Shown in pieces: positions 1 through 64,000 of a DNA stretch of 64,000 nucleotides. Source of the DNA: Minisyncoccota bacterium. GTDB taxonomy: Bacteria; Patescibacteriota; Minisyncoccia; UBA6257; GWB1-50-10. The stretch spans positions 1,424 to 65,423 of the forward strand of contig JBAYJE010000003.1 of the NCBI GenBank assembly GCA_041665265.1. The letters run 5' to 3'. The translations under genes were made by a program, and so were the position numbers. Position 1 is the first letter of the stretch, and the number at the start of each line of letters is the position of its first letter. The notes under the pieces were generated by a model that was given only the letters and a program-made list of their open reading frames with translations, did not search any database and was not told where the DNA came from.

Positions 1-2147
1 AGTCTTGTAAGGAAATAATCCAAATTGTGTCGTAATCCCATTCCAACATTCGGATCGCCCATTTCAAGCAATGAATACTCAGGTATTGTATCCAAGAGAT
101 AAGTAATTATTTCCTTTGCGATATCATTTGGCAGCTCTCGTGCGTTATTTACTAATATGCGCCACAGTCTTTCTCTTGGGTATTCGCCTTCCGTATAAGC
201 AAATTTTGGATCTTCAAATGCTAAAGCGACAGTCGATGTTTTGTTAATAATCTTTTCTCTCCAAGTCATGTAAAACCGATGCTGTCCGATATCCGCAGGC
301 TTCGATAGATTTACGATCAAGTCTAAATACGTTTCGAGATTTCTTCCGTTAGTCCAACCACCATTGAAACAAGCGAGTGATGTGCGCACATCCTCTGGTA
401 CGCTGTCTATACGAGCGTAGTTATTGCTTCGCGGAAAATCTTCTCCAATTGCCTTGAGCCTCACGTCAACATTAAATACTTGATCCAGAAGAAAACGTTG
501 ATGACTGTCTTTCGGAAAGAGATCAAGATATTCCTTGTAGTAGGTTGAGTTTTTGTAAGTAGAGTCGCTAAAGGACGAACGTTGTTGACTATTAGTATCT
601 TCAGGATAGCCATCCTCGTGCGGTAAGACGAGTGAAAAGAATCCACGTCCGCCTTTTGTTTCAGTATCATATATTTTACGAAAAACGCTGGGGTAATGAA
701 TGTAAATCAGTAATAGATTTATAAGATCTCTTTTGTCGAAATCGCTGTTTTGAAAGTTGGTGTTTTGAAGATCAAACATCAAAACTGTATTGATAAGACG
801 TTTTAGTTTTCTTACGTCTCCTATAAAGGGGAGGTAGCGGTGATACGTGGGTGATTTATAGATATCAAGCAGGCCACCAACGGCTTGGCGCATTGGCAGC
901 GGATCGACAAGGCTAGTAGTTAGAGTTTTTTCAAGATTGTCGGATACATATTTTGCTAGATCTGCTCTCTCCAGGTAGAGACTTATTTTTATATTCACAA
1001 ACTTTTCCAGGAATTCGCCAACCTTTTCTATATCAGGAGTTTCGGCTTCCAAGATGCCGATGTTCTCGGTATCGTAGCAAATGACATACGAGACATTAGG
1101 AAATGCAAAGCTCTTTCTAATAACAAACAATATATCTTTTATTTCAGCGAAGCTGATTCGATCGAGGTCATCGATGACAATTACTACCTTTTTGGGAAAA
1201 CGTTTTAGGACTGCGCCCAGGTCATCGCAAGCTTCATCGGCAGTATAATCAACCGCCAATGTCGGCAGAGTTAATCCAAATAAAGAAAACCTTCCTATCT
1301 CCTTAAGAAGTCGAGCATACTTAGAAATCAACGGCTTTATTTCTGGTATAAAGGAATCCTTCTGGATGGCGTGAATGAGACCATCAATAAAAATCTCAAG
1401 TAGGTTCGCAGTACCCAAATAACGCAAAGGGCTGAATTTATATATCACAACCTCTTCCTTGTACTTTTCATCCCAATATTCTTTACAGAAATTAATAAAA
1501 GTTGATTTACCAATACCCCAGGGCGCATCTACTCCAAACACAAAGCTTTCAGGCGATCCGCCATTATAGACCTGTTCAGCAAATCTCTCCGCCTTTTCTG
1601 AGAAATTAAGCAAGTCCGCTTCTTTCTTTTCCAGTTCCTTATCAACAACAAACGAAGAAGCTGTTTGCTTCTCTTTCAAAATCAGTACTAGTTGTCTGAG
1701 CATTACGAGGACTCCCAAAATGAACGGGCCGGAAACTATGGTGAGTGCTTGGGTAATGTTCAGAGACGAAACAATGCGTACATCCCAGGTTGAGAGAAAA
1801 CCTCCCCAAGCAATACTCAACCAAATTCCAAAGCCGAGAGCTGCAAGGACATCGATGCGACCGCTTCTAAGTATCTTCTTAAGATCAGAAAAAATACCCC
1901 TCGCCAGCAGATATACAATCAAGAGAATAATGCCGAGTATGGAAAATAGTAGAGCCTTACTTTCGTAATTGTTTAAAATAACCCATTGATTAATCTTGTC
2001 CGAGAGTAGGATTGATATATGCCATATCTCGGCGGTCAAAACACCAAGAAAAGCCGTTTTGGTCAGCATTACAAGATTCGCTGTGACAATCCGAAAGTCG
2101 GACAGAGATTCTTTCAGCTTGATGATGGGTTTTTTAATATTTGGCAT
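1..2147 (-). CDS. KAP-like P-loop NTPase with an N-terminal 3-TM module. The C-terminus runs off the window start, so the gene is partial.
   Basis: Reverse-strand translation starts at ATG 2145-2147 (MPNIKKPIIKLKESL...) and has no stop through position 1. There are three hydrophobic helices, then Walker A 'GVDAPWGIGKST' and Walker B 'VVIVIDDLDRISF', which are KAP-family signatures. It is missing from the ORF track because no stop codon lies inside the window. Confidence 0.55.
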   Translation of the reverse strand, partial: MPNIKKPIIKLKESLSDFRIVTANLVMLTKTAFLGVLTAEIWHISILLSDKINQWVILNNYESKALLFSILGIILLIVYLLARGIFSDLKKILRSGRIDVLAALGFGIWLSIAWGGFLSTWDVRIVSSLNITQALTIVSGPFILGVLVMLRQLVLILKEKQTASSFVVDKELEKKEADLLNFSEKAERFAEQVYNGGSPESFVFGVDAPWGIGKSTFINFCKEYWDEKYKEEVVIYKFSPLRYLGTANLLEIFIDGLIHAIQKDSFIPEIKPLISKYARLLKEIGRFSLFGLTLPTLAVDYTADEACDDLGAVLKRFPKKVVIVIDDLDRISFAEIKDILFVIRKSFAFPNVSYVICYDTENIGILEAETPDIEKVGEFLEKFVNIKISLYLERADLAKYVSDNLEKTLTTSLVDPLPMRQAVGGLLDIYKSPTYHRYLPFIGDVRKLKRLINTVLMFDLQNTNFQNSDFDKRDLINLLLIYIHYPSVFRKIYDTETKGGRGFFSLVLPHEDGYPEDTNSQQRSSFSDSTYKNSTYYKEYLDLFPKDSHQRFLLDQVFNVDVRLKAIGEDFPRSNNYARIDSVPEDVRTSLACFNGGWTNGRNLETYLDLIVNLSKPADIGQHRFYMTWREKIINKTSTVALAFEDPKFAYTEGEYPRERLWRILVNNARELPNDIAKEIITYLLDTIPEYSLLEMGDPNVGMGLRHNLDYFLTR

Positions 2148-2177
2148 AATGAATACGCTAATTATCCACCTTTTAGA

Positions 2178-2206
2178 TTGATATGTAAAGAATTGTAAAG
2201 TATAAT
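2178..2206 (+). promoter_or_regulatory. Sigma70-like promoter (TTGATA-17-TATAAT) for the HTH/R/M operon. It sits in the divergent region shared with the KAP-like gene.
   Basis: TTGATA at 2178-2183, a 17-nt spacer, and TATAAT at 2201-2206. This is 7 nt upstream of the ATG at 2213. Confidence 0.5.
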
Positions 2207-2212
2207 GAGTGT

Positions 2213-2398
2213 GTGGATATGAATAAAAATAATGAGTTTTACAGAGCAGAAGATCTGGCCCAGAAATTAAAGGTCAATATTATGACCATTTACAGATATA
2301 TTAAAAGTCGCAAATTAAAGGCTTACAAAATAGGAAAAGAGTTTAGAATTGATAAGAAAGAATTTGAGTCTTTTTTAGATAAAGCAAAAACTAATTAA
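2213..2398 (+). CDS. Small HTH DNA-binding protein of the excisionase/MerR-like family. It may be the controller (C-protein-like) of the R-M pair.
   Basis: 61 aa. 'AEDLAQKLKVNIMTIYRYIKSRKL' is a helix-turn-helix. It is immediately upstream of, and co-oriented with, the R and M genes. Confidence 0.5.
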   Translation: MDMNKNNEFYRAEDLAQKLKVNIMTIYRYIKSRKLKAYKIGKEFRIDKKEFESFLDKAKTN

Positions 2399-2400
2399 AT

Positions 2401-3105
2401 ATGACCAACAAAGAAGACGAAATTATTGACCCAGTGGAAGCCGTGGATGAGGTTGAACTCAACGCTGCCACAGCGACAGCTTCCCCGGAGGAAAAAATAA
2501 GAATTCTCGCCGATAAGTATGCTGTCGCACTTAAGGGCAAAATAGATGAACGAGTAAGTGTAATGAAAAGCGATGACAATTCTCACTACCTCATTTATAG
2601 AGTTTTAGGTATCTCAGAAAAAGAGGGTGAGCTGATAGACGTCTATCAAAATAAGGGTCGTTTCTTGTATAAATACGCTGGCTCTTTCCTTGAAGCAGCT
2701 GCGATCCTTTGCTTCAAGGAAAAGTTTCCAGAAGCGCAAGCAAAACTTCGAATTCCAAATACTATAGGACAACGCCCCGCAACCTTCGAGATTGATTGTT
2801 TGATAGAAAATGATGCGTATGAGATCAAATGGAGAGACGCAACTACCGATGGGGATCATATCACCAAAGAGCATACGCGTTTGAAAAATATTAATAACGC
2901 TCACTATCGGCCTATAAGAGTGATGTTTTATTATCCAAACAGAGAACAAGCAATTAGGATACAACAAACCTTAAAGACACTTTATCTTGGTTTTAAGGGT
3001 GAATACTATTTTGGTGATGAAGCGTGGGAGCATATACATACAAAAACAGGAATTGATCTAAAGGGTATCTTAATCAAGATAGCTGAAGAACGAAACGGAA
3101 AATAA
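2401..3105 (+). CDS. Putative Type II restriction endonuclease of the PD-(D/E)xK type
   Basis: 234 aa. 'FEIDCLIENDAYEIKW' fits a D...(D/E)xK nuclease motif. There is a 3-nt gap to the HTH gene and a 2-nt gap to the downstream MTase. It has an acidic N-terminal tail. Confidence 0.45.
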   Translation: MTNKEDEIIDPVEAVDEVELNAATATASPEEKIRILADKYAVALKGKIDERVSVMKSDDNSHYLIYRVLGISEKEGELIDVYQNKGRFLYKYAGSFLEAAAILCFKEKFPEAQAKLRIPNTIGQRPATFEIDCLIENDAYEIKWRDATTDGDHITKEHTRLKNINNAHYRPIRVMFYYPNREQAIRIQQTLKTLYLGFKGEYYFGDEAWEHIHTKTGIDLKGILIKIAEERNGK

Positions 3106-3107
3106 TT

Positions 3108-4289
3108 ATGCAATTAGAGAATCAAATCATAAAAGGAGATTGTCTCGATGTCCTCAAAAGGGTTGAAGATCAATCCGTAGATTTGATTTACCTTGATCCT
3201 CCTTTCTTTACACAAAGGCGGCACTCACAGAAGACCAGAGATAACGCGAAAGAATATGCATTTGAAGATGTATGGGATGACATACATCAATACACCTCTT
3301 ATCTGGAATCAAGGATGAGAGAGAGCCGGAGAGTTTTAAAAGACAGCGGAAGTCTTTTTCTTCATTGTGATAAGAAAGCAGTGCATCACCTTCGGGTAAT
3401 GCTTGATAAAGTGTTTGGAGAAGAAAATTTTAGAAGTGAAATTATTTGGACTTATAGACGATGGTCTAACTCAAAGGAAGGGCTTTTGAACGCTCACCAA
3501 AATATTTTATTTTATTCAAAAACTGCCAAGTTCAAATTTAATAAGATACTAACTGATTATTCACCTACAACGAATTTAGACCAGATACTGCAGGCCCGTG
3601 AACGTAATGGACATAACAAGTCTGTGTACAAAAGGGATGTGAATGGAGAAGTTGTATTAGGCAAAGAAAAACTAGGGGTACCTCTTTCTGATGTATGGGA
3701 TATACCATTTTTAAATCCTAAAGCCGAAGAAAGAGTTGGATATCCCACTCAGAAACCAGTGATTTTGTTAGAGAAAATAATCTCCCTGGCTTCACATGAG
3801 GGAGATGTGATCCTCGATCCGTTTTGTGGTAGTGGCACTACGCTTGTTGCAGCCCTACTATTAGGCAGAAAGTATATCGGGATCGACACCTCGAAAGAGG
3901 CGGTTGAACTAACGAAAAAACGATTACTAAACCCTATCAAAACAGAATCTCACTTACTTAGAAGAGGTAAAGACGCCTATATAAATAAAGATGAGTCGAT
4001 ACGAACAATATTATTCCAAATGGATGCAAACGTTGTACAGAGAAACAAAGGAATAGATGGATTCCTCAAACAACATTATAAAGGCAGGCCAGTTGCAGTG
4101 TATATTCAAAGACCCGAACAATCCTTCTCAGATGCCTTATCTCTTTTAAAGAAAGCGAGTGATAAAAAGGGGGTTATCAGAAAAGTCTTAGTTAGAACCA
4201 ATGTGCCATCAGGTATCGCTGTTAAAATTGATAGCGAACTTCAAAATGAAGACATAGTAATAATCGATCACCCTCAGCATGTGATGTGA
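3108..4289 (+). CDS. DNA methyltransferase, beta-class amino-MTase (probably N6-adenine), with a C-terminal extension of about 130 aa
   Basis: Motif IV 'LDPPFF' comes before motif I 'DPFCGSGTT' (beta permutation). 'IKGDCLDVLKRVEDQSVDLIYLDPPF' is typical of this class. There are about 130 extra residues after the catalytic core. Confidence 0.8.
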   Translation: MQLENQIIKGDCLDVLKRVEDQSVDLIYLDPPFFTQRRHSQKTRDNAKEYAFEDVWDDIHQYTSYLESRMRESRRVLKDSGSLFLHCDKKAVHHLRVMLDKVFGEENFRSEIIWTYRRWSNSKEGLLNAHQNILFYSKTAKFKFNKILTDYSPTTNLDQILQARERNGHNKSVYKRDVNGEVVLGKEKLGVPLSDVWDIPFLNPKAEERVGYPTQKPVILLEKIISLASHEGDVILDPFCGSGTTLVAALLLGRKYIGIDTSKEAVELTKKRLLNPIKTESHLLRRGKDAYINKDESIRTILFQMDANVVQRNKGIDGFLKQHYKGRPVAVYIQRPEQSFSDALSLLKKASDKKGVIRKVLVRTNVPSGIAVKIDSELQNEDIVIIDHPQHVM

Positions 4290-4298
4290 ATAACTTCA

Positions 4299-4335
4299 TT
4301 TGACGACTTATTACCAAACCCGCTAAAATATAAAT
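4299..4335 (+). promoter_or_regulatory. Promoter-like element (TTGACG ... TAAAAT/TATAAAT) at the start of a 320-bp noncoding stretch
   Basis: TTGACG at 4299-4304. The -10-like sequences TAAAAT at 4324-4329 and TATAAAT at 4329-4335 have non-ideal spacing of 19-24 nt. Confidence 0.25.
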
Positions 4336-4362
4336 ATCAGAGTTAGTTAGTCTGACGGCGAC

Positions 4363-4471
4363 TGAATCTCTTCAGTCTAAACGTGACGGGGCTACGACTT
4401 CTGTTATCAAACCTTTTCGCATGTGCGGATCGGAGCTTGATGACAAGAGTCGTGGCCCCTTTTTCGTTTTC
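4363..4471 (+). ncRNA. Candidate structured small RNA or terminator module. It has hairpin 4363-4380 plus a long 12-bp-closed stem-loop at 4388-4459 followed by a U-tract.
   Basis: GACTGAA-tctc-TTCAGTC is a perfect 7-bp hairpin. GGGGCTACGACT at 4388-4399 pairs with AGTCGTGGCCCC at 4448-4459 (11/12, one G-U), and the enclosed 48 nt contains the CGCAtgTGCG hairpin. Then comes TTTTTCGTTTTC at 4460-4471. Confidence 0.35.
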
Positions 4472-4545
4472 TAACTAACTCCCGATAAATTCCCTCTGAG
4501 GCTAAGGTGCCCTGAAGATGTAACGACGAATTAGAAGAACCAGAC

Positions 4546-4585
4546 AAGGCTAGTCCCCGACGGGGCCTGGCTTTTATTTTATTAA
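4546..4585 (+). terminator. Rho-independent terminator-like hairpin (CCCCGACGGGG core) plus a T-run
   Basis: GTCCCCGACGGGGCC with an extended imperfect stem, followed by TTTTATTTTATT. Confidence 0.4.
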
Positions 4586-4612
4586 CCAATTAATCAATAA
4601 CAAAAAAACAAT

Positions 4613-4813
4613 ATGTTACCCAACGAAGCAGTGCAGGAGTTTAAAGAGCTTTACGAAAAACGCTATGGAGTGAAGTTGTCCGATGTCGAAGCAACGCTCA
4701 GAGCCAATAACCTTTTTAAGCTCTATAAGATCACCTATATGGGTGAGCCATCAGTAGATGATTTCAAAGAAAAATTGAATACAAGTCATGATCTCAAGCC
4801 AGACAACAATTAG
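4613..4813 (+). CDS. Hypothetical small protein (66 aa)
   Basis: It is an ORF with an ATG immediately after the A-rich tract. There are no recognisable motifs. It overlaps the next gene by 26 nt. Confidence 0.3.
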   Translation: MLPNEAVQEFKELYEKRYGVKLSDVEATLRANNLFKLYKITYMGEPSVDDFKEKLNTSHDLKPDNN

Positions 4814-5096
4814 CGAAATTCAGTTCTACCCGGTTAAACCCCAAGATGGCCTACTTGGGTTTGTTTCGTTTGTCCTGGACGGCAAATTCTGGATGGGATC
4901 GGTAGCGGTGTTCACCCGCAAAGACGGCGGGTATCGGCTCGTATACCCCACGCGCAAAGTGGCCGGGCAGAATGTGAACATTTTCCATCCGATTAATCAG
5001 GCCGTTGGCCAACAGGTCGAAGCAGTTATCAGTGAAAAAGTAGCAGAAATATTTAGTGAACAATATGGAACAACCGAACCAGAAAACTCGTGGTAA
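4788..5096 (+). CDS. spoVG: SpoVG-family nucleic-acid-binding protein
   Basis: 'FVLDGKFWMGSVAVFTRKDGGYRLVYPTRKVAGQNVNIFHPINQAVGQQVEAV' aligns with the SpoVG core, including the HPIN motif. This is the start of the ~50%-GC segment. Confidence 0.6.
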   Translation: MISSQTTISEIQFYPVKPQDGLLGFVSFVLDGKFWMGSVAVFTRKDGGYRLVYPTRKVAGQNVNIFHPINQAVGQQVEAVISEKVAEIFSEQYGTTEPENSW

Positions 5097-5472
5097 GAAC
5101 TTAAACTTCTTTCCGGCCCCGCATACGCCGTTCGACAACGACCGGCTGCGCGCCTTGCTCAGTCACGCCGAGCGGGATTTTTTAATGGTGCTTTGTCATC
5201 TCTCCAATCGCTTTGCTGATAAGGACGGCTGGTTTTGGCATACCGATGCTCCGTTCACCGGACAGAGTGGAAGGATTCGGGGACTTACGTCATATGGCTT
5301 TGGTACGACCACCTGCAAACGCGTCAGAAAGAAACTACTTTCGCTTGGCCTGATCGAAACAAAAGGAAACCCACACAAGCGCGGCCGAACCGGTGGCACC
5401 GTTTATCGGATCAACAAAGAAATGTTGGGAATGGCTATAGACCATAGTGGGCCTAAGAACAGACCACCATGA
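5056..5472 (+). CDS. Winged-helix DNA-binding protein, replication-initiator or phage-regulator-like
   Basis: 138 aa, basic. 'KRVRKKLLSLGLIETKGNPHKRGRTGGTVYRINKEML' looks like a wHTH wing. It lies inside the GC-rich segment next to the recombinase. Confidence 0.35.
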   Translation: MNNMEQPNQKTRGKNLNFFPAPHTPFDNDRLRALLSHAERDFLMVLCHLSNRFADKDGWFWHTDAPFTGQSGRIRGLTSYGFGTTTCKRVRKKLLSLGLIETKGNPHKRGRTGGTVYRINKEMLGMAIDHSGPKNRPP

Positions 5473-5697
5473 TACTTACCTTCAGACCACTAAGGTCTCC
5501 CTAGTAAGAAAGAGGAATTAAGAATTAAAAGTAAGATTAGTTGTAAATAACAACAGCAAAAGCTGTCCAATGTTGAAAGGTTCGGGGGTTGGGCAACTCT
5601 TGGGCAAAACTTGGGTGGATTTTGAGGATGTTTGACTTCATCCAAGCATTAGCAGATGTTGTACCTAGACCAATAAAAATTAACGAAAAATAACCAT

Positions 5698-6429
5698 ATG
5701 ACAAAAAATATAAGAATTACAGCAGTAATCGCCATTGTAGCGATCATTGGGGTGACTTACGGGATTTACACCCTTTCAGGACACAAAGCCCCGCGTGAGG
5801 GCAATGTTGCGCCCGTAGAAGGAACGGTAAGCCAGGCCGAACTAGACCGGGCAACCGCTTCCCTCAAAAGCGCAATTAACGTAGCTGATCAACTTTCCGG
5901 CACCACCGGCACAAGCTTCACCTTTCAGGCACAGCCGACCTATGGCCACTACGGGAACTTCGGTCTCGTAAAGTATGTGAACCAAGTTAAGGGCGTGGGG
6001 CTGGTTGATGAGACAGCCGTCACATTTCACGGCGAGACTGACAATGACAATGCCGAGGTCGATTCGAAAACCGGCCAAGTCATCTCTTTTCACCGATCCA
6101 TTGACCACACCAACCCCGGAAAAGAAAAAACTCAAGCGGAAATAGAAACCACTATGCGGATATTCCTCAATGAGGTGTACCCGGACTTTAAGCAGGTCGA
6201 GCCGACACTGACATTCAGTCCCGGTATAAAAGGCGTTCGCCTTAACAATGGCAATTACTTCTTTGACTGGGAGGATAACGACTACCAGAAGCAGCTGCCC
6301 GAAGGGGTTGAGACAGAACGTGCTCCGTTCATCCAGGTCGGTATTACTTCAAGCGGATATATCTTCAGCTACAACAACACGATTGATATTTACCGCAATG
6401 CGCTAAAAGAATTTAATCTCACCCAATAA
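5698..6429 (+). CDS. Hypothetical membrane-anchored (N-terminal TM) extracytoplasmic protein, element cargo
   Basis: N-terminal 'ITAVIAIVAIIGVTYGIYTL' is a TM helix and the remainder is hydrophilic. It ends 2 nt before the recombinase gene. Confidence 0.5.
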   Translation: MTKNIRITAVIAIVAIIGVTYGIYTLSGHKAPREGNVAPVEGTVSQAELDRATASLKSAINVADQLSGTTGTSFTFQAQPTYGHYGNFGLVKYVNQVKGVGLVDETAVTFHGETDNDNAEVDSKTGQVISFHRSIDHTNPGKEKTQAEIETTMRIFLNEVYPDFKQVEPTLTFSPGIKGVRLNNGNYFFDWEDNDYQKQLPEGVETERAPFIQVGITSSGYIFSYNNTIDIYRNALKEFNLTQ

Positions 6430-6431
6430 CT

Positions 6432-8045
6432 ATGCACCAGGAAGTATCACAAAAACTTAAATACTTCCTCTACGCAAGAAAGTCCTCTGAACAGGAGGAC
6501 AGACAAGTCGCTTCGATTGATTCGCAAATAGATTTTTTGAAAGATTTAGCAAAGCGTGAACACCTCGAGATCGTAGAGGTACTAACTGAATCCAAAAGTG
6601 CCAAAGCCCCGGGTAGGCCAATCTTTAACCAGATGACCGATCGGATTGAAAAGGGCGAAGCGCACGGCGTTATCTGCTGGAAGATAGACCGCCTAGCCCG
6701 CAATCCGGTGGACGGCGGTAAAGTGCAGTGGCTTTTACAAAGCAGCATTATCAAGCACATCAAGACCTTTGAGAGAAGCTATTACCCGTCTGATAATGTG
6801 CTCCTCATTAGCGTGGAGCTGGGCATGGCCAACCAATACATCCGTGACTTGGCCATCAATTCCCAGCGTGGAGTCAAAACCAAAGCAGCAACCGGCTGGT
6901 TCCCGGCCCCAGCTCCGATCGGATATTTGAACATAGCCGACAACGAATCAGGCATGAAAATTATCGGGAATGATCCGAAGCGTTTTGATCTGGTAAAAAA
7001 GATGTTTGAGCTGATGCTCACCGGTAATTATTCAGTACCGCGCATTCTTAAAATTGCTAACGGCGACTGGAGTTTCAGGATGCCGAGCGGACAGCCGATT
7101 GCCCGGAGCACGCTGTATAAACTTCTGACTGAGCCGTTTTATTACGGCCGGTATCAGTGGCCCAAAAAAGGCGGCATCTGGTACCAGGGCAAGCACGAAC
7201 CGATGATCACCGAAGAACAGTTTGACCGCATTCAGGAACTGCTGGGCCGAAAAGGAAAACCGCGCCCCAAAGTCCACGAATTTGCCTATACCGGCATGAT
7301 CCGCTGCGGTGAATGTGGTTGCCTCATCACGGCCGAAGAAAAGACTAAGCGTAATCAGAATGGCAACGTACATCACTACACTTACTATCACTGCACCAAA
7401 CGAAAAGGCCCCTGCACCCAAAGATGCGTCGAAGTAAAAGCCCTCGAGGTAGAAATCCAGAAAGCCCTTGCCACGATCGAGATACCGGAAGAATTTCACG
7501 ACTGGGCCATGAACTGGCTCCGGGTTGAGAACGCAAAAGAATCAGTTGACCGGAATACTATCCTGGCCACCCAGCAGAGAACGTATGAAGCATGTCTGAG
7601 AAAAATTGACCGGCTCATCGACATGAGAGCAGCCGGAGAAATAAGCGAAGAAGAATTTATAACAAAGAAAAATGAAAGTTTGAAAGAGAAAGCAAAACTT
7701 CAGGCACTGCTCAAAGCGACAGATGAACGAGCAGACAGCTGGCTTCAGACAGCAGAGCAAATACTTATATTCGCACAGGATGCACGGGAAAAGTTCGCCG
7801 GAGGCACACTTTCGGCAAAGCGCACGGTACTTTCAGCCCTTGGTTCGAACCTCCTGCTAAAAGACAAAAAACTCAATGGTGAACTGGATAAAGCCTTGTT
7901 ACCGCTGCAAAGGATCGCAGAAGCCGTCCGCGAGCATGCAAGACGGTTCGAACCTCTAACAAATCCAAGAAACAAACTGACATTCGAGGAACTTTGCATG
8001 CAAAGTCCAAACTGGCTGCGGGACCTGGATTCGAACCAAGATTGA
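6432..8045 (+). CDS. Large serine recombinase (integrase)
   Basis: N-terminal resolvase catalytic domain 'YARKSSEQEDRQVASIDSQ' (Ser nucleophile) and 'KIDRLARN', then a recombinase domain and a Cys-rich zinc ribbon 'CGECGCLITAEE...YYHCTKRKGPC'. It is 537 aa, and the last 33 nt overlap the tRNA-Gln 3' end. Confidence 0.9.
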   Translation: MHQEVSQKLKYFLYARKSSEQEDRQVASIDSQIDFLKDLAKREHLEIVEVLTESKSAKAPGRPIFNQMTDRIEKGEAHGVICWKIDRLARNPVDGGKVQWLLQSSIIKHIKTFERSYYPSDNVLLISVELGMANQYIRDLAINSQRGVKTKAATGWFPAPAPIGYLNIADNESGMKIIGNDPKRFDLVKKMFELMLTGNYSVPRILKIANGDWSFRMPSGQPIARSTLYKLLTEPFYYGRYQWPKKGGIWYQGKHEPMITEEQFDRIQELLGRKGKPRPKVHEFAYTGMIRCGECGCLITAEEKTKRNQNGNVHHYTYYHCTKRKGPCTQRCVEVKALEVEIQKALATIEIPEEFHDWAMNWLRVENAKESVDRNTILATQQRTYEACLRKIDRLIDMRAAGEISEEEFITKKNESLKEKAKLQALLKATDERADSWLQTAEQILIFAQDAREKFAGGTLSAKRTVLSALGSNLLLKDKKLNGELDKALLPLQRIAEAVREHARRFEPLTNPRNKLTFEELCMQSPNWLRDLDSNQD

Positions 8046-8086
8046 CGGATTCAGAGTCCGCTGTCCTACCATTAGACGATCCCGCA
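8013..8086 (-). tRNA. tRNA-Gln (anticodon CUG)
   Basis: The reverse complement reads TGCGGGA-TC-GTCT-AATGGTA-GGAC-A-GCGGA-CTCTGAA-TCCGT-CAAT-CTTGG-TTCGAAT-CCAGG-TCCCGCA-G-CCA. It is a clean cloverleaf with an encoded CCA. Confidence 0.85.
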
Positions 8087-8134
8087 ATATTCAATTATCA
8101 ACCCGCCAACCGTACTATTAGACGATCCCGTAAT
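8067..8134. repeat. 22-bp direct repeat that duplicates the 5' part of tRNA-Gln (copies at 8067-8088 and 8113-8134)
   Basis: taccattagacgatcccgcaat versus tactattagacgatcccgtaat (20/22). The second copy lies just outside the tRNA. Confidence 0.6.
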
Positions 8135-8398
8135 GTCGAGGTGATTATATCCCACCACCCTCGATTTTTCAATTGAATCTGGAGCTACATAATGCAATAG
8201 AACTAAAAAAGCGTCAATTTAACACTTTATAGGTTATGTATGATAAAAGGGATGGAACATCCAAAACATTCGCATATTGTGTATTGGATTATTGGCGTCC
8301 TTATCGCAATTCTTGGATTTCTTTTATATCCTGAAATTGCGATTCCTCGTAACGAGGTATTGCCCACAGTACTACAAAATAATTAGCAACGGATTTTC

Positions 8399-9166
8399 AT
8401 GAACATTGTTTTGACCGCGACTCAAGTTGAAAGAGAGTTAAAAAAACATGGAAATAAAACGAGAGCGAAATCCTCCGCGGGGTTTTTTAAAACAGAAAAA
8501 GGTGAGTATGGATATGGTGACGTATTTATCGGCGTCACTGTTCCCGAGCAGAGGAAGATTGCGAAGGGATGCAAGGAGCTTCCGCTTTCGGAAATAAAAA
8601 AACTTCTTGCGAGCAAATTCCATGAATGCCGTCTCACCGCGCTTCTCATTCTTGTTTCTCAATTCATAAGTGCAGATATACGTACGCGCGAGCGTATTGC
8701 AAAGTTTTATCTTGCAAATATAAAATACGTCAATAATTGGGACCTTGTAGATTCTTCCGCTCCTTATATTTTAGGAGAGCATCTCCTTAATACGAAGCGA
8801 GATATTCTCTACACGCTTGTGAAATCGAAGAATATTTGGGAGCGGCGTATCGCGATGCTCTCGACCTTCGCGTTCATACGAAACAACGAGTTCGCGGACA
8901 CTTTTTCCATCGCTGAACATTTACTCTCCGATACTCACGATCTTGTCCATAAGGCGACGGGATGGATGTTGCGCGAAGTAGGAAAGCATTCCCACTCAGC
9001 ACTCATACTGTTTCTCAAGATGCACGCTTCCCAAATGCCGCGCACTGCGTTGCGGTACGCAATAGAGCGTCTTTCAGAAAACGAAAGAAAGATGTTTCTG
9101 AACAAAAAAGATAATATTAAAATGCGCGAGGAGTTTTTCCCGCAACTTGAATACGTTTCAAAATAA
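8399..9166 (+). CDS. DNA alkylation repair protein (AlkD/AlkC-like HEAT-repeat glycosylase family)
   Basis: 'SAGFFKTEKGEYGYGDVFIGVTVPEQRKIAK' and 'KATGWMLREVG' match PF08713-type motifs. 255 aa. Confidence 0.7.
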   Translation: MNIVLTATQVERELKKHGNKTRAKSSAGFFKTEKGEYGYGDVFIGVTVPEQRKIAKGCKELPLSEIKKLLASKFHECRLTALLILVSQFISADIRTRERIAKFYLANIKYVNNWDLVDSSAPYILGEHLLNTKRDILYTLVKSKNIWERRIAMLSTFAFIRNNEFADTFSIAEHLLSDTHDLVHKATGWMLREVGKHSHSALILFLKMHASQMPRTALRYAIERLSENERKMFLNKKDNIKMREEFFPQLEYVSK

Positions 9167-9977
9167 GTTTTCCTTGGCGAACTTCCGCTTCTAAGAGCTT
9201 TGTGCGTTCCTTGTTACGAATAGTATAGACTCCAGGTTCCACACCTAATGCTCGAATTTTCTTATCAATTAATATTGCTTGTTCTGGATGTGTCCCAGAA
9301 AGAGCCTCTTCTAGATTTTTTTCATCAACAAATCCATCTTCGGTTTTGAATTTTGAGGTGAATGTGGCCTTTGATTCATCCTGTGGTTTTGCATCTTTAA
9401 TAGCTTTTTCAATAGTGGGAAATATTTTGATAAGCATTTCAGCACCAAGCCTCGCAAGTGCGTCATGAAGTGCGGGATAAGTAAGTGAGGTAAGCTCATA
9501 TGATTCAAGTATCTCTTCGGAAAGGATTGAGCCGTGGTCTACTTTTTCATCAACCATAAAGAGTGAAACACCCGTTTCTTTTTCATTCGAGAGAAGGGCG
9601 GATTGGATTGGTGTAGCACCACGAAAATGGGGGAGAAGAGAGGGATGAATGCCAATGGTGTGAAGGCGGGGAATGTCCAATATTCGCTTTGGAATAATGA
9701 GTCCATAAGCTGCGATGACAAAAAGGTCGTAGTTTCCAGCTTTTAATTGTTCTTCAATTTCTAATACCTTTTCTGGTTGCAGTATCTCAATCTGCTCACG
9801 AATATCTTCTTGCTGGTCAAGGATACTTTGTTTTGCAGGAGGGGGAGTGATGATCTTCTTTCTACCTACGGGACGATCAGGATTGCAGATAAGTGCTGCG
9901 GGTGGAAGTCCTGCACCAATAAGTCGTTCGAGAATAATGGCCGCGAATTCAGGCGTGCCGAAAAATGCGTATTTCAT
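9117..9977 (-). CDS. fmt: Methionyl-tRNA formyltransferase
   Basis: 'MKYAFFGTPEFAAIILERL' N-terminus and 'HPSLLPHFRGATPIQSALL'. It lies immediately downstream of def. Confidence 0.9.
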   Translation of the reverse strand: MKYAFFGTPEFAAIILERLIGAGLPPAALICNPDRPVGRKKIITPPPAKQSILDQQEDIREQIEILQPEKVLEIEEQLKAGNYDLFVIAAYGLIIPKRILDIPRLHTIGIHPSLLPHFRGATPIQSALLSNEKETGVSLFMVDEKVDHGSILSEEILESYELTSLTYPALHDALARLGAEMLIKIFPTIEKAIKDAKPQDESKATFTSKFKTEDGFVDEKNLEEALSGTHPEQAILIDKKIRALGVEPGVYTIRNKERTKLLEAEVRQGKLILKRIQVAGKTPRAF

Positions 9978-10493
9978 TTATTTCTTTGGAGGAAGTTTTT
10001 CTTTTGGTACAAGTTTAGTGAGCGTTTTTGCTTTATCAATAAAAAGCTTTCCATTTAAGTGATCGGTTTCGTGTTGGAACACTCGCGCGAGAAGTCCCCA
10101 CGCTTTAATTTTTATTTTCCGCTCGTGGATATCAAATCCCTCAAGGGTTACGCGATAGGCGCGCGGAGTAGGTCCGTATACTTCAGGAACACTAAGACAA
10201 CCCTCTTCAATTGTTATCATTTCACTTGAAATCTTAGTAAGTACGGGGTTGAAGATAGCATAAAATTTTTGACGGCCTTGTGTGTCAGGAACTTGCGCCA
10301 CAAAAAAGCATTCGTTGCGCCCTACCTGGTTTGCACTGAGTCCCACGCCGTTCGCTTTCTTCATTGTCTCACGCATTGTTTTTACAAGCAGGAGAAGTTC
10401 TTTCTTGTCATATTTTGAAAAATCAAAAGCCTCCGTTTTCTTTCTTAAAAATGCTTCATTTTCTTTTTTATGTATGGTGACTATTGGATTCAT
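9978..10493 (-). CDS. def: Peptide deformylase
   Basis: Motifs 'GVGLSANQVG', 'EGCLSVP' and 'HETDHLNG'. Confidence 0.9.
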   Translation of the reverse strand: MNPIVTIHKKENEAFLRKKTEAFDFSKYDKKELLLLVKTMRETMKKANGVGLSANQVGRNECFFVAQVPDTQGRQKFYAIFNPVLTKISSEMITIEEGCLSVPEVYGPTPRAYRVTLEGFDIHERKIKIKAWGLLARVFQHETDHLNGKLFIDKAKTLTKLVPKEKLPPKK

Positions 10494-10755
10494 GTAATTT
10501 ATTATCTTTGCTCAAGAGTACTCTCATAAAATAAGCGCCTTTCTTTTTTATATTTTTTGTTTCTGCAACTCGTTTTGCAATAGAAAGAAGATGATTTGCA
10601 TCAAATTGCTTTGCAAGTTTTATATAAAGACCCGCATGAGCATTATCTCCCAAAATTTCTGAGATAGTAAGACCGGTGAGTTGAAATTCCTGATAAATTT
10701 TACTCTTTGACCCTTTTTCTCTCAATGCTTTCACATAATTCTCATCGAACGGCAT
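10468..10755 (-). CDS. Hypothetical protein (95 aa), first gene of the def-fmt operon
   Basis: The ORF overlaps the def start by 26 nt. No known motifs. Confidence 0.4.
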   Translation of the reverse strand: MPFDENYVKALREKGSKSKIYQEFQLTGLTISEILGDNAHAGLYIKLAKQFDANHLLSIAKRVAETKNIKKKGAYFMRVLLSKDNKLHESNSHHT

Positions 10756-10792
10756 TGTTTCTATTCTATGGTATTATGAGAACGAAGAAAAG

Positions 10793-12070
10793 GTGATGTA
10801 CAAGAAGTCACCCTTCGTGATTAAATTAATTAACACAATGATAAAAAAATATTTAAAAAACGTCAGCATTATATTGCTCGCCCTCCTTATTTTTGGAGGA
10901 GTTGCATTAGGAAGTTATACTGTGGGGAAAAAGGTAGGAGTAGAACGTTCAATAGTAATTACTGATAGTAAACAGATTATCGACGCTGATTTTTCTCTTT
11001 TTTGGAACGCAATTGACCTTGCAAAACAGAAACAAGTGGATGCGGGCGGCATCAAAGATGAAAAGTTTCTTTATGGCGCGATTAAGGGAGCTCTTACGGC
11101 ATTTGAGGATCCTTATACTTCATTTTTTGAGCCATCAGATGCAAAGAAATTTGAACAAGATTTGAATGGTAGTTTTGGTGGCATTGGTGCACAGATTGGA
11201 ATGAGAGAGGAGCAAATAGTAGTTATCGCGCCGCTTAAGGGGAATCCTGCAGAGGCAGCGGGGTTGAAACCTATGGATAAGATTCTCAAAATAAATGACA
11301 CATTTACTGCAGGAATGAATGAGGAAGATGCAGTAAAAATAATTCGTGGAGATGTGGGTACGGAAGTGAGACTTCTCATTTTGCGTAATGGTTGGAAAGA
11401 TACGAAAGAATTTAAGATTACACGCGCAATTATCCAAGTGCCCACACTGGATACAGAGATGAAAACACTAAAGTCGGGCGATAAGGTGGTATGGATGAAA
11501 TTATATAATTTCAATTCAAATGTGCCTCCGCTTTTTCATACCGCAGCACTTCAGGCAATGACCGAGGGTGCTAAAGGAATAATTCTTGATATGCGCAATA
11601 ATCCTGGTGGATTTCTTGATGTTTCAACGGACCTTGCAGGATGGTTTCTTCCAAGAGGCTCGGTGGTGGTAAAAGAAAAGACTCGTTCTGGAGAGGAAAA
11701 ATCACTTTTTGCCTCGGGGAACGCGGCATTTGGTGATATTCCGGTGGTAGTACTTGTAAATAGTGGTTCTGCTTCCGCATCAGAGATTCTTGCGGGTGCC
11801 CTGCACGATATTCGTGGTGCAAAACTTGTAGGAGAAAAAACATTTGGAAAAGGAAGTGTTCAAGAGATACAAAATCTTCAAGGTGGAGCATCGATGAAAA
11901 TAACTATCGCACATTGGTTTACACCGAAGGGAACAAAAATTGATAAGGTGGGTTTAAGTCCCGATGTTGAGGTAAAACTTACCGACGTTGATGTAGAAAA
12001 AAAGACCGACCCACAATTAGACAAAGCACTCGAAGTTATAGAAAAAGAGCTTTCTCTAATAAAACAATAA
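10793..12070 (+). CDS. ctpA: Carboxy-terminal processing protease (S41 peptidase, CtpA-like)
   Basis: N-terminal TM, a PDZ region, and 'LDMRNNPGGFLD', 'GSASASEILAGAL', 'GEKTFGKGSVQ'. Confidence 0.85.
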   Translation: MMYKKSPFVIKLINTMIKKYLKNVSIILLALLIFGGVALGSYTVGKKVGVERSIVITDSKQIIDADFSLFWNAIDLAKQKQVDAGGIKDEKFLYGAIKGALTAFEDPYTSFFEPSDAKKFEQDLNGSFGGIGAQIGMREEQIVVIAPLKGNPAEAAGLKPMDKILKINDTFTAGMNEEDAVKIIRGDVGTEVRLLILRNGWKDTKEFKITRAIIQVPTLDTEMKTLKSGDKVVWMKLYNFNSNVPPLFHTAALQAMTEGAKGIILDMRNNPGGFLDVSTDLAGWFLPRGSVVVKEKTRSGEEKSLFASGNAAFGDIPVVVLVNSGSASASEILAGALHDIRGAKLVGEKTFGKGSVQEIQNLQGGASMKITIAHWFTPKGTKIDKVGLSPDVEVKLTDVDVEKKTDPQLDKALEVIEKELSLIKQ

Positions 12071-12076
12071 TTATAT

Positions 12077-12514
12077 ATGCAAGTCATTCTTCTAAAAGAT
12101 GTAAAAGGAATAGGAAAAAAAGGAGAAGTACGCAATGTAAATGATGGACACGCACGAAACTTTCTTCTTCCTAAGCAACTCGCGGTTATTGCAACCGAAA
12201 AATCAGTAGCACATATTGAGCGCACCAATAACGAGCAGCTTGAAGCTGAAAAAGAACGTGTAAAAAAATTGAAGGCACGAGCACAAGAACTCACGAAAAT
12301 AAAATTGCATTTTGTCTTGAAAGCAGGGGAGAAAGGAGAGATTTTCGGTTCTGTCTCCGCAAGGGATATTGAAAAGGAAATGCATCGTTTTGAAACGAAT
12401 GGGAAAGCGCTTCTTGAGCATCCCCTAAAAGCACTGGGCATTTTCCCCGTATCTATTGATATAGGAGAGGGTATTTGTACAACAATCACTGTCGAGATAA
12501 AGCCAGAAAAATAG
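12077..12514 (+). CDS. rplI: 50S ribosomal protein L9
   Basis: 'MQVILLKDVKGIGKKGEVRNVNDGHARNFLLPKQLA'. Confidence 0.9.
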   Translation: MQVILLKDVKGIGKKGEVRNVNDGHARNFLLPKQLAVIATEKSVAHIERTNNEQLEAEKERVKKLKARAQELTKIKLHFVLKAGEKGEIFGSVSARDIEKEMHRFETNGKALLEHPLKALGIFPVSIDIGEGICTTITVEIKPEK

Positions 12515-12518
12515 AAAC

Positions 12519-12548
12519 AAAAAATCCCGCTACTCGCGGGATTTTGAT
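12519..12548 (+). terminator. Intrinsic terminator after rplI
   Basis: AAAATCCCGC-tact-GCGGGATTTT followed by a T-run. Confidence 0.7.
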
Positions 12549-12589
12549 TTAGACACAAACAATCCTTCATTTATATATGATAAGTATTA

Positions 12590-12617
12590 TTGACAAATAG
12601 TTAAATTATAGTATAAT
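12590..12617 (+). promoter_or_regulatory. Consensus sigma70 promoter (TTGACA-16-TATAAT)
   Basis: TTGACA at 12590-12595 and TATAAT at 12612-12617. It is upstream of the 12689 gene. Confidence 0.6.
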
Positions 12618-12688
12618 GTTTCTAGTTCGTTCCAATGAGGACTTTTGTTCCTCTCATCAATTCATCAATTAATAGATAGGAGATATTT

Positions 12689-13345
12689 ATGAAACGTTCC
12701 TTTGTTGTTTTAATGGCTTTCCTTGTCATTCTTTCGACAGGTTTGGTATTTGCTCAAAAGTCTGCTGTTCGTTCGGATTCAAGTATTTCACAGGCTATGA
12801 CGCCGGAAGAAGCAAAGAAAATTCGCGAAAGTGTTATTGCACTTGGTGAGCTCTTTGGTGTGAATCAGAATTCACAGCAGCAGAATCAACAGCCGGTTCA
12901 GCAGCAAAATCAACAACAAGGCTCCGGTAAGACCGTTGCCGATGTTGCCGACAAGGCTTTAGATCTTCTTGCAAAGGGAATTACCACCATCGCGGAGAAT
13001 CTTGAAAAGACGGCGCCGTTTGTTTGGAAGGTAATGATCAAACAGCAGTATGCAAATGCCATCGCAAATCTGATCGTACCATGGAGTTTATTCTTCGGAG
13101 TAGTGACCTATATGTCTATTAGCCGAAAAATGTTTAAGAAGAGTGATCGTGAAATTGATGGAAAAATTGATTGGGACAGTGGTCGTGTTTGGGTTGTTTC
13201 TGCTATTCCAACAATTCTTTTAATTATTTTTGGCACCTGGGGATTCAATCGGCTCTCTGATTCGATTCAACTCCTCATCAATCCAGAATATTATGCGATT
13301 CGCGATCTTTTGCGCATGATTATGTCAGGTGGAAAGACATTCTAA
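12689..13345 (+). CDS. Hypothetical secreted/membrane protein with a Q-rich linker and 2 C-terminal TM helices
   Basis: Signal peptide 'MKRSFVVLMAFLVILSTGLVFA', a 'QQQNQQPVQQQNQQQ' tract, and two hydrophobic helices. Confidence 0.55.
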   Translation: MKRSFVVLMAFLVILSTGLVFAQKSAVRSDSSISQAMTPEEAKKIRESVIALGELFGVNQNSQQQNQQPVQQQNQQQGSGKTVADVADKALDLLAKGITTIAENLEKTAPFVWKVMIKQQYANAIANLIVPWSLFFGVVTYMSISRKMFKKSDREIDGKIDWDSGRVWVVSAIPTILLIIFGTWGFNRLSDSIQLLINPEYYAIRDLLRMIMSGGKTF

Positions 13346-13364
13346 AGTTCGTGCTACAAAGTTT

Positions 13365-13392
13365 GCCAGTTTCTTTTGAAACTGGCTTTTTA
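13365..13392 (+). terminator. Intrinsic terminator
   Basis: GCCAGTTTC-ttttg-GAAACTGGC plus TTTTT. Confidence 0.7.
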
Positions 13393-13398
13393 TTACAC

Positions 13399-13429
13399 AA
13401 AAAAATCCACCCATAAGGGGTGGATTTTA
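13399..13429 (-). terminator. Intrinsic terminator of rpmA (it reads as a hairpin plus U-run on the minus strand)
   Basis: ATCCACCC-ataa-GGGGTGGAT with a flanking A/T run. Confidence 0.65.
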
Positions 13430-13430
13430 C

Positions 13431-13703
13431 TTAGACAATATTTACGACTCGAACGAACTTCCGCGATCCATCAAAATGCACACGTTTCTTTGTAGAATAT
13501 TTGATGACACCTTCTTTTTTTGCATAGAGTGTGTCGTCGCCACCACGAAGTACATTGGTGCCAGGGTAGAACTTTGTTCCACGCTGACGGATGATGACTT
13601 CTCCTGGAGCAACTTTCTCACCATCAAAAAGCTTGACGCCAAGTCGTTTCGATTCTGATTCTCGCCCTAATTTAGTAGAGCCTTTCGCTTTGGTATGTGC
13701 CAT
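13431..13703 (-). CDS. rpmA: 50S ribosomal protein L27
   Basis: '[51 protein letters not shown]'. Confidence 0.9.
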
Positions 13704-13984
13704 GGTTCTTATGAATACCGCCCTTTTGGCGGTTCACTAATACCCCTGTATAATAAGTGAAACAAGGTAATAATGTCAATCGTTCTTGCGCGAATTGTGG
13801 TGTGGATAAGAGAGCATCAAAAAGCTATTTTCTTCTGGTTCCTTCTTTTCTTGGTGGGAAGTCTTGGATTTGCGGTTGGGTATCTTATGGCACATGGAGA
13901 GATAAGGGCTCCTATAATCATTGAAAAATGTTCAAAATAGGGATATTGTGATTTCAGCAATCCACCAAAAAATGAGGAGGGTGT

Positions 13985-14197
13985 ATGGTACAAAAAAGGC
14001 AGTGGCGTGTAAGAAATATCATCATAATGGTATGTATTGCCATTGTTTCCCTTGTGTTTCTTCTCAGTGAAAATCCGTGGGCAGTTCTGCTTTCCATATT
14101 CCTATATTTTCTGGTTTTTGCTTTTGCGGGAGCATTCGTATGGAGCCTCAGCAAAACAAAATTGGGGAATGGATATCGTGGCATGTTCAAGGATTGA
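13985..14197 (+). CDS. Small membrane protein (2 TM, 70 aa)
   Basis: There is a strong RBS, GAGGAGGG, 5 nt upstream of the ATG. Two hydrophobic helices. Confidence 0.45.
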   Translation: MVQKRQWRVRNIIIMVCIAIVSLVFLLSENPWAVLLSIFLYFLVFAFAGAFVWSLSKTKLGNGYRGMFKD

Positions 14198-14284
14198 TAC
14201 CGGAGATTTATCTAAAGCCGCAGCAATGCGGCTTTCTATTTGAAAATATTTGAATAATTTGTATACTAGAGAGGCATTTATATA

Positions 14285-14369
14285 TGCGCGGGTGGCGAAA
14301 CTGGCAGACGCACTACCTTGAGGTGGTAGCACCCGTAAGGGTATGCAGGTTCAACTCCTGTCCCGCGCA
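14285..14369 (+). tRNA. tRNA-Leu (anticodon GAG), long variable arm, no encoded CCA
   Basis: GCGCGGG-TG-GCGAAACTGGCAGACGC-ACTACC-TTGAGGT-GGTAG-CACCCGTAAGGGTATG-CAGGTTCAACTCCTG-TCCCGCGC-A. Confidence 0.85.
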
Positions 14370-14573
14370 CTAATATCAAAAGGACGTTCAACAACGTCTT
14401 TTTTGATATCCATGTTAGGAGGAGTTGAACCGTAGGCCGAAGACCTCGAAGAGAGGGCGTAGGTCTCGAACATAGCAATGTGAGAGGAAACTCCTGTCCC
14501 GCGCACTAATATCAAAAGGACGTTCAACAACGTCTTTTTTGATATCCATGTTAGGAGGAGTTGAACCGTAGGC
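14353..14573. repeat. Tandem 85-bp direct repeat (copy 1 at 14353-14437, copy 2 at 14489-14573). Each copy holds the last ~17 nt of tRNA-Leu, a terminator hairpin and an inverted T-arm fragment.
   Basis: 'aactcctgtcccgcgcactaatatcaaaaggacgttcaacaacgtcttttttgatatccatgttaggaggagttgaaccgtaggc' occurs twice, 136 bp apart. The 51-bp spacer has its own hairpin (AGACCTC...AGGTCT). Confidence 0.8.
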
Positions 14574-14736
14574 TCCCTGTTTTCTTAGCAAGCGAAGCGA
14601 GTTTAGAAAACAGCAGTGTCGCATGCCATGCGGCCCGTAAGTCACGAACAAAGAGGAGATTGACAAATACTATATAATATGATACCATGTAGTAGTTCAT
14701 TAGCACCCCACAATTTAATAATAAGGAAGGAAATTC

Positions 14737-15078
14737 ATGAAAAAAATCATGATAGTTGTAGGAATAATTCTTCTTTCATTCTTCGGAACTAAACATTTCG
14801 AAATGAGTGAGAAGATTGCTCCGCTTGAAGAACAGTTCGTTGTCACTGCTGAACAATTTGAAGGATCGAAGGAATTAGCAATAAAAGGGTCTGCGGTGTA
14901 TGAAGGAAAACTTGATCGAATTGTAGATGTAAGAAACCGTCTCTTACGCGAAAACAAGTACTTGAAGATGGGTGGATGGGTTGTCCGAGGCGGACGACCA
15001 GAAACAGTTGTTGTTTGCATCTATGCCGGATTCCTTCCAGAAAAGTGGTATGACACAATAGCGTCATATAATATGTAG
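14737..15078 (+). CDS. Hypothetical secreted protein (113 aa)
   Basis: N-terminal signal/TM 'MKKIMIVVGIILLSFFG'. It is followed by a terminator. Confidence 0.5.
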   Translation: MKKIMIVVGIILLSFFGTKHFEMSEKIAPLEEQFVVTAEQFEGSKELAIKGSAVYEGKLDRIVDVRNRLLRENKYLKMGGWVVRGGRPETVVVCIYAGFLPEKWYDTIASYNM

Positions 15079-15083
15079 TTATA

Positions 15084-15114
15084 TAAGCGGCTCAATGAGT
15101 CGCTTTTTTTTTTG
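15084..15114 (+). terminator. Intrinsic terminator
   Basis: AGCGGCTC-aat-GAGTCGCT plus T10. Confidence 0.65.
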
Positions 15115-15154
15115 CCTTTAAAAGGCTGGTGGCACAGGGTATAATGGAATAACT

Positions 15155-15499
15155 ATGGCAGTTGCGACATTTTTAAAACAAAAAACGTTGGTAACGCTTA
15201 TTATCATAAGTGTATTATTTATGATTGTGTCGCTTGCCCTTGTTGCGATGAATTATGGAGCCATTACACAAAACATAGTTCTTCATTTTGATGCATTTCA
15301 GGGTGTCGACCTCTTTGGTTCAAAGGCAAACCTATGGGGTGTGTGGGTTTTAGGACTCATGATGATGATGGTGAATGGCATTCTTTGTTATGAATTTTAT
15401 AATCGCGAGCGCTTTTTTTCATATCTTTTCATTATGGGAAATGTACTCATTAGTATGCTTGTGCTTATTATAGATGCGGTACTTATCTCAATTAATTAA
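15155..15499 (+). CDS. Hypothetical polytopic small membrane protein
   Basis: 114 aa with 3-4 hydrophobic helices. Confidence 0.5.
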   Translation: MAVATFLKQKTLVTLIIISVLFMIVSLALVAMNYGAITQNIVLHFDAFQGVDLFGSKANLWGVWVLGLMMMMVNGILCYEFYNRERFFSYLFIMGNVLISMLVLIIDAVLISIN

Positions 15500-15502
15500 T
15501 TT

Positions 15503-16588
15503 ATGAATACTTTCTTTAGTGTATTTCTCGGCATTATCCTCGCAATAGTTATTGGGGGATTTGTTGTGCTCTTTCGAATGATGAAAAAGAATAGAACGCC
15601 AGCCGAAGATGCACAATCATTGCTTCTCCTTCAAAATCAGATGCAAACGCAGTTTCAGGAATTAAGGCGCTCTGTTGAGCGAGGATTCGGTGATTCGGTG
15701 CAGTTTATGCAACATCAAACGAGTGCATCTCAACAGATTATTCGTGATGTAACTGAGCGTCTTACGAAGCTTGATGAAACAAATCGCCAAGTAGTTAATT
15801 TTGCAGACCAACTTCAGTCATTGCAGGATATTCTAAAAAATCCTAAACAACGTGGTATTTTGGGAGAATTTTATTTAGAGACACTTTTGAAAAATGTCTT
15901 GCCTCCAGGAAGTTATGAGGTGCAATATCACATGGGAAGAGATGAAAATACAGAAAAAGACCTTATTGTTGATGCGGTCGTATTTGTGAAGGACAAGATT
16001 ATTCCAATTGATTCAAAATTTTCTCTTGAAAACTATAATCGTCTTGCAGAGGAAAAAGATCCAGTAGAGCGAGAAAAATTGGAGAAATTATTTAAGAACG
16101 ATCTTAAAAATCGAATTGATGAGACGGCAAAATATGTACAACCTTCAAAAGGAACCATGGATTTTGCATTTATGTTTATTCCCCATGAAGCAATTTATTA
16201 TGATCTTTTGGTGGCCCAGGTGGGTGCAGTGAAGGTGAATACTCGGGATTTAATTGAATACGCATTTAAGGAAAAACACGTGATCATTGTCTCTCCAACC
16301 TCATTTCTTGCATATCTTCAGACGGTATTGCAAGGACTTAAAGCACTTCAAATTGAGGAGTCTGCAAAAGATATTATTAAACGTGTGGAAGAACTTGGAA
16401 AACATGTTGCGAGTTATGAGTCGTGGGTTCAAAAATTGGGAAACAATCTCGATACTACTGTAAAATCATATAATGCGGCATATAAAGAATTGGGGAAGAT
16501 TGACAAAGACGTGATGCGCATCACAAAAGGTGAGATAGTAATTGAGCCGATGGTACTTGAGTCACCAACGCATCGAGAGATGGAATAA
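15503..16588 (+). CDS. rmuC: DNA recombination protein RmuC
   Basis: N-terminal TM, a coiled coil, and the conserved 'LIVDAVVFVKDKIIPIDSKFSLENY' (the IPIDAKFPLE-type motif). Confidence 0.75.
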   Translation: MNTFFSVFLGIILAIVIGGFVVLFRMMKKNRTPAEDAQSLLLLQNQMQTQFQELRRSVERGFGDSVQFMQHQTSASQQIIRDVTERLTKLDETNRQVVNFADQLQSLQDILKNPKQRGILGEFYLETLLKNVLPPGSYEVQYHMGRDENTEKDLIVDAVVFVKDKIIPIDSKFSLENYNRLAEEKDPVEREKLEKLFKNDLKNRIDETAKYVQPSKGTMDFAFMFIPHEAIYYDLLVAQVGAVKVNTRDLIEYAFKEKHVIIVSPTSFLAYLQTVLQGLKALQIEESAKDIIKRVEELGKHVASYESWVQKLGNNLDTTVKSYNAAYKELGKIDKDVMRITKGEIVIEPMVLESPTHREME

Positions 16589-16589
16589 G

Positions 16590-17489
16590 ATGGAAATAGA
16601 GATAAAGAATCTTTTTACGTTTTACGACGTCCTTGGGCGCCCTCTTACGCTTATTGAAATTTTTATTCATCTTCCGAGTTTGAAGCAAAATATACAAGAG
16701 ACGCGGAGAATACTTTCAAAACTAATTCGTGAAAAAATTGTAATAGAAGAAGACGGGTTTTATAGATTGAGGGGAGCCTCATACGATAGCATGTCACGAA
16801 GGAAGCAGGATTTATTAGGTGATATGAAGTGGAAGAAGCTCGTAAAACTTTCTCGATGGTTTCGGTATGTTCCATTTGTCCAATTTGTGGTTGCGAGTGG
16901 TTCTCTTGCGTTTGGCAACGTGAATGCGCGTTCCGATTTCGATGTAGTAGTCGGAGTGTCTAGCGGAAGAATGTTTACTGCGCGCTATTTTCTTCTTGCT
17001 CTTTTTTCACTTTTGCACGGAAGACGAATGGATGATGCGCATGAAAGTAGCCCTGATAAGCTCTGTTTCAATCATTTTGTTACTCCAGATACCTACGAAA
17101 AATTACCCCACAATACATATCGACTCCAACTGTATCGAAACACGATTCCTCTTTGGGGCGATGAAAATGCATTGCAAGATTTTATTACACAAAACGTGTG
17201 GGCAGACCTTCCTCAAAATAGTGTTTATGATACACACAGAAATAAGCTCGCACCAAGTAATGTAAAAATAATTTTAGAAAAACTCTTAAAAGGCTCTTTA
17301 GGAGAATTTGTTGAGCAAAAGATAATGCGTCCGATTGCAATGAAGCGACTTGAGAAATATATTGCAAATAAAGAAAATAACGGCCGAGTGGTCGTAAGCG
17401 ATAAGGAACTCGAGTTCCATTTTAACCTTAATTACGAGAAACGTTTTTCCGATACTGCTACTTCTTTATCTTGTGAGGATTGTGGTTAA
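16590..17489 (+). CDS. Winged-helix plus minimal nucleotidyltransferase (Pol-beta superfamily) domain protein
   Basis: 'GSLAFGNVNARSDFDVVV' is a GS-x10-DxD nucleotidyltransferase signature. The 3' end overlaps the convergent topA by 32 nt. Confidence 0.5.
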   Translation: MEIEIKNLFTFYDVLGRPLTLIEIFIHLPSLKQNIQETRRILSKLIREKIVIEEDGFYRLRGASYDSMSRRKQDLLGDMKWKKLVKLSRWFRYVPFVQFVVASGSLAFGNVNARSDFDVVVGVSSGRMFTARYFLLALFSLLHGRRMDDAHESSPDKLCFNHFVTPDTYEKLPHNTYRLQLYRNTIPLWGDENALQDFITQNVWADLPQNSVYDTHRNKLAPSNVKIILEKLLKGSLGEFVEQKIMRPIAMKRLEKYIANKENNGRVVVSDKELEFHFNLNYEKRFSDTATSLSCEDCG

Positions 17490-19647
17490 CACAGGCTTTA
17501 TTTGAGCAACGCTCGGGAATCGTTTTTGTGCCTTCCATCATAAGTGAGCCACAAAGATCACATTTATTACCCGTAGGACGAGATTTCATTATAAATTTGC
17601 AGGAAGGGTAATTTGAACAACTAAAAAATGCGCCAAAGCGTCCGCGACGTTCTATGATATCCCCATTATCGAGTGGACATTTTACGCCCGTACGCTTCTT
17701 AGCCTCTTCTTCGGGGCTTTGTTTAATATAATGACAGCCTTTTTTTCCGCGGGACCAATTACTGCACGCGATGAATTTCCCAAATCGTCCCTCGCGTTCA
17801 AGAAGTTTCCCGCCACAATCGGGACATAATTCTCCCGTTTCCTTTGGTCCTTCCATAAGAGTGCCATCGAGTTTGCGCGCACCTTTGCATTGTTTTGTCT
17901 TATCCTTTTCGTCAAAGAGACGGCAGCTCAAAAACTTTCCTGCACGACCAAGTTTAATAACCATGGTGCCGTGTGAGGCATCAAGAGGACAGGTGAAACG
18001 AGCATCTTCTCCAAGTGTGGTAGCTTTCTCTAACTTATCCTTTTCTTTCACTTCTTTTACAAACGGAATATAGAAATCTTTCAATACTTTTTTGTATTCC
18101 TTCTTTCCTTCTGCAATTTCATCAAGTTTATTCTCCATTTCCGCAGTAAATGAATCACTAATGTAGTTTGCAAAATTCTTTTCCAAGAAATCACTCACTA
18201 CTTCGCCGGTATCAGTGGGATGAAGCGTTTTATTTTGCTTCTCAATGTAACCACGTTCATCAAGAGTGCGGATAATAGCAGCGTACGTACTCGGACGGCC
18301 AATTTCGCGCTTTTCAAGTTCTTTTACAAGTCCTGCTTCTGTATAACGCGGAAGGGGTTCTGTTTCTTTTCCCTCACTTTCGATTGAGACGAGAGTTAAT
18401 GGCTCATCCTTCTCTAAATGAGGAAGCTCATGTTCTTCACCGCGCGCACCCGTATCAGCCATAAGCCATCCAGGGAAGATAACAATATTACCGGTCATCG
18501 AAAAAAATGGAATTTCGGCACCTTTTGCTTCTGCAACTATCTTAGTACGAAGCAATTGAGCGTCGGTCATTTGAGATGCAAGTGTGCGTTGCCAAATGAG
18601 TTCATAAAGTTTTTTCTGCTCATCATTGCCTCCCGCATGATGAAGTGACATTTTTGTAGGACGAATTGCCTCGTGTGCTTCTTGAGCATTTTTACTTTTT
18701 GTCACATAGGTTCGTGGGGAAAGATATTCCTTACCATATGTTTTTTCAATTTCCGTATACATCTCAGCAAGTGCAATGGAGCTTAAATTCACACTGTCAG
18801 TTCTCATATAGGTAATAAACCCTGATTCATACAATTTCTGTGCAATACCCATAGTGCGAGAAGGCGAGTATCCAAGACGCGAGCTTGCCGCTTGTTGGAG
18901 TGTTGAGGTGATAAAGGGAGGTTTTGGTGAGCGTTTTGCTTCAGTCTTTTTTACCGAAGCAATATGCCACGGGTGTGTTCGTGCTGCACCAAGAATGCGT
19001 TCTACTTCCTGTTCATTTTTCGGTTCGTCTTCACAGGTAAGTTCGAGTTGGTGTTTTTCTGTTTTGCACTGTGCTTTAATTACCCAAAAATGTTCTGGGA
19101 TAAATGCACGAATTTCTCGTTCGCGTTCCATAATAATGCGAAGTGCAGGGGATTGTACGCGCCCCGCGGAAAGTCCGTAGCGCACTTTCTTCCAAATAAG
19201 TCCGGAAAGGTCATAGCCTACAAGCCTATCAAGAACACGACGCGCTTCCTGCGCTTTACGAAGATTTTCATCAATCTCGCGAGGATGTTTCATTGCCTCA
19301 AGAATTGCGGGTTCGGTAATCTCGTGAAATACTACCCGTTTCGGATTCTTTAGATTACACGCTTCTTTAATGTGCCATGCAATTGCCTCACCTTCTCGGT
19401 CAGGATCAGTAGCAAGAAGTACTTCATCCGCTTTCTTTGAAAGTTTAATGAGCTCTTCGACAATTTCTGTTTTTGCTTTTGCAATTTCGTAGTGGGGAAT
19501 AAATCCACCGGGAATGTCAATTGCTTTTTTATTACTTTTTGGAAGATCGCGAATATGTCCGACGCTTGCGCGGACTTTGTATTCTCCTTTTAAATATTTT
19601 TCGATTGTCTTCGCTTTTGCGGGACTTTCAACAATAACTAATTTCAT
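17458..19647 (-). CDS. topA: DNA topoisomerase I with C-terminal zinc ribbons
   Basis: 'MKLVIVESPAKAKTIEKYLKGEYKVRASVGHIRDLP' and multiple C-terminal C4 zinc-ribbon motifs. Confidence 0.95.
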   Translation of the reverse strand: MKLVIVESPAKAKTIEKYLKGEYKVRASVGHIRDLPKSNKKAIDIPGGFIPHYEIAKAKTEIVEELIKLSKKADEVLLATDPDREGEAIAWHIKEACNLKNPKRVVFHEITEPAILEAMKHPREIDENLRKAQEARRVLDRLVGYDLSGLIWKKVRYGLSAGRVQSPALRIIMEREREIRAFIPEHFWVIKAQCKTEKHQLELTCEDEPKNEQEVERILGAARTHPWHIASVKKTEAKRSPKPPFITSTLQQAASSRLGYSPSRTMGIAQKLYESGFITYMRTDSVNLSSIALAEMYTEIEKTYGKEYLSPRTYVTKSKNAQEAHEAIRPTKMSLHHAGGNDEQKKLYELIWQRTLASQMTDAQLLRTKIVAEAKGAEIPFFSMTGNIVIFPGWLMADTGARGEEHELPHLEKDEPLTLVSIESEGKETEPLPRYTEAGLVKELEKREIGRPSTYAAIIRTLDERGYIEKQNKTLHPTDTGEVVSDFLEKNFANYISDSFTAEMENKLDEIAEGKKEYKKVLKDFYIPFVKEVKEKDKLEKATTLGEDARFTCPLDASHGTMVIKLGRAGKFLSCRLFDEKDKTKQCKGARKLDGTLMEGPKETGELCPDCGGKLLEREGRFGKFIACSNWSRGKKGCHYIKQSPEEEAKKRTGVKCPLDNGDIIERRGRFGAFFSCSNYPSCKFIMKSRPTGNKCDLCGSLMMEGTKTIPERCSNKACVNHNPHKIKK

Positions 19648-19767
19648 TCCGTTAGGATTTTACCTTTTTAAGGTTATTCTTTTCGACGCCATTTTGTATC
19701 ATTTCATTTTTCATAATGTGTATTTGTAAAACCTTAACGGGATTCATAAACATTCTTTTATACTACC

Positions 19768-20649
19768 TCAATTGTTTTTTATTCTAAACTTTCCACTCAC
19801 TTCTTCGATTATTCCTGAAAAAAGAAGGAGGGTGAGTTTCTCATTCACAATATGAGGTTGTAGTGTAGTCAGCTCAAGTATTTTGTCAATTGAGAGTGGT
19901 TCGTGTGCACTTGTAAGTACTCGCACAATTTGTGATTCAAATTCACTGAGCGCAATATTGTTTTCTCTTGCGCTCGTGAGCGAAGGGGACGTTTCAACAC
20001 CAAGGTCTTCTAGAATATCTGCGCAGTTTGTCACAAGGCGCGCACCATTTCGAATGAGCATATGAGAACCTTTATAGTTAGCATTATTCACACTTCCGGG
20101 AAAGACAAATACCTCGCGTCCTTGTTCAATTGCATTGCGTGCGGTGGCAATTGAGCCTGAGCGAAGTGGCGCTTCAATAACGATAGTTGCGATAGAAAGA
20201 CCACTTACAATACGATTCCGCTCAAGAAATTGATTTGGATATGCAGGAGTTCCTTCTACGTATTCTGAAATGAGACATCCACCGGACTCAAGAATGTGCT
20301 CTGCAAGATGTTCGTGCTGACGAGGATACACATGGTCAAGACCATTTGCAAGTACTGCAATAGTGCGACCGCCCGCCTTAAGTGTCCCTTCATGCGCGGC
20401 GGCATCAATACCGAGTGCGAGACCACTCACGATAGTAATGCCACGTAAGGCAAGTGTTTCAGCAAGTTCGTGTGCAAGTGCTAATCCCTCACGCGATGCT
20501 TTTCGTGTGCCTACAATTGCAACACATGATTCATGTGAGGTGGGAAGAATGCCACGATAGTAAAGTGTGTTAGGCGCTCCAGGAATTTCGGAGAGGAGAG
20601 GAGGATATAATTCTGATTCTTCGTGTAGAACACACACCGGAAGTTTCAT
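19768..20649 (-). CDS. dprA: DNA processing protein DprA (Smf)
   Basis: 'VAIVGTRKASREGLALAHELAETLALRGITIVSGLALGIDAAAHEGTLKAGGRTIAVLANGLDHVYP'. Confidence 0.9.
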   Translation of the reverse strand: MKLPVCVLHEESELYPPLLSEIPGAPNTLYYRGILPTSHESCVAIVGTRKASREGLALAHELAETLALRGITIVSGLALGIDAAAHEGTLKAGGRTIAVLANGLDHVYPRQHEHLAEHILESGGCLISEYVEGTPAYPNQFLERNRIVSGLSIATIVIEAPLRSGSIATARNAIEQGREVFVFPGSVNNANYKGSHMLIRNGARLVTNCADILEDLGVETSPSLTSARENNIALSEFESQIVRVLTSAHEPLSIDKILELTTLQPHIVNEKLTLLLFSGIIEEVSGKFRIKNN

Positions 20650-20695
20650 AATGTGGTAAAATAATTATATACTACGCGTTTGTAGAGAAGCACGT

Positions 20696-21235
20696 TTGTT
20701 TTTGAGTATGGATGTATTTAAGAAAAAAATAACGATTGAGGGACTTATTACGGCAATTATTATAATTGCAATTTCTGGAGGAATTTATTTTTTTGCTTCT
20801 AAAATAACTGCCTACTCAAATGAGATTCTCACATTGCGTACCGAACTTGCATTGCGTTCAAGTTCACTCACTATGCTTGCAAACCTACGTTCCGAGTACA
20901 TTTCCAAAGCACAGAAAGATTTTACGGCATTACAAAATATAATTCCGGTGAAGGATCAGCTCATTAATATTGCAAAAGATTTTCAGTTTATTGCAACTCA
21001 GGCAGGATTTGATTCAACCTTTTCATTTATGAGCGAATCACCCGCAACCGTAAATACATTAGGCTTTCTTAGTTTTAAACTGACTTTCGGTGGCGATTTT
21101 GATAAATTACTTGAGTTTGTAAAGACATTACAAGACTTCCGTTATCTCTCCGATTTCACTAATTTTACGATTACGCGCGGAAAAGATAAGGCACAACTGT
21201 CAGTAAATGGAAAAGTATTTTTTAGACTCCCATAA
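20696..21235 (+). CDS. Hypothetical membrane protein, possibly a PilO/PilN-like pilus/competence assembly component
   Basis: A single N-terminal TM plus a coiled coil. It is divergent from dprA. No decisive motif. Confidence 0.3.
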   Translation: MFLSMDVFKKKITIEGLITAIIIIAISGGIYFFASKITAYSNEILTLRTELALRSSSLTMLANLRSEYISKAQKDFTALQNIIPVKDQLINIAKDFQFIATQAGFDSTFSFMSESPATVNTLGFLSFKLTFGGDFDKLLEFVKTLQDFRYLSDFTNFTITRGKDKAQLSVNGKVFFRLP

Positions 21236-21236
21236 T

Positions 21237-21464
21237 ATGAAAAATCTATTTAATAAAGGAATAAAACTTCATTTTTCTCGTCAGGGTTTCTTTTCCATCC
21301 TTGCGGTTGTTCTTATTATCATTATTGTAGGACTCGTGATTTATCTTTCTACCTTCCTTATATCCAACTTTGGGACAGCATTAGAACTAGGAGGAGAGGG
21401 TGTTCCTAAAGAACAGTTTGACATCAAGGGCTTCGAAACGCTAAATTTAGTGAAGCCACAATAG
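21237..21464 (+). CDS. Small membrane protein
   Basis: 'FFSILAVVLIIIIVGLVIYLSTFLI' is a TM helix. The ATG is 1 nt after the upstream stop. Confidence 0.4.
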   Translation: MKNLFNKGIKLHFSRQGFFSILAVVLIIIIVGLVIYLSTFLISNFGTALELGGEGVPKEQFDIKGFETLNLVKPQ

Positions 21465-21479
21465 GAATATAACTGATTC

Positions 21480-21551
21480 GGGTGTGTAGTTCAGTGGTAG
21501 AACGCTGTCCTGATAAGACAGAGGTCGAAGGTTCGATTCCTTCCACACCCA
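21480..21551 (+). tRNA. tRNA-Ile (anticodon GAU)
   Basis: GGGTGTG-TA-GTTC-AGTGGTA-GAAC-G-CTGTC-CTGATAA-GACAG-AGGTC-GAAGG-TTCGATT-CCTTC-CACACCC-A. Confidence 0.85.
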
Positions 21552-21587
21552 CAAAGAAAGGCCTTGTGAGGAGGTCTTTTCTTTAGC

Positions 21588-21661
21588 GGGCCTGTAGCTC
21601 AGTTGGTTAGAGCGCCTCATTTGCAATGAGGAGGTCACCGGTTCGAATCCGGTCAGGTCCA
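21588..21661 (+). tRNA. tRNA-Ala (anticodon UGC) with a G3:U70 identity pair
   Basis: GGGCCTGTAGCTCAGTTGGTTAGAGCGCCTCATTTGCAATGAGGAGGTCACCGGTTCGAATCCGGTCAGGTCCA. Confidence 0.85.
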
Positions 21662-21769
21662 CAAATTGCTCTTTTGGGTAGAAGTGTCCCACTTAACAAA
21701 TAGAGAGTTCTACTCAATTTAGTATTGATTTGAAAAATGGGTCGCGATAGATAATACTTATATACGTAG

Positions 21770-21979
21770 ATGGAAAGCACGGAACAAAAAAACGAAAACT
21801 CATCGATTTTAGTAATATGTCCCGAATGTAAGGGGTCATTTTATTTACAATCAATAGAATTAGGTATACTTCGCCCATGCCCTTTTTGCGGTAAAACAGT
21901 GACTTTTGATAAGGTCGAAGTGAATCAAAAAAAAGATGAAGTTGAATCTACTAAATCCTCGAGGAAAGAGGTGGCCTGA
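21770..21979 (+). CDS. Small zinc-ribbon protein (CPxC...CPFC)
   Basis: 'ILVICPECKGSFYLQSIELGILRPCPFCGKTVTF'. It overlaps the next ORF by 44 nt in a different frame. Confidence 0.45.
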   Translation: MESTEQKNENSSILVICPECKGSFYLQSIELGILRPCPFCGKTVTFDKVEVNQKKDEVESTKSSRKEVA

Positions 21980-22928
21980 TTTTTATGGAGATAGGTCCTC
22001 TATTAGAAATAGAGTCGAGTCAAATCCAGCGGTTAAAGAATTAATAGACTGCGGTCTTTTATTAACCAAAGAACTCAACACTTTGTTGTTGGGTTTTTTG
22101 ATTAAGAATAGAAGAATACAAGAATTAATCACTGCGCCTACAACAATAAATGATAAAGATTGGTCAGAAAAAGACACGACCGAGGTTATTAAAATTTATG
22201 ATGAACAAACTATTGGGAAGTCTAAAGACGAGGGGAAAAAGATCCTAACTCATCTCATTGATAACCATCAGAAAAAAATTGCTTCAGAAAAAAGGAAGAA
22301 AAGAAAAGTAGAAATTAAATCAATATCAGATGATTTGGAAGATGAATTGAGTAATTTCCGCACCCTAAAAAACTTGAATATATCAACACTTATTCATACA
22401 AACCTTTATTATTGCCCTGACTGTGCTGAAATTTTTAGAAAAGATACTTTTTATTCCGGTAAATGTTATTGTGGGAAGCAATTGAGTAGGGTATCTGAAA
22501 CTAACCAGGATAGTATAGCGTGTATAAGTGATGATGTTGAGATTTTTGTTAAGAATAATATGTGGTTAGAGCACGGTGTAGAAAGACAATTTTCAATAAA
22601 TGGTTATAATACCGCCTGTGGAGTAAATATTATGGGCTCATCGGGGGTTTCGCATGAAGTAGATGTTTTAGCAGAGTCTGCGTCAAAGAATAAGAGGATT
22701 ATTGGGGAGTGCAAAAATCGAGAAATTGACATATCAGATGTCTTTAAATTATATGGCCAAATGGCAGACACTGGTTGTAATATCGGATTTATATTTTCCA
22801 CAGGTGTTGTTCAGGACCCTCAGAAAAGTAGGCAGGTGTTTAGACTCGCATCTTCAAAAAACATTAGGATTATTGATGGAATTCTGGAAAATACTTCCGA
22901 GCGGCTCAATGAGCTTATTTTAAATTAG
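21936..22928 (+). CDS. Mrr-cat / PD-(D/E)xK restriction-endonuclease-like protein with an internal zinc ribbon
   Basis: The C-terminal 'GSSGVSHEVDVLAESASKNKRIIGECKNREIDISDV...IGFIFSTGVVQD' fits the Mrr catalytic domain (D...ExK). It has the zinc ribbon 'YYCPDCAEIF...GKCYCGKQL'. The segment is ~33% GC. Confidence 0.55.
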   Translation: MKLNLLNPRGKRWPDFYGDRSSIRNRVESNPAVKELIDCGLLLTKELNTLLLGFLIKNRRIQELITAPTTINDKDWSEKDTTEVIKIYDEQTIGKSKDEGKKILTHLIDNHQKKIASEKRKKRKVEIKSISDDLEDELSNFRTLKNLNISTLIHTNLYYCPDCAEIFRKDTFYSGKCYCGKQLSRVSETNQDSIACISDDVEIFVKNNMWLEHGVERQFSINGYNTACGVNIMGSSGVSHEVDVLAESASKNKRIIGECKNREIDISDVFKLYGQMADTGCNIGFIFSTGVVQDPQKSRQVFRLASSKNIRIIDGILENTSERLNELILN

Positions 22929-23116
22929 AAAAACCTCAAATCTTTTCAAGCAACTTCCCTCAACTTCGTCTTTTCAATCCACTCGGCTATTCTAATAATC
23001 TACGTCGTTATAGTCATTTTTGTTCCAACTAGTTAATACAAGGTCCACCACAGAATGTGATATGCACGGACGCAAAGCCGTTTTATCTTATTCGTATACC
23101 GCAGTACAATGACAAT

Positions 23117-23428
23117 ATGAAAAAGAAGGAATATTTTATGAGGAGTTTTCTTAACGCTACGGGAGTTCTCGCATACATATCTCTGGTAGCGGGGTTCTTA
23201 TTCAACGGTAAACAACTATTTGGAAAAGAGGAAACTTTTCTCCTTCCAATCCTCATGCTTCTTCTTTTTGTTACATCCGCAGCAATCACAGGGTCTCTTG
23301 TGTTGGGAAAACCAATTCACCTTTATCTGAGCGGTCTTAAAAAAGAAGCGTTCACAATGCTTTTTGCTACGATTGGTTGGCTTGTTCTTTTTCTTGTTGT
23401 GATTATCGGAATATTGCTAGTGCAATGA
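23117..23428 (+). CDS. Hypothetical 3-TM membrane protein
   Basis: 'MKKKEYFMRSFLNATGVLAYISLVAGFLF...' has three hydrophobic helices. Confidence 0.45.
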   Translation: MKKKEYFMRSFLNATGVLAYISLVAGFLFNGKQLFGKEETFLLPILMLLLFVTSAAITGSLVLGKPIHLYLSGLKKEAFTMLFATIGWLVLFLVVIIGILLVQ

Positions 23429-23706
23429 AGATACTCAAGAAAGTTCAACACGAATATTTCGAAGCACTTCTCGAAGGACGAAAACAATTTGAGATTCGCC
23501 TCGCAGACTTTAAATATAAACCAGGCGACACGCTGGTACTTTTAGAACAAAAAGAAGGGAAGAGGGAATTGAGCGGAAGAAAGCTCGAATGCGAGATACT
23601 TTTTACAGTGAACACGAAAATAGCTGAACAATTTTGGACGAAAAAGAAAATAGATAAATATGGTCTCGCGGTTCTTTCTCTCCGAAGAAAGTTCAAATTT
23701 AAATAA
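23425..23706 (+). CDS. DUF3850 / ASCH-like (PUA-fold) domain protein
   Basis: 'MKILKKVQHEYFEALLEGRKQFEIRLADFKYKPGDTLVLLEQ' matches the DUF3850 N-terminal signature (KI.PEYFEA..SGKKTFEIRKND...GD.L.L.E). ATGA overlaps the upstream stop. Confidence 0.6.
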   Translation: MKILKKVQHEYFEALLEGRKQFEIRLADFKYKPGDTLVLLEQKEGKRELSGRKLECEILFTVNTKIAEQFWTKKKIDKYGLAVLSLRRKFKFK

Positions 23707-23708
23707 CT

Positions 23709-23921
23709 ATGTTTATTATTTTCGGTATTATCGGACTTCTCATAATATCAACCGCAATCTGGCTAAAGAATGAAAAGAAACAGGATTTCTTGTTCGTTAT
23801 CGGTGGTATTTCACTCCTCATTTATAGCATGAGTATTCACGACCTTATTTTTATAATTCTGCAAATTGTTTTTATTATTTCCGCACTTGTGGAGATTTTT
23901 CGATTACCTAAAAAGAAGTAG
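23709..23921 (+). CDS. Small 2-TM membrane protein
   Basis: 70 aa with two hydrophobic helices. Confidence 0.4.
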   Translation: MFIIFGIIGLLIISTAIWLKNEKKQDFLFVIGGISLLIYSMSIHDLIFIILQIVFIISALVEIFRLPKKK

Positions 23922-24002
23922 GTGAGTATATTGAAAGAAGATTATTTTTATCCACAGGTGTGATTGCTTGCATATTATGAACCTGGGGTGTAGGTTATAG
24001 GT

Positions 24003-24281
24003 ATGAAGCATCACAAACAAGGAACTGCACCAGACAAAGCAAAATCACTAAAACACGCGAAGCAGGCACAAGGCACACTCCTTAAGGTTATTCAGATGAT
24101 TGAAGGGGACAAATATTGTCCAGAAGTTATTCAACAAACACATGCTGCAATCGGTCTTTTACGCACACTCGAACATAACCTTCTTAAGGGTCATCTTGAC
24201 CACTGTGTAGAACATAAATTGCACGAGAATAAGAAACAGACCGTTGATGAATTATTGCGTATTTACAATCTTTCAAAATAA
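24003..24281 (+). CDS. csoR: Metal-sensing repressor of the CsoR/RcnR family
   Basis: 'LLKVIQMIEGDKYCPEVIQQTHAAIGLLRTLEHNLLKGHLDHCV' carries the C-H-C ligands. Confidence 0.8.
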   Translation: MKHHKQGTAPDKAKSLKHAKQAQGTLLKVIQMIEGDKYCPEVIQQTHAAIGLLRTLEHNLLKGHLDHCVEHKLHENKKQTVDELLRIYNLSK

Positions 24282-24284
24282 TCT

Positions 24285-26546
24285 ATGGCACTTACCACAT
24301 TTAAAGTGAAAGGAATGCATTGTGCGAGTTGTGCAGTCATTATTTCAAAACGAATCACTAAACTCCCCGGAGTAAAAAAAGCGGATATTAATTATGCATC
24401 AGAAACAGCAAAGATTGATTTTAATCCTAAAGAAGCACCACTCGAAAAGATAAACGAAGAAATTCGCATGTTGGGATACGAGCTAGAGGATCCACACACA
24501 GGGCATGATATGGGTGCTATGAATATGATGGATTCACAAAATAAGAGTGAGAAGTTGAAGGAGTTAGCCCTCATGAAAAGAAAGGTCAATATAGCGTTTC
24601 CTGTAGCGCTTGTGGTGTTTGCACTTATGATCTGGGACATTATTGCAAAAATGTTTTTACTTCCTGCGCTTCCGCTTTCAATGCAATTGCAGAATGTTAT
24701 TTTTCTTGTATTTTCCACAATAATTCTTTTTTGGGCAGGAAAACCATTCGTGCAAGGATTTGGAAGATTTTTTCGTTACCGAGTAGCAAATATGGACTCA
24801 TTGATTGGTATCGGAACACTTACTGCGTATACCTATAGTGCGGTGTTGGTGCTTATGCCTCAGGCGCGAGATTATTTCTCGTTTCCAGAATATGTTTATT
24901 TTGATGTAGTCATGGTAGTAATTGGGTTTGTATTATTTGGAAAATATCTTGAAGCGCGGTCAAAACTACGCACGGGGGAGGCAATTGAAAAACTGTTAAG
25001 CCTGCAAGCAAAAACAGCCCTCGTGATTCGTGAAGGGCATGAAGTAGAAATATCTCTTGCAGAAGTGGTAGTAGATGATGTTGTGCTCGTGCGTCCAGGA
25101 ACAAAGATTCCAGTTGATGGTGTGATTATTGAAGGAAATTCTGCAGTTGATGAATCTATGATTACTGGCGAATCAATTCCTGTCGATAAACATCCAGGAG
25201 ATGCGGTGGTGGGTGCAACAATAAATAAGCAGGGATCGTTGAAGTGTCGTGTTACACGCATAGGAAGTGCCACAATGCTTTCTCAAATTGTAAAAATGGT
25301 AACTGACGCACAAGCATCAAAAGCACCAATTCAAGCACTTGCGGATAAAATTTCAGGAACATTTGTTCCTGTAGTGCTTGGTATCGCCTCACTTTCGTTT
25401 GTTCTTTGGCTTACGGTGGGTGCATGGCAACTCGGATTCACTGTGGCATTCTCGTATGCTCTTTTATCACTTGTGGGTGTGCTTGTTATTGCATGTCCTT
25501 GCGCACTCGGACTTGCAACTCCTACTGCAATTATTGTAGGCGTAGGCAAGGGGGCCGAACAGGGAATTTTAATTAAAGGAGCAGAATCTCTTGAAGAACT
25601 TTCGCACATAACAACGGTGGTGTTTGATAAAACAGGAACAATAACCGAAGGTTCACCAAAAGTCACCGACATCGTTGTTTCTTCTGAATATAGTGAAAGC
25701 GAAATTATAAAATATGCAGCAAGTATAGAAAGGCATTCCGAACATCCATTAGCTCATGCTATTGTTGCCGACGCAAAGAAAAGAAACATTTCTCTTGTTG
25801 AGCCACTCGATTTTATTGCATATGAAGGAGTTGGTGTAGAAGGTACAATAGAAGGAAAGCGGGTGCGTGTACAAAAACCCACCATAGAAGATATTGCGCA
25901 ATTATCTCTCAATCGATTACATGAAGAAGGAAAGACAACGGCAGTCATTTTTATTAATCAAAAGATTGTTGGTGCATTAGCACTGAGCGACACCCTAAAA
26001 GAAGGCGTACACGAAGCAATTGCAGCACTTCATCAAGTAGGTCTTACTACAGTAATGATTACTGGAGATAATAAGAAAGCAGCGGAATATATTGCTACAC
26101 AGGCAGGCATCGATAAAGTAATTGCCGAAGTTATGCCAAATGAAAAAGCGGCAGCAGTAAAAGAGTTGCAATTACAAGGATTGAAGGTGGCTATGGTAGG
26201 AGATGGAGTAAACGATGCACCTGCACTAATTCAGGCAAATGTAGGTATCGCTATGGCAACAGGAACGGACATCGCAATTGAAGCAGCAGGAATTACCCTT
26301 CTTAAGGGCGATGTACGAAAAGTGGTTCAAGCGCATACACTTGCACGACGTACGATGCGTGTAATACGGCAAAATCTTTTTTGGGCATTCTTTTACAATG
26401 TGATTGGTATTCCACTTGCCGCGGGTGCACTCTTCCCATTTTTTGGAATCTTTCTCAATCCAATGTTTGCAGGCATTGCGATGGCAGGAAGCAGCGTCTC
26501 CGTGGTTGGGAATTCTCTACGATTAAAAACGCTTAACCTTAAATAA
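24285..26546 (+). CDS. copA: Copper-translocating P1B-type ATPase
   Basis: N-terminal HMA 'GMHCASCAV', '[10 protein letters not shown]', 'DKTGTIT', '[10 protein letters not shown]'. Confidence 0.95.
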
Positions 26547-26548
26547 TT

Positions 26549-27571
26549 ATGACTCAATCACAAAAACATCTTTTCCATGTACAAGGTATGCATTGTACTG
26601 CGTGTGGAATCTTAATTAAAGAAACTCTCGAAAATGTTGAGGGAGTAACCTATGTACATGTTGATGATATAAAAAACACCGTAGAAGTAATTCTGGAAAG
26701 CAACGTAAGTAAAGAAGCTATTGTAGAAAATTTTTCCGCGCTCCTTAAAAAGGACGGATACTCGCTTTCAATAGAAAAAGTTGCTCACGCCCCCAAATGG
26801 AAGGAGTTTCGATATGCACTTCCTATTGCACTTGGCATGCTTGGCATCTTTATCTTCTTACAGAAAATTGGCCTTGTGAATCTCATTACTGCAGAGAAGG
26901 TAAATTTACCCGCAGCATTTGGCATCGGTCTTATTGCATCTGTTTCGTCATGCCTTGCGGTAGTGGGAGGATTACTTCTCTCAGTGTCAGCAAATTATGC
27001 GAAAGAAGGAGAAAAAGCAAAACCACAAATTTTCTTTCATGGAGGAAGACTTCTCTCGTTCTTTGTCTTCGGTGGGCTTATTGGTCTTCTTGGATCCGCA
27101 TTCACGTTAAGTGGGGGGGTGATACTTTCTCTGGGAATCTTAGTGAGCGTGGTAATGCTTTCGTTGGGATTAAATCTTCTTGATGTATTTCCATGGACAA
27201 AGCGGTGTCAACCACGAATGCCAAAGTTTCTTGACCATTCCTCTCGAATAAAAAATATGCAGCATAGCGCGGTACCATTCCTTATTGGACTTAGCACTTT
27301 TTTTCTTCCTTGTGGATTTACGCAATCGATGCAGGTATACAGCCTTTCTACCGGTTCATTTCTTGCAGGAGCGCTCACTATGTTTGTATTTGCTCTTGGT
27401 ACACTTCCCGTGCTCGCACTTATTAGTGTAAGCTCAGTAGAGTTTGGAAAAGGAAAATATTCAGGGATCTTTTTCAAAGTCGCAGGTCTTCTTGTGATTG
27501 CATTCGGACTTCTCACCATGATAAGTAGCCTTACTGCTGCGGGTGTTATAAAACCACTTTTTAACCTCTAA
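26549..27571 (+). CDS. HMA metal-binding domain fused to a DsbD_2/CcdA-like polytopic membrane domain
   Basis: 'GMHCTACG' HMA, then ~6 TM helices with cysteines inside TM segments ('SSCLAVVGG', 'FFLPCGFTQS'). Confidence 0.6.
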   Translation: MTQSQKHLFHVQGMHCTACGILIKETLENVEGVTYVHVDDIKNTVEVILESNVSKEAIVENFSALLKKDGYSLSIEKVAHAPKWKEFRYALPIALGMLGIFIFLQKIGLVNLITAEKVNLPAAFGIGLIASVSSCLAVVGGLLLSVSANYAKEGEKAKPQIFFHGGRLLSFFVFGGLIGLLGSAFTLSGGVILSLGILVSVVMLSLGLNLLDVFPWTKRCQPRMPKFLDHSSRIKNMQHSAVPFLIGLSTFFLPCGFTQSMQVYSLSTGSFLAGALTMFVFALGTLPVLALISVSSVEFGKGKYSGIFFKVAGLLVIAFGLLTMISSLTAAGVIKPLFNL

Positions 27572-27574
27572 TTT

Positions 27575-27979
27575 ATGAGAAAAGATTCAAAAATAGTGAG
27601 CGCGAGTATTCTTGCAGGAGCGCTTATTGTTGCTGCACTTATCATAGTACGTTCTACTTCTCCTTCTTTACCTCATACAGGGGATTCCTCAAGTGTTCGC
27701 ATGGAGAACGGAGTTCAATGGATTGAAGTGACTGCACGAGGTGGTTATTCTCCTCGAGTAATAGTTGCTAAAGCAAACATTCCAACAAAATTACGTATGA
27801 TTACACGCAGCACTTTTGATTGCTCTGCAGCATTTGTAATGCCCGCACTTGGCATTCGAGCGATGTTGCCATCTTCAGGTTTAACTAATTTCGATATTCC
27901 ACCACAGTCGGAAGGTTCTGAACTACAAGGTCTTTGTGGAATGGGTATGTATAGTTTTGTTATTCAATTTACGAAATAA
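27575..27979 (+). CDS. Membrane-anchored Cys/Met-rich protein, possibly cupredoxin-like and metal-binding
   Basis: N-terminal TM. The C-terminal 'GLCGMGMYSFVIQF' resembles a cupredoxin tail but lacks the His ligands. Confidence 0.3.
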   Translation: MRKDSKIVSASILAGALIVAALIIVRSTSPSLPHTGDSSSVRMENGVQWIEVTARGGYSPRVIVAKANIPTKLRMITRSTFDCSAAFVMPALGIRAMLPSSGLTNFDIPPQSEGSELQGLCGMGMYSFVIQFTK

Positions 27980-28001
27980 AAAAGTTTGATATACTAATGA
28001 T

Positions 28002-28235
28002 ATGTGGAATTATTATGGAAGACATATGTTTGGATGGGGAGGAGGTGGGTTTGTACTAATTTTATTTTTCTGTATCGTGGTAGTTGCTTTTATTGTATGG
28101 GCTGAATATAAAACATTTTCACCAAGAAACGAGGCAAAAAAGACCGCACTTGAGATTCTGAACGAGCGATATGTAAAAGGAGAGATGGATAAGAAAGAAT
28201 TTGAAGAAAAGAAAAAAGATATTAAAAACAATTAA
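28002..28235 (+). CDS. SHOCT-domain small membrane protein
   Basis: TM helix plus 'ALEILNERYVKGEMDKKEFEEKKKDI' (SHOCT motif). Confidence 0.6.
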   Translation: MWNYYGRHMFGWGGGGFVLILFFCIVVVAFIVWAEYKTFSPRNEAKKTALEILNERYVKGEMDKKEFEEKKKDIKNN

Positions 28236-28238
28236 ATC

Positions 28239-28475
28239 ATGAAACATATAACCATTTACTCAACTCCTTCGTGTGTATACTGCAAAATGGCCAAAGCATA
28301 CTTTGACCAAAAGGGTGTAACCTACACTGAAAAAGATGTATTTGCAGACGAAAAAGCACGAGAAGAGATGATTCAAAAATCTGGACAACTTGGCGTTCCC
28401 GTAATAGATATCGGAGGACAAATTGTCATTGGATTTGATAAGAGCATTATCAATAATCTTTTAGAAACAAAATAA
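28239..28475 (+). CDS. Glutaredoxin/NrdH-like redoxin
   Basis: 'ITIYSTPSCVYCKMAKAYF' is a CxxC thioredoxin-fold motif. 78 aa. Confidence 0.75.
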   Translation: MKHITIYSTPSCVYCKMAKAYFDQKGVTYTEKDVFADEKAREEMIQKSGQLGVPVIDIGGQIVIGFDKSIINNLLETK

Positions 28476-28488
28476 AGTTCAGTATCTC

Positions 28489-28512
28489 AAGCGCCCTTCG
28501 GGGCGTTTTTGT
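28489..28512 (+). terminator. Intrinsic terminator
   Basis: GCGCCC-ttcg-GGGCGT plus TTTTTG. Confidence 0.7.
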
Positions 28513-28543
28513 TTCGTGCAAATGTTCGGTATAGTGAGAGTAA

Positions 28544-29260
28544 ATGAAACTTCATAGATTTATAGGTGATTTTGATTTTTCACACTCTATACTACGGGTT
28601 ACCGAGCGTGACTTTGTTGAACAAGTCATTTCTGTACTTAGACTTGCACGTGGTGAGGAACTGATTTTGTGTGATGGAAAAAGGAATGAAGTGAGAGGAA
28701 AAATCCTTACTTACGAAAAGGGGTTTGTTGAGATTGAAATTCTTGAGAAGAAAAGGAATGAGGCAGAATCTGAATGTGAAGTGACACTTTACCTTTCAAT
28801 ATTAAAGAAAAGTAATTTTGAACTTGCAGCACAAAAAGCGACAGAGGCGGGAGTCACACATCTTACTCCTGTTCTTTCTACGCGCACAGTTAAATTGAAT
28901 ATGCCAGAAGCAAGAATCTCACAAATTATGAAAGAGGCATCGGAGCAATCTGGACGAGGGGTAGTTCCTCAGATTCATAAAGCAATTGATTTTGATATGG
29001 CACTTGAACATGCAAAACAAAACGACGCAAATCTTCTTTTTGATAGCTCTGGCAACTCCATGCACCATATTCTACCCACACTTCAGGATGCACGTCGCAT
29101 AGGAATTTTTATAGGTCCTGAAGGAGGATTTGATCCAGAAGAAGTGTCACGCGCAAAAGAAAAAGGATTTAAAATTGGAAATTTAGGGAAACGTACACTT
29201 CGCGCTGAAACAGCGGCAACTATTGCAACATTTATCATATGCCAATTGCACGAAGAGTAG
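28544..29260 (+). CDS. rsmE: 16S rRNA (uracil1498-N3)-methyltransferase
   Basis: 'MKLHRFIGDF', 'GPEGGFDPEE', 'LGKRTLRAETA'. Confidence 0.8.
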   Translation: MKLHRFIGDFDFSHSILRVTERDFVEQVISVLRLARGEELILCDGKRNEVRGKILTYEKGFVEIEILEKKRNEAESECEVTLYLSILKKSNFELAAQKATEAGVTHLTPVLSTRTVKLNMPEARISQIMKEASEQSGRGVVPQIHKAIDFDMALEHAKQNDANLLFDSSGNSMHHILPTLQDARRIGIFIGPEGGFDPEEVSRAKEKGFKIGNLGKRTLRAETAATIATFIICQLHEE

Positions 29261-29826
29261 CACGGGTTATGGAAGTAATGCAGAAACGCCAAAAAGGACT
29301 TATCATCGTTCTCGAGGACATTTATGATCCACACAACGCAGCTGCCATTTTAAGAAGCGCGGAGGCTTTTGGTGCAGGAACAATCTACTTTATTTTTAAT
29401 ACAGAGAAGGAATTCAACCCTCGCCAAATAGGGAAGAGGAGTTCATCGTCCGCAAATAAATGGCTTGAGTTTAAAATATTTAAGACTATTGAGGAATGTA
29501 CAAAAGAATTAAAGAAACAGAAGTACACTATTATTGCGACTGCACTTATTCCAGACGCAAAATCCATTTTTCGTGCTTCATTTACATCCCCACGCATTGC
29601 GCTCATGTTTGGAAATGAATCGCGCGGTCTTTCACCAAAAGCACTTAGTATTGCTGATGAAGTTGTCTCCATTCCTATGCGAGGCATGGTAGAAAGTCTT
29701 AATCTTTCAGTATCGGCAGGAATCTTTCTTTTTGAGATTACCCGTCGACGCCTCGCAACTATGAAAAAGCATGTACTTACCACTCGCGAAGCTAAAGCTG
29801 CCACCAAGCGTATACTACGGACATGA
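29239..29826 (+). CDS. SpoU/TrmH-family RNA 2'-O-methyltransferase
   Basis: 'VLEDIYDPHNAAAILRSAEAFG', 'GNESRGLS', 'IPMRGMVESLNLSVSAGIFLFE'. Confidence 0.75.
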   Translation: MPIARRVARVMEVMQKRQKGLIIVLEDIYDPHNAAAILRSAEAFGAGTIYFIFNTEKEFNPRQIGKRSSSSANKWLEFKIFKTIEECTKELKKQKYTIIATALIPDAKSIFRASFTSPRIALMFGNESRGLSPKALSIADEVVSIPMRGMVESLNLSVSAGIFLFEITRRRLATMKKHVLTTREAKAATKRILRT

Positions 29827-30497
29827 AAAAAATAACTGGAGGAATTTTTGGTGTATGGAAACCGAAAGGGCCGAGCTCGTATGACGTAATACGCGTTTTA
29901 AAGCATATGACGACAGAAAAAAAAATTGGGCACGCAGGAACATTGGATCCTCTTGCGTCAGGCATTCTTGTGATTGCAATTGGGCGTGAAGCGACAAAAA
30001 AAATTAGTAATGAAGTGGCAAAGGAAAAAGAGTATGTAGCTTCAGTACGACTAGGTGTTACAAGCAGCACCGATGATAGGGAAGGTATAAAAACAAGAAA
30101 CATTTCTGCAAAAAAGATTTCAAAAGAAGAAGTACAAAATGCAGTAAATAAATTTGAAGGAAAGATAATGCAAGTGCCACCTGTCTATAGTGCAATAAAA
30201 ATGCAGGGAAAAGAAGCATATAAAAGAACACGTGCAGGGGAAAAGATTGTTATGAAACCAAGAGAAGCTCTTATTAAAGAGATTGAGATTCTTTCCTATA
30301 GATGGCCTTATCTCTCCATTCGCGTAGTCACGGGCCCAGGAGTCTATATCCGTTCGCTTGCGCGTGATATAGGGGGTGCACTGGGTGTGGGAGGGTATCT
30401 TGCAAATCTCATACGTACTCGCGTGGGCACCTATACTAAAAAGGATGCACTGCACCCAAAAGTGAAACATAGTAGAATAAAGAAAAGGTCAAAATAA
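29823..30497 (+). CDS. truB: tRNA pseudouridine(55) synthase
   Basis: '[21 protein letters not shown]...[21 protein letters not shown]'. Confidence 0.85.
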
Positions 30498-30510
30498 TAT
30501 AATTATAGCT

Positions 30511-31128
30511 ATGTACGAATTACCAAAACTTCCGTATGCATATGATGCGCTCGAACCATGGATTGATGCGCGCACGATGGAAATCCATCACACAAAACAT
30601 CATGCTACCTATGTGGCGAAATTGAACGAAGCGCTTGCTCCTTATCCAGAACTTTCTGCACAATCGGTTGAACAACTCGTAAAGAACCTCGCATCTCTCC
30701 CTGAGGCAGTTCGCGGCGCAGTAAAAAATCATGGAGGAGGGCACGCAAATCACTCGCTCTTTTGGACGGTGATGGGACCACAAAAGGGTGGCGAACCTGT
30801 TGGAAAAACAAAAAACGCAATTACTTCATCACTTGTAAGTTTCGGTTCTTTCAAAGAGCAATTCTCAAAAGCCGCGCTTGGTGTATTTGGAAGTGGATGG
30901 GTCTGGCTCGTAGGCGACTCGCAAGGAGCTCTGAAGATTATGACTACCCCTAATCAAGAATCGCCACTTACCCAGGGGCTAACTCCTATCCTTTGCCTTG
31001 ATGTATGGGAACACGCCTACTATCTTAAATTTCAGAATCGTCGTACAGAATACATTGAACAGTGGTGGAATGTAGTCAATTGGGATGAGGTTGAAAATCA
31101 ATATACAAAAGCAATACTCCATGGATAA
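30511..31128 (+). CDS. Fe/Mn superoxide dismutase
   Basis: '[16 protein letters not shown]', '[10 protein letters not shown]', 'DVWEHAYYL'. Confidence 0.9.
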
Positions 31129-31387
31129 CATTAAAGAGAAAATAGTAGGGGAACAGGCGCAATTCAAGAAAGAGGCACGAAACCAGGCACTCACCCTTAT
31201 TACGACGAGCTTTAGTCTTGTGGCAGGCCTTGCGTGGAATGAAGCAATTAAATCGCTTATTGAATTTCTTTTTCCGCTTGGGCAAAACGGCCTTGTTGCA
31301 AAATTGCTCTATGCGGTACTTATTACTCTTTTTATAGTGATAGTTACCTATAGCCTTTCAAAGATGAAAGCAAAAGATACCGAGTAA
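31121..31387 (+). CDS. Hypothetical small protein with one C-terminal TM
   Basis: '[15 protein letters not shown]...' The ORF overlaps the sod stop by 8 nt. Confidence 0.4.
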
Positions 31388-31396
31388 CATCAAGAT

Positions 31397-31424
31397 AAAA
31401 AATACCCCGAGTAGGGTATTTTTG
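31397..31424. terminator. Bidirectional intrinsic terminator between convergent genes
   Basis: AAAAATACCC-cgagta-GGGTATTTTT. Confidence 0.65.
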
Positions 31425-31432
31425 TAGAAGCC

Positions 31433-31879
31433 TTAGTTAAGAACAACGATATCAGTAAATGCGATTCCGAACTCCATCGCATCTTGCCTTGAGGGCATCC
31501 AGATATCTACGAAGTTTTTCTTACGCACATGCATACGATCCTCAACAACGAACGTCTTTGTTCCAAAAAACTTTGGAATCTGAATCTTTGTACCAAAGGG
31601 GTAGATATTGGTCGCAATGATTCCATCGCGAACCATAGAGCCCATTGCAGTGACAAAAGGAGTGCTATCAGTTTGGTCTGGAGTACTTGAATAGGCAGTT
31701 ACCCAGACTTTTCGGGTATTTTGTTCATCTACTACTTGTTTTGGTGTGACAGCTGCCTCTGCTACATGAACAACGGCATCTGAAAGTACTTGACGGTCTC
31801 CCACTACTGGCACCTCCGAAGGAATCGGAAAGACCATAACGGCAAGACTTATAAGTACTGGTATAAGTTTAATCATCAT
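31433..31879 (-). CDS. 3D-domain protein (MltA-like double-psi barrel, cell-wall associated)
   Basis: Signal/TM plus 'RKVWVTAYSSTPDQTDSTPFVTAMGSMVRDGIIATN...FGTKIQIP...VVEDRMHVRKKNFVDIWM'. Confidence 0.6.
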   Translation of the reverse strand: MMIKLIPVLISLAVMVFPIPSEVPVVGDRQVLSDAVVHVAEAAVTPKQVVDEQNTRKVWVTAYSSTPDQTDSTPFVTAMGSMVRDGIIATNIYPFGTKIQIPKFFGTKTFVVEDRMHVRKKNFVDIWMPSRQDAMEFGIAFTDIVVLN

Positions 31880-32004
31880 AATAAAAACCCCTCACTCAGG
31901 GATTATGGGGATAGCCTATCACACTTTGTCGATTCTGGCAAGGGTTTGAGGCAATAAACCGCTATTTTATTGAGTTTTTCGGACTTTCTGGTAGTATTGT
32001 AAGT

Positions 32005-32094
32005 GATGAATCCCGTTAGAAACATGAGTATAATAGAAAATATGAAAACCCGAGTCGAAAGCGAATTGACCTTAAATTTCTAACGGGATGAATC
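32005..32094 (+). promoter_or_regulatory. Perfect 18-bp inverted repeat (32005-32022 / 32077-32094). It encloses a TATAAT box and sequesters the RBS/start codon of the RluA-family gene.
   Basis: GATGAATCCCGTTAGAAA ... TTTCTAACGGGATGAATC with a 54-nt loop that contains TATAAT (32029-32034). The gene's ATG at 32088-32090 lies in the right arm. Confidence 0.5.
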
Positions 32095-32810
32095 TTGTGA
32101 TTTATAAAACAAAAGACTTTGTGGCATACAACAAGCCGGCAGGCATGCTTGTACACCGAACGCACGAGACAAAAGAGGGCCAAGGAGAGAAAACACTCGC
32201 TGATATTGCCATTGAAGAGTTTCCAGAGATAAAAAAAGTAGGAGATGACCCAGAACTTCGTCCTGGAATCGTACATCGCCTCGATAGACACACGTCGGGC
32301 GTTATTATTGTGGCTCGAAACCAAAAATTCTTTGAATTTATGAAGGGTCTCTTTCAAACACATCAAATTACGAAAACATATTGCGCACTAGTAAATGGAA
32401 GATTAATGGGAAAAGGTACTATAGATACTCCTATAGGATTGAAGCCGGGCACGGTAAAGAGGAGCGTCTTTGCAAAGAATATGAAGATGGTAAAGGAGGC
32501 GATTACTGAGTATAAGGTAAGGAAAATGTATCAAAAGGAAGGATTCGGAGGGCGAGCGATTTATTATTCACTTGTTGATGTAACCCCAAAAACAGGAAGG
32601 ACACATCAGATTCGCGTTCATCTTGCTTCTATTGGTCACTCAATTGTAGGTGACGCACTTTATGGACAAAAAATAAACTCACTTGGTCTTGCTAGACAAT
32701 TTCTTCACGCAGAATCAATCGAATTTAGTACGCCCGATGGGAATCGCGTAAAATTGGAGGCCGAACTTCCCAAAGAACTTCGAGATGTACTTGAAGCATT
32801 AGAGAAATAA
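32088..32810 (+). CDS. RluA-family pseudouridine synthase (no S4 domain)
   Basis: 'HRLDRHTSGVIIVARN', 'TYCALVNG', 'GRTHQIRVHLASIGHSIVGD'. Confidence 0.85.
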   Translation: MNLVIYKTKDFVAYNKPAGMLVHRTHETKEGQGEKTLADIAIEEFPEIKKVGDDPELRPGIVHRLDRHTSGVIIVARNQKFFEFMKGLFQTHQITKTYCALVNGRLMGKGTIDTPIGLKPGTVKRSVFAKNMKMVKEAITEYKVRKMYQKEGFGGRAIYYSLVDVTPKTGRTHQIRVHLASIGHSIVGDALYGQKINSLGLARQFLHAESIEFSTPDGNRVKLEAELPKELRDVLEALEK

Positions 32811-32841
32811 AAAGCCCCACAAATGTGGGGCAGATTTTTTG
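32811..32841 (+). terminator. Intrinsic terminator
   Basis: GCCCCACA-aa-TGTGGGGC plus AGATTTTTT. Confidence 0.7.
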
Positions 32842-33178
32842 TGCGAACCTATATTACAGAAGGTGGCAAGTCTTCGTGTGTCCGCGTGCCGGAGATTCGT
32901 CCTTTCGTGGCTTCGAGTATATGCAGTATTACATCGTATTGATCAAAACGTGTATGACACTGAGCGAGTAATCAATTATATGCAGATTTTATATTGTGAC
33001 AGTATTTATCACAAGGAAGAGGGCAGGTCTTCTTATCCGCATGCCAAACCTCCGTTTGTTGTACTGGGTCGGATAATACCCTTAAGCCACATAATATGTC
33101 AATGGCCTTTTAAGATACGGATAATGTAAGGCGGTTTCGTTTGACAAAAGACATGGTTTTGCTTACTCTTTTATAGTT

Positions 33179-33502
33179 ATGGAAAACGACATCTTGAAGA
33201 AAATTCGCCCAGGCGCAAAAGTACGCGTGTGGGAAAAAATCAAAGAAGGAGACAAGGAGCGCCAAAGCGCTTTTGAAGGATTAGTACTTGCACGCAAGCA
33301 TGGTAATGAATCAGGAGGAAGCTTTACGGTTCGTGCAGTACTTTCTGAAGTAGGAGTTGAAAAAGTTTTTCCAATCAATTCTCCAACAATCGCAAAAGTT
33401 GACATTCTTTCAAGTCCAAAGAAATTACATAAAGCAAAGTTGTATTATGTCCGAGATTTCTCAAGCAAGAAGATTCGCGAACGCGTCACTTCAAAGAAAT
33501 AA
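33179..33502 (+). CDS. rplS: 50S ribosomal protein L19
   Basis: 'IRPGAKVRVWEKIKEGDKERQSAFEGLVLARKHGNESGGSFTVRAVLSEVGVEKVFPINSPTIAKVDIL'. Confidence 0.9.
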   Translation: MENDILKKIRPGAKVRVWEKIKEGDKERQSAFEGLVLARKHGNESGGSFTVRAVLSEVGVEKVFPINSPTIAKVDILSSPKKLHKAKLYYVRDFSSKKIRERVTSKK

Positions 33503-33511
33503 CGATAAGGG

Positions 33512-33536
33512 ACTCCCGCATTCGCGGGAGTTTTTG
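33512..33536 (+). terminator. Intrinsic terminator after rplS
   Basis: CTCCCGC-attc-GCGGGAG plus TTTTT. Confidence 0.7.
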
Positions 33537-33577
33537 TATGATAAGAGTATAAGAAAAAAGAGAGTACGAACTACAAC

Positions 33578-34273
33578 ATGGAAACCGAAAAAGAAAACGT
33601 AGGAATGCTGTTGGTGGTAGCAACGCCAATCGGTAATTTAAAGGATATAACACTTCGTGCGCTCGAAGTGTTAAAGTTGTGTGATGTAGTGTTTGCCGAA
33701 GACACGCGTGTTTCTGCAAAATTACTCGCACACTTTGAAATTAAAAAGCCGGTATTTCGGTACGACGAACACTCGCACGCACTTTCAGTTACTAAGATTG
33801 CAAAATTACTTGTTGAAAAAAAAAGAGTAGTACTAATAACCGATGCGGGTACTCCTGGTATCGCAGATCCTGGTTCCCGTCTTATTGCTGCAATTCATAG
33901 TGAGCTTCCAGAAGTTCCTATTGTTCCTATTCCGGGGCCCTCAGCACTTATTACCTTACTTTCTGTTTCGGGTATGAATACAGAGCAATTCACTTTCTTG
34001 GGTTATCCGCCGCATAAAAAAGGAAGAGAAACATTCTTTAGAAAGATAAAGGAGATACCAGTATGGCCCGTGGTTCTTTATGAATCTCCTCATCGAATTG
34101 TAAAAACATTTCATAGTATTGTGGAACAGTGCGGCGAGGAGAGAATGGTAGTGGTAGGACGAGAGCTTACGAAGATGTACGAGGAGATATTTAGAGGTAC
34201 TGCAAAGGCAGCACTTCAAAAATTCGAAGCAAATGTAATACGAGGAGAATTTGTAATAGTTATTTCCCAATAG
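33578..34273 (+). CDS. rsmI: 16S rRNA (cytidine1402-2'-O)-methyltransferase
   Basis: 'LLVVATPIGNLKDITLRALEVLKLCDVVFAEDTRVSAKLL', 'DAGTPGIADPG', 'PHR', 'ELTKMYEE'. Confidence 0.85.
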   Translation: METEKENVGMLLVVATPIGNLKDITLRALEVLKLCDVVFAEDTRVSAKLLAHFEIKKPVFRYDEHSHALSVTKIAKLLVEKKRVVLITDAGTPGIADPGSRLIAAIHSELPEVPIVPIPGPSALITLLSVSGMNTEQFTFLGYPPHKKGRETFFRKIKEIPVWPVVLYESPHRIVKTFHSIVEQCGEERMVVVGRELTKMYEEIFRGTAKAALQKFEANVIRGEFVIVISQ

Positions 34274-34547
34274 CCCAATCCTCAAGTGATTGAAAGTCTG
34301 TTTCTCCACAAATACTTTTCTTTGATCGTGTATTGTAAAAGAAAGGCACACCTTCGCAATGCTCCGTGTCGTACTCCTTCATAAGTTGTTGGTTGGCAAT
34401 ATCGTGCCATACCTCGAGTCTCTCAATTGTGAGATGATTATCGAGTTCAATTTTCTCTACAAACGGTTTCATTGTCTCGCAATGTGGGCATTCCTGACCA
34501 TAAAACATGAGCAAATGATTTTTTTCGTTCATAATAGTATTATACAA
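34260..34547 (-). CDS. Thioredoxin/glutaredoxin-fold protein (CPHC)
   Basis: 'LLMFYGQECPHCETMKPFVEKI'. Confidence 0.6.
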   Translation of the reverse strand: MYNTIMNEKNHLLMFYGQECPHCETMKPFVEKIELDNHLTIERLEVWHDIANQQLMKEYDTEHCEGVPFFYNTRSKKSICGETDFQSLEDWAIGK

Positions 34548-34549
34548 CG

Positions 34550-35140
34550 GTGATGAAAAGATTTCTCGATATTGTGGGTGGTTGTATTGGCTTTCTAGGA
34601 TTTCTAATCCTTACCCCTTTTGTTGCGCTTGCCACAGGTATAGAAAGTGGTTTCCCGATTCTTGTGAAGCTTGATCGAGTGAGCAGTGGGGAATGTATAC
34701 AAGTGTATAAGTTTCGTACGATGATTCATGGAGCACATGCGATGAAGAAAGATCTTGCTACTCAAAATGAACGAAATGATGGGCCTCTTTTTAAAATAAA
34801 AAACGACCCTCGCCTCACGAAAGTAGGAAAATTTCTGAGGAAGCTTCGGATTGATGAGTTTCCACAATTTATTAATGTATTGCGTGGGGAACTATCGCTT
34901 GTAGGCCCTCGTCCTCATGAGCCCGAAGAACTCGCAAAATATCCGGAGGAATTTAAAATGCTTGCTGAAGGGAAGGCGGGACTTACCGGGCTTTCTCAGG
35001 TAAGTGGTGCATCGGGTCTTCCATTTCGAAAGGAATTGGAGCTCGATAAATATTATTTGGAACATCAATCATTGTGGCTTGATATTAAAATACTTTTTAA
35101 AACGGTTTGGATTTTTATTTCCGACCCCACGGGGGTCTAA
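34550..35140 (+). CDS. Bacterial sugar transferase (polyprenyl-phosphate glycosyl-1-phosphate transferase, WbaP/EpsL C-terminal-domain type)
   Basis: 'YKFRTM...DPRLTKVGKFLRKLRIDEFPQFINVLRGELSLVGPRP'. Confidence 0.8.
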   Translation: MMKRFLDIVGGCIGFLGFLILTPFVALATGIESGFPILVKLDRVSSGECIQVYKFRTMIHGAHAMKKDLATQNERNDGPLFKIKNDPRLTKVGKFLRKLRIDEFPQFINVLRGELSLVGPRPHEPEELAKYPEEFKMLAEGKAGLTGLSQVSGASGLPFRKELELDKYYLEHQSLWLDIKILFKTVWIFISDPTGV

Positions 35141-35158
35141 AAATAAAAAACATTGACT

Positions 35159-35183
35159 ATAGCACTTTGAAGTGCTATTTTAG
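35159..35183 (+). terminator. Intrinsic terminator
   Basis: AGCACTT-tga-AGTGCT plus ATTTT. Confidence 0.5.
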
Positions 35184-35219
35184 TTTCAGCAATTTTATTC
35201 ATTCACAAAAGGAGGTTGT

Positions 35220-35558
35220 ATGCGACAAACCAATCTTACACGCGAAGAGGTATTATTATCTCTCGTAGGACAGCGAGAATGCCCATATCCGCGCTGCCTG
35301 TTACTAAATGAACTAGGTGTCATGGCAAAAGAAGGAGATAAAGAGGCTGAAAAAGCCCTTCGTCCCGTCCTCCTCATTTTGTCTGAGGATGAACGTGCCA
35401 TCGCATATTGTTGTCTTGCAAGTCTTGAAGCACACGAACCTGAAACAATCGCCGCACTCAAACAATTTGCGAACGATGCGGAAAATGCGCCTCTCATAGG
35501 ATGGGCACATCAACGATTCGGGATTGTGGTGCCAACCGGCACAACACCGACTGCATAA
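35220..35558 (+). CDS. Hypothetical protein (112 aa, locally GC-rich)
   Basis: Strong RBS AAAGGAGG 8 nt upstream. No known motifs. It is followed by a terminator. Confidence 0.45.
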   Translation: MRQTNLTREEVLLSLVGQRECPYPRCLLLNELGVMAKEGDKEAEKALRPVLLILSEDERAIAYCCLASLEAHEPETIAALKQFANDAENAPLIGWAHQRFGIVVPTGTTPTA

Positions 35559-35563
35559 TAATA

Positions 35564-35593
35564 TAAAATCCCCGTACTAAACGGGGATTTTTT
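35564..35593 (+). terminator. Intrinsic terminator
   Basis: AAATCCCCG-tactaaa-CGGGGATTT plus TTT. Confidence 0.7.
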
Positions 35594-35627
35594 GCCTAAA
35601 TTATAGGATTCTTTCTAATTCTCGGTT

Positions 35628-36788
35628 ATGATGAGACTAATGCGGGTCGCGATTTTACATGATTATTTGAATCAGTTTGGTGGCGCGGAACGAGTACTTG
35701 AGGTTCTTCTTGAGATATTTCCAAAAGCCGATTTATATACGCTTCTTTATGATTCGAAAAAAACATTTGGACGTTTTGACCGTAACATTGCAAAAACAAG
35801 CATTCTTGATAATTCGTTAGTACGGAAAAAACATCGCGCGTTTATCCCTCTTATGCCTTTTGCCTCGGAACATCTCACAAGCAAGGATCAGTACGATCTT
35901 ATAATCTCTTCTACTGCGGGGTATGCAAAAGGATTTAATATAAAAGGGCGATATCATATAAGTTATTGCCACAGTCCTTTGCGATACGCGTGGGAAGTTG
36001 ATTATTTAAAAAATCTTCCCTTTGCACCGTGGCCACTAAAAGAAATGATTATAAATCCAATTGCACAATGGATGCGGCAGTGGGATATTGATGCCGCAAA
36101 ACGAGTAAATCTTTTTATTGCAAACTCTCATTATATTGCGCAGAAAGTGCATTCGTATTATGGGCGTGAGGCATTTGTAGTATTTCCTCCTGTCGAAAGT
36201 AGAACTTTTTATCCTGATCCTTTGGTAGCACAAGGTGATTATTATCTTATGGCGGGGAGGCTTTTGTACTACAAAGGATTTGATATTGGTATTAAAGCAT
36301 TTAATCGATTAAAAAAACCTTTAAAAATTGTGGGTGCGGGTCCCGAAGCAGAAAAGCTAAAAGCGCTAGTAAAGACTCCCTATATTGAATTTTGCTCAAA
36401 TATTTCTGATGAAGAGCTTCGAAAATTGTATTCAGGAGCAAAGGCATTTATTTTTCCACAAATTGAGGATTTCGGACTGGTAGCTGCAGAAGCACAGGCA
36501 TGTGGTACACCAGTACTTGCGTACCGCATAGGAGGAGGAGGAGAAATCGTAATTCATAAAAAAACGGGACTTCTTTTTGATGAGCAAACTCCTGAAGCAA
36601 TCGAGGCGGCGGTACGCGAGTGCGAAGCAATGCAGTTTAACCGTAATGAGATTGCACGAGAGGCAAAACGCTTTTCACGGGAACAATTTATAACCAAAAT
36701 AAGTACCATTGTTCGTGCTGCAGGATTTTCTGATACGATGCCGTCTATGGGGACTTCGAAAATTCAAAATAGAAAAATGCGCTCATGA
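35628..36788 (+). CDS. Glycosyltransferase family 4 (group 1)
   Basis: '[21 protein letters not shown]' and '[29 protein letters not shown]'. Confidence 0.8.
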
Positions 36789-37927
36789 ATATATTGATTG
36801 ACATACGACTTCTTAGTAAGGGTCGTGTCTCTGGTATTGAGGAGTATACCAAGTCCCTTATTGACGATCTTTTACACGAGGGGAGTAAAGAAACATTCCA
36901 TTTTTTCTATAATGGTTTTCATCATGCGCCTTTTCCAGCAATGTGGAAGGCAGCATCAAATGCGCGCCTTATTGAATGGAGTGTCCCCAATAAACTTCTT
37001 GATTTTACCACTCGATTTTTAAAATGGCCTCGCGTTGAACAAATTGCACATACTGACCTTGTATTCAGCCCTCATTTTAATCTCTTGCCTGCTACCGCAC
37101 ACACAAAAAGGGTCATTACTTTTCATGATCTCTCATTTCTCCATTTTCCAGAATTCTATCCGTTACGAAAAAGACTCTGGCATTGGCAACAAAATTATCG
37201 CGTACAGGCAACACACGCAGACGCACTTATTGCAGTTTCCGAATTCACACGACAAGATATCATTACCTCGCTTCGTGTTTCAGAAAAAAAGGTGCACACC
37301 ATCTATTCAGGTATTAATTCGTTTTTCTCCGAACTTCCAGAAAAAAGTCCAGAACGCGCACGCTTTGTAAAGGAAAAAAATCTCCACCAGCCATTTCTTT
37401 TATTTGTAGGAGTACTTGAACCAAGAAAAAACATATCAGGAATTATTCGCGCATTTAACGAAGTTAAAAAGATTTCCTATCATCGTGAATTACAGCTTAT
37501 TATTGTCGGAAGGAAGGGTTGGTTATGTGATACAATTTTTAGAGATGCAGCAGAGTCCCCATGGTCTCGTGATATTCGTTTTTGGGGAGAAGCATCTCTT
37601 GAAGATTTGAAGCTCCTCTATAATTTAACCTCGGCGTTCGTGTATCCATCTTTTTTTGAAGGATTTGGGTTTCCACCACTCGAAGCACAAGCATGCGGAG
37701 CACCAGTTATTACCTCAAATCGCTCCTCATTGCCAGAAATAGTGGGGGAAGGTGCACTTCTTGTTGATCCTTGGAAAATTGAGGAACTCATTACTGCGAT
37801 TGATTGTGTGGTGCGCGATACCTCTTTTGCAAATGATTTAAAAAAACGAGGACGAGTGAATGCGAAAAGATTTTCTTGGCAAAAAACTGCAAAACAAATT
37901 CTCGAACTTTTTCATTCACTTACCTAA
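36785..37927 (+). CDS. Glycosyltransferase family 4 (group 1)
   Basis: '[39 protein letters not shown]'. Confidence 0.8.
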
Positions 37928-37931
37928 CCGT

Positions 37932-40028
37932 ATGTCCCAACAAGTTCCTATAAAAAATATTGACCCGGTTTTAGTGGATATAAAAAATCCACGCATCAAT
38001 TATACGTGGTCATCTCACCACAAAGTGGTAGATTTACGCAAAACACCCATAGATGAGGGTGGCAAACGACGCACCATCGAATTCATTGCAAAAGTCTCTC
38101 TTTTTGCAGTACTTGGTGTAGTTTCGTTAGGAATTGTAGTCGAATCTTTTATTCTTTTTCAAACAAAAGATGTGGTAAAAAATGCAGGAGAAAAGATCGC
38201 ACAAAACTTCTCCATGTCAGTAGATGCATTTCAAAATTTAGAGCCCGATAAAGCAACCGCAGCATTAAGGCAAAATGGTACAGAAATTCGTGAACTCGAT
38301 GCAATTCTTGAAAACCGTCACACGTCTGGTTTTTTAAGTCTTATTGGGACAATTATTCCTACATTCCGTGAAGCAGGAACACTTGTAAAGCATGTGGCTT
38401 CGCTCAATATGAGTTTCTTAAAGCTTGCGGAAACGACTGATAAATTGAAACAGGATGGATTTACTGATTTTCAATCAAATGGGGATGCTCTTGTTGAAAA
38501 AATGACGAACGCACGAAACGCAATAAAAGTTATTCTTGCAGAAGCACAAGTAATTAAAAATGCGACCACCAATCTTCGAAGACTTTCCTCATTTTTTGAT
38601 AAGGTGGATAGCGTAATTGGAGAAAAATATCTTGCGCACAGTGCCGATCTTTACCGTGGAGATGCTGCAATCGAACATTTCTTGTCACTTGTGGATTCCG
38701 AAAAAGAAAAACATATTGCCCTTTTTTTTCAAAATCCTGCAGAAATAAGACCAGGCGGCGGATTTATTGGAAGCTATTCGGATATGACTATTCAAAATGG
38801 ACAGATGATGAACTTGGATGTGCGCGATATTTATGACCCTGATGGACAGTTCTTCGGCAAAGTCATTCCTCCTTATCAACTGCAAACGGTAAGTGAAAAA
38901 TGGGGTGCGCGTGATGCAAATTGGTTTTTTGACTTTCCCACTTCTGCAAAAACAGTACTCGGTTTTCTTGAGGAATCTCTCATGTATTCAGAAAAAGGCA
39001 TTACCTTTGATGGCGCGATTGCAATTAATATAGAAGTTATTAAAACGCTCCTTTCGGTAACTGGGCCAATTCCACTTCCTGAGTATAACCTTACTATTAC
39101 AAATGAGAATTTTCTTTTGGAAGTACAACGAGAGGTCGAAGCAGGAAAGGATAAGGCGGCAGGCCAGCCAAAAAAAATATTAAAAGTACTCACTCCAATG
39201 CTTCTAGAAAAATTGAAGGACCTTGATGCTGCAGGGAAAACCGACCTCATTAAAAAATTTACAAGCCACATTGGAAAGAAGGATATTATGTTCTATATGA
39301 AAGATGCTGAGTTAGCATCGTTCTTAAATGATGCGAAAGCAAATGGCGCAATATATACAATCCCACGCGATTTTTGGGGTTCGTATCTTGCGGTAGTGGA
39401 TGCAAATGTTGCAGGAGGAAAAACAGATGCATTTATGTCACAGTCGGTAAGCGCGGATATAAATGTAGACACGAGCGGCTCTCTCCTCACCGACATTACC
39501 GTGACGCGCACTCATAAAGGAGGGACACAAAAAGACCCATGGTGGAATACGGATAATAAAAATTTTATTCAATTATTGATGAATCCTGGTTCAAGCCTTG
39601 TAACGATGAAGGGGAATACAATAAAACTTATTAAACCCACATTCGACTACGAAGCAAATGAATATATAAAAAATCCAGACCTTGAAAGTATCGATTCGTC
39701 GCGTGTTGCACTTCCTGGATTTAATGCATGGACGATGAGCGAATTTGGGAAAACTGCATTTGCAACGTGGTTTACGGTACCCCCCGCAAAGACAGGGACC
39801 TTGACGCTACGGGTACATACCGACAATACTGCGGAGGCAACTCTTGAAGAGGGAAAGAAATATACCTTTGTATATGAGCGTCAATCGGGTGTCCCCACAA
39901 AGCTTTCCGTGTCCGTTTCAGCACCCGTCGGGTTTACCTGGGCCGAGTCAGGAACCCCGCTTTACACCTACACTAATGACGACATAGATGGACGCACCTT
40001 ATTTACTCTCGAATTAAAACGACAATGA
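37932..40028 (+). CDS. DUF4012-like large membrane-anchored extracytoplasmic protein
   Basis: An N-terminal TM and 'NPAEIRPGGGFIGSYSDM', the hallmark DUF4012 motif. About 700 aa. Confidence 0.5.
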   Translation: MSQQVPIKNIDPVLVDIKNPRINYTWSSHHKVVDLRKTPIDEGGKRRTIEFIAKVSLFAVLGVVSLGIVVESFILFQTKDVVKNAGEKIAQNFSMSVDAFQNLEPDKATAALRQNGTEIRELDAILENRHTSGFLSLIGTIIPTFREAGTLVKHVASLNMSFLKLAETTDKLKQDGFTDFQSNGDALVEKMTNARNAIKVILAEAQVIKNATTNLRRLSSFFDKVDSVIGEKYLAHSADLYRGDAAIEHFLSLVDSEKEKHIALFFQNPAEIRPGGGFIGSYSDMTIQNGQMMNLDVRDIYDPDGQFFGKVIPPYQLQTVSEKWGARDANWFFDFPTSAKTVLGFLEESLMYSEKGITFDGAIAINIEVIKTLLSVTGPIPLPEYNLTITNENFLLEVQREVEAGKDKAAGQPKKILKVLTPMLLEKLKDLDAAGKTDLIKKFTSHIGKKDIMFYMKDAELASFLNDAKANGAIYTIPRDFWGSYLAVVDANVAGGKTDAFMSQSVSADINVDTSGSLLTDITVTRTHKGGTQKDPWWNTDNKNFIQLLMNPGSSLVTMKGNTIKLIKPTFDYEANEYIKNPDLESIDSSRVALPGFNAWTMSEFGKTAFATWFTVPPAKTGTLTLRVHTDNTAEATLEEGKKYTFVYERQSGVPTKLSVSVSAPVGFTWAESGTPLYTYTNDDIDGRTLFTLELKRQ

Positions 40029-41845
40029 AACTCCATATTAGAAATTTCGTCATAATTGCACATGTAGATCACGGCAAGAGCACTCTTGCCGATCGTCTTT
40101 TGGAAGTCACGGGAACCATTGAAAAAAGGAAAATGAAAGAACAGTATCTCGATCAACTTGAACTTGAGCGGGAGCGTGGTATTACGATTAAAATGGCACC
40201 AGTGCGCATGCATTACACCATGAACGACATGGAGTATATTTTGAATCTTATTGATACACCGGGACACTCTGATTTTTCATATGAAGTTTCTCGCGCGCTT
40301 AATGCGGTGGAAGGCGCAGTGCTTCTTGTTGACGTGACTCAAGGAATCCAAGCACAAACACTCGCAAATTATCGACTCGCAAAAGCAGCTGGCCTCACTG
40401 TGCTTGGTGCATTGAATAAAGTTGATTTCTTTAAACTCGAATCAGGAGAAATTGATTTTGAAAATGACAGGTTGAAAAATCACAGGAGAGACCTCGCTGA
40501 ACTTATTGGGGTATCAGAGAATGAAATTTATTATGTGTCAGGAAAAAGTGGAGATGGCGTTGATGAACTTCTAAAAGGGATTGTCACCAAAGTACCTCCT
40601 CCTCAAGATGAGAAAATTGGAGTGGGTCGTGCATTGGTATTTGATTCTTTCTACGATGACCATAAAGGAATTATCGCGTCTGTTCGAATGTGGAATGGGG
40701 AGGTAAATGGAGAAAATGCGATTTATCTTGTGGCCACAAACACCCATTCAAAAATAAAAGAAATTGGCCACTTTATGCCTCAGTTAAAAGTACTTCCTAT
40801 TCCACAAACACTCTCCGCAGGTGAAATTGGGTACATTGCAACTGGCATTCGGGACCCCGAAAAGATTCGCATTGGAGACACAATACTTATTGGCAATTTT
40901 AAGAATTCAAGTGAGTTAGCATTGCCAGGATATAAAGAAGCAATGTCGGTAGTATTTGTATCATTTTATCCAGAGGAAAATGATGATTTCGAGATGCTCT
41001 CGAAAGGGTTACAAAAATTAAAACTGAATGATTGTGCACTTCATATAGAACCAGACCAAAACGAAGTATTAGGCCGTGGATATAAAGTGGGGTTTTTAGG
41101 AAGGCTCCATTTTGAAATTACGAGTGAACGTCTTTTGCGTGAATTTAATGTGGCAACGGTAAATACATTTCCTTCGGTGCTTTATAAGGTGAAGAAAGGG
41201 GAGGAGTGGCTCATGATTGTAAAACCAGAAGAGTTGCCACAAGATTATGACGAATTGTGGGAGCCAATCATTACTGTAGAAATTATTCTGCCAAATGAAT
41301 ATCTTTCGAGTGTACTCTCACTTCAAAAAAAGTTTCGTTTTTCTGATCTTCATACAGAAACTTTAGGTGATCGTATTCGTCTTATCACTCAAATGCCACT
41401 TGCAGAACTTGTAAGTGATTTCGATGACCAACTAAAGTCCGCCACAAAAGGAATGGCTTCATTCAGTTATGAGTTTGTAAAATATGCAAAAGCGGACATC
41501 GCCCGGGTTGATATTCTCATCTCTCATGAAAGTATTCCGGGTCTTAGTCGCTTTCTTCCAAGGGAATCACTTGAACGAGAAGCGCGTCAAATGGTGTCAC
41601 GCCTAAAAGACCTCCTACCACGCCAGCAGTGGAGTCAACCAATTCAAGCACAATCCGAAGGAAAGATTCTTTCTCGTGATGACATTGCCGCATTACGTAA
41701 GGATGTGACAGGGTATCTCTATGGAGGTGATCGTACACGAAAAATGAAACTCTGGAAGAAGCAAAAACGTGGAAAGAAGAATCTTTTAGAACGTGCAACA
41801 GTACAAATTGCACCTGAAGTATTTAAGGAACTCCTCAAGCGCTAA
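40025..41845 (+). CDS. lepA: Elongation factor 4 (LepA)
   Basis: 'NFVIIAHVDHGKSTLADRLLE', 'ERERGITIK', 'DTPGHSDFSYEVSRAL'. Confidence 0.95.
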   Translation: MKLHIRNFVIIAHVDHGKSTLADRLLEVTGTIEKRKMKEQYLDQLELERERGITIKMAPVRMHYTMNDMEYILNLIDTPGHSDFSYEVSRALNAVEGAVLLVDVTQGIQAQTLANYRLAKAAGLTVLGALNKVDFFKLESGEIDFENDRLKNHRRDLAELIGVSENEIYYVSGKSGDGVDELLKGIVTKVPPPQDEKIGVGRALVFDSFYDDHKGIIASVRMWNGEVNGENAIYLVATNTHSKIKEIGHFMPQLKVLPIPQTLSAGEIGYIATGIRDPEKIRIGDTILIGNFKNSSELALPGYKEAMSVVFVSFYPEENDDFEMLSKGLQKLKLNDCALHIEPDQNEVLGRGYKVGFLGRLHFEITSERLLREFNVATVNTFPSVLYKVKKGEEWLMIVKPEELPQDYDELWEPIITVEIILPNEYLSSVLSLQKKFRFSDLHTETLGDRIRLITQMPLAELVSDFDDQLKSATKGMASFSYEFVKYAKADIARVDILISHESIPGLSRFLPRESLEREARQMVSRLKDLLPRQQWSQPIQAQSEGKILSRDDIAALRKDVTGYLYGGDRTRKMKLWKKQKRGKKNLLERATVQIAPEVFKELLKR

Positions 41846-41885
41846 AAGTGCATCTATAATACCTACTTTTGTATACTATATAAGT

Positions 41886-42128
41886 ATGGGATTCTTACCG
41901 AAATCGTTTCGACCTCACGTTGCAATGCTTATGACTGCATTGATATTTTTGCTTATTCAATTTATTAGCGAACTCCTGATGGTGTATGCGATTACAGAAC
42001 GATTCCCTGATGCAGGTACTTTTCTTTATGCATCAAAACAACTTGTTATTTTCTTCCACATTATTGTGACTATAGCACTTGTCTCGTATGCGAGAACAAT
42101 AAGCAAACGTTTCTATAAAGAATCATAA
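41886..42128 (+). CDS. Hypothetical small membrane protein
   Basis: 'MGFLPKSFRPHVAMLMTALIFLLIQF...' has 2-3 TM helices. Confidence 0.4.
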   Translation: MGFLPKSFRPHVAMLMTALIFLLIQFISELLMVYAITERFPDAGTFLYASKQLVIFFHIIVTIALVSYARTISKRFYKES

Positions 42129-42129
42129 T

Positions 42130-42423
42130 ATGAGATTCATAAAACCAATTATTATTCTTATAATAGTTATTATTCTCGGCTATGGAATATATAGTCTTGT
42201 GCGCGAGAGAAATGCTATTGAAAAGGAGATGCAACAACTTGCAGACACCGCACAAAAATTGAATGTGGAAAATGCAGAATACCAGGCAAAAATTTCGCAA
42301 TATAAAAGGCCTGAAAATCTTCTTAAACTTTCTCGTGAGCAATTCAACTACAGGAGAGAGGGAGAAAAGATGATTATTGTAGTACCTGGAAATGCAAGTA
42401 CATCTTCGAGTACCGCGAGATAA
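42130..42423 (+). CDS. Septum formation initiator (FtsB/DivIC/FtsL-like)
   Basis: A single TM 'IIILIIVIILGYGIYSL' plus a coiled coil and 'KMIIVVPG'. Confidence 0.6.
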   Translation: MRFIKPIIILIIVIILGYGIYSLVRERNAIEKEMQQLADTAQKLNVENAEYQAKISQYKRPENLLKLSREQFNYRREGEKMIIVVPGNASTSSSTAR

Positions 42424-42673
42424 ACTCATTATAAGTAAACTCACATCCCATGAGTCATAGATTATTTAAAAAATTAGACGAGGAATTAGATACCATTCTT
42501 GATGATTTTAATAAAAACTTTCATATTCCACCGATTCTTTTGATGGCATTAAAATTGAAACATTCGAACAAAATTCAAGAAATTATTAAAAAATACAGCA
42601 GAAAAAATGACGAAGAGTAAGGAATAAAACCTCTCTATACAATAACTGTATTTCCAGGATATAGTGAAGGAAG

Positions 42674-42744
42674 GTGGGATTGGTTCAGTGGTAGAATGCG
42701 ACCTTCCCAAGGTTGAGACACGGGTTCGATTCCCGTATCCCGCA
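42674..42744 (+). tRNA. tRNA-Gly (anticodon CCC)
   Basis: GTGGGAT-TG-GTTC-AGTGGTA-GAAT-G-CGACC-TTCCCAA-GGTTG-AGAC-ACGGG-TTCGATT-CCCGT-ATCCCGC-A. Confidence 0.8.
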
Positions 42745-42837
42745 CTAGAAAAACTCCCATTTATGGGGGTTTTGTTTAAAGAAATACATATTAATAGGTG
42801 AGTAAAATGCTATACTAAAAGGGATAAAGCGAATGCA

Positions 42838-42866
42838 TTGACATTTTGCTGTTTCGGTAGTATAAT
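42838..42866 (+). promoter_or_regulatory. Consensus sigma70 promoter (TTGACA-17-TATAAT)
   Basis: TTGACA at 42838-42843 and TATAAT at 42861-42866. It drives the small-protein / giant-protein pair. Confidence 0.65.
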
Positions 42867-42889
42867 ATAAACCAATAAATACAATACTT

Positions 42890-43204
42890 ATGAACCAAAC
42901 ACGTATTGAAGAGCTCATGAAAGTAGACTTGTTTGAAGCCTTGAATATAGATGGTTTTTCAGTCGAGAAAAAACTTGAGGTGATGGATGAGATTGCACAA
43001 GTTGCAATGAAAGGAATCTGGTTGAAGATTCTTGAAAATCTCTCTGAAGAAGAGCAAGAACAATTAAATCTGCTTCTTGATAAAGGACCAAGTTCAGAAG
43101 AACTTACCACGTTTCTCAAAACGTCGATTCCGAATCTCGAAAATCTTATCAAGGGAGAAATTGCTTCATATAAAGCGATGCTTCTTCCTCCAGAAATTAA
43201 CTAG
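42890..43204 (+). CDS. Hypothetical small acidic protein (104 aa)
   Basis: ORF in an operon with the giant gene. No known motifs. Confidence 0.5.
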   Translation: MNQTRIEELMKVDLFEALNIDGFSVEKKLEVMDEIAQVAMKGIWLKILENLSEEEQEQLNLLLDKGPSSEELTTFLKTSIPNLENLIKGEIASYKAMLLPPEIN

Positions 43205-43220
43205 TTAATTATTTTTACAT

Positions 43221-46200
43221 ATGAACATGGAAATACCTCCAAAAAGCACTACAACACCGGTCAAAGAAGCAGAAAAGACTCAAGAGATTATCTCACCTGA
43301 GAAACTTAAAGTTGCCGAGGTACTTCTTGGTGATAAGAATTTTAATATTGAGGATCTTTACGAGAAGTCAAAAGAAGGTAAGGGGTCAGTATTGAATCAG
43401 GATAGGGCTCGAGAAAAAATGAAGGAAGTAGAAGCATTCTCTCCAGAGGCGCGTAAATGTGCGGAGGATGTGGTTTCGGCGCGCGAGGAAAGTGCGCGGG
43501 TTTTGGAACAAGCGTACGAGATTAAAAAGAGAGATCCCAATTCGAAAAAACTAAAAATTTCAGATATTATTAGTCTTTTTCCGGATGAGCAAAAAAATAC
43601 AAAAGAAAAACACGAAAATGCGGTTATCGCTCTCAAGAAAACTATTCTTCAAGATGAGATTATTACCTTGCGACAAAAGCATGGTCAAAATCCTGAATCC
43701 GATAAACTTATAAGAGAAGGTATCAAAAACGGAACAACACTCGAATCAATTCGAAATATTTCGGTTATGGAACTTGCGCGCATGAACGATGCGCGAGAAG
43801 GGGTTAACAAAGGGAATTCAAAACTTTGGGAAAATATTAAAAAACCTTTTGCAGCTTTTGCAAAAATAGAACCACGAGCCTTACGTTCAGTGGTGGGTTC
43901 AAGTATTTTTACCGCCGGACTCATTGGAGGAAGTGTTGCATTTAGTATTCCAATTGCAGCTGCGGCAGCAGGATACGGAACCTATGCCGGTTATCGCGTA
44001 GTCCGCGCACTTGTAGGGGGCACTATTTCAGCTTTTGTACAAAAGCATGTTACTAACAAAATCGTAGAAAGCGCATACAAAGTAGACACAAAAAAAGCAT
44101 TTGAAGATATCAAGAAAAGCACAAAACAGAGCGTTGTTGAGCAAGGTATTTCAGATGAACTTTCAGAGATAGTTGATTTAGAAAGTTTAGCTTCTCAAAA
44201 TTTTAGTACCGACAAAGAACTCGCTGAAGAATATTCAAAGAAAATGAAGAAGGCTCGTCGTCTTCACACCGCAAATGCGATTGGTTCGGGTGTTATCACT
44301 GGAGCTGCAGGTGGTATGATTGGCGCAAAAGGACTCGACTTCAGTATAGGAAAATTCGATGAGTTTACTGGAGGAGGTTCTACACCCGAACAAATTCCCG
44401 GCGTTATACCAAAAGGTGAACCAGAATGGGAATCTACTACCGCACAAAAAGGTGATTCGGTTTGGAGTGTTGTTGAACACGATTTAGAAAAAAACGTTCC
44501 TGGATTCAAGGATATGACGGAAGCGGAAAGAACATATGTAATCGATCACTACAAAGATTATGTAGAAGCGGATCCTGAAAAATTTGGTCTTACTAACCCC
44601 GATCAGATTAAAATTGGATGGGGTAAGGAAGTTGACAGTCTTTTTAATAACAAGCAGGAGCTTGCAGAAATCATTGGTACGGCAAAGGGATTAAAACCTG
44701 AAGAAGTTCAGAATATTTTGCGCACCAACGAATGGAATAGATTGCATCCTGATGGCATAAGTCACGAAGAAGTAGTTCCACAGGGAGCACAAACACCGGA
44801 AGAATTACGACCTGCATTTTCACCAGAAGATCAGCGTATATACAGCCAGGCGATGCAAAATTATCGTGGAGGTACTTTTGAACAAGGTTCTGCTGCATGG
44901 AATTCGGCTCACGCACAAGGTGAACAATCACTTCTTGCATTAGCGCATGATCATCCAAGAGTAATGCAAAATCCCGCATACCAAGATTTCAAATACACGG
45001 TAAGAAATATCTTCGGAGAACACCTTCAGAAAGAACTTGGTGAGGGTGGTATGCTCAAGATGTTTCAAAGTGCTGACCATGATGACTTGGTTCGAGAAAC
45101 ATCAGGTATTGCAGAAACATTTGGATTAAAACCACAAGAAGCGCAAATATACACCGCGTTTCTTGGTCAAGGCCACGAGCTTGATGAAAATACATTTAAA
45201 CCATTTGTAAATCCAGAAACAGGTGAGGTTTCTATGAAAGAGTTTGCCCGCTCCATCGGTCAATTTGGTGCAATTGCTGAAAACAATCACGATCTTCCTG
45301 ATATTCCTGTGGGAAAAACAGTATCGGCGTGGGAGCCACGAATCATTCGTGTGGGTGATAATAATTATCTCGGCCTTGTCCGTAATGCGGGTGAGGGAAA
45401 ATTTGAGTATTCAATTGAGCCAGGTGATGTAAGTGGTGCAAGTAAAACGGGCATGGAACTAATGCTTGAACAAGGAGCGAAGTCCACTCCAATTAATGCT
45501 GAAGCGCCAATAGAAAATGTTCGTGCAATACCTCCCTCATCAATAAGAGGACTCGCTGATACAGTTCAGAAAATTGGTCCGTCAACTGAATCTAGTATTC
45601 CAAAAACAGACTTGAATGAACCAATGAAAGGAGTGGTAGTTCCAGAAAATATTCAACACGAACTTGCTGCTTCACAGGAAGAACTTTATAAAACGATTGG
45701 ACTTCAAGCGAGTATTGAATCAGGGGATATTGAGCGAATTCATAATTCCCTCGTAAATATCGGAAAGGTATATGGATTAAGTCCTCAAGAAACTTCTGTA
45801 TTTGAGCAATATACCGCAGGAGGAAAGCCACTCACTACAGAAACAATGCGAGGGTTTGTTGATCAGGAAACAAGAACTCCAGCTTTTGCAAAAGTTGCGG
45901 AAGCCATGAACGAGTTTAAAGAAGTGGCAAAGAGAACAGAACTTCCACAAAATCTCCCTGGTGAAGCCGTTTCTGATTGGGAACCAAGAATGATAAAGAC
46001 GGGTGTAAGCGGAACAGGAAGACTTGGACTTGTACATAAGATGGGTCCGAATTTATACGAAGTAAAAGTAGGAAATGCCGAAATGACTTCGTTATCACGC
46101 ACTGATATGCAAGAGCTTATCGTTGGGGCAAAAGTAGACAATGTTAATGAAATGGGCCCCGTTGCAGTAGAAACTTCAGTAGTGCGCGAAGCAACTGACG

Positions 46201-46967
46201 AAATAAACAAACAGCCGATTAATATCAATTCATTAAATGAAGGTCCTTCAGTTGAAGCAGAACGATTTAGGACAGGAGAACAACTTAAAGAGGAAATCAG
46301 TGAGCGATTAGCAAAAAAACCGATCGGAAGAACTGAAGCGTTCAAGGTACCTAAGATGAATTTGAATGAACCAATGAAAGGAGTGGTAGTTCCAGAAAAT
46401 ATTCAACACGAACTTGCTGCTTCACAGGAAGAACTTTATAAAACGATTGGACTCAGGGAGGAATCGGGGAGTATTGAGCAGATACATGATTCATTTGTGC
46501 GTATTGGAAATGTGTACGGATTAAGCACAAAGGAAATTGCTGTATTTGAGCAATATGCATTTAATAACGAAACGCTTATTAATCCAGAAACCGGAGCTCC
46601 AAGCTTTGCAAAAGTTGCGGAAGCCATGAACGAGTTTAAAGAAGTGGCAAAGAGAACAGAACTTCCAAAGAATATTTCTGGAGAAACCTATTCCAATTGG
46701 GAACCTAGAAAATTAGGAATAAGGTTTGGTACCGAAAGAATAGAGGAGCTCGGGCTCGTACGTAAGACGGGACCCGCAACATACGATATGAGAATAGGCA
46801 ATAGAGCACTCACTTCGATAACTGAGGGACAAGTGCGACAAGCTATTGATGCGGGACATTGGGATGACGTCATTCCAGTAAAACCTACCGCTCCGATGCC
46901 TCCTGGAAGTGAACAAATTGGGCAATCCGATAGAATTATAAAAGGCCGTTCTCCTGAAAATATCTAA
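43221..46967 (+). CDS. Giant membrane-anchored surface protein (1248 aa) with a TM hairpin, a LysM-like segment and three ~240-aa tandem repeats
   Basis: Continuous ORF. Gly/Ala-rich hydrophobic segments around aa 215-270 and 330-345. 'QKGDSVWSVVEHDL...NPDQIKIGWGKEV' is LysM-like. The repeated unit is 'LNEPMKGVVVPENIQHELAASQEELYKTIGL...FAKVAEAMNEFKEVAKRTELP'. Confidence 0.8.
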   Translation: MNMEIPPKSTTTPVKEAEKTQEIISPEKLKVAEVLLGDKNFNIEDLYEKSKEGKGSVLNQDRAREKMKEVEAFSPEARKCAEDVVSAREESARVLEQAYEIKKRDPNSKKLKISDIISLFPDEQKNTKEKHENAVIALKKTILQDEIITLRQKHGQNPESDKLIREGIKNGTTLESIRNISVMELARMNDAREGVNKGNSKLWENIKKPFAAFAKIEPRALRSVVGSSIFTAGLIGGSVAFSIPIAAAAAGYGTYAGYRVVRALVGGTISAFVQKHVTNKIVESAYKVDTKKAFEDIKKSTKQSVVEQGISDELSEIVDLESLASQNFSTDKELAEEYSKKMKKARRLHTANAIGSGVITGAAGGMIGAKGLDFSIGKFDEFTGGGSTPEQIPGVIPKGEPEWESTTAQKGDSVWSVVEHDLEKNVPGFKDMTEAERTYVIDHYKDYVEADPEKFGLTNPDQIKIGWGKEVDSLFNNKQELAEIIGTAKGLKPEEVQNILRTNEWNRLHPDGISHEEVVPQGAQTPEELRPAFSPEDQRIYSQAMQNYRGGTFEQGSAAWNSAHAQGEQSLLALAHDHPRVMQNPAYQDFKYTVRNIFGEHLQKELGEGGMLKMFQSADHDDLVRETSGIAETFGLKPQEAQIYTAFLGQGHELDENTFKPFVNPETGEVSMKEFARSIGQFGAIAENNHDLPDIPVGKTVSAWEPRIIRVGDNNYLGLVRNAGEGKFEYSIEPGDVSGASKTGMELMLEQGAKSTPINAEAPIENVRAIPPSSIRGLADTVQKIGPSTESSIPKTDLNEPMKGVVVPENIQHELAASQEELYKTIGLQASIESGDIERIHNSLVNIGKVYGLSPQETSVFEQYTAGGKPLTTETMRGFVDQETRTPAFAKVAEAMNEFKEVAKRTELPQNLPGEAVSDWEPRMIKTGVSGTGRLGLVHKMGPNLYEVKVGNAEMTSLSRTDMQELIVGAKVDNVNEMGPVAVETSVVREATDEINKQPININSLNEGPSVEAERFRTGEQLKEEISERLAKKPIGRTEAFKVPKMNLNEPMKGVVVPENIQHELAASQEELYKTIGLREESGSIEQIHDSFVRIGNVYGLSTKEIAVFEQYAFNNETLINPETGAPSFAKVAEAMNEFKEVAKRTELPKNISGETYSNWEPRKLGIRFGTERIEELGLVRKTGPATYDMRIGNRALTSITEGQVRQAIDAGHWDDVIPVKPTAPMPPGSEQIGQSDRIIKGRSPENI
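45612..46667 (+). repeat. Near-identical intragenic DNA repeats (92-bp block 45612-45703 = 46362-46453; ~64-bp block 45884-45947 = 46604-46667; period 720-750 bp)
   Basis: Exact nucleotide identity of the blocks, seen directly in the sequence. Confidence 0.8.
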
Positions 46968-47067
46968 GTGAATTCAAAAAGAGCCTGGGATAGGCTCTTT
47001 TTGTTGACACAGCACTATTTTTCTGGCATAAAGAGAACAGTCACTTTTAAATAATCTGGAGAAACCA

Positions 47068-47793
47068 ATGCGTATTATCGATCGCTTAAGCATCTGGCTC
47101 ACAAACATCTATCGTTTTATTAATAGTGTGTTTCGTGAATCCATCAAACCATTCGTTCCTGCGGTAAAAGCGTGGATACAACGTCATAAAGAGCGTCGCG
47201 AAGATAAGAGAGAAGATCGCATTTTTCGAATTTTAAATTTTAGAATTATGGGTGAAGAAGTGGTCACTGTACCAAATGTACTTTCAGCACTTCGTCCAAT
47301 TCTTGCTCTTCTTCTTCTTCCAATGCGATATTATGGTGTTCCACTCACAATTACCGCACCCATATTTGCCATAGCATTACTTACTGACAAATATGATGGG
47401 GTATGGGCAGAACAAGATGGACATACAAACTTCGGAGAATTTTTAGATCCGATTTGTGATAAAATAGCACTTTTTATTTTTGTGCTTCCTGATCTTGCAT
47501 ATCTGAACTCTTGGATTATATGGCCACTTTTTGTAATAGAGCTTGTTCTCTTTACGGTTTCCATAGGAGCTATGATTTCCATACATCTCGGAGGGCTTAA
47601 AAAAAGTACCAATTTAAGTTCGAACATTTTTGGTAAAACAAAATTTACCATGGAATGTGTGGCACTTTGTGCGCTTGCAATCGGATTCATTGATTTCGCA
47701 GGATGGTTCTTTGCAATTGCAATTCCTTTTGCGCTTCTTAGTATTCTGGGAAAAGCAAAAGAACTCATGCGTGCTCATTATCACGCTGCATAA
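47068..47793 (+). CDS. CDP-alcohol phosphatidyltransferase family membrane protein
   Basis: 'DKYDGVWAEQDGHTNFGEFLDPICDKI' (the D-x2-DG-x2-AR...G-x3-D-x3-D-type motif). Polytopic. Confidence 0.6.
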   Translation: MRIIDRLSIWLTNIYRFINSVFRESIKPFVPAVKAWIQRHKERREDKREDRIFRILNFRIMGEEVVTVPNVLSALRPILALLLLPMRYYGVPLTITAPIFAIALLTDKYDGVWAEQDGHTNFGEFLDPICDKIALFIFVLPDLAYLNSWIIWPLFVIELVLFTVSIGAMISIHLGGLKKSTNLSSNIFGKTKFTMECVALCALAIGFIDFAGWFFAIAIPFALLSILGKAKELMRAHYHAA

Positions 47794-47860
47794 TAAATAC
47801 TCCCTGTTTTGCCACTGGCAAGATGGGGATTTTTTTACCCTTTAAAAATAGCTGGGAATC

Positions 47861-49201
47861 TTGCATACTATGGATATGGCTACTATAGAGCCCACATTAC
47901 CGGGCGGATTCAAGGATTATCTTCCCGAAGATATGATTCCGCGCCAGAAAATGCTCGACACGATTCGAAAAACGTTCGAGCTCTTTGGGTTCGTTCCGCT
48001 TGATACACCAGGTATCGAAAAAACGGAGATACTGACCGGAGGGGATCCCGAATTCAAAAAACAGATATATCGTATCGCTTCCGAAAAAGGAGATGACGAA
48101 CTCGCACTCCGCTTTGACCTTACGGTGCCCTTAGCGCGTGTTGTTGCCGCAAATGCAGGCACCATAAGACGGCCCTTCAAGCGATATCAAATGGGCAAGG
48201 TGTGGCGCGGAGAGCGACAGCAAGCAGGACGCTTTCGTGAATTCATGCAATGTGATGCGGATATCGTAGGCACAGAATCGGTAGCAGCTGATGCAGAAAT
48301 CATCGCACTTATTAATACAGTAATGCGCGCATTAGGCTTCAAACGATTTCTTATTAAAATAAATAATCGAAAAATTTTAAATTGTCTTGCAGAATATGCA
48401 AAATTTGATGACAAAAAACTTCCTGCAATATTACGTTCACTCGATAAACTCGATAAACAAGAATGGAGTGATGTAGAAAAAGAACTTATAGAAATTGGTA
48501 TCACACCAGAAGCAATAAATGCTATTAAGAATTTTATTAATGTGAAGGAAAGTAAATCTCGTGCAAAATTGACCGCATTGCGGGAACTCCTTGTAGGAAT
48601 CAAAGATGCGGAGGAGGGAATCAAAGAACTTGAAGTGATTGCATCATATCTTGATGCACTCGGTGTATCTGAAGAATCATGGACATTCGATTTCTCGGTC
48701 GCTCGTGGTCTCGGTTATTATACCGGTCCCGTGTTTGAGACAACTCTCCTCGATCTTCCAAAAATTGGTAGTGTATTCTCGGGAGGACGTTACGACGACC
48801 TTGTCGCACGCTTCGGCACAATAACCATACCTGCAACAGGAGCTTCAATTGGCATTGACCGTCTTTTTGCCGCAATGGAAAAACTAAACCTCATTAAACA
48901 AGAGAAAACAACTGCGCAAGTAATCGTGTTAAATTTTGATGAGTCATGTGCGACTAGCACATCATACACCGTCGCCACATTACGCTCTGCGAACATCCCT
49001 GCAGAATTATATTTTGGTTCAGAAAAAAATATGAAAGGACAACTCGCCTATGCGGTAAATGAGGAGATTCCTGTTACTATCATTATCGGAGGAAATGAAA
49101 AAGAGAAAGGAACTGCGATGGTGAAAGATATGAGAAAAAGAACACAGATAGAAGTTCCTCAGAAAGAGATAGTGCAAAAAATAAAAGAAATCTTACAATA
49201 G
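47861..49201 (+). CDS. hisS: Histidyl-tRNA synthetase
   Basis: 'GGFKDYLPEDMIPRQKMLDTIRKTFELFGFVPLDTPGIE', 'RFREFMQCDADIVG', 'GGRYDDLVARFG'. Confidence 0.9.
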   Translation: MHTMDMATIEPTLPGGFKDYLPEDMIPRQKMLDTIRKTFELFGFVPLDTPGIEKTEILTGGDPEFKKQIYRIASEKGDDELALRFDLTVPLARVVAANAGTIRRPFKRYQMGKVWRGERQQAGRFREFMQCDADIVGTESVAADAEIIALINTVMRALGFKRFLIKINNRKILNCLAEYAKFDDKKLPAILRSLDKLDKQEWSDVEKELIEIGITPEAINAIKNFINVKESKSRAKLTALRELLVGIKDAEEGIKELEVIASYLDALGVSEESWTFDFSVARGLGYYTGPVFETTLLDLPKIGSVFSGGRYDDLVARFGTITIPATGASIGIDRLFAAMEKLNLIKQEKTTAQVIVLNFDESCATSTSYTVATLRSANIPAELYFGSEKNMKGQLAYAVNEEIPVTIIIGGNEKEKGTAMVKDMRKRTQIEVPQKEIVQKIKEILQ

Positions 49202-49223
49202 AATAATATGCCCCATCTAACTG

Positions 49224-50213
49224 ATGGGGCTCGTTCATATGACACGCGGATTTTGGAAAAAACTTAAAAAACCTTTTTTTGTGCTTGCACCGATGGCTGA
49301 TGTTACCGATGCCGCATTCCGACACGTCATCGCAAAATATGGAAAGCCCGATGCAATGTGGACGGAATTTGTTTCGTGCGAAGGACTCTGCTCTCGTGGA
49401 AAAGAAAGGCTTCTTATTGATTTACGCTATGGCTCAAAAGAGCGCCCTATTGTAGCTCAATTATTTGGTTCAAACCCCGAACATATGTATGAGTGCGCAA
49501 AACTTGTTCGCTCATTAAAATTTGATGGGCTTGATATCAACATGGGGTGTCCTGACCGCGCAATTGAAAAGCAGGGGGCGGGTGCCTCACTTATAAAAAA
49601 TCCTAAACTTGCTCAGGAACTTATCCGCGCCGCAAAAGAAGGGGCAGGAACAATGCCAGTCTCAGTGAAAACTCGCATTGGTTATTTAACAAATACTCTT
49701 GAGGAGTGGCTTCCTTTACTTCTCAAGGCCGAACCAGTGGCAATAACTGTTCATGGGCGCACACGAAAAGAGATGTCTAAGGTGCCTGCGAATTGGGATA
49801 TAATCCGTGACGCAGTATTACTAACAAAAAAATACACAAGCGCCGCAAAACGCCCTCTTATTATTGGGAACGGGGATGTGAAAGATATTCGTGATGCGCG
49901 AGAAAAAATAAAACAATCGGGAGTCGATGGTGTAATGATAGGACGCGGTATTTTTGGCAACCCATGGCTTTTTAATAGGAAATTTGAAGGGAAGGAAATA
50001 TCACAAAAGAAGCGCCTCGGGGTTCTTGTAGAACATGCGAAGTATTTTGAGAAAATTTACAAAAATATAAAACGGTTTGAAATAATGAAGAAGCATTTTA
50101 AGGCCTACGCATCGGGTTTTGATGGTGCAAAAGAATTGCGCGTACACCTCATGAGTACTCGCAATGCAAAAGAAGTAGAGAAAGTGGTAACATCATATTT
50201 ATTGACAATATAA
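49224..50213 (+). CDS. tRNA-dihydrouridine synthase (Dus family)
   Basis: 'LAPMADVTDAAFRHVIAKYG', 'DINMGCP', 'VSVKTRIG', 'TVHGRTR'. Confidence 0.85.
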   Translation: MGLVHMTRGFWKKLKKPFFVLAPMADVTDAAFRHVIAKYGKPDAMWTEFVSCEGLCSRGKERLLIDLRYGSKERPIVAQLFGSNPEHMYECAKLVRSLKFDGLDINMGCPDRAIEKQGAGASLIKNPKLAQELIRAAKEGAGTMPVSVKTRIGYLTNTLEEWLPLLLKAEPVAITVHGRTRKEMSKVPANWDIIRDAVLLTKKYTSAAKRPLIIGNGDVKDIRDAREKIKQSGVDGVMIGRGIFGNPWLFNRKFEGKEISQKKRLGVLVEHAKYFEKIYKNIKRFEIMKKHFKAYASGFDGAKELRVHLMSTRNAKEVEKVVTSYLLTI

Positions 50214-50336
50214 GCATCTAATGCTACAGTAAGAATCTTAAATCGCTCATTTATAACAAGAAGCAGTTAAAGAGAAGGCACTAAACAGTTCCTCTTATTT
50301 CACAATTCATAATCATTTTTACAGATAGGGGCTTAC

Positions 50337-50603
50337 ATGGATCAGAAAGAACGTGAAAAACACTTCACGCCCAATACTCTCGTAGTATGGGACAAAAAAG
50401 TGCCACAATTTGAATCGGTCAAAAAATTTGCCCAATTGGTGGGTGATGGGCCATTTATTGTGACAAGCACAGCTGATGTGCATTCAGAAAATCAGGAAGC
50501 GGTGGGGCATCATCAGTTTGTTAAGTTCGATGTAAACGGAACAATCAAAACATTTTCGGGGGCCGTGCTTGTGCGTTATCAAGGTGCAAAAGAGCCCATA
50601 TAA
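50337..50603 (+). CDS. Hypothetical protein (88 aa)
   Basis: ORF followed by a terminator. No known motifs. Confidence 0.4.
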   Translation: MDQKEREKHFTPNTLVVWDKKVPQFESVKKFAQLVGDGPFIVTSTADVHSENQEAVGHHQFVKFDVNGTIKTFSGAVLVRYQGAKEPI

Positions 50604-50617
50604 TTCTCTTCTATCAT

Positions 50618-50650
50618 CAACCCCGCCACTGGCGGGGTTCATTTCTTGTT
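50618..50650 (+). terminator. Intrinsic terminator
   Basis: AACCCCGCC-actg-GCGGGGTT followed by a T-rich stretch. Confidence 0.6.
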
Positions 50651-50684
50651 ATTCTTGCAGAGAAAGGTGATACTATAAAAGCAA

Positions 50685-51386
50685 ATGCGTATACAGAAAT
50701 ACTTTTCGGAACAAAAAATACTTTCCCGCCGAGAAACCGAGGATTTTATCCTGAAGGGTTTTATTACAGTAAACGGTAAGATAGTGAAAGAGTTAGGTAC
50801 TCAAATCGACCCCACAAAAGACAAGGTGGAGATTATTGAGGCAGCAAAACCTACTCTCGGCAAAAAAATTACAATTGCGTTTCATAAGCCTCGCGGTATT
50901 GTGGTCTCAAAAATTAAAGAAGAAGGACCAACGATATTTGATCTTCTTCCTCAATTCACTTATTTAAATGCAGTAGGGCGTCTTGATAAAGAAAGTGAAG
51001 GACTTATTCTTCTTTCAAATGATGGTGCGGTAACTGCCACAGTCACAGGAACCGAACATCTCGTGGAAAAAGAATACGAAGTAGAGGTAAGTGAGCCAGT
51101 AAATGCGGGAAAATTAAGAAAGATGGAAGAAGGAGTTATGCTTGTTGATGGAAAAACGCTCCCCGCAAAAACATATCGCGTGAGCCCAACCTCGTTCCAT
51201 ATTATTTTGCGAGAAGGAAGGAAACATCAAATTCGTCGCATGTGTGCGGCACTTTACCTTACTATCAATCGCCTAAAGCGTATTCGCATAGGAACAATTC
51301 TTCTTAAAGGAATCGATTCTGGAAAATTTAGAGAATTAACTGAAAAAGAAGTGACTTCTCTTAAGAGGGGTTCGCCAGTCAAATAA
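50685..51386 (+). CDS. RsuA/RluB-family pseudouridine synthase with an S4 domain
   Basis: 'RIQKYFSEQKILSRRETEDFILKGFITVNG', 'GRLDKESEGLILLSNDG', 'RKHQIRRM'. Confidence 0.85.
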   Translation: MRIQKYFSEQKILSRRETEDFILKGFITVNGKIVKELGTQIDPTKDKVEIIEAAKPTLGKKITIAFHKPRGIVVSKIKEEGPTIFDLLPQFTYLNAVGRLDKESEGLILLSNDGAVTATVTGTEHLVEKEYEVEVSEPVNAGKLRKMEEGVMLVDGKTLPAKTYRVSPTSFHIILREGRKHQIRRMCAALYLTINRLKRIRIGTILLKGIDSGKFRELTEKEVTSLKRGSPVK

Positions 51387-51406
51387 AAAAAATCTATACT
51401 ATATCC

Positions 51407-52240
51407 ATGAGAGGATTTGAACGAAGCGAGGAAAAAATATTCGAGCATCTCACGGTAGATCAAGGATTTAAAAAAGCAGAAAGACTTCTTTCACAAGAGG
51501 CCATTAAGCCGCGCTCATTTGCAGATTTATATGGAGAGGACTCAGTAAAGGAGGATGAATTATACGTAGAAAAAATGGAAGCGGAATTCGAACAAGGACA
51601 TTCTCCTGAAATGAGGGAAACACAGAAGCTTGCAACTATTTTTGAGGCAATTGTTCATGATAACGCGGATATGAGTGAGTGGTTTGGAAGCGATGCAGAA
51701 GCAATAAAGCCTTCGCGCTTTGATGATATTAAAAATGGAGTAGATACCATTATCGAAATTCAAGAAGATGAGCGCTCTGCATCTCATCTTGGTCTCGCAA
51801 TAGATGCAACATTCAGTCAGGATATGGAAAAGAAATTTACCCGCATTCGAAGGGAGATTGATGCCGGAGAACTCGCGAAAGTAAAATATTTTCAATCAGA
51901 ACATCTTAGTATCCGAGGAGAATTAAGCAATCTTCCACGCGTAGTTATTGGAGCTGATGCAAAAACAATTAAGGAATTGAATGAGTTGTGGCTAGAAGGA
52001 AAAAAACGTGACCTTGGGAAACACTCCGTTCAATTTCAAATCCTTGAGGAAATTGTAATGCAACTTGAAGCTTTTCGACGCTATGCCGAAGAGAAAAATA
52101 AAAAAGAATTGGCGATTATTTATGAATCAACGCGATCACTTGTTGCAGGCATTCTTTCTAAAAAACATCACGAAGTACACGACAACGGAGATCGTGATCA
52201 AATATATTACGCAATTCAAAGCAATTTAGGTGCCTTTTAA
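51407..52240 (+). CDS. Hypothetical acidic protein (277 aa)
   Basis: ORF only. No recognisable motifs. Confidence 0.4.
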   Translation: MRGFERSEEKIFEHLTVDQGFKKAERLLSQEAIKPRSFADLYGEDSVKEDELYVEKMEAEFEQGHSPEMRETQKLATIFEAIVHDNADMSEWFGSDAEAIKPSRFDDIKNGVDTIIEIQEDERSASHLGLAIDATFSQDMEKKFTRIRREIDAGELAKVKYFQSEHLSIRGELSNLPRVVIGADAKTIKELNELWLEGKKRDLGKHSVQFQILEEIVMQLEAFRRYAEEKNKKELAIIYESTRSLVAGILSKKHHEVHDNGDRDQIYYAIQSNLGAF

Positions 52241-52262
52241 TATCCTAGATGGAGCTATTCAG

Positions 52263-53156
52263 ATGAATATGAAAAAAGGTTTTATAATTTCTTCCGTCGC
52301 AGTTCTAATAATTGCGTTTCTTTTTTCTTTAAAAACGAACACTCCCGCAGAAATAAAAGAAACCTCTCAAATACTCATTGGTGCTGGAGATATAGCTGAT
52401 TGTTCACGTGATACCGATGAAAAAACAGCGACTCTTCTCGAGCACTTTCCCTCAAGTACTGTATTTACCACAGGCGACAATGTCTATCCAGTAGGAACTA
52501 GAGATACCTACTCACAATGCTATGAACCTTCATGGGGCAAGGTAAAAGCGCGCACACGTCCATCACCAGGGAATCACGATTATGCGCAAGGAACCAATAG
52601 TTATTTTTCGTATTTTGGTGAAAACGCAGGTAAAAAAGGGGAAGGATATTATAGTTATGATCTTGGGGGATGGCATATTGTGATGCTTGATAGCGAATGT
52701 ATAAATGGATGTAACACCACTTCATCCCAATATATGTGGCTAAAAAATGACCTCGAGACTGCCCAAGCCTCATGCACGATGGCAATGTGGCATCATCCGG
52801 TATTTAGCTCTGGCATGCATGGTAATTCTGAGCGCGCACACGATCTTTGGAATCTTCTTTATAACTACGGCGCAGAAGTTGTAGTAAATGGACACGATCA
52901 TTATTACGAACGATTCGCACCTCAAAATAAAGCGGGACAAGCAGATTCTCAAGGAATCCGCGAATTTATAGTTGGTACTGGTGGAAAAGATCTTTATGCG
53001 GTTACTTCTATTCAACCGAACAGTGAGATAAGGAATGCGGAAACCTTTGGTGTTATGAAATTTGATCTTAAACCTGGGTCATACACGTGGGAATTTATTC
53101 CAATCGAAGGATCTACATTTACTGATAAAGGCGAGGGGAGTTGCTTTACGCGATAA
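52263..53156 (+). CDS. Secreted metallophosphoesterase (calcineurin-like / purple-acid-phosphatase-like)
   Basis: Signal peptide, 'GAGDIADCS', 'GDNVYP', 'GNHDY', 'HHPVFSSGMHG', 'GHDHYYER'. An alternative upstream start is at 52230. Confidence 0.75.
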   Translation: MNMKKGFIISSVAVLIIAFLFSLKTNTPAEIKETSQILIGAGDIADCSRDTDEKTATLLEHFPSSTVFTTGDNVYPVGTRDTYSQCYEPSWGKVKARTRPSPGNHDYAQGTNSYFSYFGENAGKKGEGYYSYDLGGWHIVMLDSECINGCNTTSSQYMWLKNDLETAQASCTMAMWHHPVFSSGMHGNSERAHDLWNLLYNYGAEVVVNGHDHYYERFAPQNKAGQADSQGIREFIVGTGGKDLYAVTSIQPNSEIRNAETFGVMKFDLKPGSYTWEFIPIEGSTFTDKGEGSCFTR

Positions 53157-53259
53157 CTATTACCGATATCGACTACATAATTTTATAAAAAGACCCACAA
53201 AATCCCCATCTGAATAGGGACTGGTAATTTTTCAAAATATCTGTTATAGTAGGCCTGCT

Positions 53260-54624
53260 ATGATAAATGCAGATAAAAATTTTTCAGGACTCGGTATTTC
53301 TCCAGACATTCTCGGTGTTCTTGAGAAGCTTAATTTTAAGATTCCTACTCCAATTCAGGAGCAATCTATTCCTATCGCGATAGAAGGAAAGGATGTTATG
53401 GGAATTGCACAAACTGGAACGGGCAAAACTCTTGCGTTTGGTATCCCTATGTTACAACGCGTTATTATCGAGAAAAAACTCGGTCTTATTGTTGTTCCTA
53501 CACGTGAACTTGCACTTCAAGTAAGTGAGGCACTCGATGCGGTAGGTAGCCCACTCGGTATTAAAACTGCGACGATTATTGGTGGTGAGCCAATGCCGCG
53601 TCAATTACGCGCGCTTTCAAGACACCCTCACATAGTTATTGGAACTCCCGGACGCATTATCGATCATATTGAACGCAGAACGCTTGATCTTCGCAATGTG
53701 GGCATTCTTATCTTGGATGAGGCTGATCGTATGCTTGATATGGGATTTGAACCACAGTTAAAGCAGATTCTTTCTGTTATTCCTCACGAACGACAAACAA
53801 TGCTCTTCTCAGCAACCATGCCTGATGAAATTATGAGCATTGCCCGTACTCACATGAAGCTTCCAATTCGCATCGAAATTGCACGCGCAGGAAGCACCGC
53901 GAAAGATGTGACTCATGAACTTTTCATTGTGGCGCAAGAAGATAAATCACGCCTCTTAGAAAAACTTCTCCAAGAATACCGTGGTTCAGTTCTCGTTTTT
54001 TCTCGTACAAAGCACAGCGCAAAACGCATTGCGGCTATTGTCCGCTTTATTGGACACACCGGTGCAGAAATTCACTCAAATCGTTCGCTCGCACAGCGTC
54101 GTGACGCTCTTGAAGGCTTCAAACAAGGACGCTATCGCGTACTCGTCGCAACTGATATTGCAGCGCGTGGTATTGATGTTACTAATATTGAACTCGTTAT
54201 TAACTATGATCTCCCTGAGAATGCGGAAGATTACGTGCATCGCATTGGACGCACAGGACGCGCAGGATTAAGTGGACACGCTATCTCATTTGCACGACCA
54301 AACCAAAGTGGTGATGTGCGCGCCATCGAACGCCTTATCCGTTCTTCACTTCCTGTTTCAAAACTCCCAGAATTACCACGAGTACTTCCTGCATCGCGAA
54401 CTGGTATTCCGCCAGAGCGCGAGGAACGCCGTGGACGTTCAGGAGGATTTTCACGGTCAGGTGGTGGTCGCTCACATTCCTCATCTTCATCACGCAGACC
54501 ATTTTCCTCACATTCTCCGTCATCTCGTCCATCATCACCCGCATCCTCTTCATCAGAAGCAGGTAAAACAAAACCACGATTCAGAAATCGAGGTCCACGC
54601 CCAATGCGTTCATTCGGACGTTAA
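53260..54624 (+). CDS. DEAD-box ATP-dependent RNA helicase with a C-terminal Arg/Ser-rich tail
   Basis: 'PTPIQEQSIP', 'AQTGTGKT', 'LILDEADRMLDMGF', 'SAT', 'HRIGRTGRAG'. The tail is 'RRGRSGGFSRSGGGRSHSSSSSRR...'. Confidence 0.9.
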   Translation: MINADKNFSGLGISPDILGVLEKLNFKIPTPIQEQSIPIAIEGKDVMGIAQTGTGKTLAFGIPMLQRVIIEKKLGLIVVPTRELALQVSEALDAVGSPLGIKTATIIGGEPMPRQLRALSRHPHIVIGTPGRIIDHIERRTLDLRNVGILILDEADRMLDMGFEPQLKQILSVIPHERQTMLFSATMPDEIMSIARTHMKLPIRIEIARAGSTAKDVTHELFIVAQEDKSRLLEKLLQEYRGSVLVFSRTKHSAKRIAAIVRFIGHTGAEIHSNRSLAQRRDALEGFKQGRYRVLVATDIAARGIDVTNIELVINYDLPENAEDYVHRIGRTGRAGLSGHAISFARPNQSGDVRAIERLIRSSLPVSKLPELPRVLPASRTGIPPEREERRGRSGGFSRSGGGRSHSSSSSRRPFSSHSPSSRPSSPASSSSEAGKTKPRFRNRGPRPMRSFGR

Positions 54625-54645
54625 TAATAAAAACTTAAAAAACTA

Positions 54646-54680
54646 TAAAAATCCCTGATATCACATCAGGGATTTTTTAT
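54646..54680. terminator. Bidirectional intrinsic terminator between convergent genes
   Basis: AAAAATCCCTGAT-atcacatc-AGGGATTTTTT. Confidence 0.7.
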
Positions 54681-54700
54681 ATTCTTGTAAACAATGTAAT

Positions 54701-56182
54701 TTAAAGTTTGATACTTTTTTCGAGATCGAATGTCTCGTCAATACGAATCTGAGTAATAAACTCGGGTACGTGACTTACGAGTATCATGGCTCCATCATAC
54801 TTATTAAGTGCTGCCGCAATAATAGGAAGATGACGGAAGTTGATGTGGTTTGTTGGTTCATCAAGAATAAGCAATCCTGGGCGCTGCAATACAAGCCGGG
54901 CAAATGCCACAAGGCCTTTTTGCCCCTCTGATAGGCTTCCAATCTTCTTCCTCATGACTTCTTCATCAATCAAAAATCCTGCCGCAATAGAGCGGAGATG
55001 ATCTTCTGTCATATTTTCCGTTACCGAAACAAGTGATTGATACACAGTATCTTCGAAATTAAGCGTTGAGAAATCCTGGCGATAATATCCTACACGAACA
55101 CCTTCAGTAATAGTGGCACCTTTATGATGCTCGCTCGCAAGTGATTCGAGTAAGGTGCTCTTCCCGATACCATTCGGGCCCACAAGGAGAAGATGTTGAT
55201 TTTTCTTTAATGATATTTTTGCTTTATGAACGGTTGGTTTATGATTTTGAAACACAGAATACGATGAGATGTGAATAATCTCTCCTGTCATATCTTCCTG
55301 TGAGGGGATTATAAACGGACGAATCGTTTTATCCTCCTTCCGCACATCAACCATTGCTTCCTGCATCTCCTCAGCTTTCTCCCGCATCTTCTTTGCTACC
55401 AAACGCATCTGCCCTCCTTTGTGCGCAAAGAAGTTTGCCTTATCCTTGTTTGCTTGAATTTCTTTTGCAAGAAGTGCGTTTTTTCTATTTTCTCGCTCAA
55501 CACGGGCGGTAATCTGAGTTACTACATCAAGATAGTTACCCATGTACTGTTCAACTTTCTTTGTATAAATATCGAGATAAAGAACTCCTTGAGTAAAAGC
55601 ATTTAAGAAGTCAGCATCGTGAGAAATAACAATGCACGTCTTCTTATAATCAATAAGGAACTTGGTAAGATGAGCGATGCCCGCCTTATCAAGATTATTG
55701 GTAGGTTCATCAAGAAGAAGAAGATCGGGATTCTGGATAAGCGCAGAAGCAAGAAGAAGGCGAGCCTGTTGACCGCCAGAAAACGATTTCATAATTCGAT
55801 CATGGGGCGCCTGAAGATTTACCACATCAAGAACTTCGTCAATAAGAGGATCAATATTATAAACCTTCTTATCAAAACATTTTTCAAAAAATTCTCGCAC
55901 CGTAAGTTGCATGTCGGCTCGAGGAATAACCTGAAGAGCTGTTGCAATTGTGAGTCCCTTTGCTTTATGAATTGCTCCCATTTCTGGCTGAAGTGCGCCA
56001 GTGATAAGTTGAAAAATAGTACTTTTTCCAGCACCATTCTGACCCATAAGAGTGAACTTCCATCCGTCTCGCAACGAAAAACTTGCCTCGTTTAAAATGG
56101 GGGTTTGGTGACCAAAATCGAAGGAAACTCCATCGAATCTTAAGATAACTTCATTTCTCGCCATAGGAGTTATAGAATACAT
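54701..56182 (-). CDS. ABC-F family ATPase (two ABC domains, no TMD; Uup/EttA/YheS-like)
   Basis: Two Walker A sites ('GQNGAGKST', 'GPNGIGKST') and two signatures ('LSGGQQARL', 'LSEGQKGLV'). The start is placed at 'MYSITPMARNEV'. The longer track ORF reads through AT-rich upstream DNA. Confidence 0.8.
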   Translation of the reverse strand: MYSITPMARNEVILRFDGVSFDFGHQTPILNEASFSLRDGWKFTLMGQNGAGKSTIFQLITGALQPEMGAIHKAKGLTIATALQVIPRADMQLTVREFFEKCFDKKVYNIDPLIDEVLDVVNLQAPHDRIMKSFSGGQQARLLLASALIQNPDLLLLDEPTNNLDKAGIAHLTKFLIDYKKTCIVISHDADFLNAFTQGVLYLDIYTKKVEQYMGNYLDVVTQITARVERENRKNALLAKEIQANKDKANFFAHKGGQMRLVAKKMREKAEEMQEAMVDVRKEDKTIRPFIIPSQEDMTGEIIHISSYSVFQNHKPTVHKAKISLKKNQHLLLVGPNGIGKSTLLESLASEHHKGATITEGVRVGYYRQDFSTLNFEDTVYQSLVSVTENMTEDHLRSIAAGFLIDEEVMRKKIGSLSEGQKGLVAFARLVLQRPGLLILDEPTNHINFRHLPIIAAALNKYDGAMILVSHVPEFITQIRIDETFDLEKSIKL

Positions 56183-56266
56183 TATTTCACTGAATTTGGG
56201 AAGAGCTGGCAAGAAGAGAGACCAAAAAATATTAGATTGAGAAATATTGTATAATAATAAAAATAC

Positions 56267-56734
56267 ATGATTGTAGAAAAAGCGACTGAAAAAATAAAAA
56301 AAGAGGCGAAGGAATATCTTCAAAGTGAAAAGCTTGCGGTGGTATCGACAGTTTCTTCAGAAGGGAAACCTCAATCGGCAACCGTTTTATACCTTCTTGA
56401 CGATGAATTCAATTTTTTCTTTGTCACTCGTAGCGACACAAAGAAAGTGGAAAATCTTTTAACAAATAATGATGTATCTATTGTAGTAGGGGCGCAAATG
56501 GGACCCGTTACCATGCAAATGAGTGGTGTTGCAACACTCCTGTCATCTACCGAGCAAAAAGAATTTGTATATAAACTTTCTAAGAACACGGAGCTAAAAC
56601 AACTCTATTATGGACCCTTCCTAAACCTAGAGGGGATTAATTTCTCTCTTTATCGAGTTGCAATTACATGGGCACGTTGGTTAAAAATTGATATAGAAAA
56701 AAAGAAAGAAGTGTATTATCAAATCATTCCTTAA
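56267..56734 (+). CDS. Pyridoxamine 5'-phosphate oxidase-like FMN-binding family protein
   Basis: 'EKLAVVSTVSSEGKPQSATVLYLLDDEFNFFFVTRSDTKKVENL' shows the general-stress-protein-26-like pattern. Confidence 0.5.
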   Translation: MIVEKATEKIKKEAKEYLQSEKLAVVSTVSSEGKPQSATVLYLLDDEFNFFFVTRSDTKKVENLLTNNDVSIVVGAQMGPVTMQMSGVATLLSSTEQKEFVYKLSKNTELKQLYYGPFLNLEGINFSLYRVAITWARWLKIDIEKKKEVYYQIIP

Positions 56735-56744
56735 AAAGTAGTTC

Positions 56745-56772
56745 TAGTACGCAGATAATGCGTACTTTTTTT
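56745..56772 (+). terminator. Intrinsic terminator
   Basis: GTACGCA-gataa-TGCGTAC plus T7. Confidence 0.7.
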
Positions 56773-56794
56773 ACTTAGTGGTAGAATAATCTCG

Positions 56795-57376
56795 ATGCAT
56801 ACAGATGAGCAGCTCGTGCAAGCATATTTAAACGGCGATGCAGAAGCATTTTCTCTCCTCGTTGAACGATATACAAACCATATTTATAACTTTGTTCGAC
56901 GTTTTATTACACAAAAGAACGATGCAGAAGATATAACTCAGGAGGTATTCGTGAAGGTTTGGAAACATCTCCCTTCATTTAATACTACAAAGTCATTCAA
57001 GGTATGGCTTTTTACTATCGCAAAAAATGCCTCATTTGATTATGCACGAAGAAAATATGAGACAGTGTTTTCTGATATCGAGGATGTGCATGATGAACAT
57101 TGGGTAGAAGAATCAATTGAAGATGTAGCATCACTTCCCACAACACTCTTTGAAAAAAAAGAGGTGAGCGAATTTATATCCCGAGCACTTCAAACACTTT
57201 TAATACATGAGCGAACCGTCCTTCTTCTTCATTATGAAAATGAACTCACCTTTGAGGAGATAGCAGAAATCCTTAAAAAGCCGATGAATTCAGTAAAAAG
57301 CACGCATTTCCGCGCAATTAAAAAGCTGCAATCTTCTCTTGTGCACCAAAATAACAATGAGAAGCGTATTAAGTAA
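56795..57376 (+). CDS. ECF-type RNA polymerase sigma factor (sigma-70 family group 4)
   Basis: Region 2 'HIYNFVRRFITQKNDAEDITQEVFVKVWK' and region 4 'LHYENELTFEEIAEILKKPMNSVKSTHFRAIKKL'. Confidence 0.85.
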   Translation: MHTDEQLVQAYLNGDAEAFSLLVERYTNHIYNFVRRFITQKNDAEDITQEVFVKVWKHLPSFNTTKSFKVWLFTIAKNASFDYARRKYETVFSDIEDVHDEHWVEESIEDVASLPTTLFEKKEVSEFISRALQTLLIHERTVLLLHYENELTFEEIAEILKKPMNSVKSTHFRAIKKLQSSLVHQNNNEKRIK

Positions 57377-57377
57377 T

Positions 57378-57791
57378 ATGGAGCGCGAATACGAAAAACT
57401 TTTTGCCCAGGTAGATCATCAACTTCCTTCGGAAGGATTGGTCGAGCGCATCGTTGCAACAATTGCTCAAAAGGATAAAAAGCGGGCACAAATAAGATTT
57501 ATCTACAGTACTACTATACTTGCCGCATCAGTAATAGCATTTGTTCCTGCTATTCAATATTTAGGAAGTGAAGCTACGCAATCAGGGTTTTTTCAATATA
57601 TTTCACTTATGTTTTCTGACGGAGCACTCCTTGCTACATTTTGGAAAGAATTTAGTTTTTCCCTTGCAGAATCATTCCCGGTATTTGGAACACTCGCCAC
57701 ATTCTCTACCGGTTTCGCATTTCTTTTTGCATTACGAAATATGATTCCTACCTATATAATAAGTCCAAAAATAAAACACCAATTTAATTAA
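57378..57791 (+). CDS. Putative anti-sigma factor (membrane protein encoded directly after the ECF sigma)
   Basis: Start ATG at 57378 overlaps or abuts the sigma stop. There is a cytoplasmic N-terminus and then TM helices. Confidence 0.45.
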   Translation: MEREYEKLFAQVDHQLPSEGLVERIVATIAQKDKKRAQIRFIYSTTILAASVIAFVPAIQYLGSEATQSGFFQYISLMFSDGALLATFWKEFSFSLAESFPVFGTLATFSTGFAFLFALRNMIPTYIISPKIKHQFN

Positions 57792-57795
57792 TACT

Positions 57796-58281
57796 ATGGA
57801 TATAACAAAATGCATTCAGTCAAAAAAGTTTAAGGCTGTGCTCTCGATTGTGGGTATTTTTATCGTGGCTATTCTCATATTCCAAGCTGGCATGTTTATT
57901 GGCTATAAAAAAGCTGCATTCTCCTATGGCTGGGGAGAGCGCTATTACAAGGCATTCGGTGGTCCACGAGGAATGCCCATGATGCAACAATTTCCACGAG
58001 GAGGATTCCCTGATGCCCATGGTGCCTCAGGACGGATACTTCAATTATCACTTCCTACATTCGTGATAGAGGGACGTGATGGTATCGAAAAAGTTGTTGT
58101 AATAAAAGATGATACGATTGTGCGACGTTTTCGAGAAACAATACAAGCCACCGAACTTAAAGTAGGGGATTCTCTCGTAGTAATTGGTGCGCCAAACGAA
58201 CAATCTCAAGTTGAAGCAAAACTTATTCGTTTACTTCCTTCTGATGAAATGAGAGAAATTGAAACACTGAAATCAAGATAA
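57796..58281 (+). CDS. Hypothetical membrane-anchored protein
   Basis: N-terminal TM, a Gly/Pro/Met-rich linker, and a beta-rich C-terminal domain. Confidence 0.45.
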   Translation: MDITKCIQSKKFKAVLSIVGIFIVAILIFQAGMFIGYKKAAFSYGWGERYYKAFGGPRGMPMMQQFPRGGFPDAHGASGRILQLSLPTFVIEGRDGIEKVVVIKDDTIVRRFRETIQATELKVGDSLVVIGAPNEQSQVEAKLIRLLPSDEMREIETLKSR

Positions 58282-58282
58282 T

Positions 58283-59986
58283 ATGAAATTTCCACTAAAG
58301 ACCTTTCTTCATTCCGTATTACATTTTTCATCATTACATAAATTCATTAGCACCGTTGGTATTCTCACCCTTTTAGGGGGAGGGTATTGGTTATTTCATC
58401 AACAGACCATAACAGGAACGAGTTATATCACTGCACAAGTAACGAAGGGTACAATCGTTGTTTCGGTTACAGGAACCGGACAAGTTTCTGCATCCAACCA
58501 AGTTGATGTAAAAGCAAAAGCTTCAGGAAATATTGTATATCTTGGGGTATCAAACGCTCAGGAGGTGAGAGCGGGGACACTTATTGCGCAGGTTGATACA
58601 CGCGACGCTCTACAGGCAGTAAAAGATGCTGAGGTGAACTTAAGTCAGGTGAAACTAACCTTAGAAAAAATGAAAGGGCTTACCACCTCCGATGGAACAC
58701 TGCGCGGATCAAAAGAAAAAAATGCGGATGATTTAAAAAAGGCATACGAGGATGGATTTAATACAGTAGTAAATACATTCCTCCAACTTCCAGACATTAT
58801 GACCGGCCTTCAAGATATGCTCTATTCCAGTACAATGGGAATAAGTGGACAATGGAATATTGATTACTATCTTAATGCTATTTCTCAATATGAATTAAGA
58901 GCTCTTCAATTTAAAAATGACACGACAGTAGCCTATGAAGCAGCCAGAAAGGCATACGATAAAAATCTCTCCGACTATAAAGCTTCCTCTCGTTTTTCTA
59001 CTACAAATGAAATAGAACAACTCATTAATCAGACGTACGAAACCACAAGACTTATTGCGGAGTCGGTAAAGAATTACAACAATCTTATCCAGCTATATAA
59101 AGATACACTCGTAGGAAGAAATATTAGAACGTCAACAATTGCAGACACTCATCTTTCTCAGTTAAGCTCTTATACAAGCAAGACAAACACACAACTCTCA
59201 AATCTCCTTTCTATAAAGAATGCAATCCAGAGCGGAAAAGAAACTTCTATAACGGTTGCATTTGATATAGCTGATCAAGAAATACGGGTAACACAAGCTG
59301 AAAATACACTTACAAATGCAAAAGAAAGACTTGCTGACTGTTATGTATACGCGCCCTTCAGTGGTATTGTGGCAAAATTGAATGTTGAAAAAGGAGACGA
59401 TATTTCTTCAGGTGGTTCGATTGCAACCTTCATTACTAAACAAAGACTCGCACAGATAACATTAAATGAGGTTGATATTGCAAAAGTAAAAGTTGGACAG
59501 AAAGCGACACTTACCTTCGATGCAGTTTCTGATTTAAGCATTGTAGGAAAGGTAACTAACATTGATACATTGGGAACGGCGACACAAGGAGTGGTTAACT
59601 ATGCAGTACAAGTAGGTTTTGATACAGAAACCGATACTCGTGTAAAACCTGGAATGAGCGTAAGTACTTCTATTATTACTGATGTAAAACAAGACGTGCT
59701 TGTAGTGCCCAATAGCGCAATTAAAGTTCGTGATACTGAGTATTATGTAGATACACTCAACATACAAAGCGCAGGCACTCAAGGAATTGCTTCTTCTATT
59801 CCTCCAACTGGAAAAATAGTAGTAATTGGTATTGCAAATGATACGGAGACGGAAATTATCTCTGGATTAAGCGAAGGAGAAAATGTAGTGACGCGTACAA
59901 TAACTGCTCAGACAACAGCCACACAAGCAACAGCACCAAGTCTCTTTGGAGGTGGCGGTGGGGTGCGTATCCAACGCGGAAATTAA
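58283..59986 (+). CDS. Efflux periplasmic adaptor (HlyD/MacA-family membrane fusion protein)
   Basis: N-terminal TM, a long coiled coil, and the lipoyl-like 'YVYAPFSGIVAKLNVEKGD'. Confidence 0.75.
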   Translation: MKFPLKTFLHSVLHFSSLHKFISTVGILTLLGGGYWLFHQQTITGTSYITAQVTKGTIVVSVTGTGQVSASNQVDVKAKASGNIVYLGVSNAQEVRAGTLIAQVDTRDALQAVKDAEVNLSQVKLTLEKMKGLTTSDGTLRGSKEKNADDLKKAYEDGFNTVVNTFLQLPDIMTGLQDMLYSSTMGISGQWNIDYYLNAISQYELRALQFKNDTTVAYEAARKAYDKNLSDYKASSRFSTTNEIEQLINQTYETTRLIAESVKNYNNLIQLYKDTLVGRNIRTSTIADTHLSQLSSYTSKTNTQLSNLLSIKNAIQSGKETSITVAFDIADQEIRVTQAENTLTNAKERLADCYVYAPFSGIVAKLNVEKGDDISSGGSIATFITKQRLAQITLNEVDIAKVKVGQKATLTFDAVSDLSIVGKVTNIDTLGTATQGVVNYAVQVGFDTETDTRVKPGMSVSTSIITDVKQDVLVVPNSAIKVRDTEYYVDTLNIQSAGTQGIASSIPPTGKIVVIGIANDTETEIISGLSEGENVVTRTITAQTTATQATAPSLFGGGGGVRIQRGN

Positions 59987-59988
59987 TT

Positions 59989-60702
59989 ATGATTGAAATT
60001 CATAACGTTAAAAAAACATACCGAAGTGGTGATGTTGAAACGCACGCATTGCGTGGGGTAACGTTTACCATTCGCGATGGGGAATTCGTTGCTATCATGG
60101 GCCCCTCTGGTTCTGGAAAATCAACACTCATGCATCTTTTAGGAGCACTTGATACTCCTACGAGTGGAAAATTTATTCTTGATGGAAAAGATGTCTCAAA
60201 ACTTTCAGACGATGAGCTTGCGGATATCCGTCGCGACAAAATAGGATTTGTATTTCAATCTTTTAATCTTCTTCCTCGTGCAACCGTATTACGCAATGTT
60301 ATGCTCCCACTTGTATATGCGGGTATTCACACAGAAAAACGCGAAAAAATAGCTCGTGAAGCACTTCGTAATGTGGGCCTCAACGAAGAACATTTTACTC
60401 ATCGTTCAAATCAACTTTCCGGAGGACAGGTACAACGCGTTGCAATTGCGCGCGCGCTTGTGAATAATCCGACTCTCATCCTTGCCGATGAGCCCACAGG
60501 AAACCTTGATACAAAAACTGGTGAGATTGTTATCGATACCTTTCAAAAACTAAACATGAACCAAGGGCGAACTATTGTGCTTATTACCCACGAACCTGAT
60601 GTTGCTGCTCACGCAGAACGGATTATCTACATACGCGACGGACTTATTACCGAAGATAAAAAAGTAATAAATCGAAGAATTCTCCACCATGAACATAACT
60701 GA
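59989..60702 (+). CDS. ABC transporter ATP-binding protein (MacB/LolD type)
   Basis: '[15 protein letters not shown]', '[15 protein letters not shown]', '[10 protein letters not shown]'. Confidence 0.9.
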
Positions 60703-61912
60703 TACATTTCAAGAAACATACGAAGCACTCTCAGGAAATAAAGTGCGTTCTGGGCTTACTATGCTTGGGATTATTATTGGCATTGGTTCTGTTATAGCCA
60801 TGGTTTCTATCGGACAAGGTGCTCAAGGAACGATTGAATCAAATATCCAATCGATCGGCTCAAATCTAATTATGATAATGCCTGGTGCTCAGCGTGGAGT
60901 AGGAATGCAGGTAAGTCAAGGTCGTGGTTCGGCACGTTCTTTAGTACGGGCCGACGCAAGTGCTCTTATAGCAGAAATTCCTGGCATAAAAGCAGTTGCT
61001 CCAGAACTTTCATCGCGCTATCAAATAACAAGTCGTGGGAAAAATACTAATACACAAGTAGTCGGCACAACTCCTCAATATCCCGACGTACGTAATATAC
61101 AGATTGATAATGGTTCATTTATTTCTGATCAACAGGTGCTTGGATCATCAAAGGTAGCAGTACTTGGACCAACCGCAAGTCTCGATCTTTTTGGTGAGGG
61201 AGTTGACCCAATTGGTCAAACCATCCGCATAAAGCAAATTGAATTCAAAGTAATCGGTGTCATAAAAGCGAAAGGAGGCTCAGGATTTGGAAGTCAGGAC
61301 GATATGATTTTTGTGCCCTTAACTACTGCACAACGATTTCTTGCAGGAGATGAGTATTTAAGTACCATCAGTGTCCAAGCAGAGAATGCGAGTGTCATGA
61401 CAGAGATACAGGAACAAATTACAACTCTATTATTAGAGCGTCACCATATCACCGACCCACTTCTTGCTGATTTTAATACTTTGAACCAAGCCGACATCGT
61501 TGCTACCGCATCAAGCATTACTCAAACATTTACTATTCTTCTTGCGGCAGTTGCAGGTATCTCTCTTATTGTCGGTGGAATCGGCATTATGAATATGATG
61601 CTCACTACAGTCACCGAACGCACAAGGGAAATAGGTCTTCGAAAAGCGATTGGCGCAAAAAAAAGAGATATTAGCATTCAATTTCTTGCGGAATCAATAG
61701 CACTTACTTTTCTTGGAGGGGTTCTCGGTATTGTGTTGGGATGGCTTGTTGCGTTTGGATTCACCTATTTTGGTGTTATTCAGACAAAGGTCGCAGTCTC
61801 ATCAGTTCTTCTTGCATTTGGAGTATCAACACTTATTGGTATTATCTTCGGTTATTATCCATCCCGTCGCGCAGCAGGACTTAATCCAATCGAGGCATTA
61901 CGATACGAGTAA
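60689..61912 (+). CDS. ABC transporter permease (FtsX/MacB-type, 4 TM with a large periplasmic loop)
   Basis: The architecture and its position next to the MacB-type ATPase. Confidence 0.8.
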   Translation: MNITDTFQETYEALSGNKVRSGLTMLGIIIGIGSVIAMVSIGQGAQGTIESNIQSIGSNLIMIMPGAQRGVGMQVSQGRGSARSLVRADASALIAEIPGIKAVAPELSSRYQITSRGKNTNTQVVGTTPQYPDVRNIQIDNGSFISDQQVLGSSKVAVLGPTASLDLFGEGVDPIGQTIRIKQIEFKVIGVIKAKGGSGFGSQDDMIFVPLTTAQRFLAGDEYLSTISVQAENASVMTEIQEQITTLLLERHHITDPLLADFNTLNQADIVATASSITQTFTILLAAVAGISLIVGGIGIMNMMLTTVTERTREIGLRKAIGAKKRDISIQFLAESIALTFLGGVLGIVLGWLVAFGFTYFGVIQTKVAVSSVLLAFGVSTLIGIIFGYYPSRRAAGLNPIEALRYE

Positions 61913-61945
61913 CATAGACAATTATACGAGCAACAAAAATATACT

Positions 61946-62383
61946 ATGCACACAACAACAAAAAAGAAATCAATGATTGGAATAAGCGCAGCAATTCTTA
62001 TAATCATTTCATTTTACGGAGGTACACAATATCAAAAATCAACACCTCAAAGTAAAGGTGGGTTTAACGCATTTCAAAATTTTTCAACAGGAAGCCAAAA
62101 TGGGGGAGCGGCTCGTCGCGGAGGAATGTTTGGCGCAAATGGTGCAAGTGGAGAAATAATAAGCAAAGATAATACAAGTATTACTATAAAGCTTACAACT
62201 GGAGGATCAAAAATCGTTTTCTTCTCTTCTTCTACGCGAATCTCAAAATTAACCGATGGATCTATAAATGATTTAATAGTAGGCACACAAATAATGGCAA
62301 ATGGTTCGCCAAATAAAGATGGGAGTGTTACCGCTCAAACAGTGCAGATACATCCACAAGGAACATTGCAAAATACACGCTAA
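61946..62383 (+). CDS. Hypothetical membrane-anchored protein, architecturally similar to 57796-58281
   Basis: N-terminal TM, a Gly-rich linker, and the C-terminal 'ITIKLTTGGSKIVFF...VGTQIMANGSPNKDGSVTAQTVQI'. Confidence 0.45.
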   Translation: MHTTTKKKSMIGISAAILIIISFYGGTQYQKSTPQSKGGFNAFQNFSTGSQNGGAARRGGMFGANGASGEIISKDNTSITIKLTTGGSKIVFFSSSTRISKLTDGSINDLIVGTQIMANGSPNKDGSVTAQTVQIHPQGTLQNTR

Positions 62384-62385
62384 AC

Positions 62386-62412
62386 AAAAACCCCGCATCA
62401 TGCGGGGTTTTT
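62386..62412. terminator. Bidirectional intrinsic terminator
   Basis: AAAACCCCGCATCATGCGGGGTTTTT. Confidence 0.75.
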
Positions 62413-62430
62413 ACTAGCTCACATACTACT

Positions 62431-62844
62431 TTAAACTATCTCTTCTTTTGGTTTTTTTAAAAATGTATCGTAACTCCATAAATCGGGACCAAAGAAAAAG
62501 ACGGCAAGGGTTGCAATCGCGATTCCATAATCACGCACACCAATTGCGTTATAACCCACTACAAGAGTGATATCCAACATATGAACTGCCAGAAGAAATG
62601 CACTCACTCTCGTAAAAAATCCGAAAAGAAGTGCTAAGCCAAATACTATTTCAAATGCGCCATTACAATACACAAGCGTTTGAGCACTCACAGGGGAAAG
62701 TGCCACAATTGATTTCGGAATATAACTCACCCACATAAGAGGGGAGATAAGCTGCTGTAAACCAAACCACAAATACACAACGGTTATTCCAATACGAAGA
62801 AATGCGGGAGCAATAAGTGGAAATCGATTTATAAAATTATTCAT
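62431..62844 (-). CDS. DoxX-family membrane protein
   Basis: Four hydrophobic helices with the DoxX-like 'GLQQLISPL...AFEIVFGLALLFGFFTR'. Confidence 0.55.
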   Translation of the reverse strand: MNNFINRFPLIAPAFLRIGITVVYLWFGLQQLISPLMWVSYIPKSIVALSPVSAQTLVYCNGAFEIVFGLALLFGFFTRVSAFLLAVHMLDITLVVGYNAIGVRDYGIAIATLAVFFFGPDLWSYDTFLKKPKEEIV

Positions 62845-62850
62845 ACTCTT

Positions 62851-63273
62851 TTATTTAAGAATACCAATTTTAAGAGAAGCAAGTTCGCGCTCCGGACTTC
62901 GATTTCCTCCATGCTGATCAACAAACGATGCGGTGCTATCATTTCCACACATACTAATAATAGCATCGGAACCTCCGGGGTGCTGATTAATCCATTCAGT
63001 AAGATTATACACTCCACCACGCACCACACTCCAACAATCCTGACTATTATTATGCTTTGCCACTTCTGCTGCAGAATAGCCCTTTTCTCCCGAAGAAACG
63101 GGTGCCTTTGTAGGAACTTCCTGACCTCCATTTAGACTTGAAGTTGCGGTTTGTTGTATTGCTGGCCGTCCTACCGTGATTTGTATATTAACCTGGCTCC
63201 TCACAAATACGATGCCAACAATGATAAGTCCTGCGATACCGAGAAATATAATTGTAGAAATTATTTTATTCAT
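62851..63273 (-). CDS. Membrane-anchored cytochrome b5-like heme-binding domain protein
   Basis: 'YSAAEVAKHNNSQDCWSVVRGGVYNLTEWINQHPGGSDAIISMCGNDSTASFVDQH' includes the HPGG motif. Confidence 0.65.
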   Translation of the reverse strand: MNKIISTIIFLGIAGLIIVGIVFVRSQVNIQITVGRPAIQQTATSSLNGGQEVPTKAPVSSGEKGYSAAEVAKHNNSQDCWSVVRGGVYNLTEWINQHPGGSDAIISMCGNDSTASFVDQHGGNRSPERELASLKIGILK

Positions 63274-63349
63274 ATGATGTAGTAATTATACTATGCTCCA
63301 ATAAAAAATAAAATTTTACCCCCAACAATTTGCTGAGGGTAAAAATATA

Positions 63350-63544
63350 TTATTTCTTCATTTTTCTTTTCTTTCCTGGAATCCATTCCCAGAAAACCGT
63401 TGAATTGCGTTTCCTGAAATCCTTCTCCTTTTTTGCACATCCTGCACAAAATGGATGATTCCCTGCAAACTGGGTATGACGAATCCATGTCGCGTTTTCA
63501 TCACATCCGCTGCACTTTTTTACTTCTTGCTGCTGTTTTGTCAT
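63350..63544 (-). CDS. Small zinc-ribbon protein (CxxC ... CxxC)
   Basis: 'KCSGCDENATWIRHTQFAGNHPFCAGCAKKEK'. Confidence 0.4.
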   Translation of the reverse strand: MTKQQQEVKKCSGCDENATWIRHTQFAGNHPFCAGCAKKEKDFRKRNSTVFWEWIPGKKRKMKK

Positions 63545-63687
63545 AACGCCTCCAATAAGTAATAGGTTCTCGCACTAGATTACCCTTATTGCTACCACTT
63601 TTCAAATACAAAATTTTATTGGCGAAAAACACATATAAATTGTATAACTAGATTAGTATTCATTTACAAGAAAAGGAGGTACATCAC

Positions 63688-63939
63688 ATGCTTCTCAAAT
63701 CACGCTGTATTATTGCTTGGATATTTAGCATAGTAGGAATGATCATCAGTTTGGGTGGAATAGTCTGCCCAATTTGGCTTGCGTATGCTCATGAAGACGT
63801 TTTCATCGAAGTCTTTCAAAATCCGATAGCCGCGTTCGGCCTCATCGTTTCGTTCCCAGTTATTGGAATCATTGTCCACGGAATAGGGAGGGTCTTAACC
63901 ATAACCGGCTTTAGTGAGATTCCACGATGGAAAAAATAA
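63688..63939 (+). CDS. Small 2-TM membrane protein
   Basis: RBS AAAAGGAGG upstream, and two hydrophobic helices. Confidence 0.45.
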   Translation: MLLKSRCIIAWIFSIVGMIISLGGIVCPIWLAYAHEDVFIEVFQNPIAAFGLIVSFPVIGIIVHGIGRVLTITGFSEIPRWKK

Positions 63940-64000
63940 TCTGCAATACACAAACCCCGATATTCTTGGGGTTTTTATTTATACTAAACATATATAAAAC

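Follow-up and report, generated by a model that had tools for sequence, protein, structure and literature searches.

A strain-variable zinc-ribbon and PD-(D/E)xK nuclease gene pair beside tRNA-Ala in a Minisyncoccota bacterium, a candidate mobile defence or addiction cassette

Introduction

Mrr of Escherichia coli is a Type IV modification-dependent restriction endonuclease, and in other enzymes, such as the EVE-HNH protein VcaM4I and the SRA-like MspJI and AspBHI, a reader of the PUA superfamily is combined with a nuclease. In Type II restriction-modification systems, the cognate methyltransferase adjoins the endonuclease. Can2, Card1, Can1 and Cdn1, together with VC1899 (PDB 1XMX), are CARF-fused ancillary nucleases of CRISPR systems, and AF1548 of Archaeoglobus fulgidus (PDB 1Y88) is an uncharacterised Mrr-like PD-(D/E)xK protein of 199 aa. 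The enzymes that act on DNA also have small zinc-ribbon modulators, such as the restriction-alleviation protein Lar and the gyrase inhibitor YacG. Few defence systems are recognised in CPR bacteria and DPANN archaea, whose genomes are small and can hardly accommodate spare genes. It has been reported that EVE domains, which belong to the PUA superfamily, sense modified bases in restriction enzymes, and that some archaeal type I restriction-modification systems are accompanied by stand-alone EVE and ASCH genes (PMC7641849; PMC6765204).

Here we analyse a stretch of 64,000 nucleotides from a Minisyncoccota bacterium (the window), in which a sequence-only reading had described a low-GC islet of five genes between tRNA-Ala and csoR as a candidate defence module. 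Our comparisons indicate, at the level of sequence, that these five genes are two unrelated units and not one module.

Results

Two of the five genes lie in a strain-variable segment

The window carries tRNA-Ile(GAT) at 21480-21552 (ARAGORN; Rfam tRNA, 77.9 bits) and tRNA-Ala(TGC) at 21588-21662 (ARAGORN; Rfam), both on the forward strand, and an Rfam scan gave no RNA match beyond these two. The five open reading frames that follow tRNA-Ala, ahead of csoR (24003-24281; Pfam/ORF call), are real, although the GC content of the block (21700-23930) is 35.4% rather than the roughly 33% first given for it. The low-GC segment that varies between strains is smaller than this block. The congeneric Paceibacterota genome L009, which also keeps the backbone gene tRNA-Ile, is collinear with the window from 17563 to 29679 at 66-87% nucleotide identity, except for 21675-23100; in blastn the homology stops at 21674 and restarts at 23101. 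The variable segment, 1426 bp long and bordered on its left by the 3' side of tRNA-Ala, contains only the zinc-ribbon and nuclease genes, and its GC content of 34.9%, against 40.4% for the whole window, is among the lowest 0.6% of same-size windows. The equivalent position in L009 is taken by a 1499-bp segment with a gene for a 472-aa beta-helix protein (Pfam Beta_helix). At the flanks of the islet we found no direct repeats and no att-like copy of the tRNA-Ala 3' end, only short repeats at the level expected by chance. A promoter-like site on the forward strand, TTGAAA-17-AATACT (21730-21758), named by consensus match only, precedes the zinc-ribbon gene. RmuC, topA and dprA are encoded within 6 kb upstream of the cassette, and no DNA methyltransferase gene is present within 10 kb on either side of it in the contig of the window.

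The other three genes, all on the forward strand, encode a 103-aa membrane protein with three transmembrane segments (3-TM; 23117-23428; L001 gene call and hydropathy), a 93-aa DUF3850/ASCH (PUA-like) protein (23425-23706) and a 70-aa Imp-YgjV-like membrane protein (23709-23921). The likely starts of the first two, 23117 and 23425, are those of the gene calls as opposed to the longest open reading frames, and they give an ATGA overlap between the two genes. Because L009 keeps this trio without the cassette, with amino acid identities of 92%, 100% and 82%, respectively, we regard the trio as an ordinary backbone operon (23117-23921) of the 3-TM protein, the DUF3850/ASCH protein and a YgjV-like half-transporter. 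The domain assignment made earlier for the middle protein holds, with DUF3850 (PF12961) at 54.5 bits against a cut-off of 22.9 and ASCH (PF04266) at 23.8 against 21.2; the protein also matches PHROG 986, annotated 'RNA-binding protein', at 6.7e-12, while its PADLOC match to PDC-M11B (E=0.006) is not significant. Both small membrane proteins of the sequence-only reading are present as well, but the one described there as having two transmembrane segments probably has three, judging from its hydropathy; Pfam aligns it with the C-terminal half of Imp-YgjV, at 27.4 bits where the cut-off is 23.5.

The DUF3850/ASCH gene and the nuclease gene are inherited independently

The proposal that arose from this arrangement was that the five genes are one Type IV-like system, in which the DUF3850/ASCH protein reads modified bases and directs a separately encoded Mrr-type nuclease and the membrane proteins play accessory parts. 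The domains are as that proposal states them, the EVE and ASCH genes associated with restriction provide precedents from the PUA superfamily (PMC7641849; PMC6765204), and in one member of the nuclease family, P0020, an ASCH gene precedes the nuclease gene by about 470 nt, inside a mobile element. However, L009 retains the trio and has the beta-helix gene in place of the cassette, so that the five-gene order is not conserved there; the nuclease gene is separated from the trio by 188 nt, whereas the genes of the trio are tightly packed, with the ATGA overlap followed by a gap of 2 nt; none of seven DUF3850 homologue loci (58-88% identity) has such a nuclease or another Mrr-type neighbour, the homologues being found alone and in unrelated neighbourhoods; and no ASCH/DUF3850 gene accompanies the nuclease at 10 of the 11 other loci. 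Unlike VcaM4I, MspJI and AspBHI, the ASCH and nuclease genes here are neither fused nor evidently co-transcribed, and they are not co-inherited. With cassette and trio unrelated, the proposed system does not hold; L009 largely refutes it, and we consider it very improbable. The trio, present with or without the cassette, would be functionally unlinked to it. A weaker possibility is a loose functional tie of the cassette to ASCH-type readers, which occur near it at 2 of 12 loci. In this case it was insufficient that a PUA-like gene stood near a nuclease gene, and a single sister genome showed their independence.

The small zinc-ribbon gene is a separate gene that overlaps the nuclease gene

The first gene of the cassette (21770-21979, forward strand) encodes a protein of 69 aa, which the open reading frame listing gives as first described, with its CPEC...CPFC ribbon; in the pattern CPxCxxxF(Y/F)...CPxC, the residues C17, C20, C37 and C40 are invariant. 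Searches against Pfam and NCBIfam returned only generic zinc-ribbon matches, every one below its cut-off, the best being ribbons of the Lar type (20.1 against 28.6 bits) and the YacG type, and these reflect the CxxC motifs only. The similarity noticed at the outset between this ribbon and the one inside the nuclease is borne out by hhalign (probability 90.5% over 33 Cys-rich columns), although a likeness over so short and Cys-rich a stretch could be convergent.

Could the two overlapping open reading frames be one gene, frameshifted at the run of eight A residues (21927-21934, forward strand) that directly precedes the nuclease ATG, whether by sequencing error, as a pseudogene, by phase variation or by programmed frameshifting? 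The run lies exactly at the junction, one A fewer would fuse the frames, and the nuclease gene is in the +1 frame relative to the small open reading frame in seven of eight cassettes. The same sequence is found, however, in the JGI, ENA and Logan assemblies, and the small CPxC...CPxC open reading frame recurs in all eight cassettes read as DNA, that of the window and those of L004, L005, L006, L017, L018, L023 and L024, overlapping the nuclease start by 4, 14, 20, 20, 35, 38, 44 and 44 nt; a ninth locus, outside these eight, has an overlapping open reading frame of 59 aa. Since it recurs in eight loci, the pair is not a single frameshifted gene. Further, the A-run is not conserved as a feature of the homologous cassettes, the cassette of L017 uses the other frame, AGGAGG stands just upstream of the nuclease ATG in L005 and L006 as a Shine-Dalgarno sequence, homologues of 322-351 aa share a conserved N-terminal start and cover 99% of the query, and a fused form is absent among the longer family members inspected. 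We thus reject the frameshift option, which we judge extremely unlikely, including programmed frameshifting at the A-run. The small partner is absent from three distant family members, L019, L021 and L025, so the nuclease can occur by itself, and an obligate antitoxin role for the partner becomes less likely. An apparent tie between the type of N-terminal nuclease motif ('PKGKxWP' or 'LPPL') and the presence of the partner was dropped, as P0020 is of the 'LPPL' type yet has an upstream overlapping open reading frame.

The nuclease has an intact active site and a distinct architecture

The second gene (21936-22928, forward strand) encodes 330 aa, and it shares its first 44 nt with the zinc-ribbon gene, read in the +1 frame, in agreement with the overlap in another frame reported before. 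Its AF2 model, built on a 50-sequence alignment, has a pLDDT of 94.3, against 46 for an input of four sequences. In this model residues 1-150 (21936-22385) comprise a conserved N-terminal motif and then an all-helical domain with one helix of 49 residues (97-145), possibly a sensor or dimerisation domain. They are followed by an internal C4 zinc ribbon of the form CxxC...CxC (residues 152-197; 22389-22526), whose C160, C163, C177 and C179 are invariant in 50 sequences, and by a PD-(D/E)xK domain like those of Mrr and Can2/Card1 (residues 199-330; 22530-22925). The C-terminal Mrr-catalytic domain recognised earlier is confirmed by Mrr_cat (PF04471), which the nuclease passes marginally at 22.4 bits against a cut-off of 21, and by the PADLOC profile PD_DExK (E=2.3e-8); 21 of 50 family members match Mrr_cat, the best at 8.2e-8, and the three closest homologues score 19.1-19.6 bits, just under the cut-off. 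On the 50-sequence alignment the E...D...ExK active site is intact, with E212, E241, D243 and E258 invariant and H240 and K260 nearly so, and the domain has the restriction-endonuclease-like fold. Pfam finds nothing besides Mrr_cat in the protein, and no Mrr_N winged-helix domain.

The model is nearest to the nuclease domains of AF1548 and Can2/Card1, without the CARF domain. No full-length structural match to the nuclease was found, matches of the Can2/Card1 type covering the nuclease domain only (137-199 columns), and a BFVD fold search likewise gave matches at the level of this domain only. AF1548 has neither the N-terminal helical domain nor the internal zinc ribbon of our protein, and it has no known small partner. 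Can2 and Card1 are characterised by CARF and by association with CRISPR, whereas the nuclease here has no CARF match in Pfam or PADLOC, its N-terminal half instead combines helices with a zinc ribbon, and the locus encodes a second, separate zinc-ribbon protein; no CRISPR-Cas or cyclic-oligoadenylate genes appear in the precomputed Pfam annotation of the loci examined. Like Mrr, the nuclease stands alone, with no methyltransferase, and has a catalytic domain just over the Mrr_cat threshold; unlike Mrr, it has no detected Mrr_N, its architecture is another and a small partner gene accompanies it. In contrast to Type II restriction-modification, the cassette consists of two genes, neither a methyltransferase, and the methylases near L017, L023 and P0020 belong to neighbouring systems or stand apart behind other genes. 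The cassette does resemble Type II toxin-antitoxin modules, in that a small upstream gene overlaps a larger nuclease gene, a two-gene layout found with the small open reading frame conserved in eight loci, and in its sporadic, mobile and low-GC character.

The nuclease family is sporadic, and its cassettes are low in GC

At E<=1e-3 the nuclease family comprises 230 representatives, of which 66 pass E<=1e-30; most are 320-350 aa long, and the figure of about 230 stands for clusters at 50% identity. It is spread over CPR bacteria, DPANN archaea, Zixibacteria and others, its distribution is sporadic, with singleton clusters, and the named members among the matches listed are hypothetical proteins of Patescibacteria, Pacearchaeota and Zixibacteria. 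Searches of INPHARED phages, PLSDB plasmids and IMG/VR gave no homologue, and a metagenome scan with the A1 profile returned L005 again and nothing else. In PADLOC-DB v2.0.0 the nuclease matches PD_DExK at the domain level only, nothing matches the zinc-ribbon protein or either membrane protein, and no system is matched; our literature searches gave no description of a zinc-ribbon and nuclease pair. With its about 230 sequence clusters, the cassette has no Pfam family of its own and no PADLOC system match.

The cassette is often found among integrase, restriction-modification or tRNA genes: L017 is surrounded by HsdR, DndB, a Dam methylase and an integrase, L023 adjoins an N6_N4 methylase and a MutH-like endonuclease, L021 is a tRNA-Leu and integrase element, the P0020 locus is an element with an integrase, D5 primase, HNH, C5 methylase and MazE, and L025 lies 38 nt downstream of tRNA-Leu. 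Several others are plain housekeeping or DNA-repair neighbourhoods, and from these it could be argued that the pair serves DNA repair or recombination as an accessory nuclease, structure- or damage-specific with a zinc-ribbon cofactor, and not a defence or addiction system. At L024 the cassette is flanked by uvrB and uvrA, lexA being upstream and uvrC downstream; at L025 an HhH-GPD glycosylase gene follows after 36 nt; L019 has RmuC directly upstream and a GIY-YIG-like gene downstream; gyrB is near L006; and in the window RmuC, topA and dprA are less than 6 kb upstream. A repair role is nevertheless unlikely in our judgement. The congeneric L009 lacks the pair at the same site, in all 11 loci compared the GC content of the cassette is 1.2 to 14.7 points under that of its +-5 kb flanks, several loci are integrase, restriction-modification or defence-island settings, the distribution is sporadic with singleton clusters, and any insert in a small CPR genome lands among housekeeping genes.

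Discussion

The explanation that we favour, and regard as probable though far from assured, is that the locus consists of two independent units, a mobile defence or addiction nuclease pair gated by its partner, whose function we infer, and an unlinked backbone operon. The first unit (21675-23100) would be an insert on the 3' side of tRNA-Ala, acquired horizontally and variable between strains, that carries a self-contained two-gene cassette. Of the undescribed defence module that the sequence-only reading had suggested, the zinc-ribbon and nuclease genes do behave like an undescribed mobile cassette of the defence type, whereas the other three genes are backbone.

Under this two-unit explanation the nuclease would cut nucleic acid as an effector of the defence or addiction type, and, by analogy with Can2/Card1 and Mrr, its catalytic domain may be gated by the helical and zinc-ribbon N-terminal half and by the co-translated small partner. 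As no methyltransferase comes with the cassette, self-protection must come from such gating or from a requirement for a modified or foreign substrate. One tentative possibility is that the partner restrains the nuclease in an antitoxin-like manner, for instance through mimicry of the ribbon within the nuclease; that it is instead a required targeting or DNA-binding subunit we think rather doubtful. More speculatively, and with reservations, we suggest that the pair might be an undescribed two-gene immune or abortive-infection system characteristic of ultra-small CPR bacteria and DPANN archaea, in which a Can2/Card1-type nuclease is switched by a ribbon-mimicking partner and not by CARF and cyclic oligoadenylate, the partner keeping the nuclease inactive up to its removal by an infection cue. 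If true, this would place a Can2/Card1-type nuclease domain at work outside CRISPR signalling, with another gate. If the pair is a conserved mobile two-gene cassette, it would be a candidate immune or addiction module for lineages whose interactions with phages are hardly known.

Results

The window comes from a Candidatus Paceibacterota (CPR) genome, and all the features described in the sequence-only reading do exist there. Downstream of tRNA-Ile (21480-21552) and tRNA-Ala (21588-21662) lie a 69-aa zinc-ribbon ORF with a CPEC...CPFC motif (21770-21979) and a 330-aa nuclease ORF (21936-22928), which overlaps it by 44 nt in the +1 frame. After a spacing of 188 nt there follows a tightly packed trio of genes (4 nt of overlap between the first two, 2 nt between the second and third) for a 3-TM protein, a DUF3850/ASCH protein and a 70-aa YgjV-like membrane protein (23709-23921), with csoR and copA on the 3' side. 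Independent gene calls place the likely starts of the 3-TM and DUF3850/ASCH genes at 23117 and 23425, the latter in an ATGA overlap. The GC content of 21700-23930 is indeed below that of the whole window (40.4%), but at 35.4% rather than the ~33% first given. The 70-aa protein, initially called a 2-TM protein, matches above threshold only the C-terminal half of Imp-YgjV in Pfam (positions 92-158 of 159) and is likely to have three helices. It looks like a three-helix half-unit, which we take to be reminiscent of semiSWEET-type half-transporters; these work as dimers. The sole other window stretch as GC-poor as the islet (~41700-43400, 34.4-35%) also adjoins a tRNA gene (tRNA-Gly, 42674-42745) and carries several small membrane or coiled-coil ORFs, then a 1248-aa repetitive protein at 43221-46967.

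When species-representative genomes were queried with the DUF3850 protein, a sister Paceibacterota MAG emerged (L009, JBAYKY010000001.1), a 12-kb stretch of which aligns collinearly with window 17563-29679 at 66-87% nucleotide identity. The shared order runs topA, dprA, a pilO-like gene, a gene for an 85-aa protein, tRNA-Ile and tRNA-Ala in the 5' part, and 3-TM, DUF3850, YgjV-like, csoR and copA in the 3' part. Homology breaks at 21674, 12 nt past tRNA-Ala, and restarts at 23101, 16 nt ahead of the 3-TM start codon. Between these breakpoints the sister genome has, in place of the zinc-ribbon and nuclease genes, a gene for a 472-aa right-handed beta-helix protein (4230-5648; N-terminal membrane anchor; Pfam Beta_helix, 1e-11), of which the comparison found no counterpart anywhere in the window. 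The trio is kept, with amino acid identities of 92% (3-TM), 100% (DUF3850) and 82% (YgjV-like). These breaks and the retained trio confine the variable islet to 21675-23100, with just the first two genes in it; its GC content of 34.9% is among the lowest 0.6% of same-size windows. The trio is, as judged from this alignment, backbone, and the comparison shows that the five genes, previously taken as one module, are two independent units. Since the sister genome has different cargo next to this tRNA-Ala, the site behaves as a cargo-exchange hotspot, and it does so without any integrase or flanking repeats. Right beside the islet, copA (24285-26546; 6857-9115 in L009) is only 52.6% identical at the protein level, and ~66% identical in nucleotides over a 767-nt piece, whereas identity is 93% for the adjacent csoR and 84-96% for the remaining flanking genes. 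This divergence suggests a second allele replacement or recombination hotspot.

A word-indexed search with the nuclease returned only three relatives (41-51% identity), and an exhaustive profile search recovered 230 cluster representatives with E<=1e-3, of which 66 reach E<=1e-30; most are 320-350 aa long and match end to end. Reading the loci as DNA revealed a small CPxC...CPxC ORF just upstream of the nuclease, overlapping its start, at eight loci, the window included. Among the comparison loci from other genomes (L numbers) the overlap is 44 nt in L004, as in the window, 20 nt in L005 and L006, 4 nt in L017, 35 nt in L018, 38 nt in L023 and 14 nt in L024. A ninth locus, that of family member P0020, has a 59-aa overlapping ORF and is counted apart; the small ORF is absent in three distant members (L019, L021, L025). 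The proposal that the overlap reflects a single gene broken by a frameshift was rejected: conservation at the nuclease N-terminus sets in at its own ATG, AGGAGG stands just 5' of this ATG in L005 and L006, the A8 run of the window (21927-21934) shows no conservation among other cassettes, the L017 nuclease lies in the other frame relative to the small ORF, no fusion of the two was found among the longer family members inspected, and the JGI, ENA and Logan assemblies all give one and the same sequence. A frameshift is thus extremely improbable, and these results show a conserved cassette of two separate genes. The small protein matched only generic zinc-ribbon models, Lar- and YacG-type ribbons among them, below threshold. 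Profile-profile comparison aligns it with the internal ribbon of the nuclease (90.5% probability over 33 columns), which is suggestive of duplication, although the aligned region is short and Cys-rich.

The nuclease is 100% identical to the NCBI protein 'MAG: restriction endonuclease [Candidatus Paceibacterota bacterium]'. Its Mrr-catalytic domain was confirmed by the Pfam Mrr_cat model (22.4 bits, cut-off 21; residues 211-315), and the PADLOC model 'PD_DExK, same family as the one fused to CARF' matched at 2.3e-8. In a 50-sequence alignment the ribbon cysteines C160, C163, C177 and C179 are invariant, as are E212, E241, D243 and E258, with H240 and K260 nearly so; the catalytic residues are present, and the site is of the classic E...D...ExK kind. 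An AlphaFold2 model built from this alignment (pLDDT 94.3, pTM 0.87) begins with a conserved motif that is partly ordered. Next come a helical domain, one helix of which spans 49 residues (97-145), a zinc-ribbon segment rich in beta structure (152-197) and an alpha/beta nuclease domain (199-330). These results show an intact PD-(D/E)xK nuclease of Mrr/AF1548/Can2-Card1 type with a novel N-terminal half. In family member P0025 (L023, 2751-3806) Thr replaces the catalytic Lys ('ECT' for 'ECK'), although the small partner is retained and a complete type II R-M pair lies alongside; this copy may have been inactivated.

The genomic settings of the cassette are diverse. It lies among type I HsdR, RadC, DndB, Dam methylase and integrase genes on a Pacearchaeota chromosome (L017), beside an N6_N4 methylase and a MutH-like endonuclease (L023), within a tRNA-Leu and integrase element (L021), and, for P0020 (JGI 3300072015), in an element with integrase, D5 primase, HNH, C5 methylase, MazE and ASCH genes. 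Elsewhere it is found before gyrB (L006), beside tyrS (L004) and after secA (L018). The family clusters are singletons, every named member is 'hypothetical', and no relatives were found in phage, plasmid or IMG/VR collections. Cassette GC is below that of the +-5 kb flanks at all 11 of 11 loci, by 1.2 to 14.7 points. These observations show a patchy, horizontally mobile, low-GC distribution. The main rival reading, an accessory repair nuclease, is prompted by cassettes between uvrB and uvrA (L024), after RmuC (L019) and, in Zixibacteria (L025), 38 nt past tRNA-Leu and just ahead of an HhH-GPD glycosylase; however, the cassette is absent from the sister genome and the GC deficit is uniform across its loci, and we consider this role unlikely. 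On the Patescibacteria contig of L024 (region 4037-14215) the cassette has lexA upstream and uvrC downstream, and an unrelated DUF3850 gene in L013 likewise sits in a uvr gap. In genomes this small, the spaces between uvr genes may often serve as insertion points.

Profile search upheld the DUF3850/ASCH call (54.5 and 23.8 bits, respectively). In the literature DUF3850 is PUA-like, probably RNA-binding and common in phage ParB-fold fusions. EVE domains of the PUA superfamily sense modified bases for restriction enzymes, and EVE/ASCH genes also stand alone next to certain archaeal type I systems (PMC7641849), so the lead that this protein reads modified bases for the nuclease was reasonable. 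As one system, however, the two fail the test of co-inheritance. The sister genome keeps the trio without the nuclease, and DUF3850 homologues (58-88% identity) occur at seven further loci, from CPR or 'archaeon' MAGs, with unrelated neighbourhoods: directly after tRNA-Ala (L007, L014), beside infC-rpmI-rplT (L008), beside TrkH (L011, L012), between uvrC and uvrA (L013) and in a stretch rich in tRNAs that has a LAGLIDADG gene (L010). None of the seven has this nuclease or any Mrr-type neighbour. What weight is left to a five-gene Type IV system comes from one extra ASCH co-occurrence, at the P0020 locus; we regard such a system as very improbable, and a new reader-plus-nuclease arrangement is not supported. 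The ASCH (PF04266) gene there (6170-6532) lies ~470 nt upstream of the nuclease (6847-8029), and ASCH-type neighbours at 2 of 12 loci may reflect chance within mobile DNA.

Between MAGs of Parcubacteria, Saccharibacteria and 'uncultured archaeon' the 93-aa DUF3850 protein varies unusually little, while its neighbourhood differs each time; a housekeeping role related to RNA and under strong constraint could account for this, as could frequent transfer. Its start is within 30 nt of a tRNA-Ala gene in L007 (5900-6282) and L014 (1618-1857), an arrangement presumably like the ancestral state of the window. In L010, the stretch contains tRNA-Ala, tRNA-Gly and tRNA-Ser, and the LAGLIDADG homing-endonuclease-like ORF (3056-3793; Pfam 6.3e-9) is just downstream of the DUF3850 homologue.

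Discussion

We infer that the cassette serves as a module for defence or addiction, in which the nuclease would be gated by its own helical/zinc-ribbon half and by the small partner. Tentatively, this partner could act as an inhibitor of the nuclease; a role as its targeting subunit is conceivable, if doubtful. The cassette shares the familiar PD-(D/E)xK defence/addiction theme, and the finding that remains is a modestly interesting one, an uncharacterised nuclease cassette of two genes from CPR and DPANN genomes.

Follow-up and report, generated by a model that had tools for sequence, protein, structure and literature searches.

A conserved two-gene unit of Parcubacteria encoding a DUF5663-related protein and a large membrane protein with WEPR domains

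The locus is a real two-gene unit, seen only in Parcubacteria (Candidatus Paceibacterota and relatives). A small and a large gene follow one another on the (+) strand of the window, the 64-kb stretch of DNA that was analysed, and all coordinates are positions within it (Table 1). The unit would be read in the order of a strong consensus promoter, the DUF5663 gene, the large membrane-protein gene, and a terminator. The hairpin past the tRNA gene marks the upstream boundary of the transcription unit, and a second hairpin, starting 9 nt 3' of the large-gene stop codon, marks the downstream boundary. Such terminator-like hairpins on both sides support a single transcription unit.

The ATG of the small gene begins 23 nt past the end of the -10 hexamer of the promoter, and two perfect TTGACA-17-TATAAT matches are seen in the window compared with 0.08 expected. 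In an alignment of the window with two related loci (L001 and L002), the promoter hexamers are identical, being kept although the synonymous sites have diverged. Furthermore, the first gene of the pair is preceded by a perfect consensus promoter in 6 of 22 loci, and by a match of at least 11/12 in 8 of 22, versus 0.85% of random 150-nt windows. In the same alignment, AAAATGCTATACT is unchanged in all three species, but the remainder of the AAAATGCTATACTAAAAG element differs in L002; this element is a candidate UP-like element or second -10-like box. The promoter, the 104-aa acidic frame, and the 1248-aa frame described in an earlier sequence-only reading are thus all present, and the promoter-driven unit it proposed gains support from the conservation of the promoter in relatives.

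Table 1. Features of the two-gene unit and its flanks.
Feature	Position	Strand	Residues or length	Remarks
tRNA-Gly(CCC)	42674-42745			directly before the upstream hairpin
Terminator-like hairpin and U-run	42749..42777	+		just past tRNA-Gly(CCC); -12.5 kcal/mol, z -3.2
Non-coding element AAAATGCTATACTAAAAG	42804..42821	+		~17 nt 5' of the -35 hexamer
Sigma-70-type consensus promoter	42838..42866	+		TTGACA-17-TATAAT, 12/12 match
Partner gene	42890..43204	+	104 aa	acidic (pI 4.4); putative divergent DUF5663 (PF18908)
Large gene	43221..46967	+	1248 aa	100% identical to NCBI MFA6407332.1
N-terminal domain	43221..43883	+	aa 1-221	conserved across the family, probably cytoplasmic
Gly/Ala-rich membrane hairpin	43884..44045	+	aa 222-275	two segments with Pro between them
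Charged loop	44046..44261	+	aa 276-347	14 K/R, 14 D/E; probably cytoplasmic
Third membrane segment	44262..44333	+	aa 348-371	an acidic Gly/Pro-rich stalk (aa 372-397) comes next
Most conserved family module	44412..44744	+	aa 398-508	GDSVW...ID.YKD.V.ADP.KFGL...GWGKE
WEPR copy R1	44985..45518	+	aa 589-766	proximal type; 87% identical to P0002 R1
WEPR copy R2	45612..46175	+	aa 798-985	extra copy, only in this genome among those sampled
Identical tract 1	45612..45703 = 46362-46453	+	92 nt	encodes the linker motif LNEPMKGVVVPENIQHELAASQEELYKTIGL
Identical tract 2	45885..45947 = 46605-46667	+	63 nt	encodes FAKVAEAMNEFKEVAKRTELP
WEPR copy R3	46362..46895	+	aa 1048-1225	counterpart of the terminal copy in P0003 and L019
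Strong terminator-like hairpin and U-run	46976..47005	+		-20.5 kcal/mol, z -5.4

The large product, which its NCBI entry assigns to a Candidatus Paceibacterota bacterium and labels a 'hypothetical protein', had been called giant; its frame is real, but the protein is large rather than giant. The N-terminus is hydrophilic, the first hydrophobic segment beginning at aa 222, and the N-terminal domain is basic (pI 8.4 over aa 1-210), in contrast to the acidic partner. The flank before the first membrane segment is K/R-rich in 13/13 homologues (4-6 K/R, 0-3 D/E), with at most one D/E in 12 of them. The membrane hairpin carries a conserved motif (Y..R..R...GG), and the charged loop closes with KKMKKARR right before the third membrane segment. 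Beyond this segment, the presumed outer portion has a pI of 4.9 and contains no cysteine, and the C-terminus ends in the conserved KGRSPENI, which adds no hydrophobic tail. The positive-inside pattern, which comes from a hand-made count and not from a dedicated predictor, is the same in the 13 homologues and favours an outside C-terminus; it supports the cytoplasmic N-terminus and Gly/Ala-rich membrane segments noted earlier. The second membrane segment, with its two conserved arginines, might not span the membrane; a hairpin with a single crossing would put the C-terminus in the cytoplasm.

Searches of Pfam, NCBIfam, PHROGs, and PADLOC with the large protein give no significant match, which bears out the earlier remark that no known domain explains the repeats. 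Neither a signal peptide, nor an LPXTG-type or other wall anchor, nor a known adhesin repeat was found in the protein, and on these grounds (Pfam and NCBIfam for the repeats) a sortase-anchored or classical repeat adhesin was rejected. A six-helix domain is predicted for the module following the stalk; the models of this module and of the WEPR domain are both built on shallow alignments, one of 9 and one of 13 sequences. A LysM-like stretch had been proposed here, and the '(K/S)GDSVW(R/K)V(I/V)' of the module and its later 'FGL.N.D.IK.G(W/Q)' do recall the first and last parts of LysM, while the module profile weakly matches the LysM proteins SafA (E 0.12) and LytE (E 0.77). However, the model is all-helical, yields no structural match to LysM, and does not agree with the beta-alpha-alpha-beta LysM fold of ~45 residues; Pfam LysM (PF01476) touches one of 13 members (best E 0.0032), its threshold is clearly reached by none of the 13, and the window sequence gives no match, so the LysM assignment is not supported. 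A PDB search with the core profile returned TAL-effector repeats with a high score, summed over weak 'L(T/S)PEQ..I' helix-start matches, and this candidate was set aside as no single stretch passes.

The distal part of the protein carries the WEPR domains. Three repeats of ~240 aa had been described; all three are real, but the domain itself measures ~180 aa, and the 250-aa period from R2 to R3 includes a 62-aa linker after R2 (46176-46361). As modelled, the domain likely has a helical bundle that leads into a small SH3/Tudor-like beta unit, and the R2 model reaches a pLDDT of 77.9 and a pTM of 0.75. It matches no solved fold, a PDB sequence search with the repeat profile returned nothing, and it occurs in only 29 clusters among 1.84 billion representatives. 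Compared with the three copies in the window, two exist in P0002, P0003, and L019, one in P0004, P0005, P0014, and L032/L033, and none in most others.

R2 and R3 are 57% identical in protein (E 7e-68), versus 27% for R1 and R2 (E 1e-19). Their DNA is 68% identical as a whole, and identity between them is mosaic, with segments A to D at 100%, 52%, 95%, and 37%. The copies of the two exact tracts lie 750 nt and 720 nt apart, respectively, with the reading frame kept, the second encoding the junction between the helical and beta subdomains; of the two blocks reported earlier, the first is exact to the base and the second is off by one base. Against the 63% background identity, such runs would arise by chance with P ~8e-17 (92 nt) and ~4e-11 (63 nt), and on this identity pattern short-tract gene conversion, which probably homogenised these two stretches, is the better explanation. 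Extra silent copies of the tracts were not found in the window. The very recent duplication suggested earlier does not agree with these values, since the beta-half of R3 is closer to that of the terminal copy in P0003 (77%) than to that of R2 (37%); by sequence, R2 and R3 appear to be old or strongly diverged paralogues. Ongoing variation in repeat number is not supported either: three contigs, namely two from JGI (the longer of 102,147 nt) and one from NCBI/ENA (71,388 nt), not necessarily independent assemblies, carry the same 1246/1248-aa protein, and in a two-copy relative the three contigs all encode 1045 aa. In one close relative pair, all domain regions tested give dN/dS values of 0.05-0.11, the terminal WEPR domain among them 0.06-0.10, which corresponds to purifying selection.

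The 104-aa partner has no hydrophobic segment, signal peptide, or membrane segment. PF18908 is matched by five of eight aligned partner proteins (best E 3.3e-9), but the window copy, 29-38% identical to the copies that match, gives no match even at E = 1. An HMM built from the partners, the window copy included, retrieves every neighbour with E 1e-18 to 1e-46. The small gene is therefore a putative divergent member of DUF5663, by transitive and not by direct assignment. It aligns over its full length with the neighbours of orthologous large genes and resembles DUF5663 in being ~100-107 aa long, acidic, and helical; it differs in lying below Pfam detection, and the family itself has no known function. 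It carries no further domain, and its relatives span 100-128 aa and all come from Paceibacterota, Jorgensenbacteria, Parcubacteria, or Saccharibacteria-labelled genomes and metagenome contigs, in agreement with a ~100-aa family of candidate-phyla bacteria. Profile-profile comparison reveals no relation of DUF5663 to the WEPR repeat or to the core module, and a PDB sequence search with the partner profile returned nothing.

Of the 20 distinct loci with both flanks readable, 19 have the DUF5663 gene directly beside the large gene; it lies upstream of the large gene in the clade of Paceibacterota and Jorgensenbacteria, and downstream of it in distant relatives. The large gene is single-copy and occupies a fixed housekeeping position, in conserved synteny with lepA, divIC, and hisS. 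Upstream divIC in the Paceibacterota clade and an FtsQ-type POTRA_1 gene near P0012 prompted a divisome association, which was rejected on the absence of such neighbours from the distant loci L012-L015. A phage tail tape-measure or structural protein was likewise rejected: PHROGs gives no match to the large protein, tblastn in 50,697 phage records none either, viral contigs contain no relative, and the locus has its housekeeping synteny.

The best explanation, held tentatively, is a Parcubacteria-specific unit for an abundant envelope protein with an exposed, modular C-terminus and a DUF5663 partner. In this arrangement, the basic N-terminal domain (~220 aa) and the charged loop (~70 aa) would face the cytoplasm, the Gly/Ala-rich hairpin and one further membrane segment would serve as the anchor, and the acidic, cysteine-free portion of ~880 aa would lie outside the membrane. 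This portion would begin with the family-wide six-helix module and continue with a WEPR array that varies between lineages, the three-copy form having probably arisen by addition of one terminal-type domain (R2). An external ligand may be bound by the distal WEPR domains, whether on a partner cell or in the wall or surface layer of the cell itself. The DUF5663 protein, acidic and cytoplasmic, would be an obligate partner that probably serves the basic N-terminal domain as adaptor or chaperone. A housekeeping role without an external ligand would likewise be compatible with the lepA/divIC/hisS synteny and the strong purifying selection. In a bolder version, which seems rather unlikely, the two proteins form a hitherto unrecognised, highly expressed trans-envelope apparatus specific to Parcubacteria, in which the small acidic protein would engage the basic cytoplasmic domain, exchangeable WEPR heads of orphan fold would contact the surface of a partner or host, and specificity would be reset as domains are gained, cassettes replaced, and the identical tracts recombined in frame.

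One rival explanation is an adhesin that varies in phase or in repeat number, its host binding tuned by a very recent duplication and by continuing expansion and contraction of the array. In the C-terminal region, domain number and type vary between related species, the terminal-domain phylogeny disagrees with the rest of the large protein, and the window protein is 78-87% identical to that of P0002 over aa 1-766, yet 37% in the terminal beta-half, where it reaches 77% with P0003; the tracts, as in-frame direct repeats, could mediate in-frame deletion. Such an adhesin is nonetheless improbable, given that the DNA identity of R2 and R3 excludes a recent duplication and one protein length exists per population on all contigs, in the window population and the two-copy relative alike. 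The terminal domain being under purifying selection and the single-copy gene having a fixed synteny further weaken a host-interaction role, and the searches gave no known adhesin domain, sorting signal, or wall-anchor motif. An intracellular, membrane-tethered scaffold is similarly doubtful; here, the hairpin would cross once or the third segment not at all, and cytoplasmic C-terminal domains would work with DUF5663, for example in division or shape. Divisome genes adjoining in two contexts, a DUF5663 protein devoid of export or membrane signals, and a helix-rich large protein under purifying selection throughout are consistent with it, but the positive-inside pattern favours an outside C-terminus in 13/13 homologues, the third membrane segment is followed by Gly/Pro-rich acidic stalks, and the divisome neighbours are not retained in the distant loci.

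Two explanations of the repeats themselves carry far less weight. The short-read metagenome source and the exact repeats could suggest an assembly artefact, with strain variants wrongly joined at the identical tracts into a chimeric three-copy array; this is very improbable, as three contigs in two databases, though not necessarily independent assemblies, give the same product, the tracts are shorter than a typical short read of ~150 nt (a general figure, not specific to this sample), unique sequence joins R2, the linker, and R3, the frame is unbroken, and the R2 model is confident. Diversity-generating retroelements are reportedly common in these bacteria, and here a surface-type gene holds repeated blocks towards its 3' end, which might act as template and variable repeats. 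The probability of such hypermutation is close to nil: the absent adenine bias (among 120 R2/R3 mismatches, A in R2 at 40 and in R3 at 42) effectively refutes it, the blocks are 100% identical instead of differing at A positions, and the locus adjoins housekeeping genes and no reverse transcriptase.

By analogy, the large protein resembles the Gram-positive tandem-repeat surface proteins, a general class whose repeats are homogenised by recombination, in its probable envelope anchoring, its distal repeat array, a copy number that differs between lineages, and stretches of DNA that are identical from repeat to repeat. It differs from them in lacking a signal peptide, LPXTG, and a known repeat family, in having a big, conserved, probably cytoplasmic domain and an obligate small partner gene, and in its deeply diverged repeats under purifying rather than diversifying selection. 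PASTA-domain kinases and other bitopic envelope sensors and scaffolds, which serve as an analogy only, share the proposed layout of cytoplasmic domain, anchor, and a variable number of extracellular binding domains, but the large protein has neither a kinase or other recognised cytoplasmic domain nor a PASTA repeat.

Attachment to other microbes is the presumed way of life in this radiation, and to our knowledge almost nothing is known of their surface proteins apart from type IV pili. The literature searched contained nothing specific to DUF5663, to its strict pairing with a large membrane protein, or, among Parcubacteria surface proteins, to this protein. These results do not directly answer a long-standing question. 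Nevertheless, the conserved and apparently strongly expressed pair gives DUF5663 its first consistent genomic partner, two domains without sequence or structural relatives are defined, and the R2/R3 sequences offer what appears to be a clear example of patchy gene conversion within one gene. If it is not exposed, the large protein would be one more lineage-specific housekeeping protein; if it is exposed, it would be a reasonable candidate for studies of the envelope and of host contact.

The large protein of the window is 100% identical to NCBI MFA6407332.1, a 'hypothetical protein' from a Candidatus Paceibacterota genome, and only 13 relatives were retrieved among 5.8 billion clustered proteins. 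Conservation across this family is highest at residues 398–508. The N-terminal 220 residues are basic (pI 8.4), and the five membrane-proximal elements (Table) are laid out in the same way in 13 homologues. By the positive-inside rule, this layout is consistent with an internal N-terminus and an external C-terminus, which would place approximately 880 acidic, cysteine-free residues on the outer side of the membrane. The GDSVW and, further along, FGL.N.D.IK.G motifs look like the two ends of LysM, and the profile also gives weak matches to the LysM proteins SafA and LytE; however, Pfam LysM was reached by just one of 13 family members (E 0.003), and the LysM-like stretch claimed in the sequence-only reading is not sustained.

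The C-terminal part contains three copies (R1, R2, and R3, from the N- to the C-terminus) of a domain, here termed WEPR, predicted to have a helical half followed by a beta-half. The three copies that had been described stand, whereas their proposed size of about 240 residues does not; the domain comprises approximately 180 residues, and the R2–R3 period of 250 residues includes a 62-residue linker. At the protein level, R2 and R3 are 57% identical (E 7e-68), compared with 27% for R1 and R2 (E 1e-19). A WEPR profile search of 1.84 billion representatives returned only 29 proteins; those read are all large and of the same general type as the window protein, and the domain is usually placed at their C-terminal end. 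No significant Pfam domain was detected in the seven longest WEPR proteins scanned, and the WEPR domain was absent from the phage records and viral contigs searched.

Table. Positions of the gene pair, its flanking signals, and the elements of the large protein (nucleotides of the window unless marked aa)
Feature	Position	Strand	Remark
tRNA-Gly(CCC)	42674-42745		upstream of promoter
Hairpin + U-run	42749-42777		after tRNA-Gly(CCC)
Upstream element	42804-42821		core AAAATGCTATACT invariant
Promoter TTGACA-17-TATAAT	42838-42866	+	consensus match 12/12
Partner ORF	42890-43204	+	104 aa
Large ORF	43221-46967	+	1248 aa; begins 16 nt downstream of partner ORF
Hairpin + U-run	46976-47005		begins 9 nt past large-gene stop codon; much stronger than upstream one
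Membrane-proximal element 1			K/R-rich flank
Membrane-proximal element 2	aa 222-275		Gly/Ala-rich hairpin
Membrane-proximal element 3			charged loop, ends in KKMKKARR
Membrane-proximal element 4	aa 348-371		third hydrophobic segment
Membrane-proximal element 5			acidic Gly/Pro-rich stalk
R1	aa 589-766
R2	aa 798-985
R3	aa 1048-1225
Tract 1 (92 nt)	45612-45703 = 46362-46453		identical in R2 and R3
Tract 2 (63 nt)	45885-45947 = 46605-46667		identical in R2 and R3

Two DNA stretches are perfectly identical between R2 and R3; tract 1 is exactly as first read, and tract 2 is present but one base shorter than claimed. Along four successive segments of the alignment (A–D), the protein identity of R2 and R3 is 100%, 52%, 95%, and 37%, respectively. 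At the DNA level, the copies are 68% identical overall and 63% in the background around the two perfect tracts, and the chance of such identical runs is approximately 1e-16 (92 nt) and 4e-11 (63 nt). This mosaic indicates that R2 and R3 are paralogues, either old or strongly diverged, with putative recent short-tract gene conversion, in place of the recent duplication that had been proposed. Because the spacing of the copies keeps the reading frame for both tracts (750 and 720 nt), their recombination could in principle yield two-copy variants. The earlier suggestion of ongoing repeat-number variation was nevertheless not borne out: no copy-number variant was seen among three contigs of the window protein, which has the same length on each, or among three of a two-copy relative, which has 1045 residues on all of them.

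Across the family, three WEPR copies occur in the window genome, two in the related proteins P0002 and P0003 and the related locus L019, one in P0004, P0005, P0014, and the loci L032/L033, and none in most other members, which carry other C-termini instead. R3 is the counterpart of the terminal copy in P0003 and L019, with a beta-half 77% identical, and R2 is the extra copy, with variable segments at most about 40% identical to anything sampled. The window protein is 78–87% identical to P0002 from the N-terminus through R1, but in the terminal beta-half the figure drops to 37% and the protein is closer to the otherwise more distant P0003; therefore, the terminal domain has been replaced or exchanged in the past. 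In the close pair L002 and L019, the dN/dS of the terminal domain (0.06–0.10) is the same as elsewhere in the protein, and thus each domain type is under purifying selection rather than continuous diversification. In addition, two or three short repeats of approximately 50 residues, with the consensus VVIP.D(I/V)E..VAA.QA(K/R)LP..(I/V)E...(N/Y)LS(K/Q)...FD, separate R1 from the terminal WEPR domain in P0002 (aa 770-905), P0003 (aa 775-930), and L019; tract 1 of the window encodes the counterpart of their first half. The C-terminal tail KGRSPENI (window 46941-46964) is identical in three species (window, P0003, and L019), the preceding 15–20 residues vary, and the tail could function in recognition or sorting.

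The consensus promoter and the two ORFs of the sequence-only reading were all recovered. Two perfect promoter matches occur in the 64 kb, against 0.08 in shuffles; the second, TTGACA-N16-TATAAT at 12590-12617 (+), lies approximately 70 nt upstream of an ORF (12689-13345). The hairpins, neither of which was flagged by the consensus scan, bracket the partner and large genes as a two-gene unit. The promoter region, including the upstream element, is kept in two other species despite synonymous-site divergence of the coding sequences. Before the first gene of the pair, a perfect consensus is found in 6/22 related loci and a match of at least 11/12 in 8/22, compared with 0.85% of random 150-nt windows, and this enrichment is independent of which gene comes first. 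Such promoter quality would be consistent with high expression of the pair. Among the 11 loci whose match is at least 10/12, the -10 hexamer is 6–31 nt from the start codon, and the messages of several relatives may therefore be leaderless. In L013 (5689-5726), L034 (1799-1836), and L028 (near 4678), the -10 ends 6–8 nt before the predicted large-gene start, a spacing suggestive of leaderless messages if these ORF calls are correct. In the interval 47004-47032 (+), a further TTGACA starts within the U-run of the large-gene terminator and could act as the -35 of a promoter serving the CDP-alcohol phosphatidyltransferase gene at 47068.

Upstream of the pair, a 56-aa ORF (42451-42621, +) lies between divIC and tRNA-Gly, with a counterpart called at the same position in two related loci, L007 and L001 (56–57 aa, no Pfam match). 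The DUF4012 gene (37860-40028) and lepA (40025-41845) overlap by 4 nt, an arrangement that recurs, with an 80-aa ORF and divIC after it, in several related genomes. Elsewhere, tRNA-Ile(GAT) and tRNA-Ala(TGC) are side by side (21480-21662, +), a pair usually found in the 16S–23S spacer; Rfam detected no rRNA anywhere in the window. A tRNA-Leu(GAG) at 14286-14370 (+) was called by ARAGORN and unreported by the Rfam tRNA model at the gathering threshold.

The partner protein is acidic (pI 4.4) and without a hydrophobic segment. It is not directly recognized by Pfam, and it can be aligned over its whole length with its counterparts beside the large gene in related loci; DUF5663 (PF18908) is matched by 5/8 of the aligned partner proteins, the window copy not being among them. 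With an HMM built from this alignment, a DUF5663 gene was found directly adjoining the large gene in 19/20 distinct loci with both flanks readable, the sole exception being the near-identical pair L032/L033. In the clade of Paceibacterota and Jorgensenbacteria, it precedes the large gene; in more distant relatives, among them bins labelled Saccharibacteria, it follows. In L005 (2903-6425, Jorgensenbacteria), a DUF5663 paralogue flanks the large gene on each side, with a 75-aa ORF before the second. In the distant relatives L006 (8088-11083) and L012 (7178-7624), DUF5663 is followed by a further ORF of approximately 150 aa, which in L006 is succeeded by a gene for a VirD4/TraG-like coupling protein (DUF8128, TraG-D_C). 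The upstream side holds two PMT_2 glycosyltransferase genes in L006 and, in L012, two large ORFs similar in size and orientation.

An assembly artefact as the source of the three-copy array is highly improbable: the protein has the same length on three contigs (sizes recorded 102,147 and 71,388 nt) in two databases, although these assemblies may not be independent, and unique sequence joins the WEPR copies. The identical tracts are also shorter than a typical read. A diversity-generating retroelement target is excluded for practical purposes, since the R2/R3 mismatches show no adenine bias. The modular C-terminus might also belong to a variable adhesin, which we consider unlikely given the constant copy number among the contigs examined, and an intracellular scaffold appears similarly doubtful.

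We tentatively favor an envelope protein that is specific to this lineage and probably abundant. It would have a conserved portion in the cytoplasm, where a small protein is its obligate partner, and would expose a modular, ligand-binding C-terminus. Proteins of this general kind, anchored in the membrane and carrying a repeat array that recombination has shaped, are already familiar. DUF5663 was not mentioned in the literature searched, and the family of the large protein, both of its orphan domains, and the pairing with DUF5663 seem to be undescribed.
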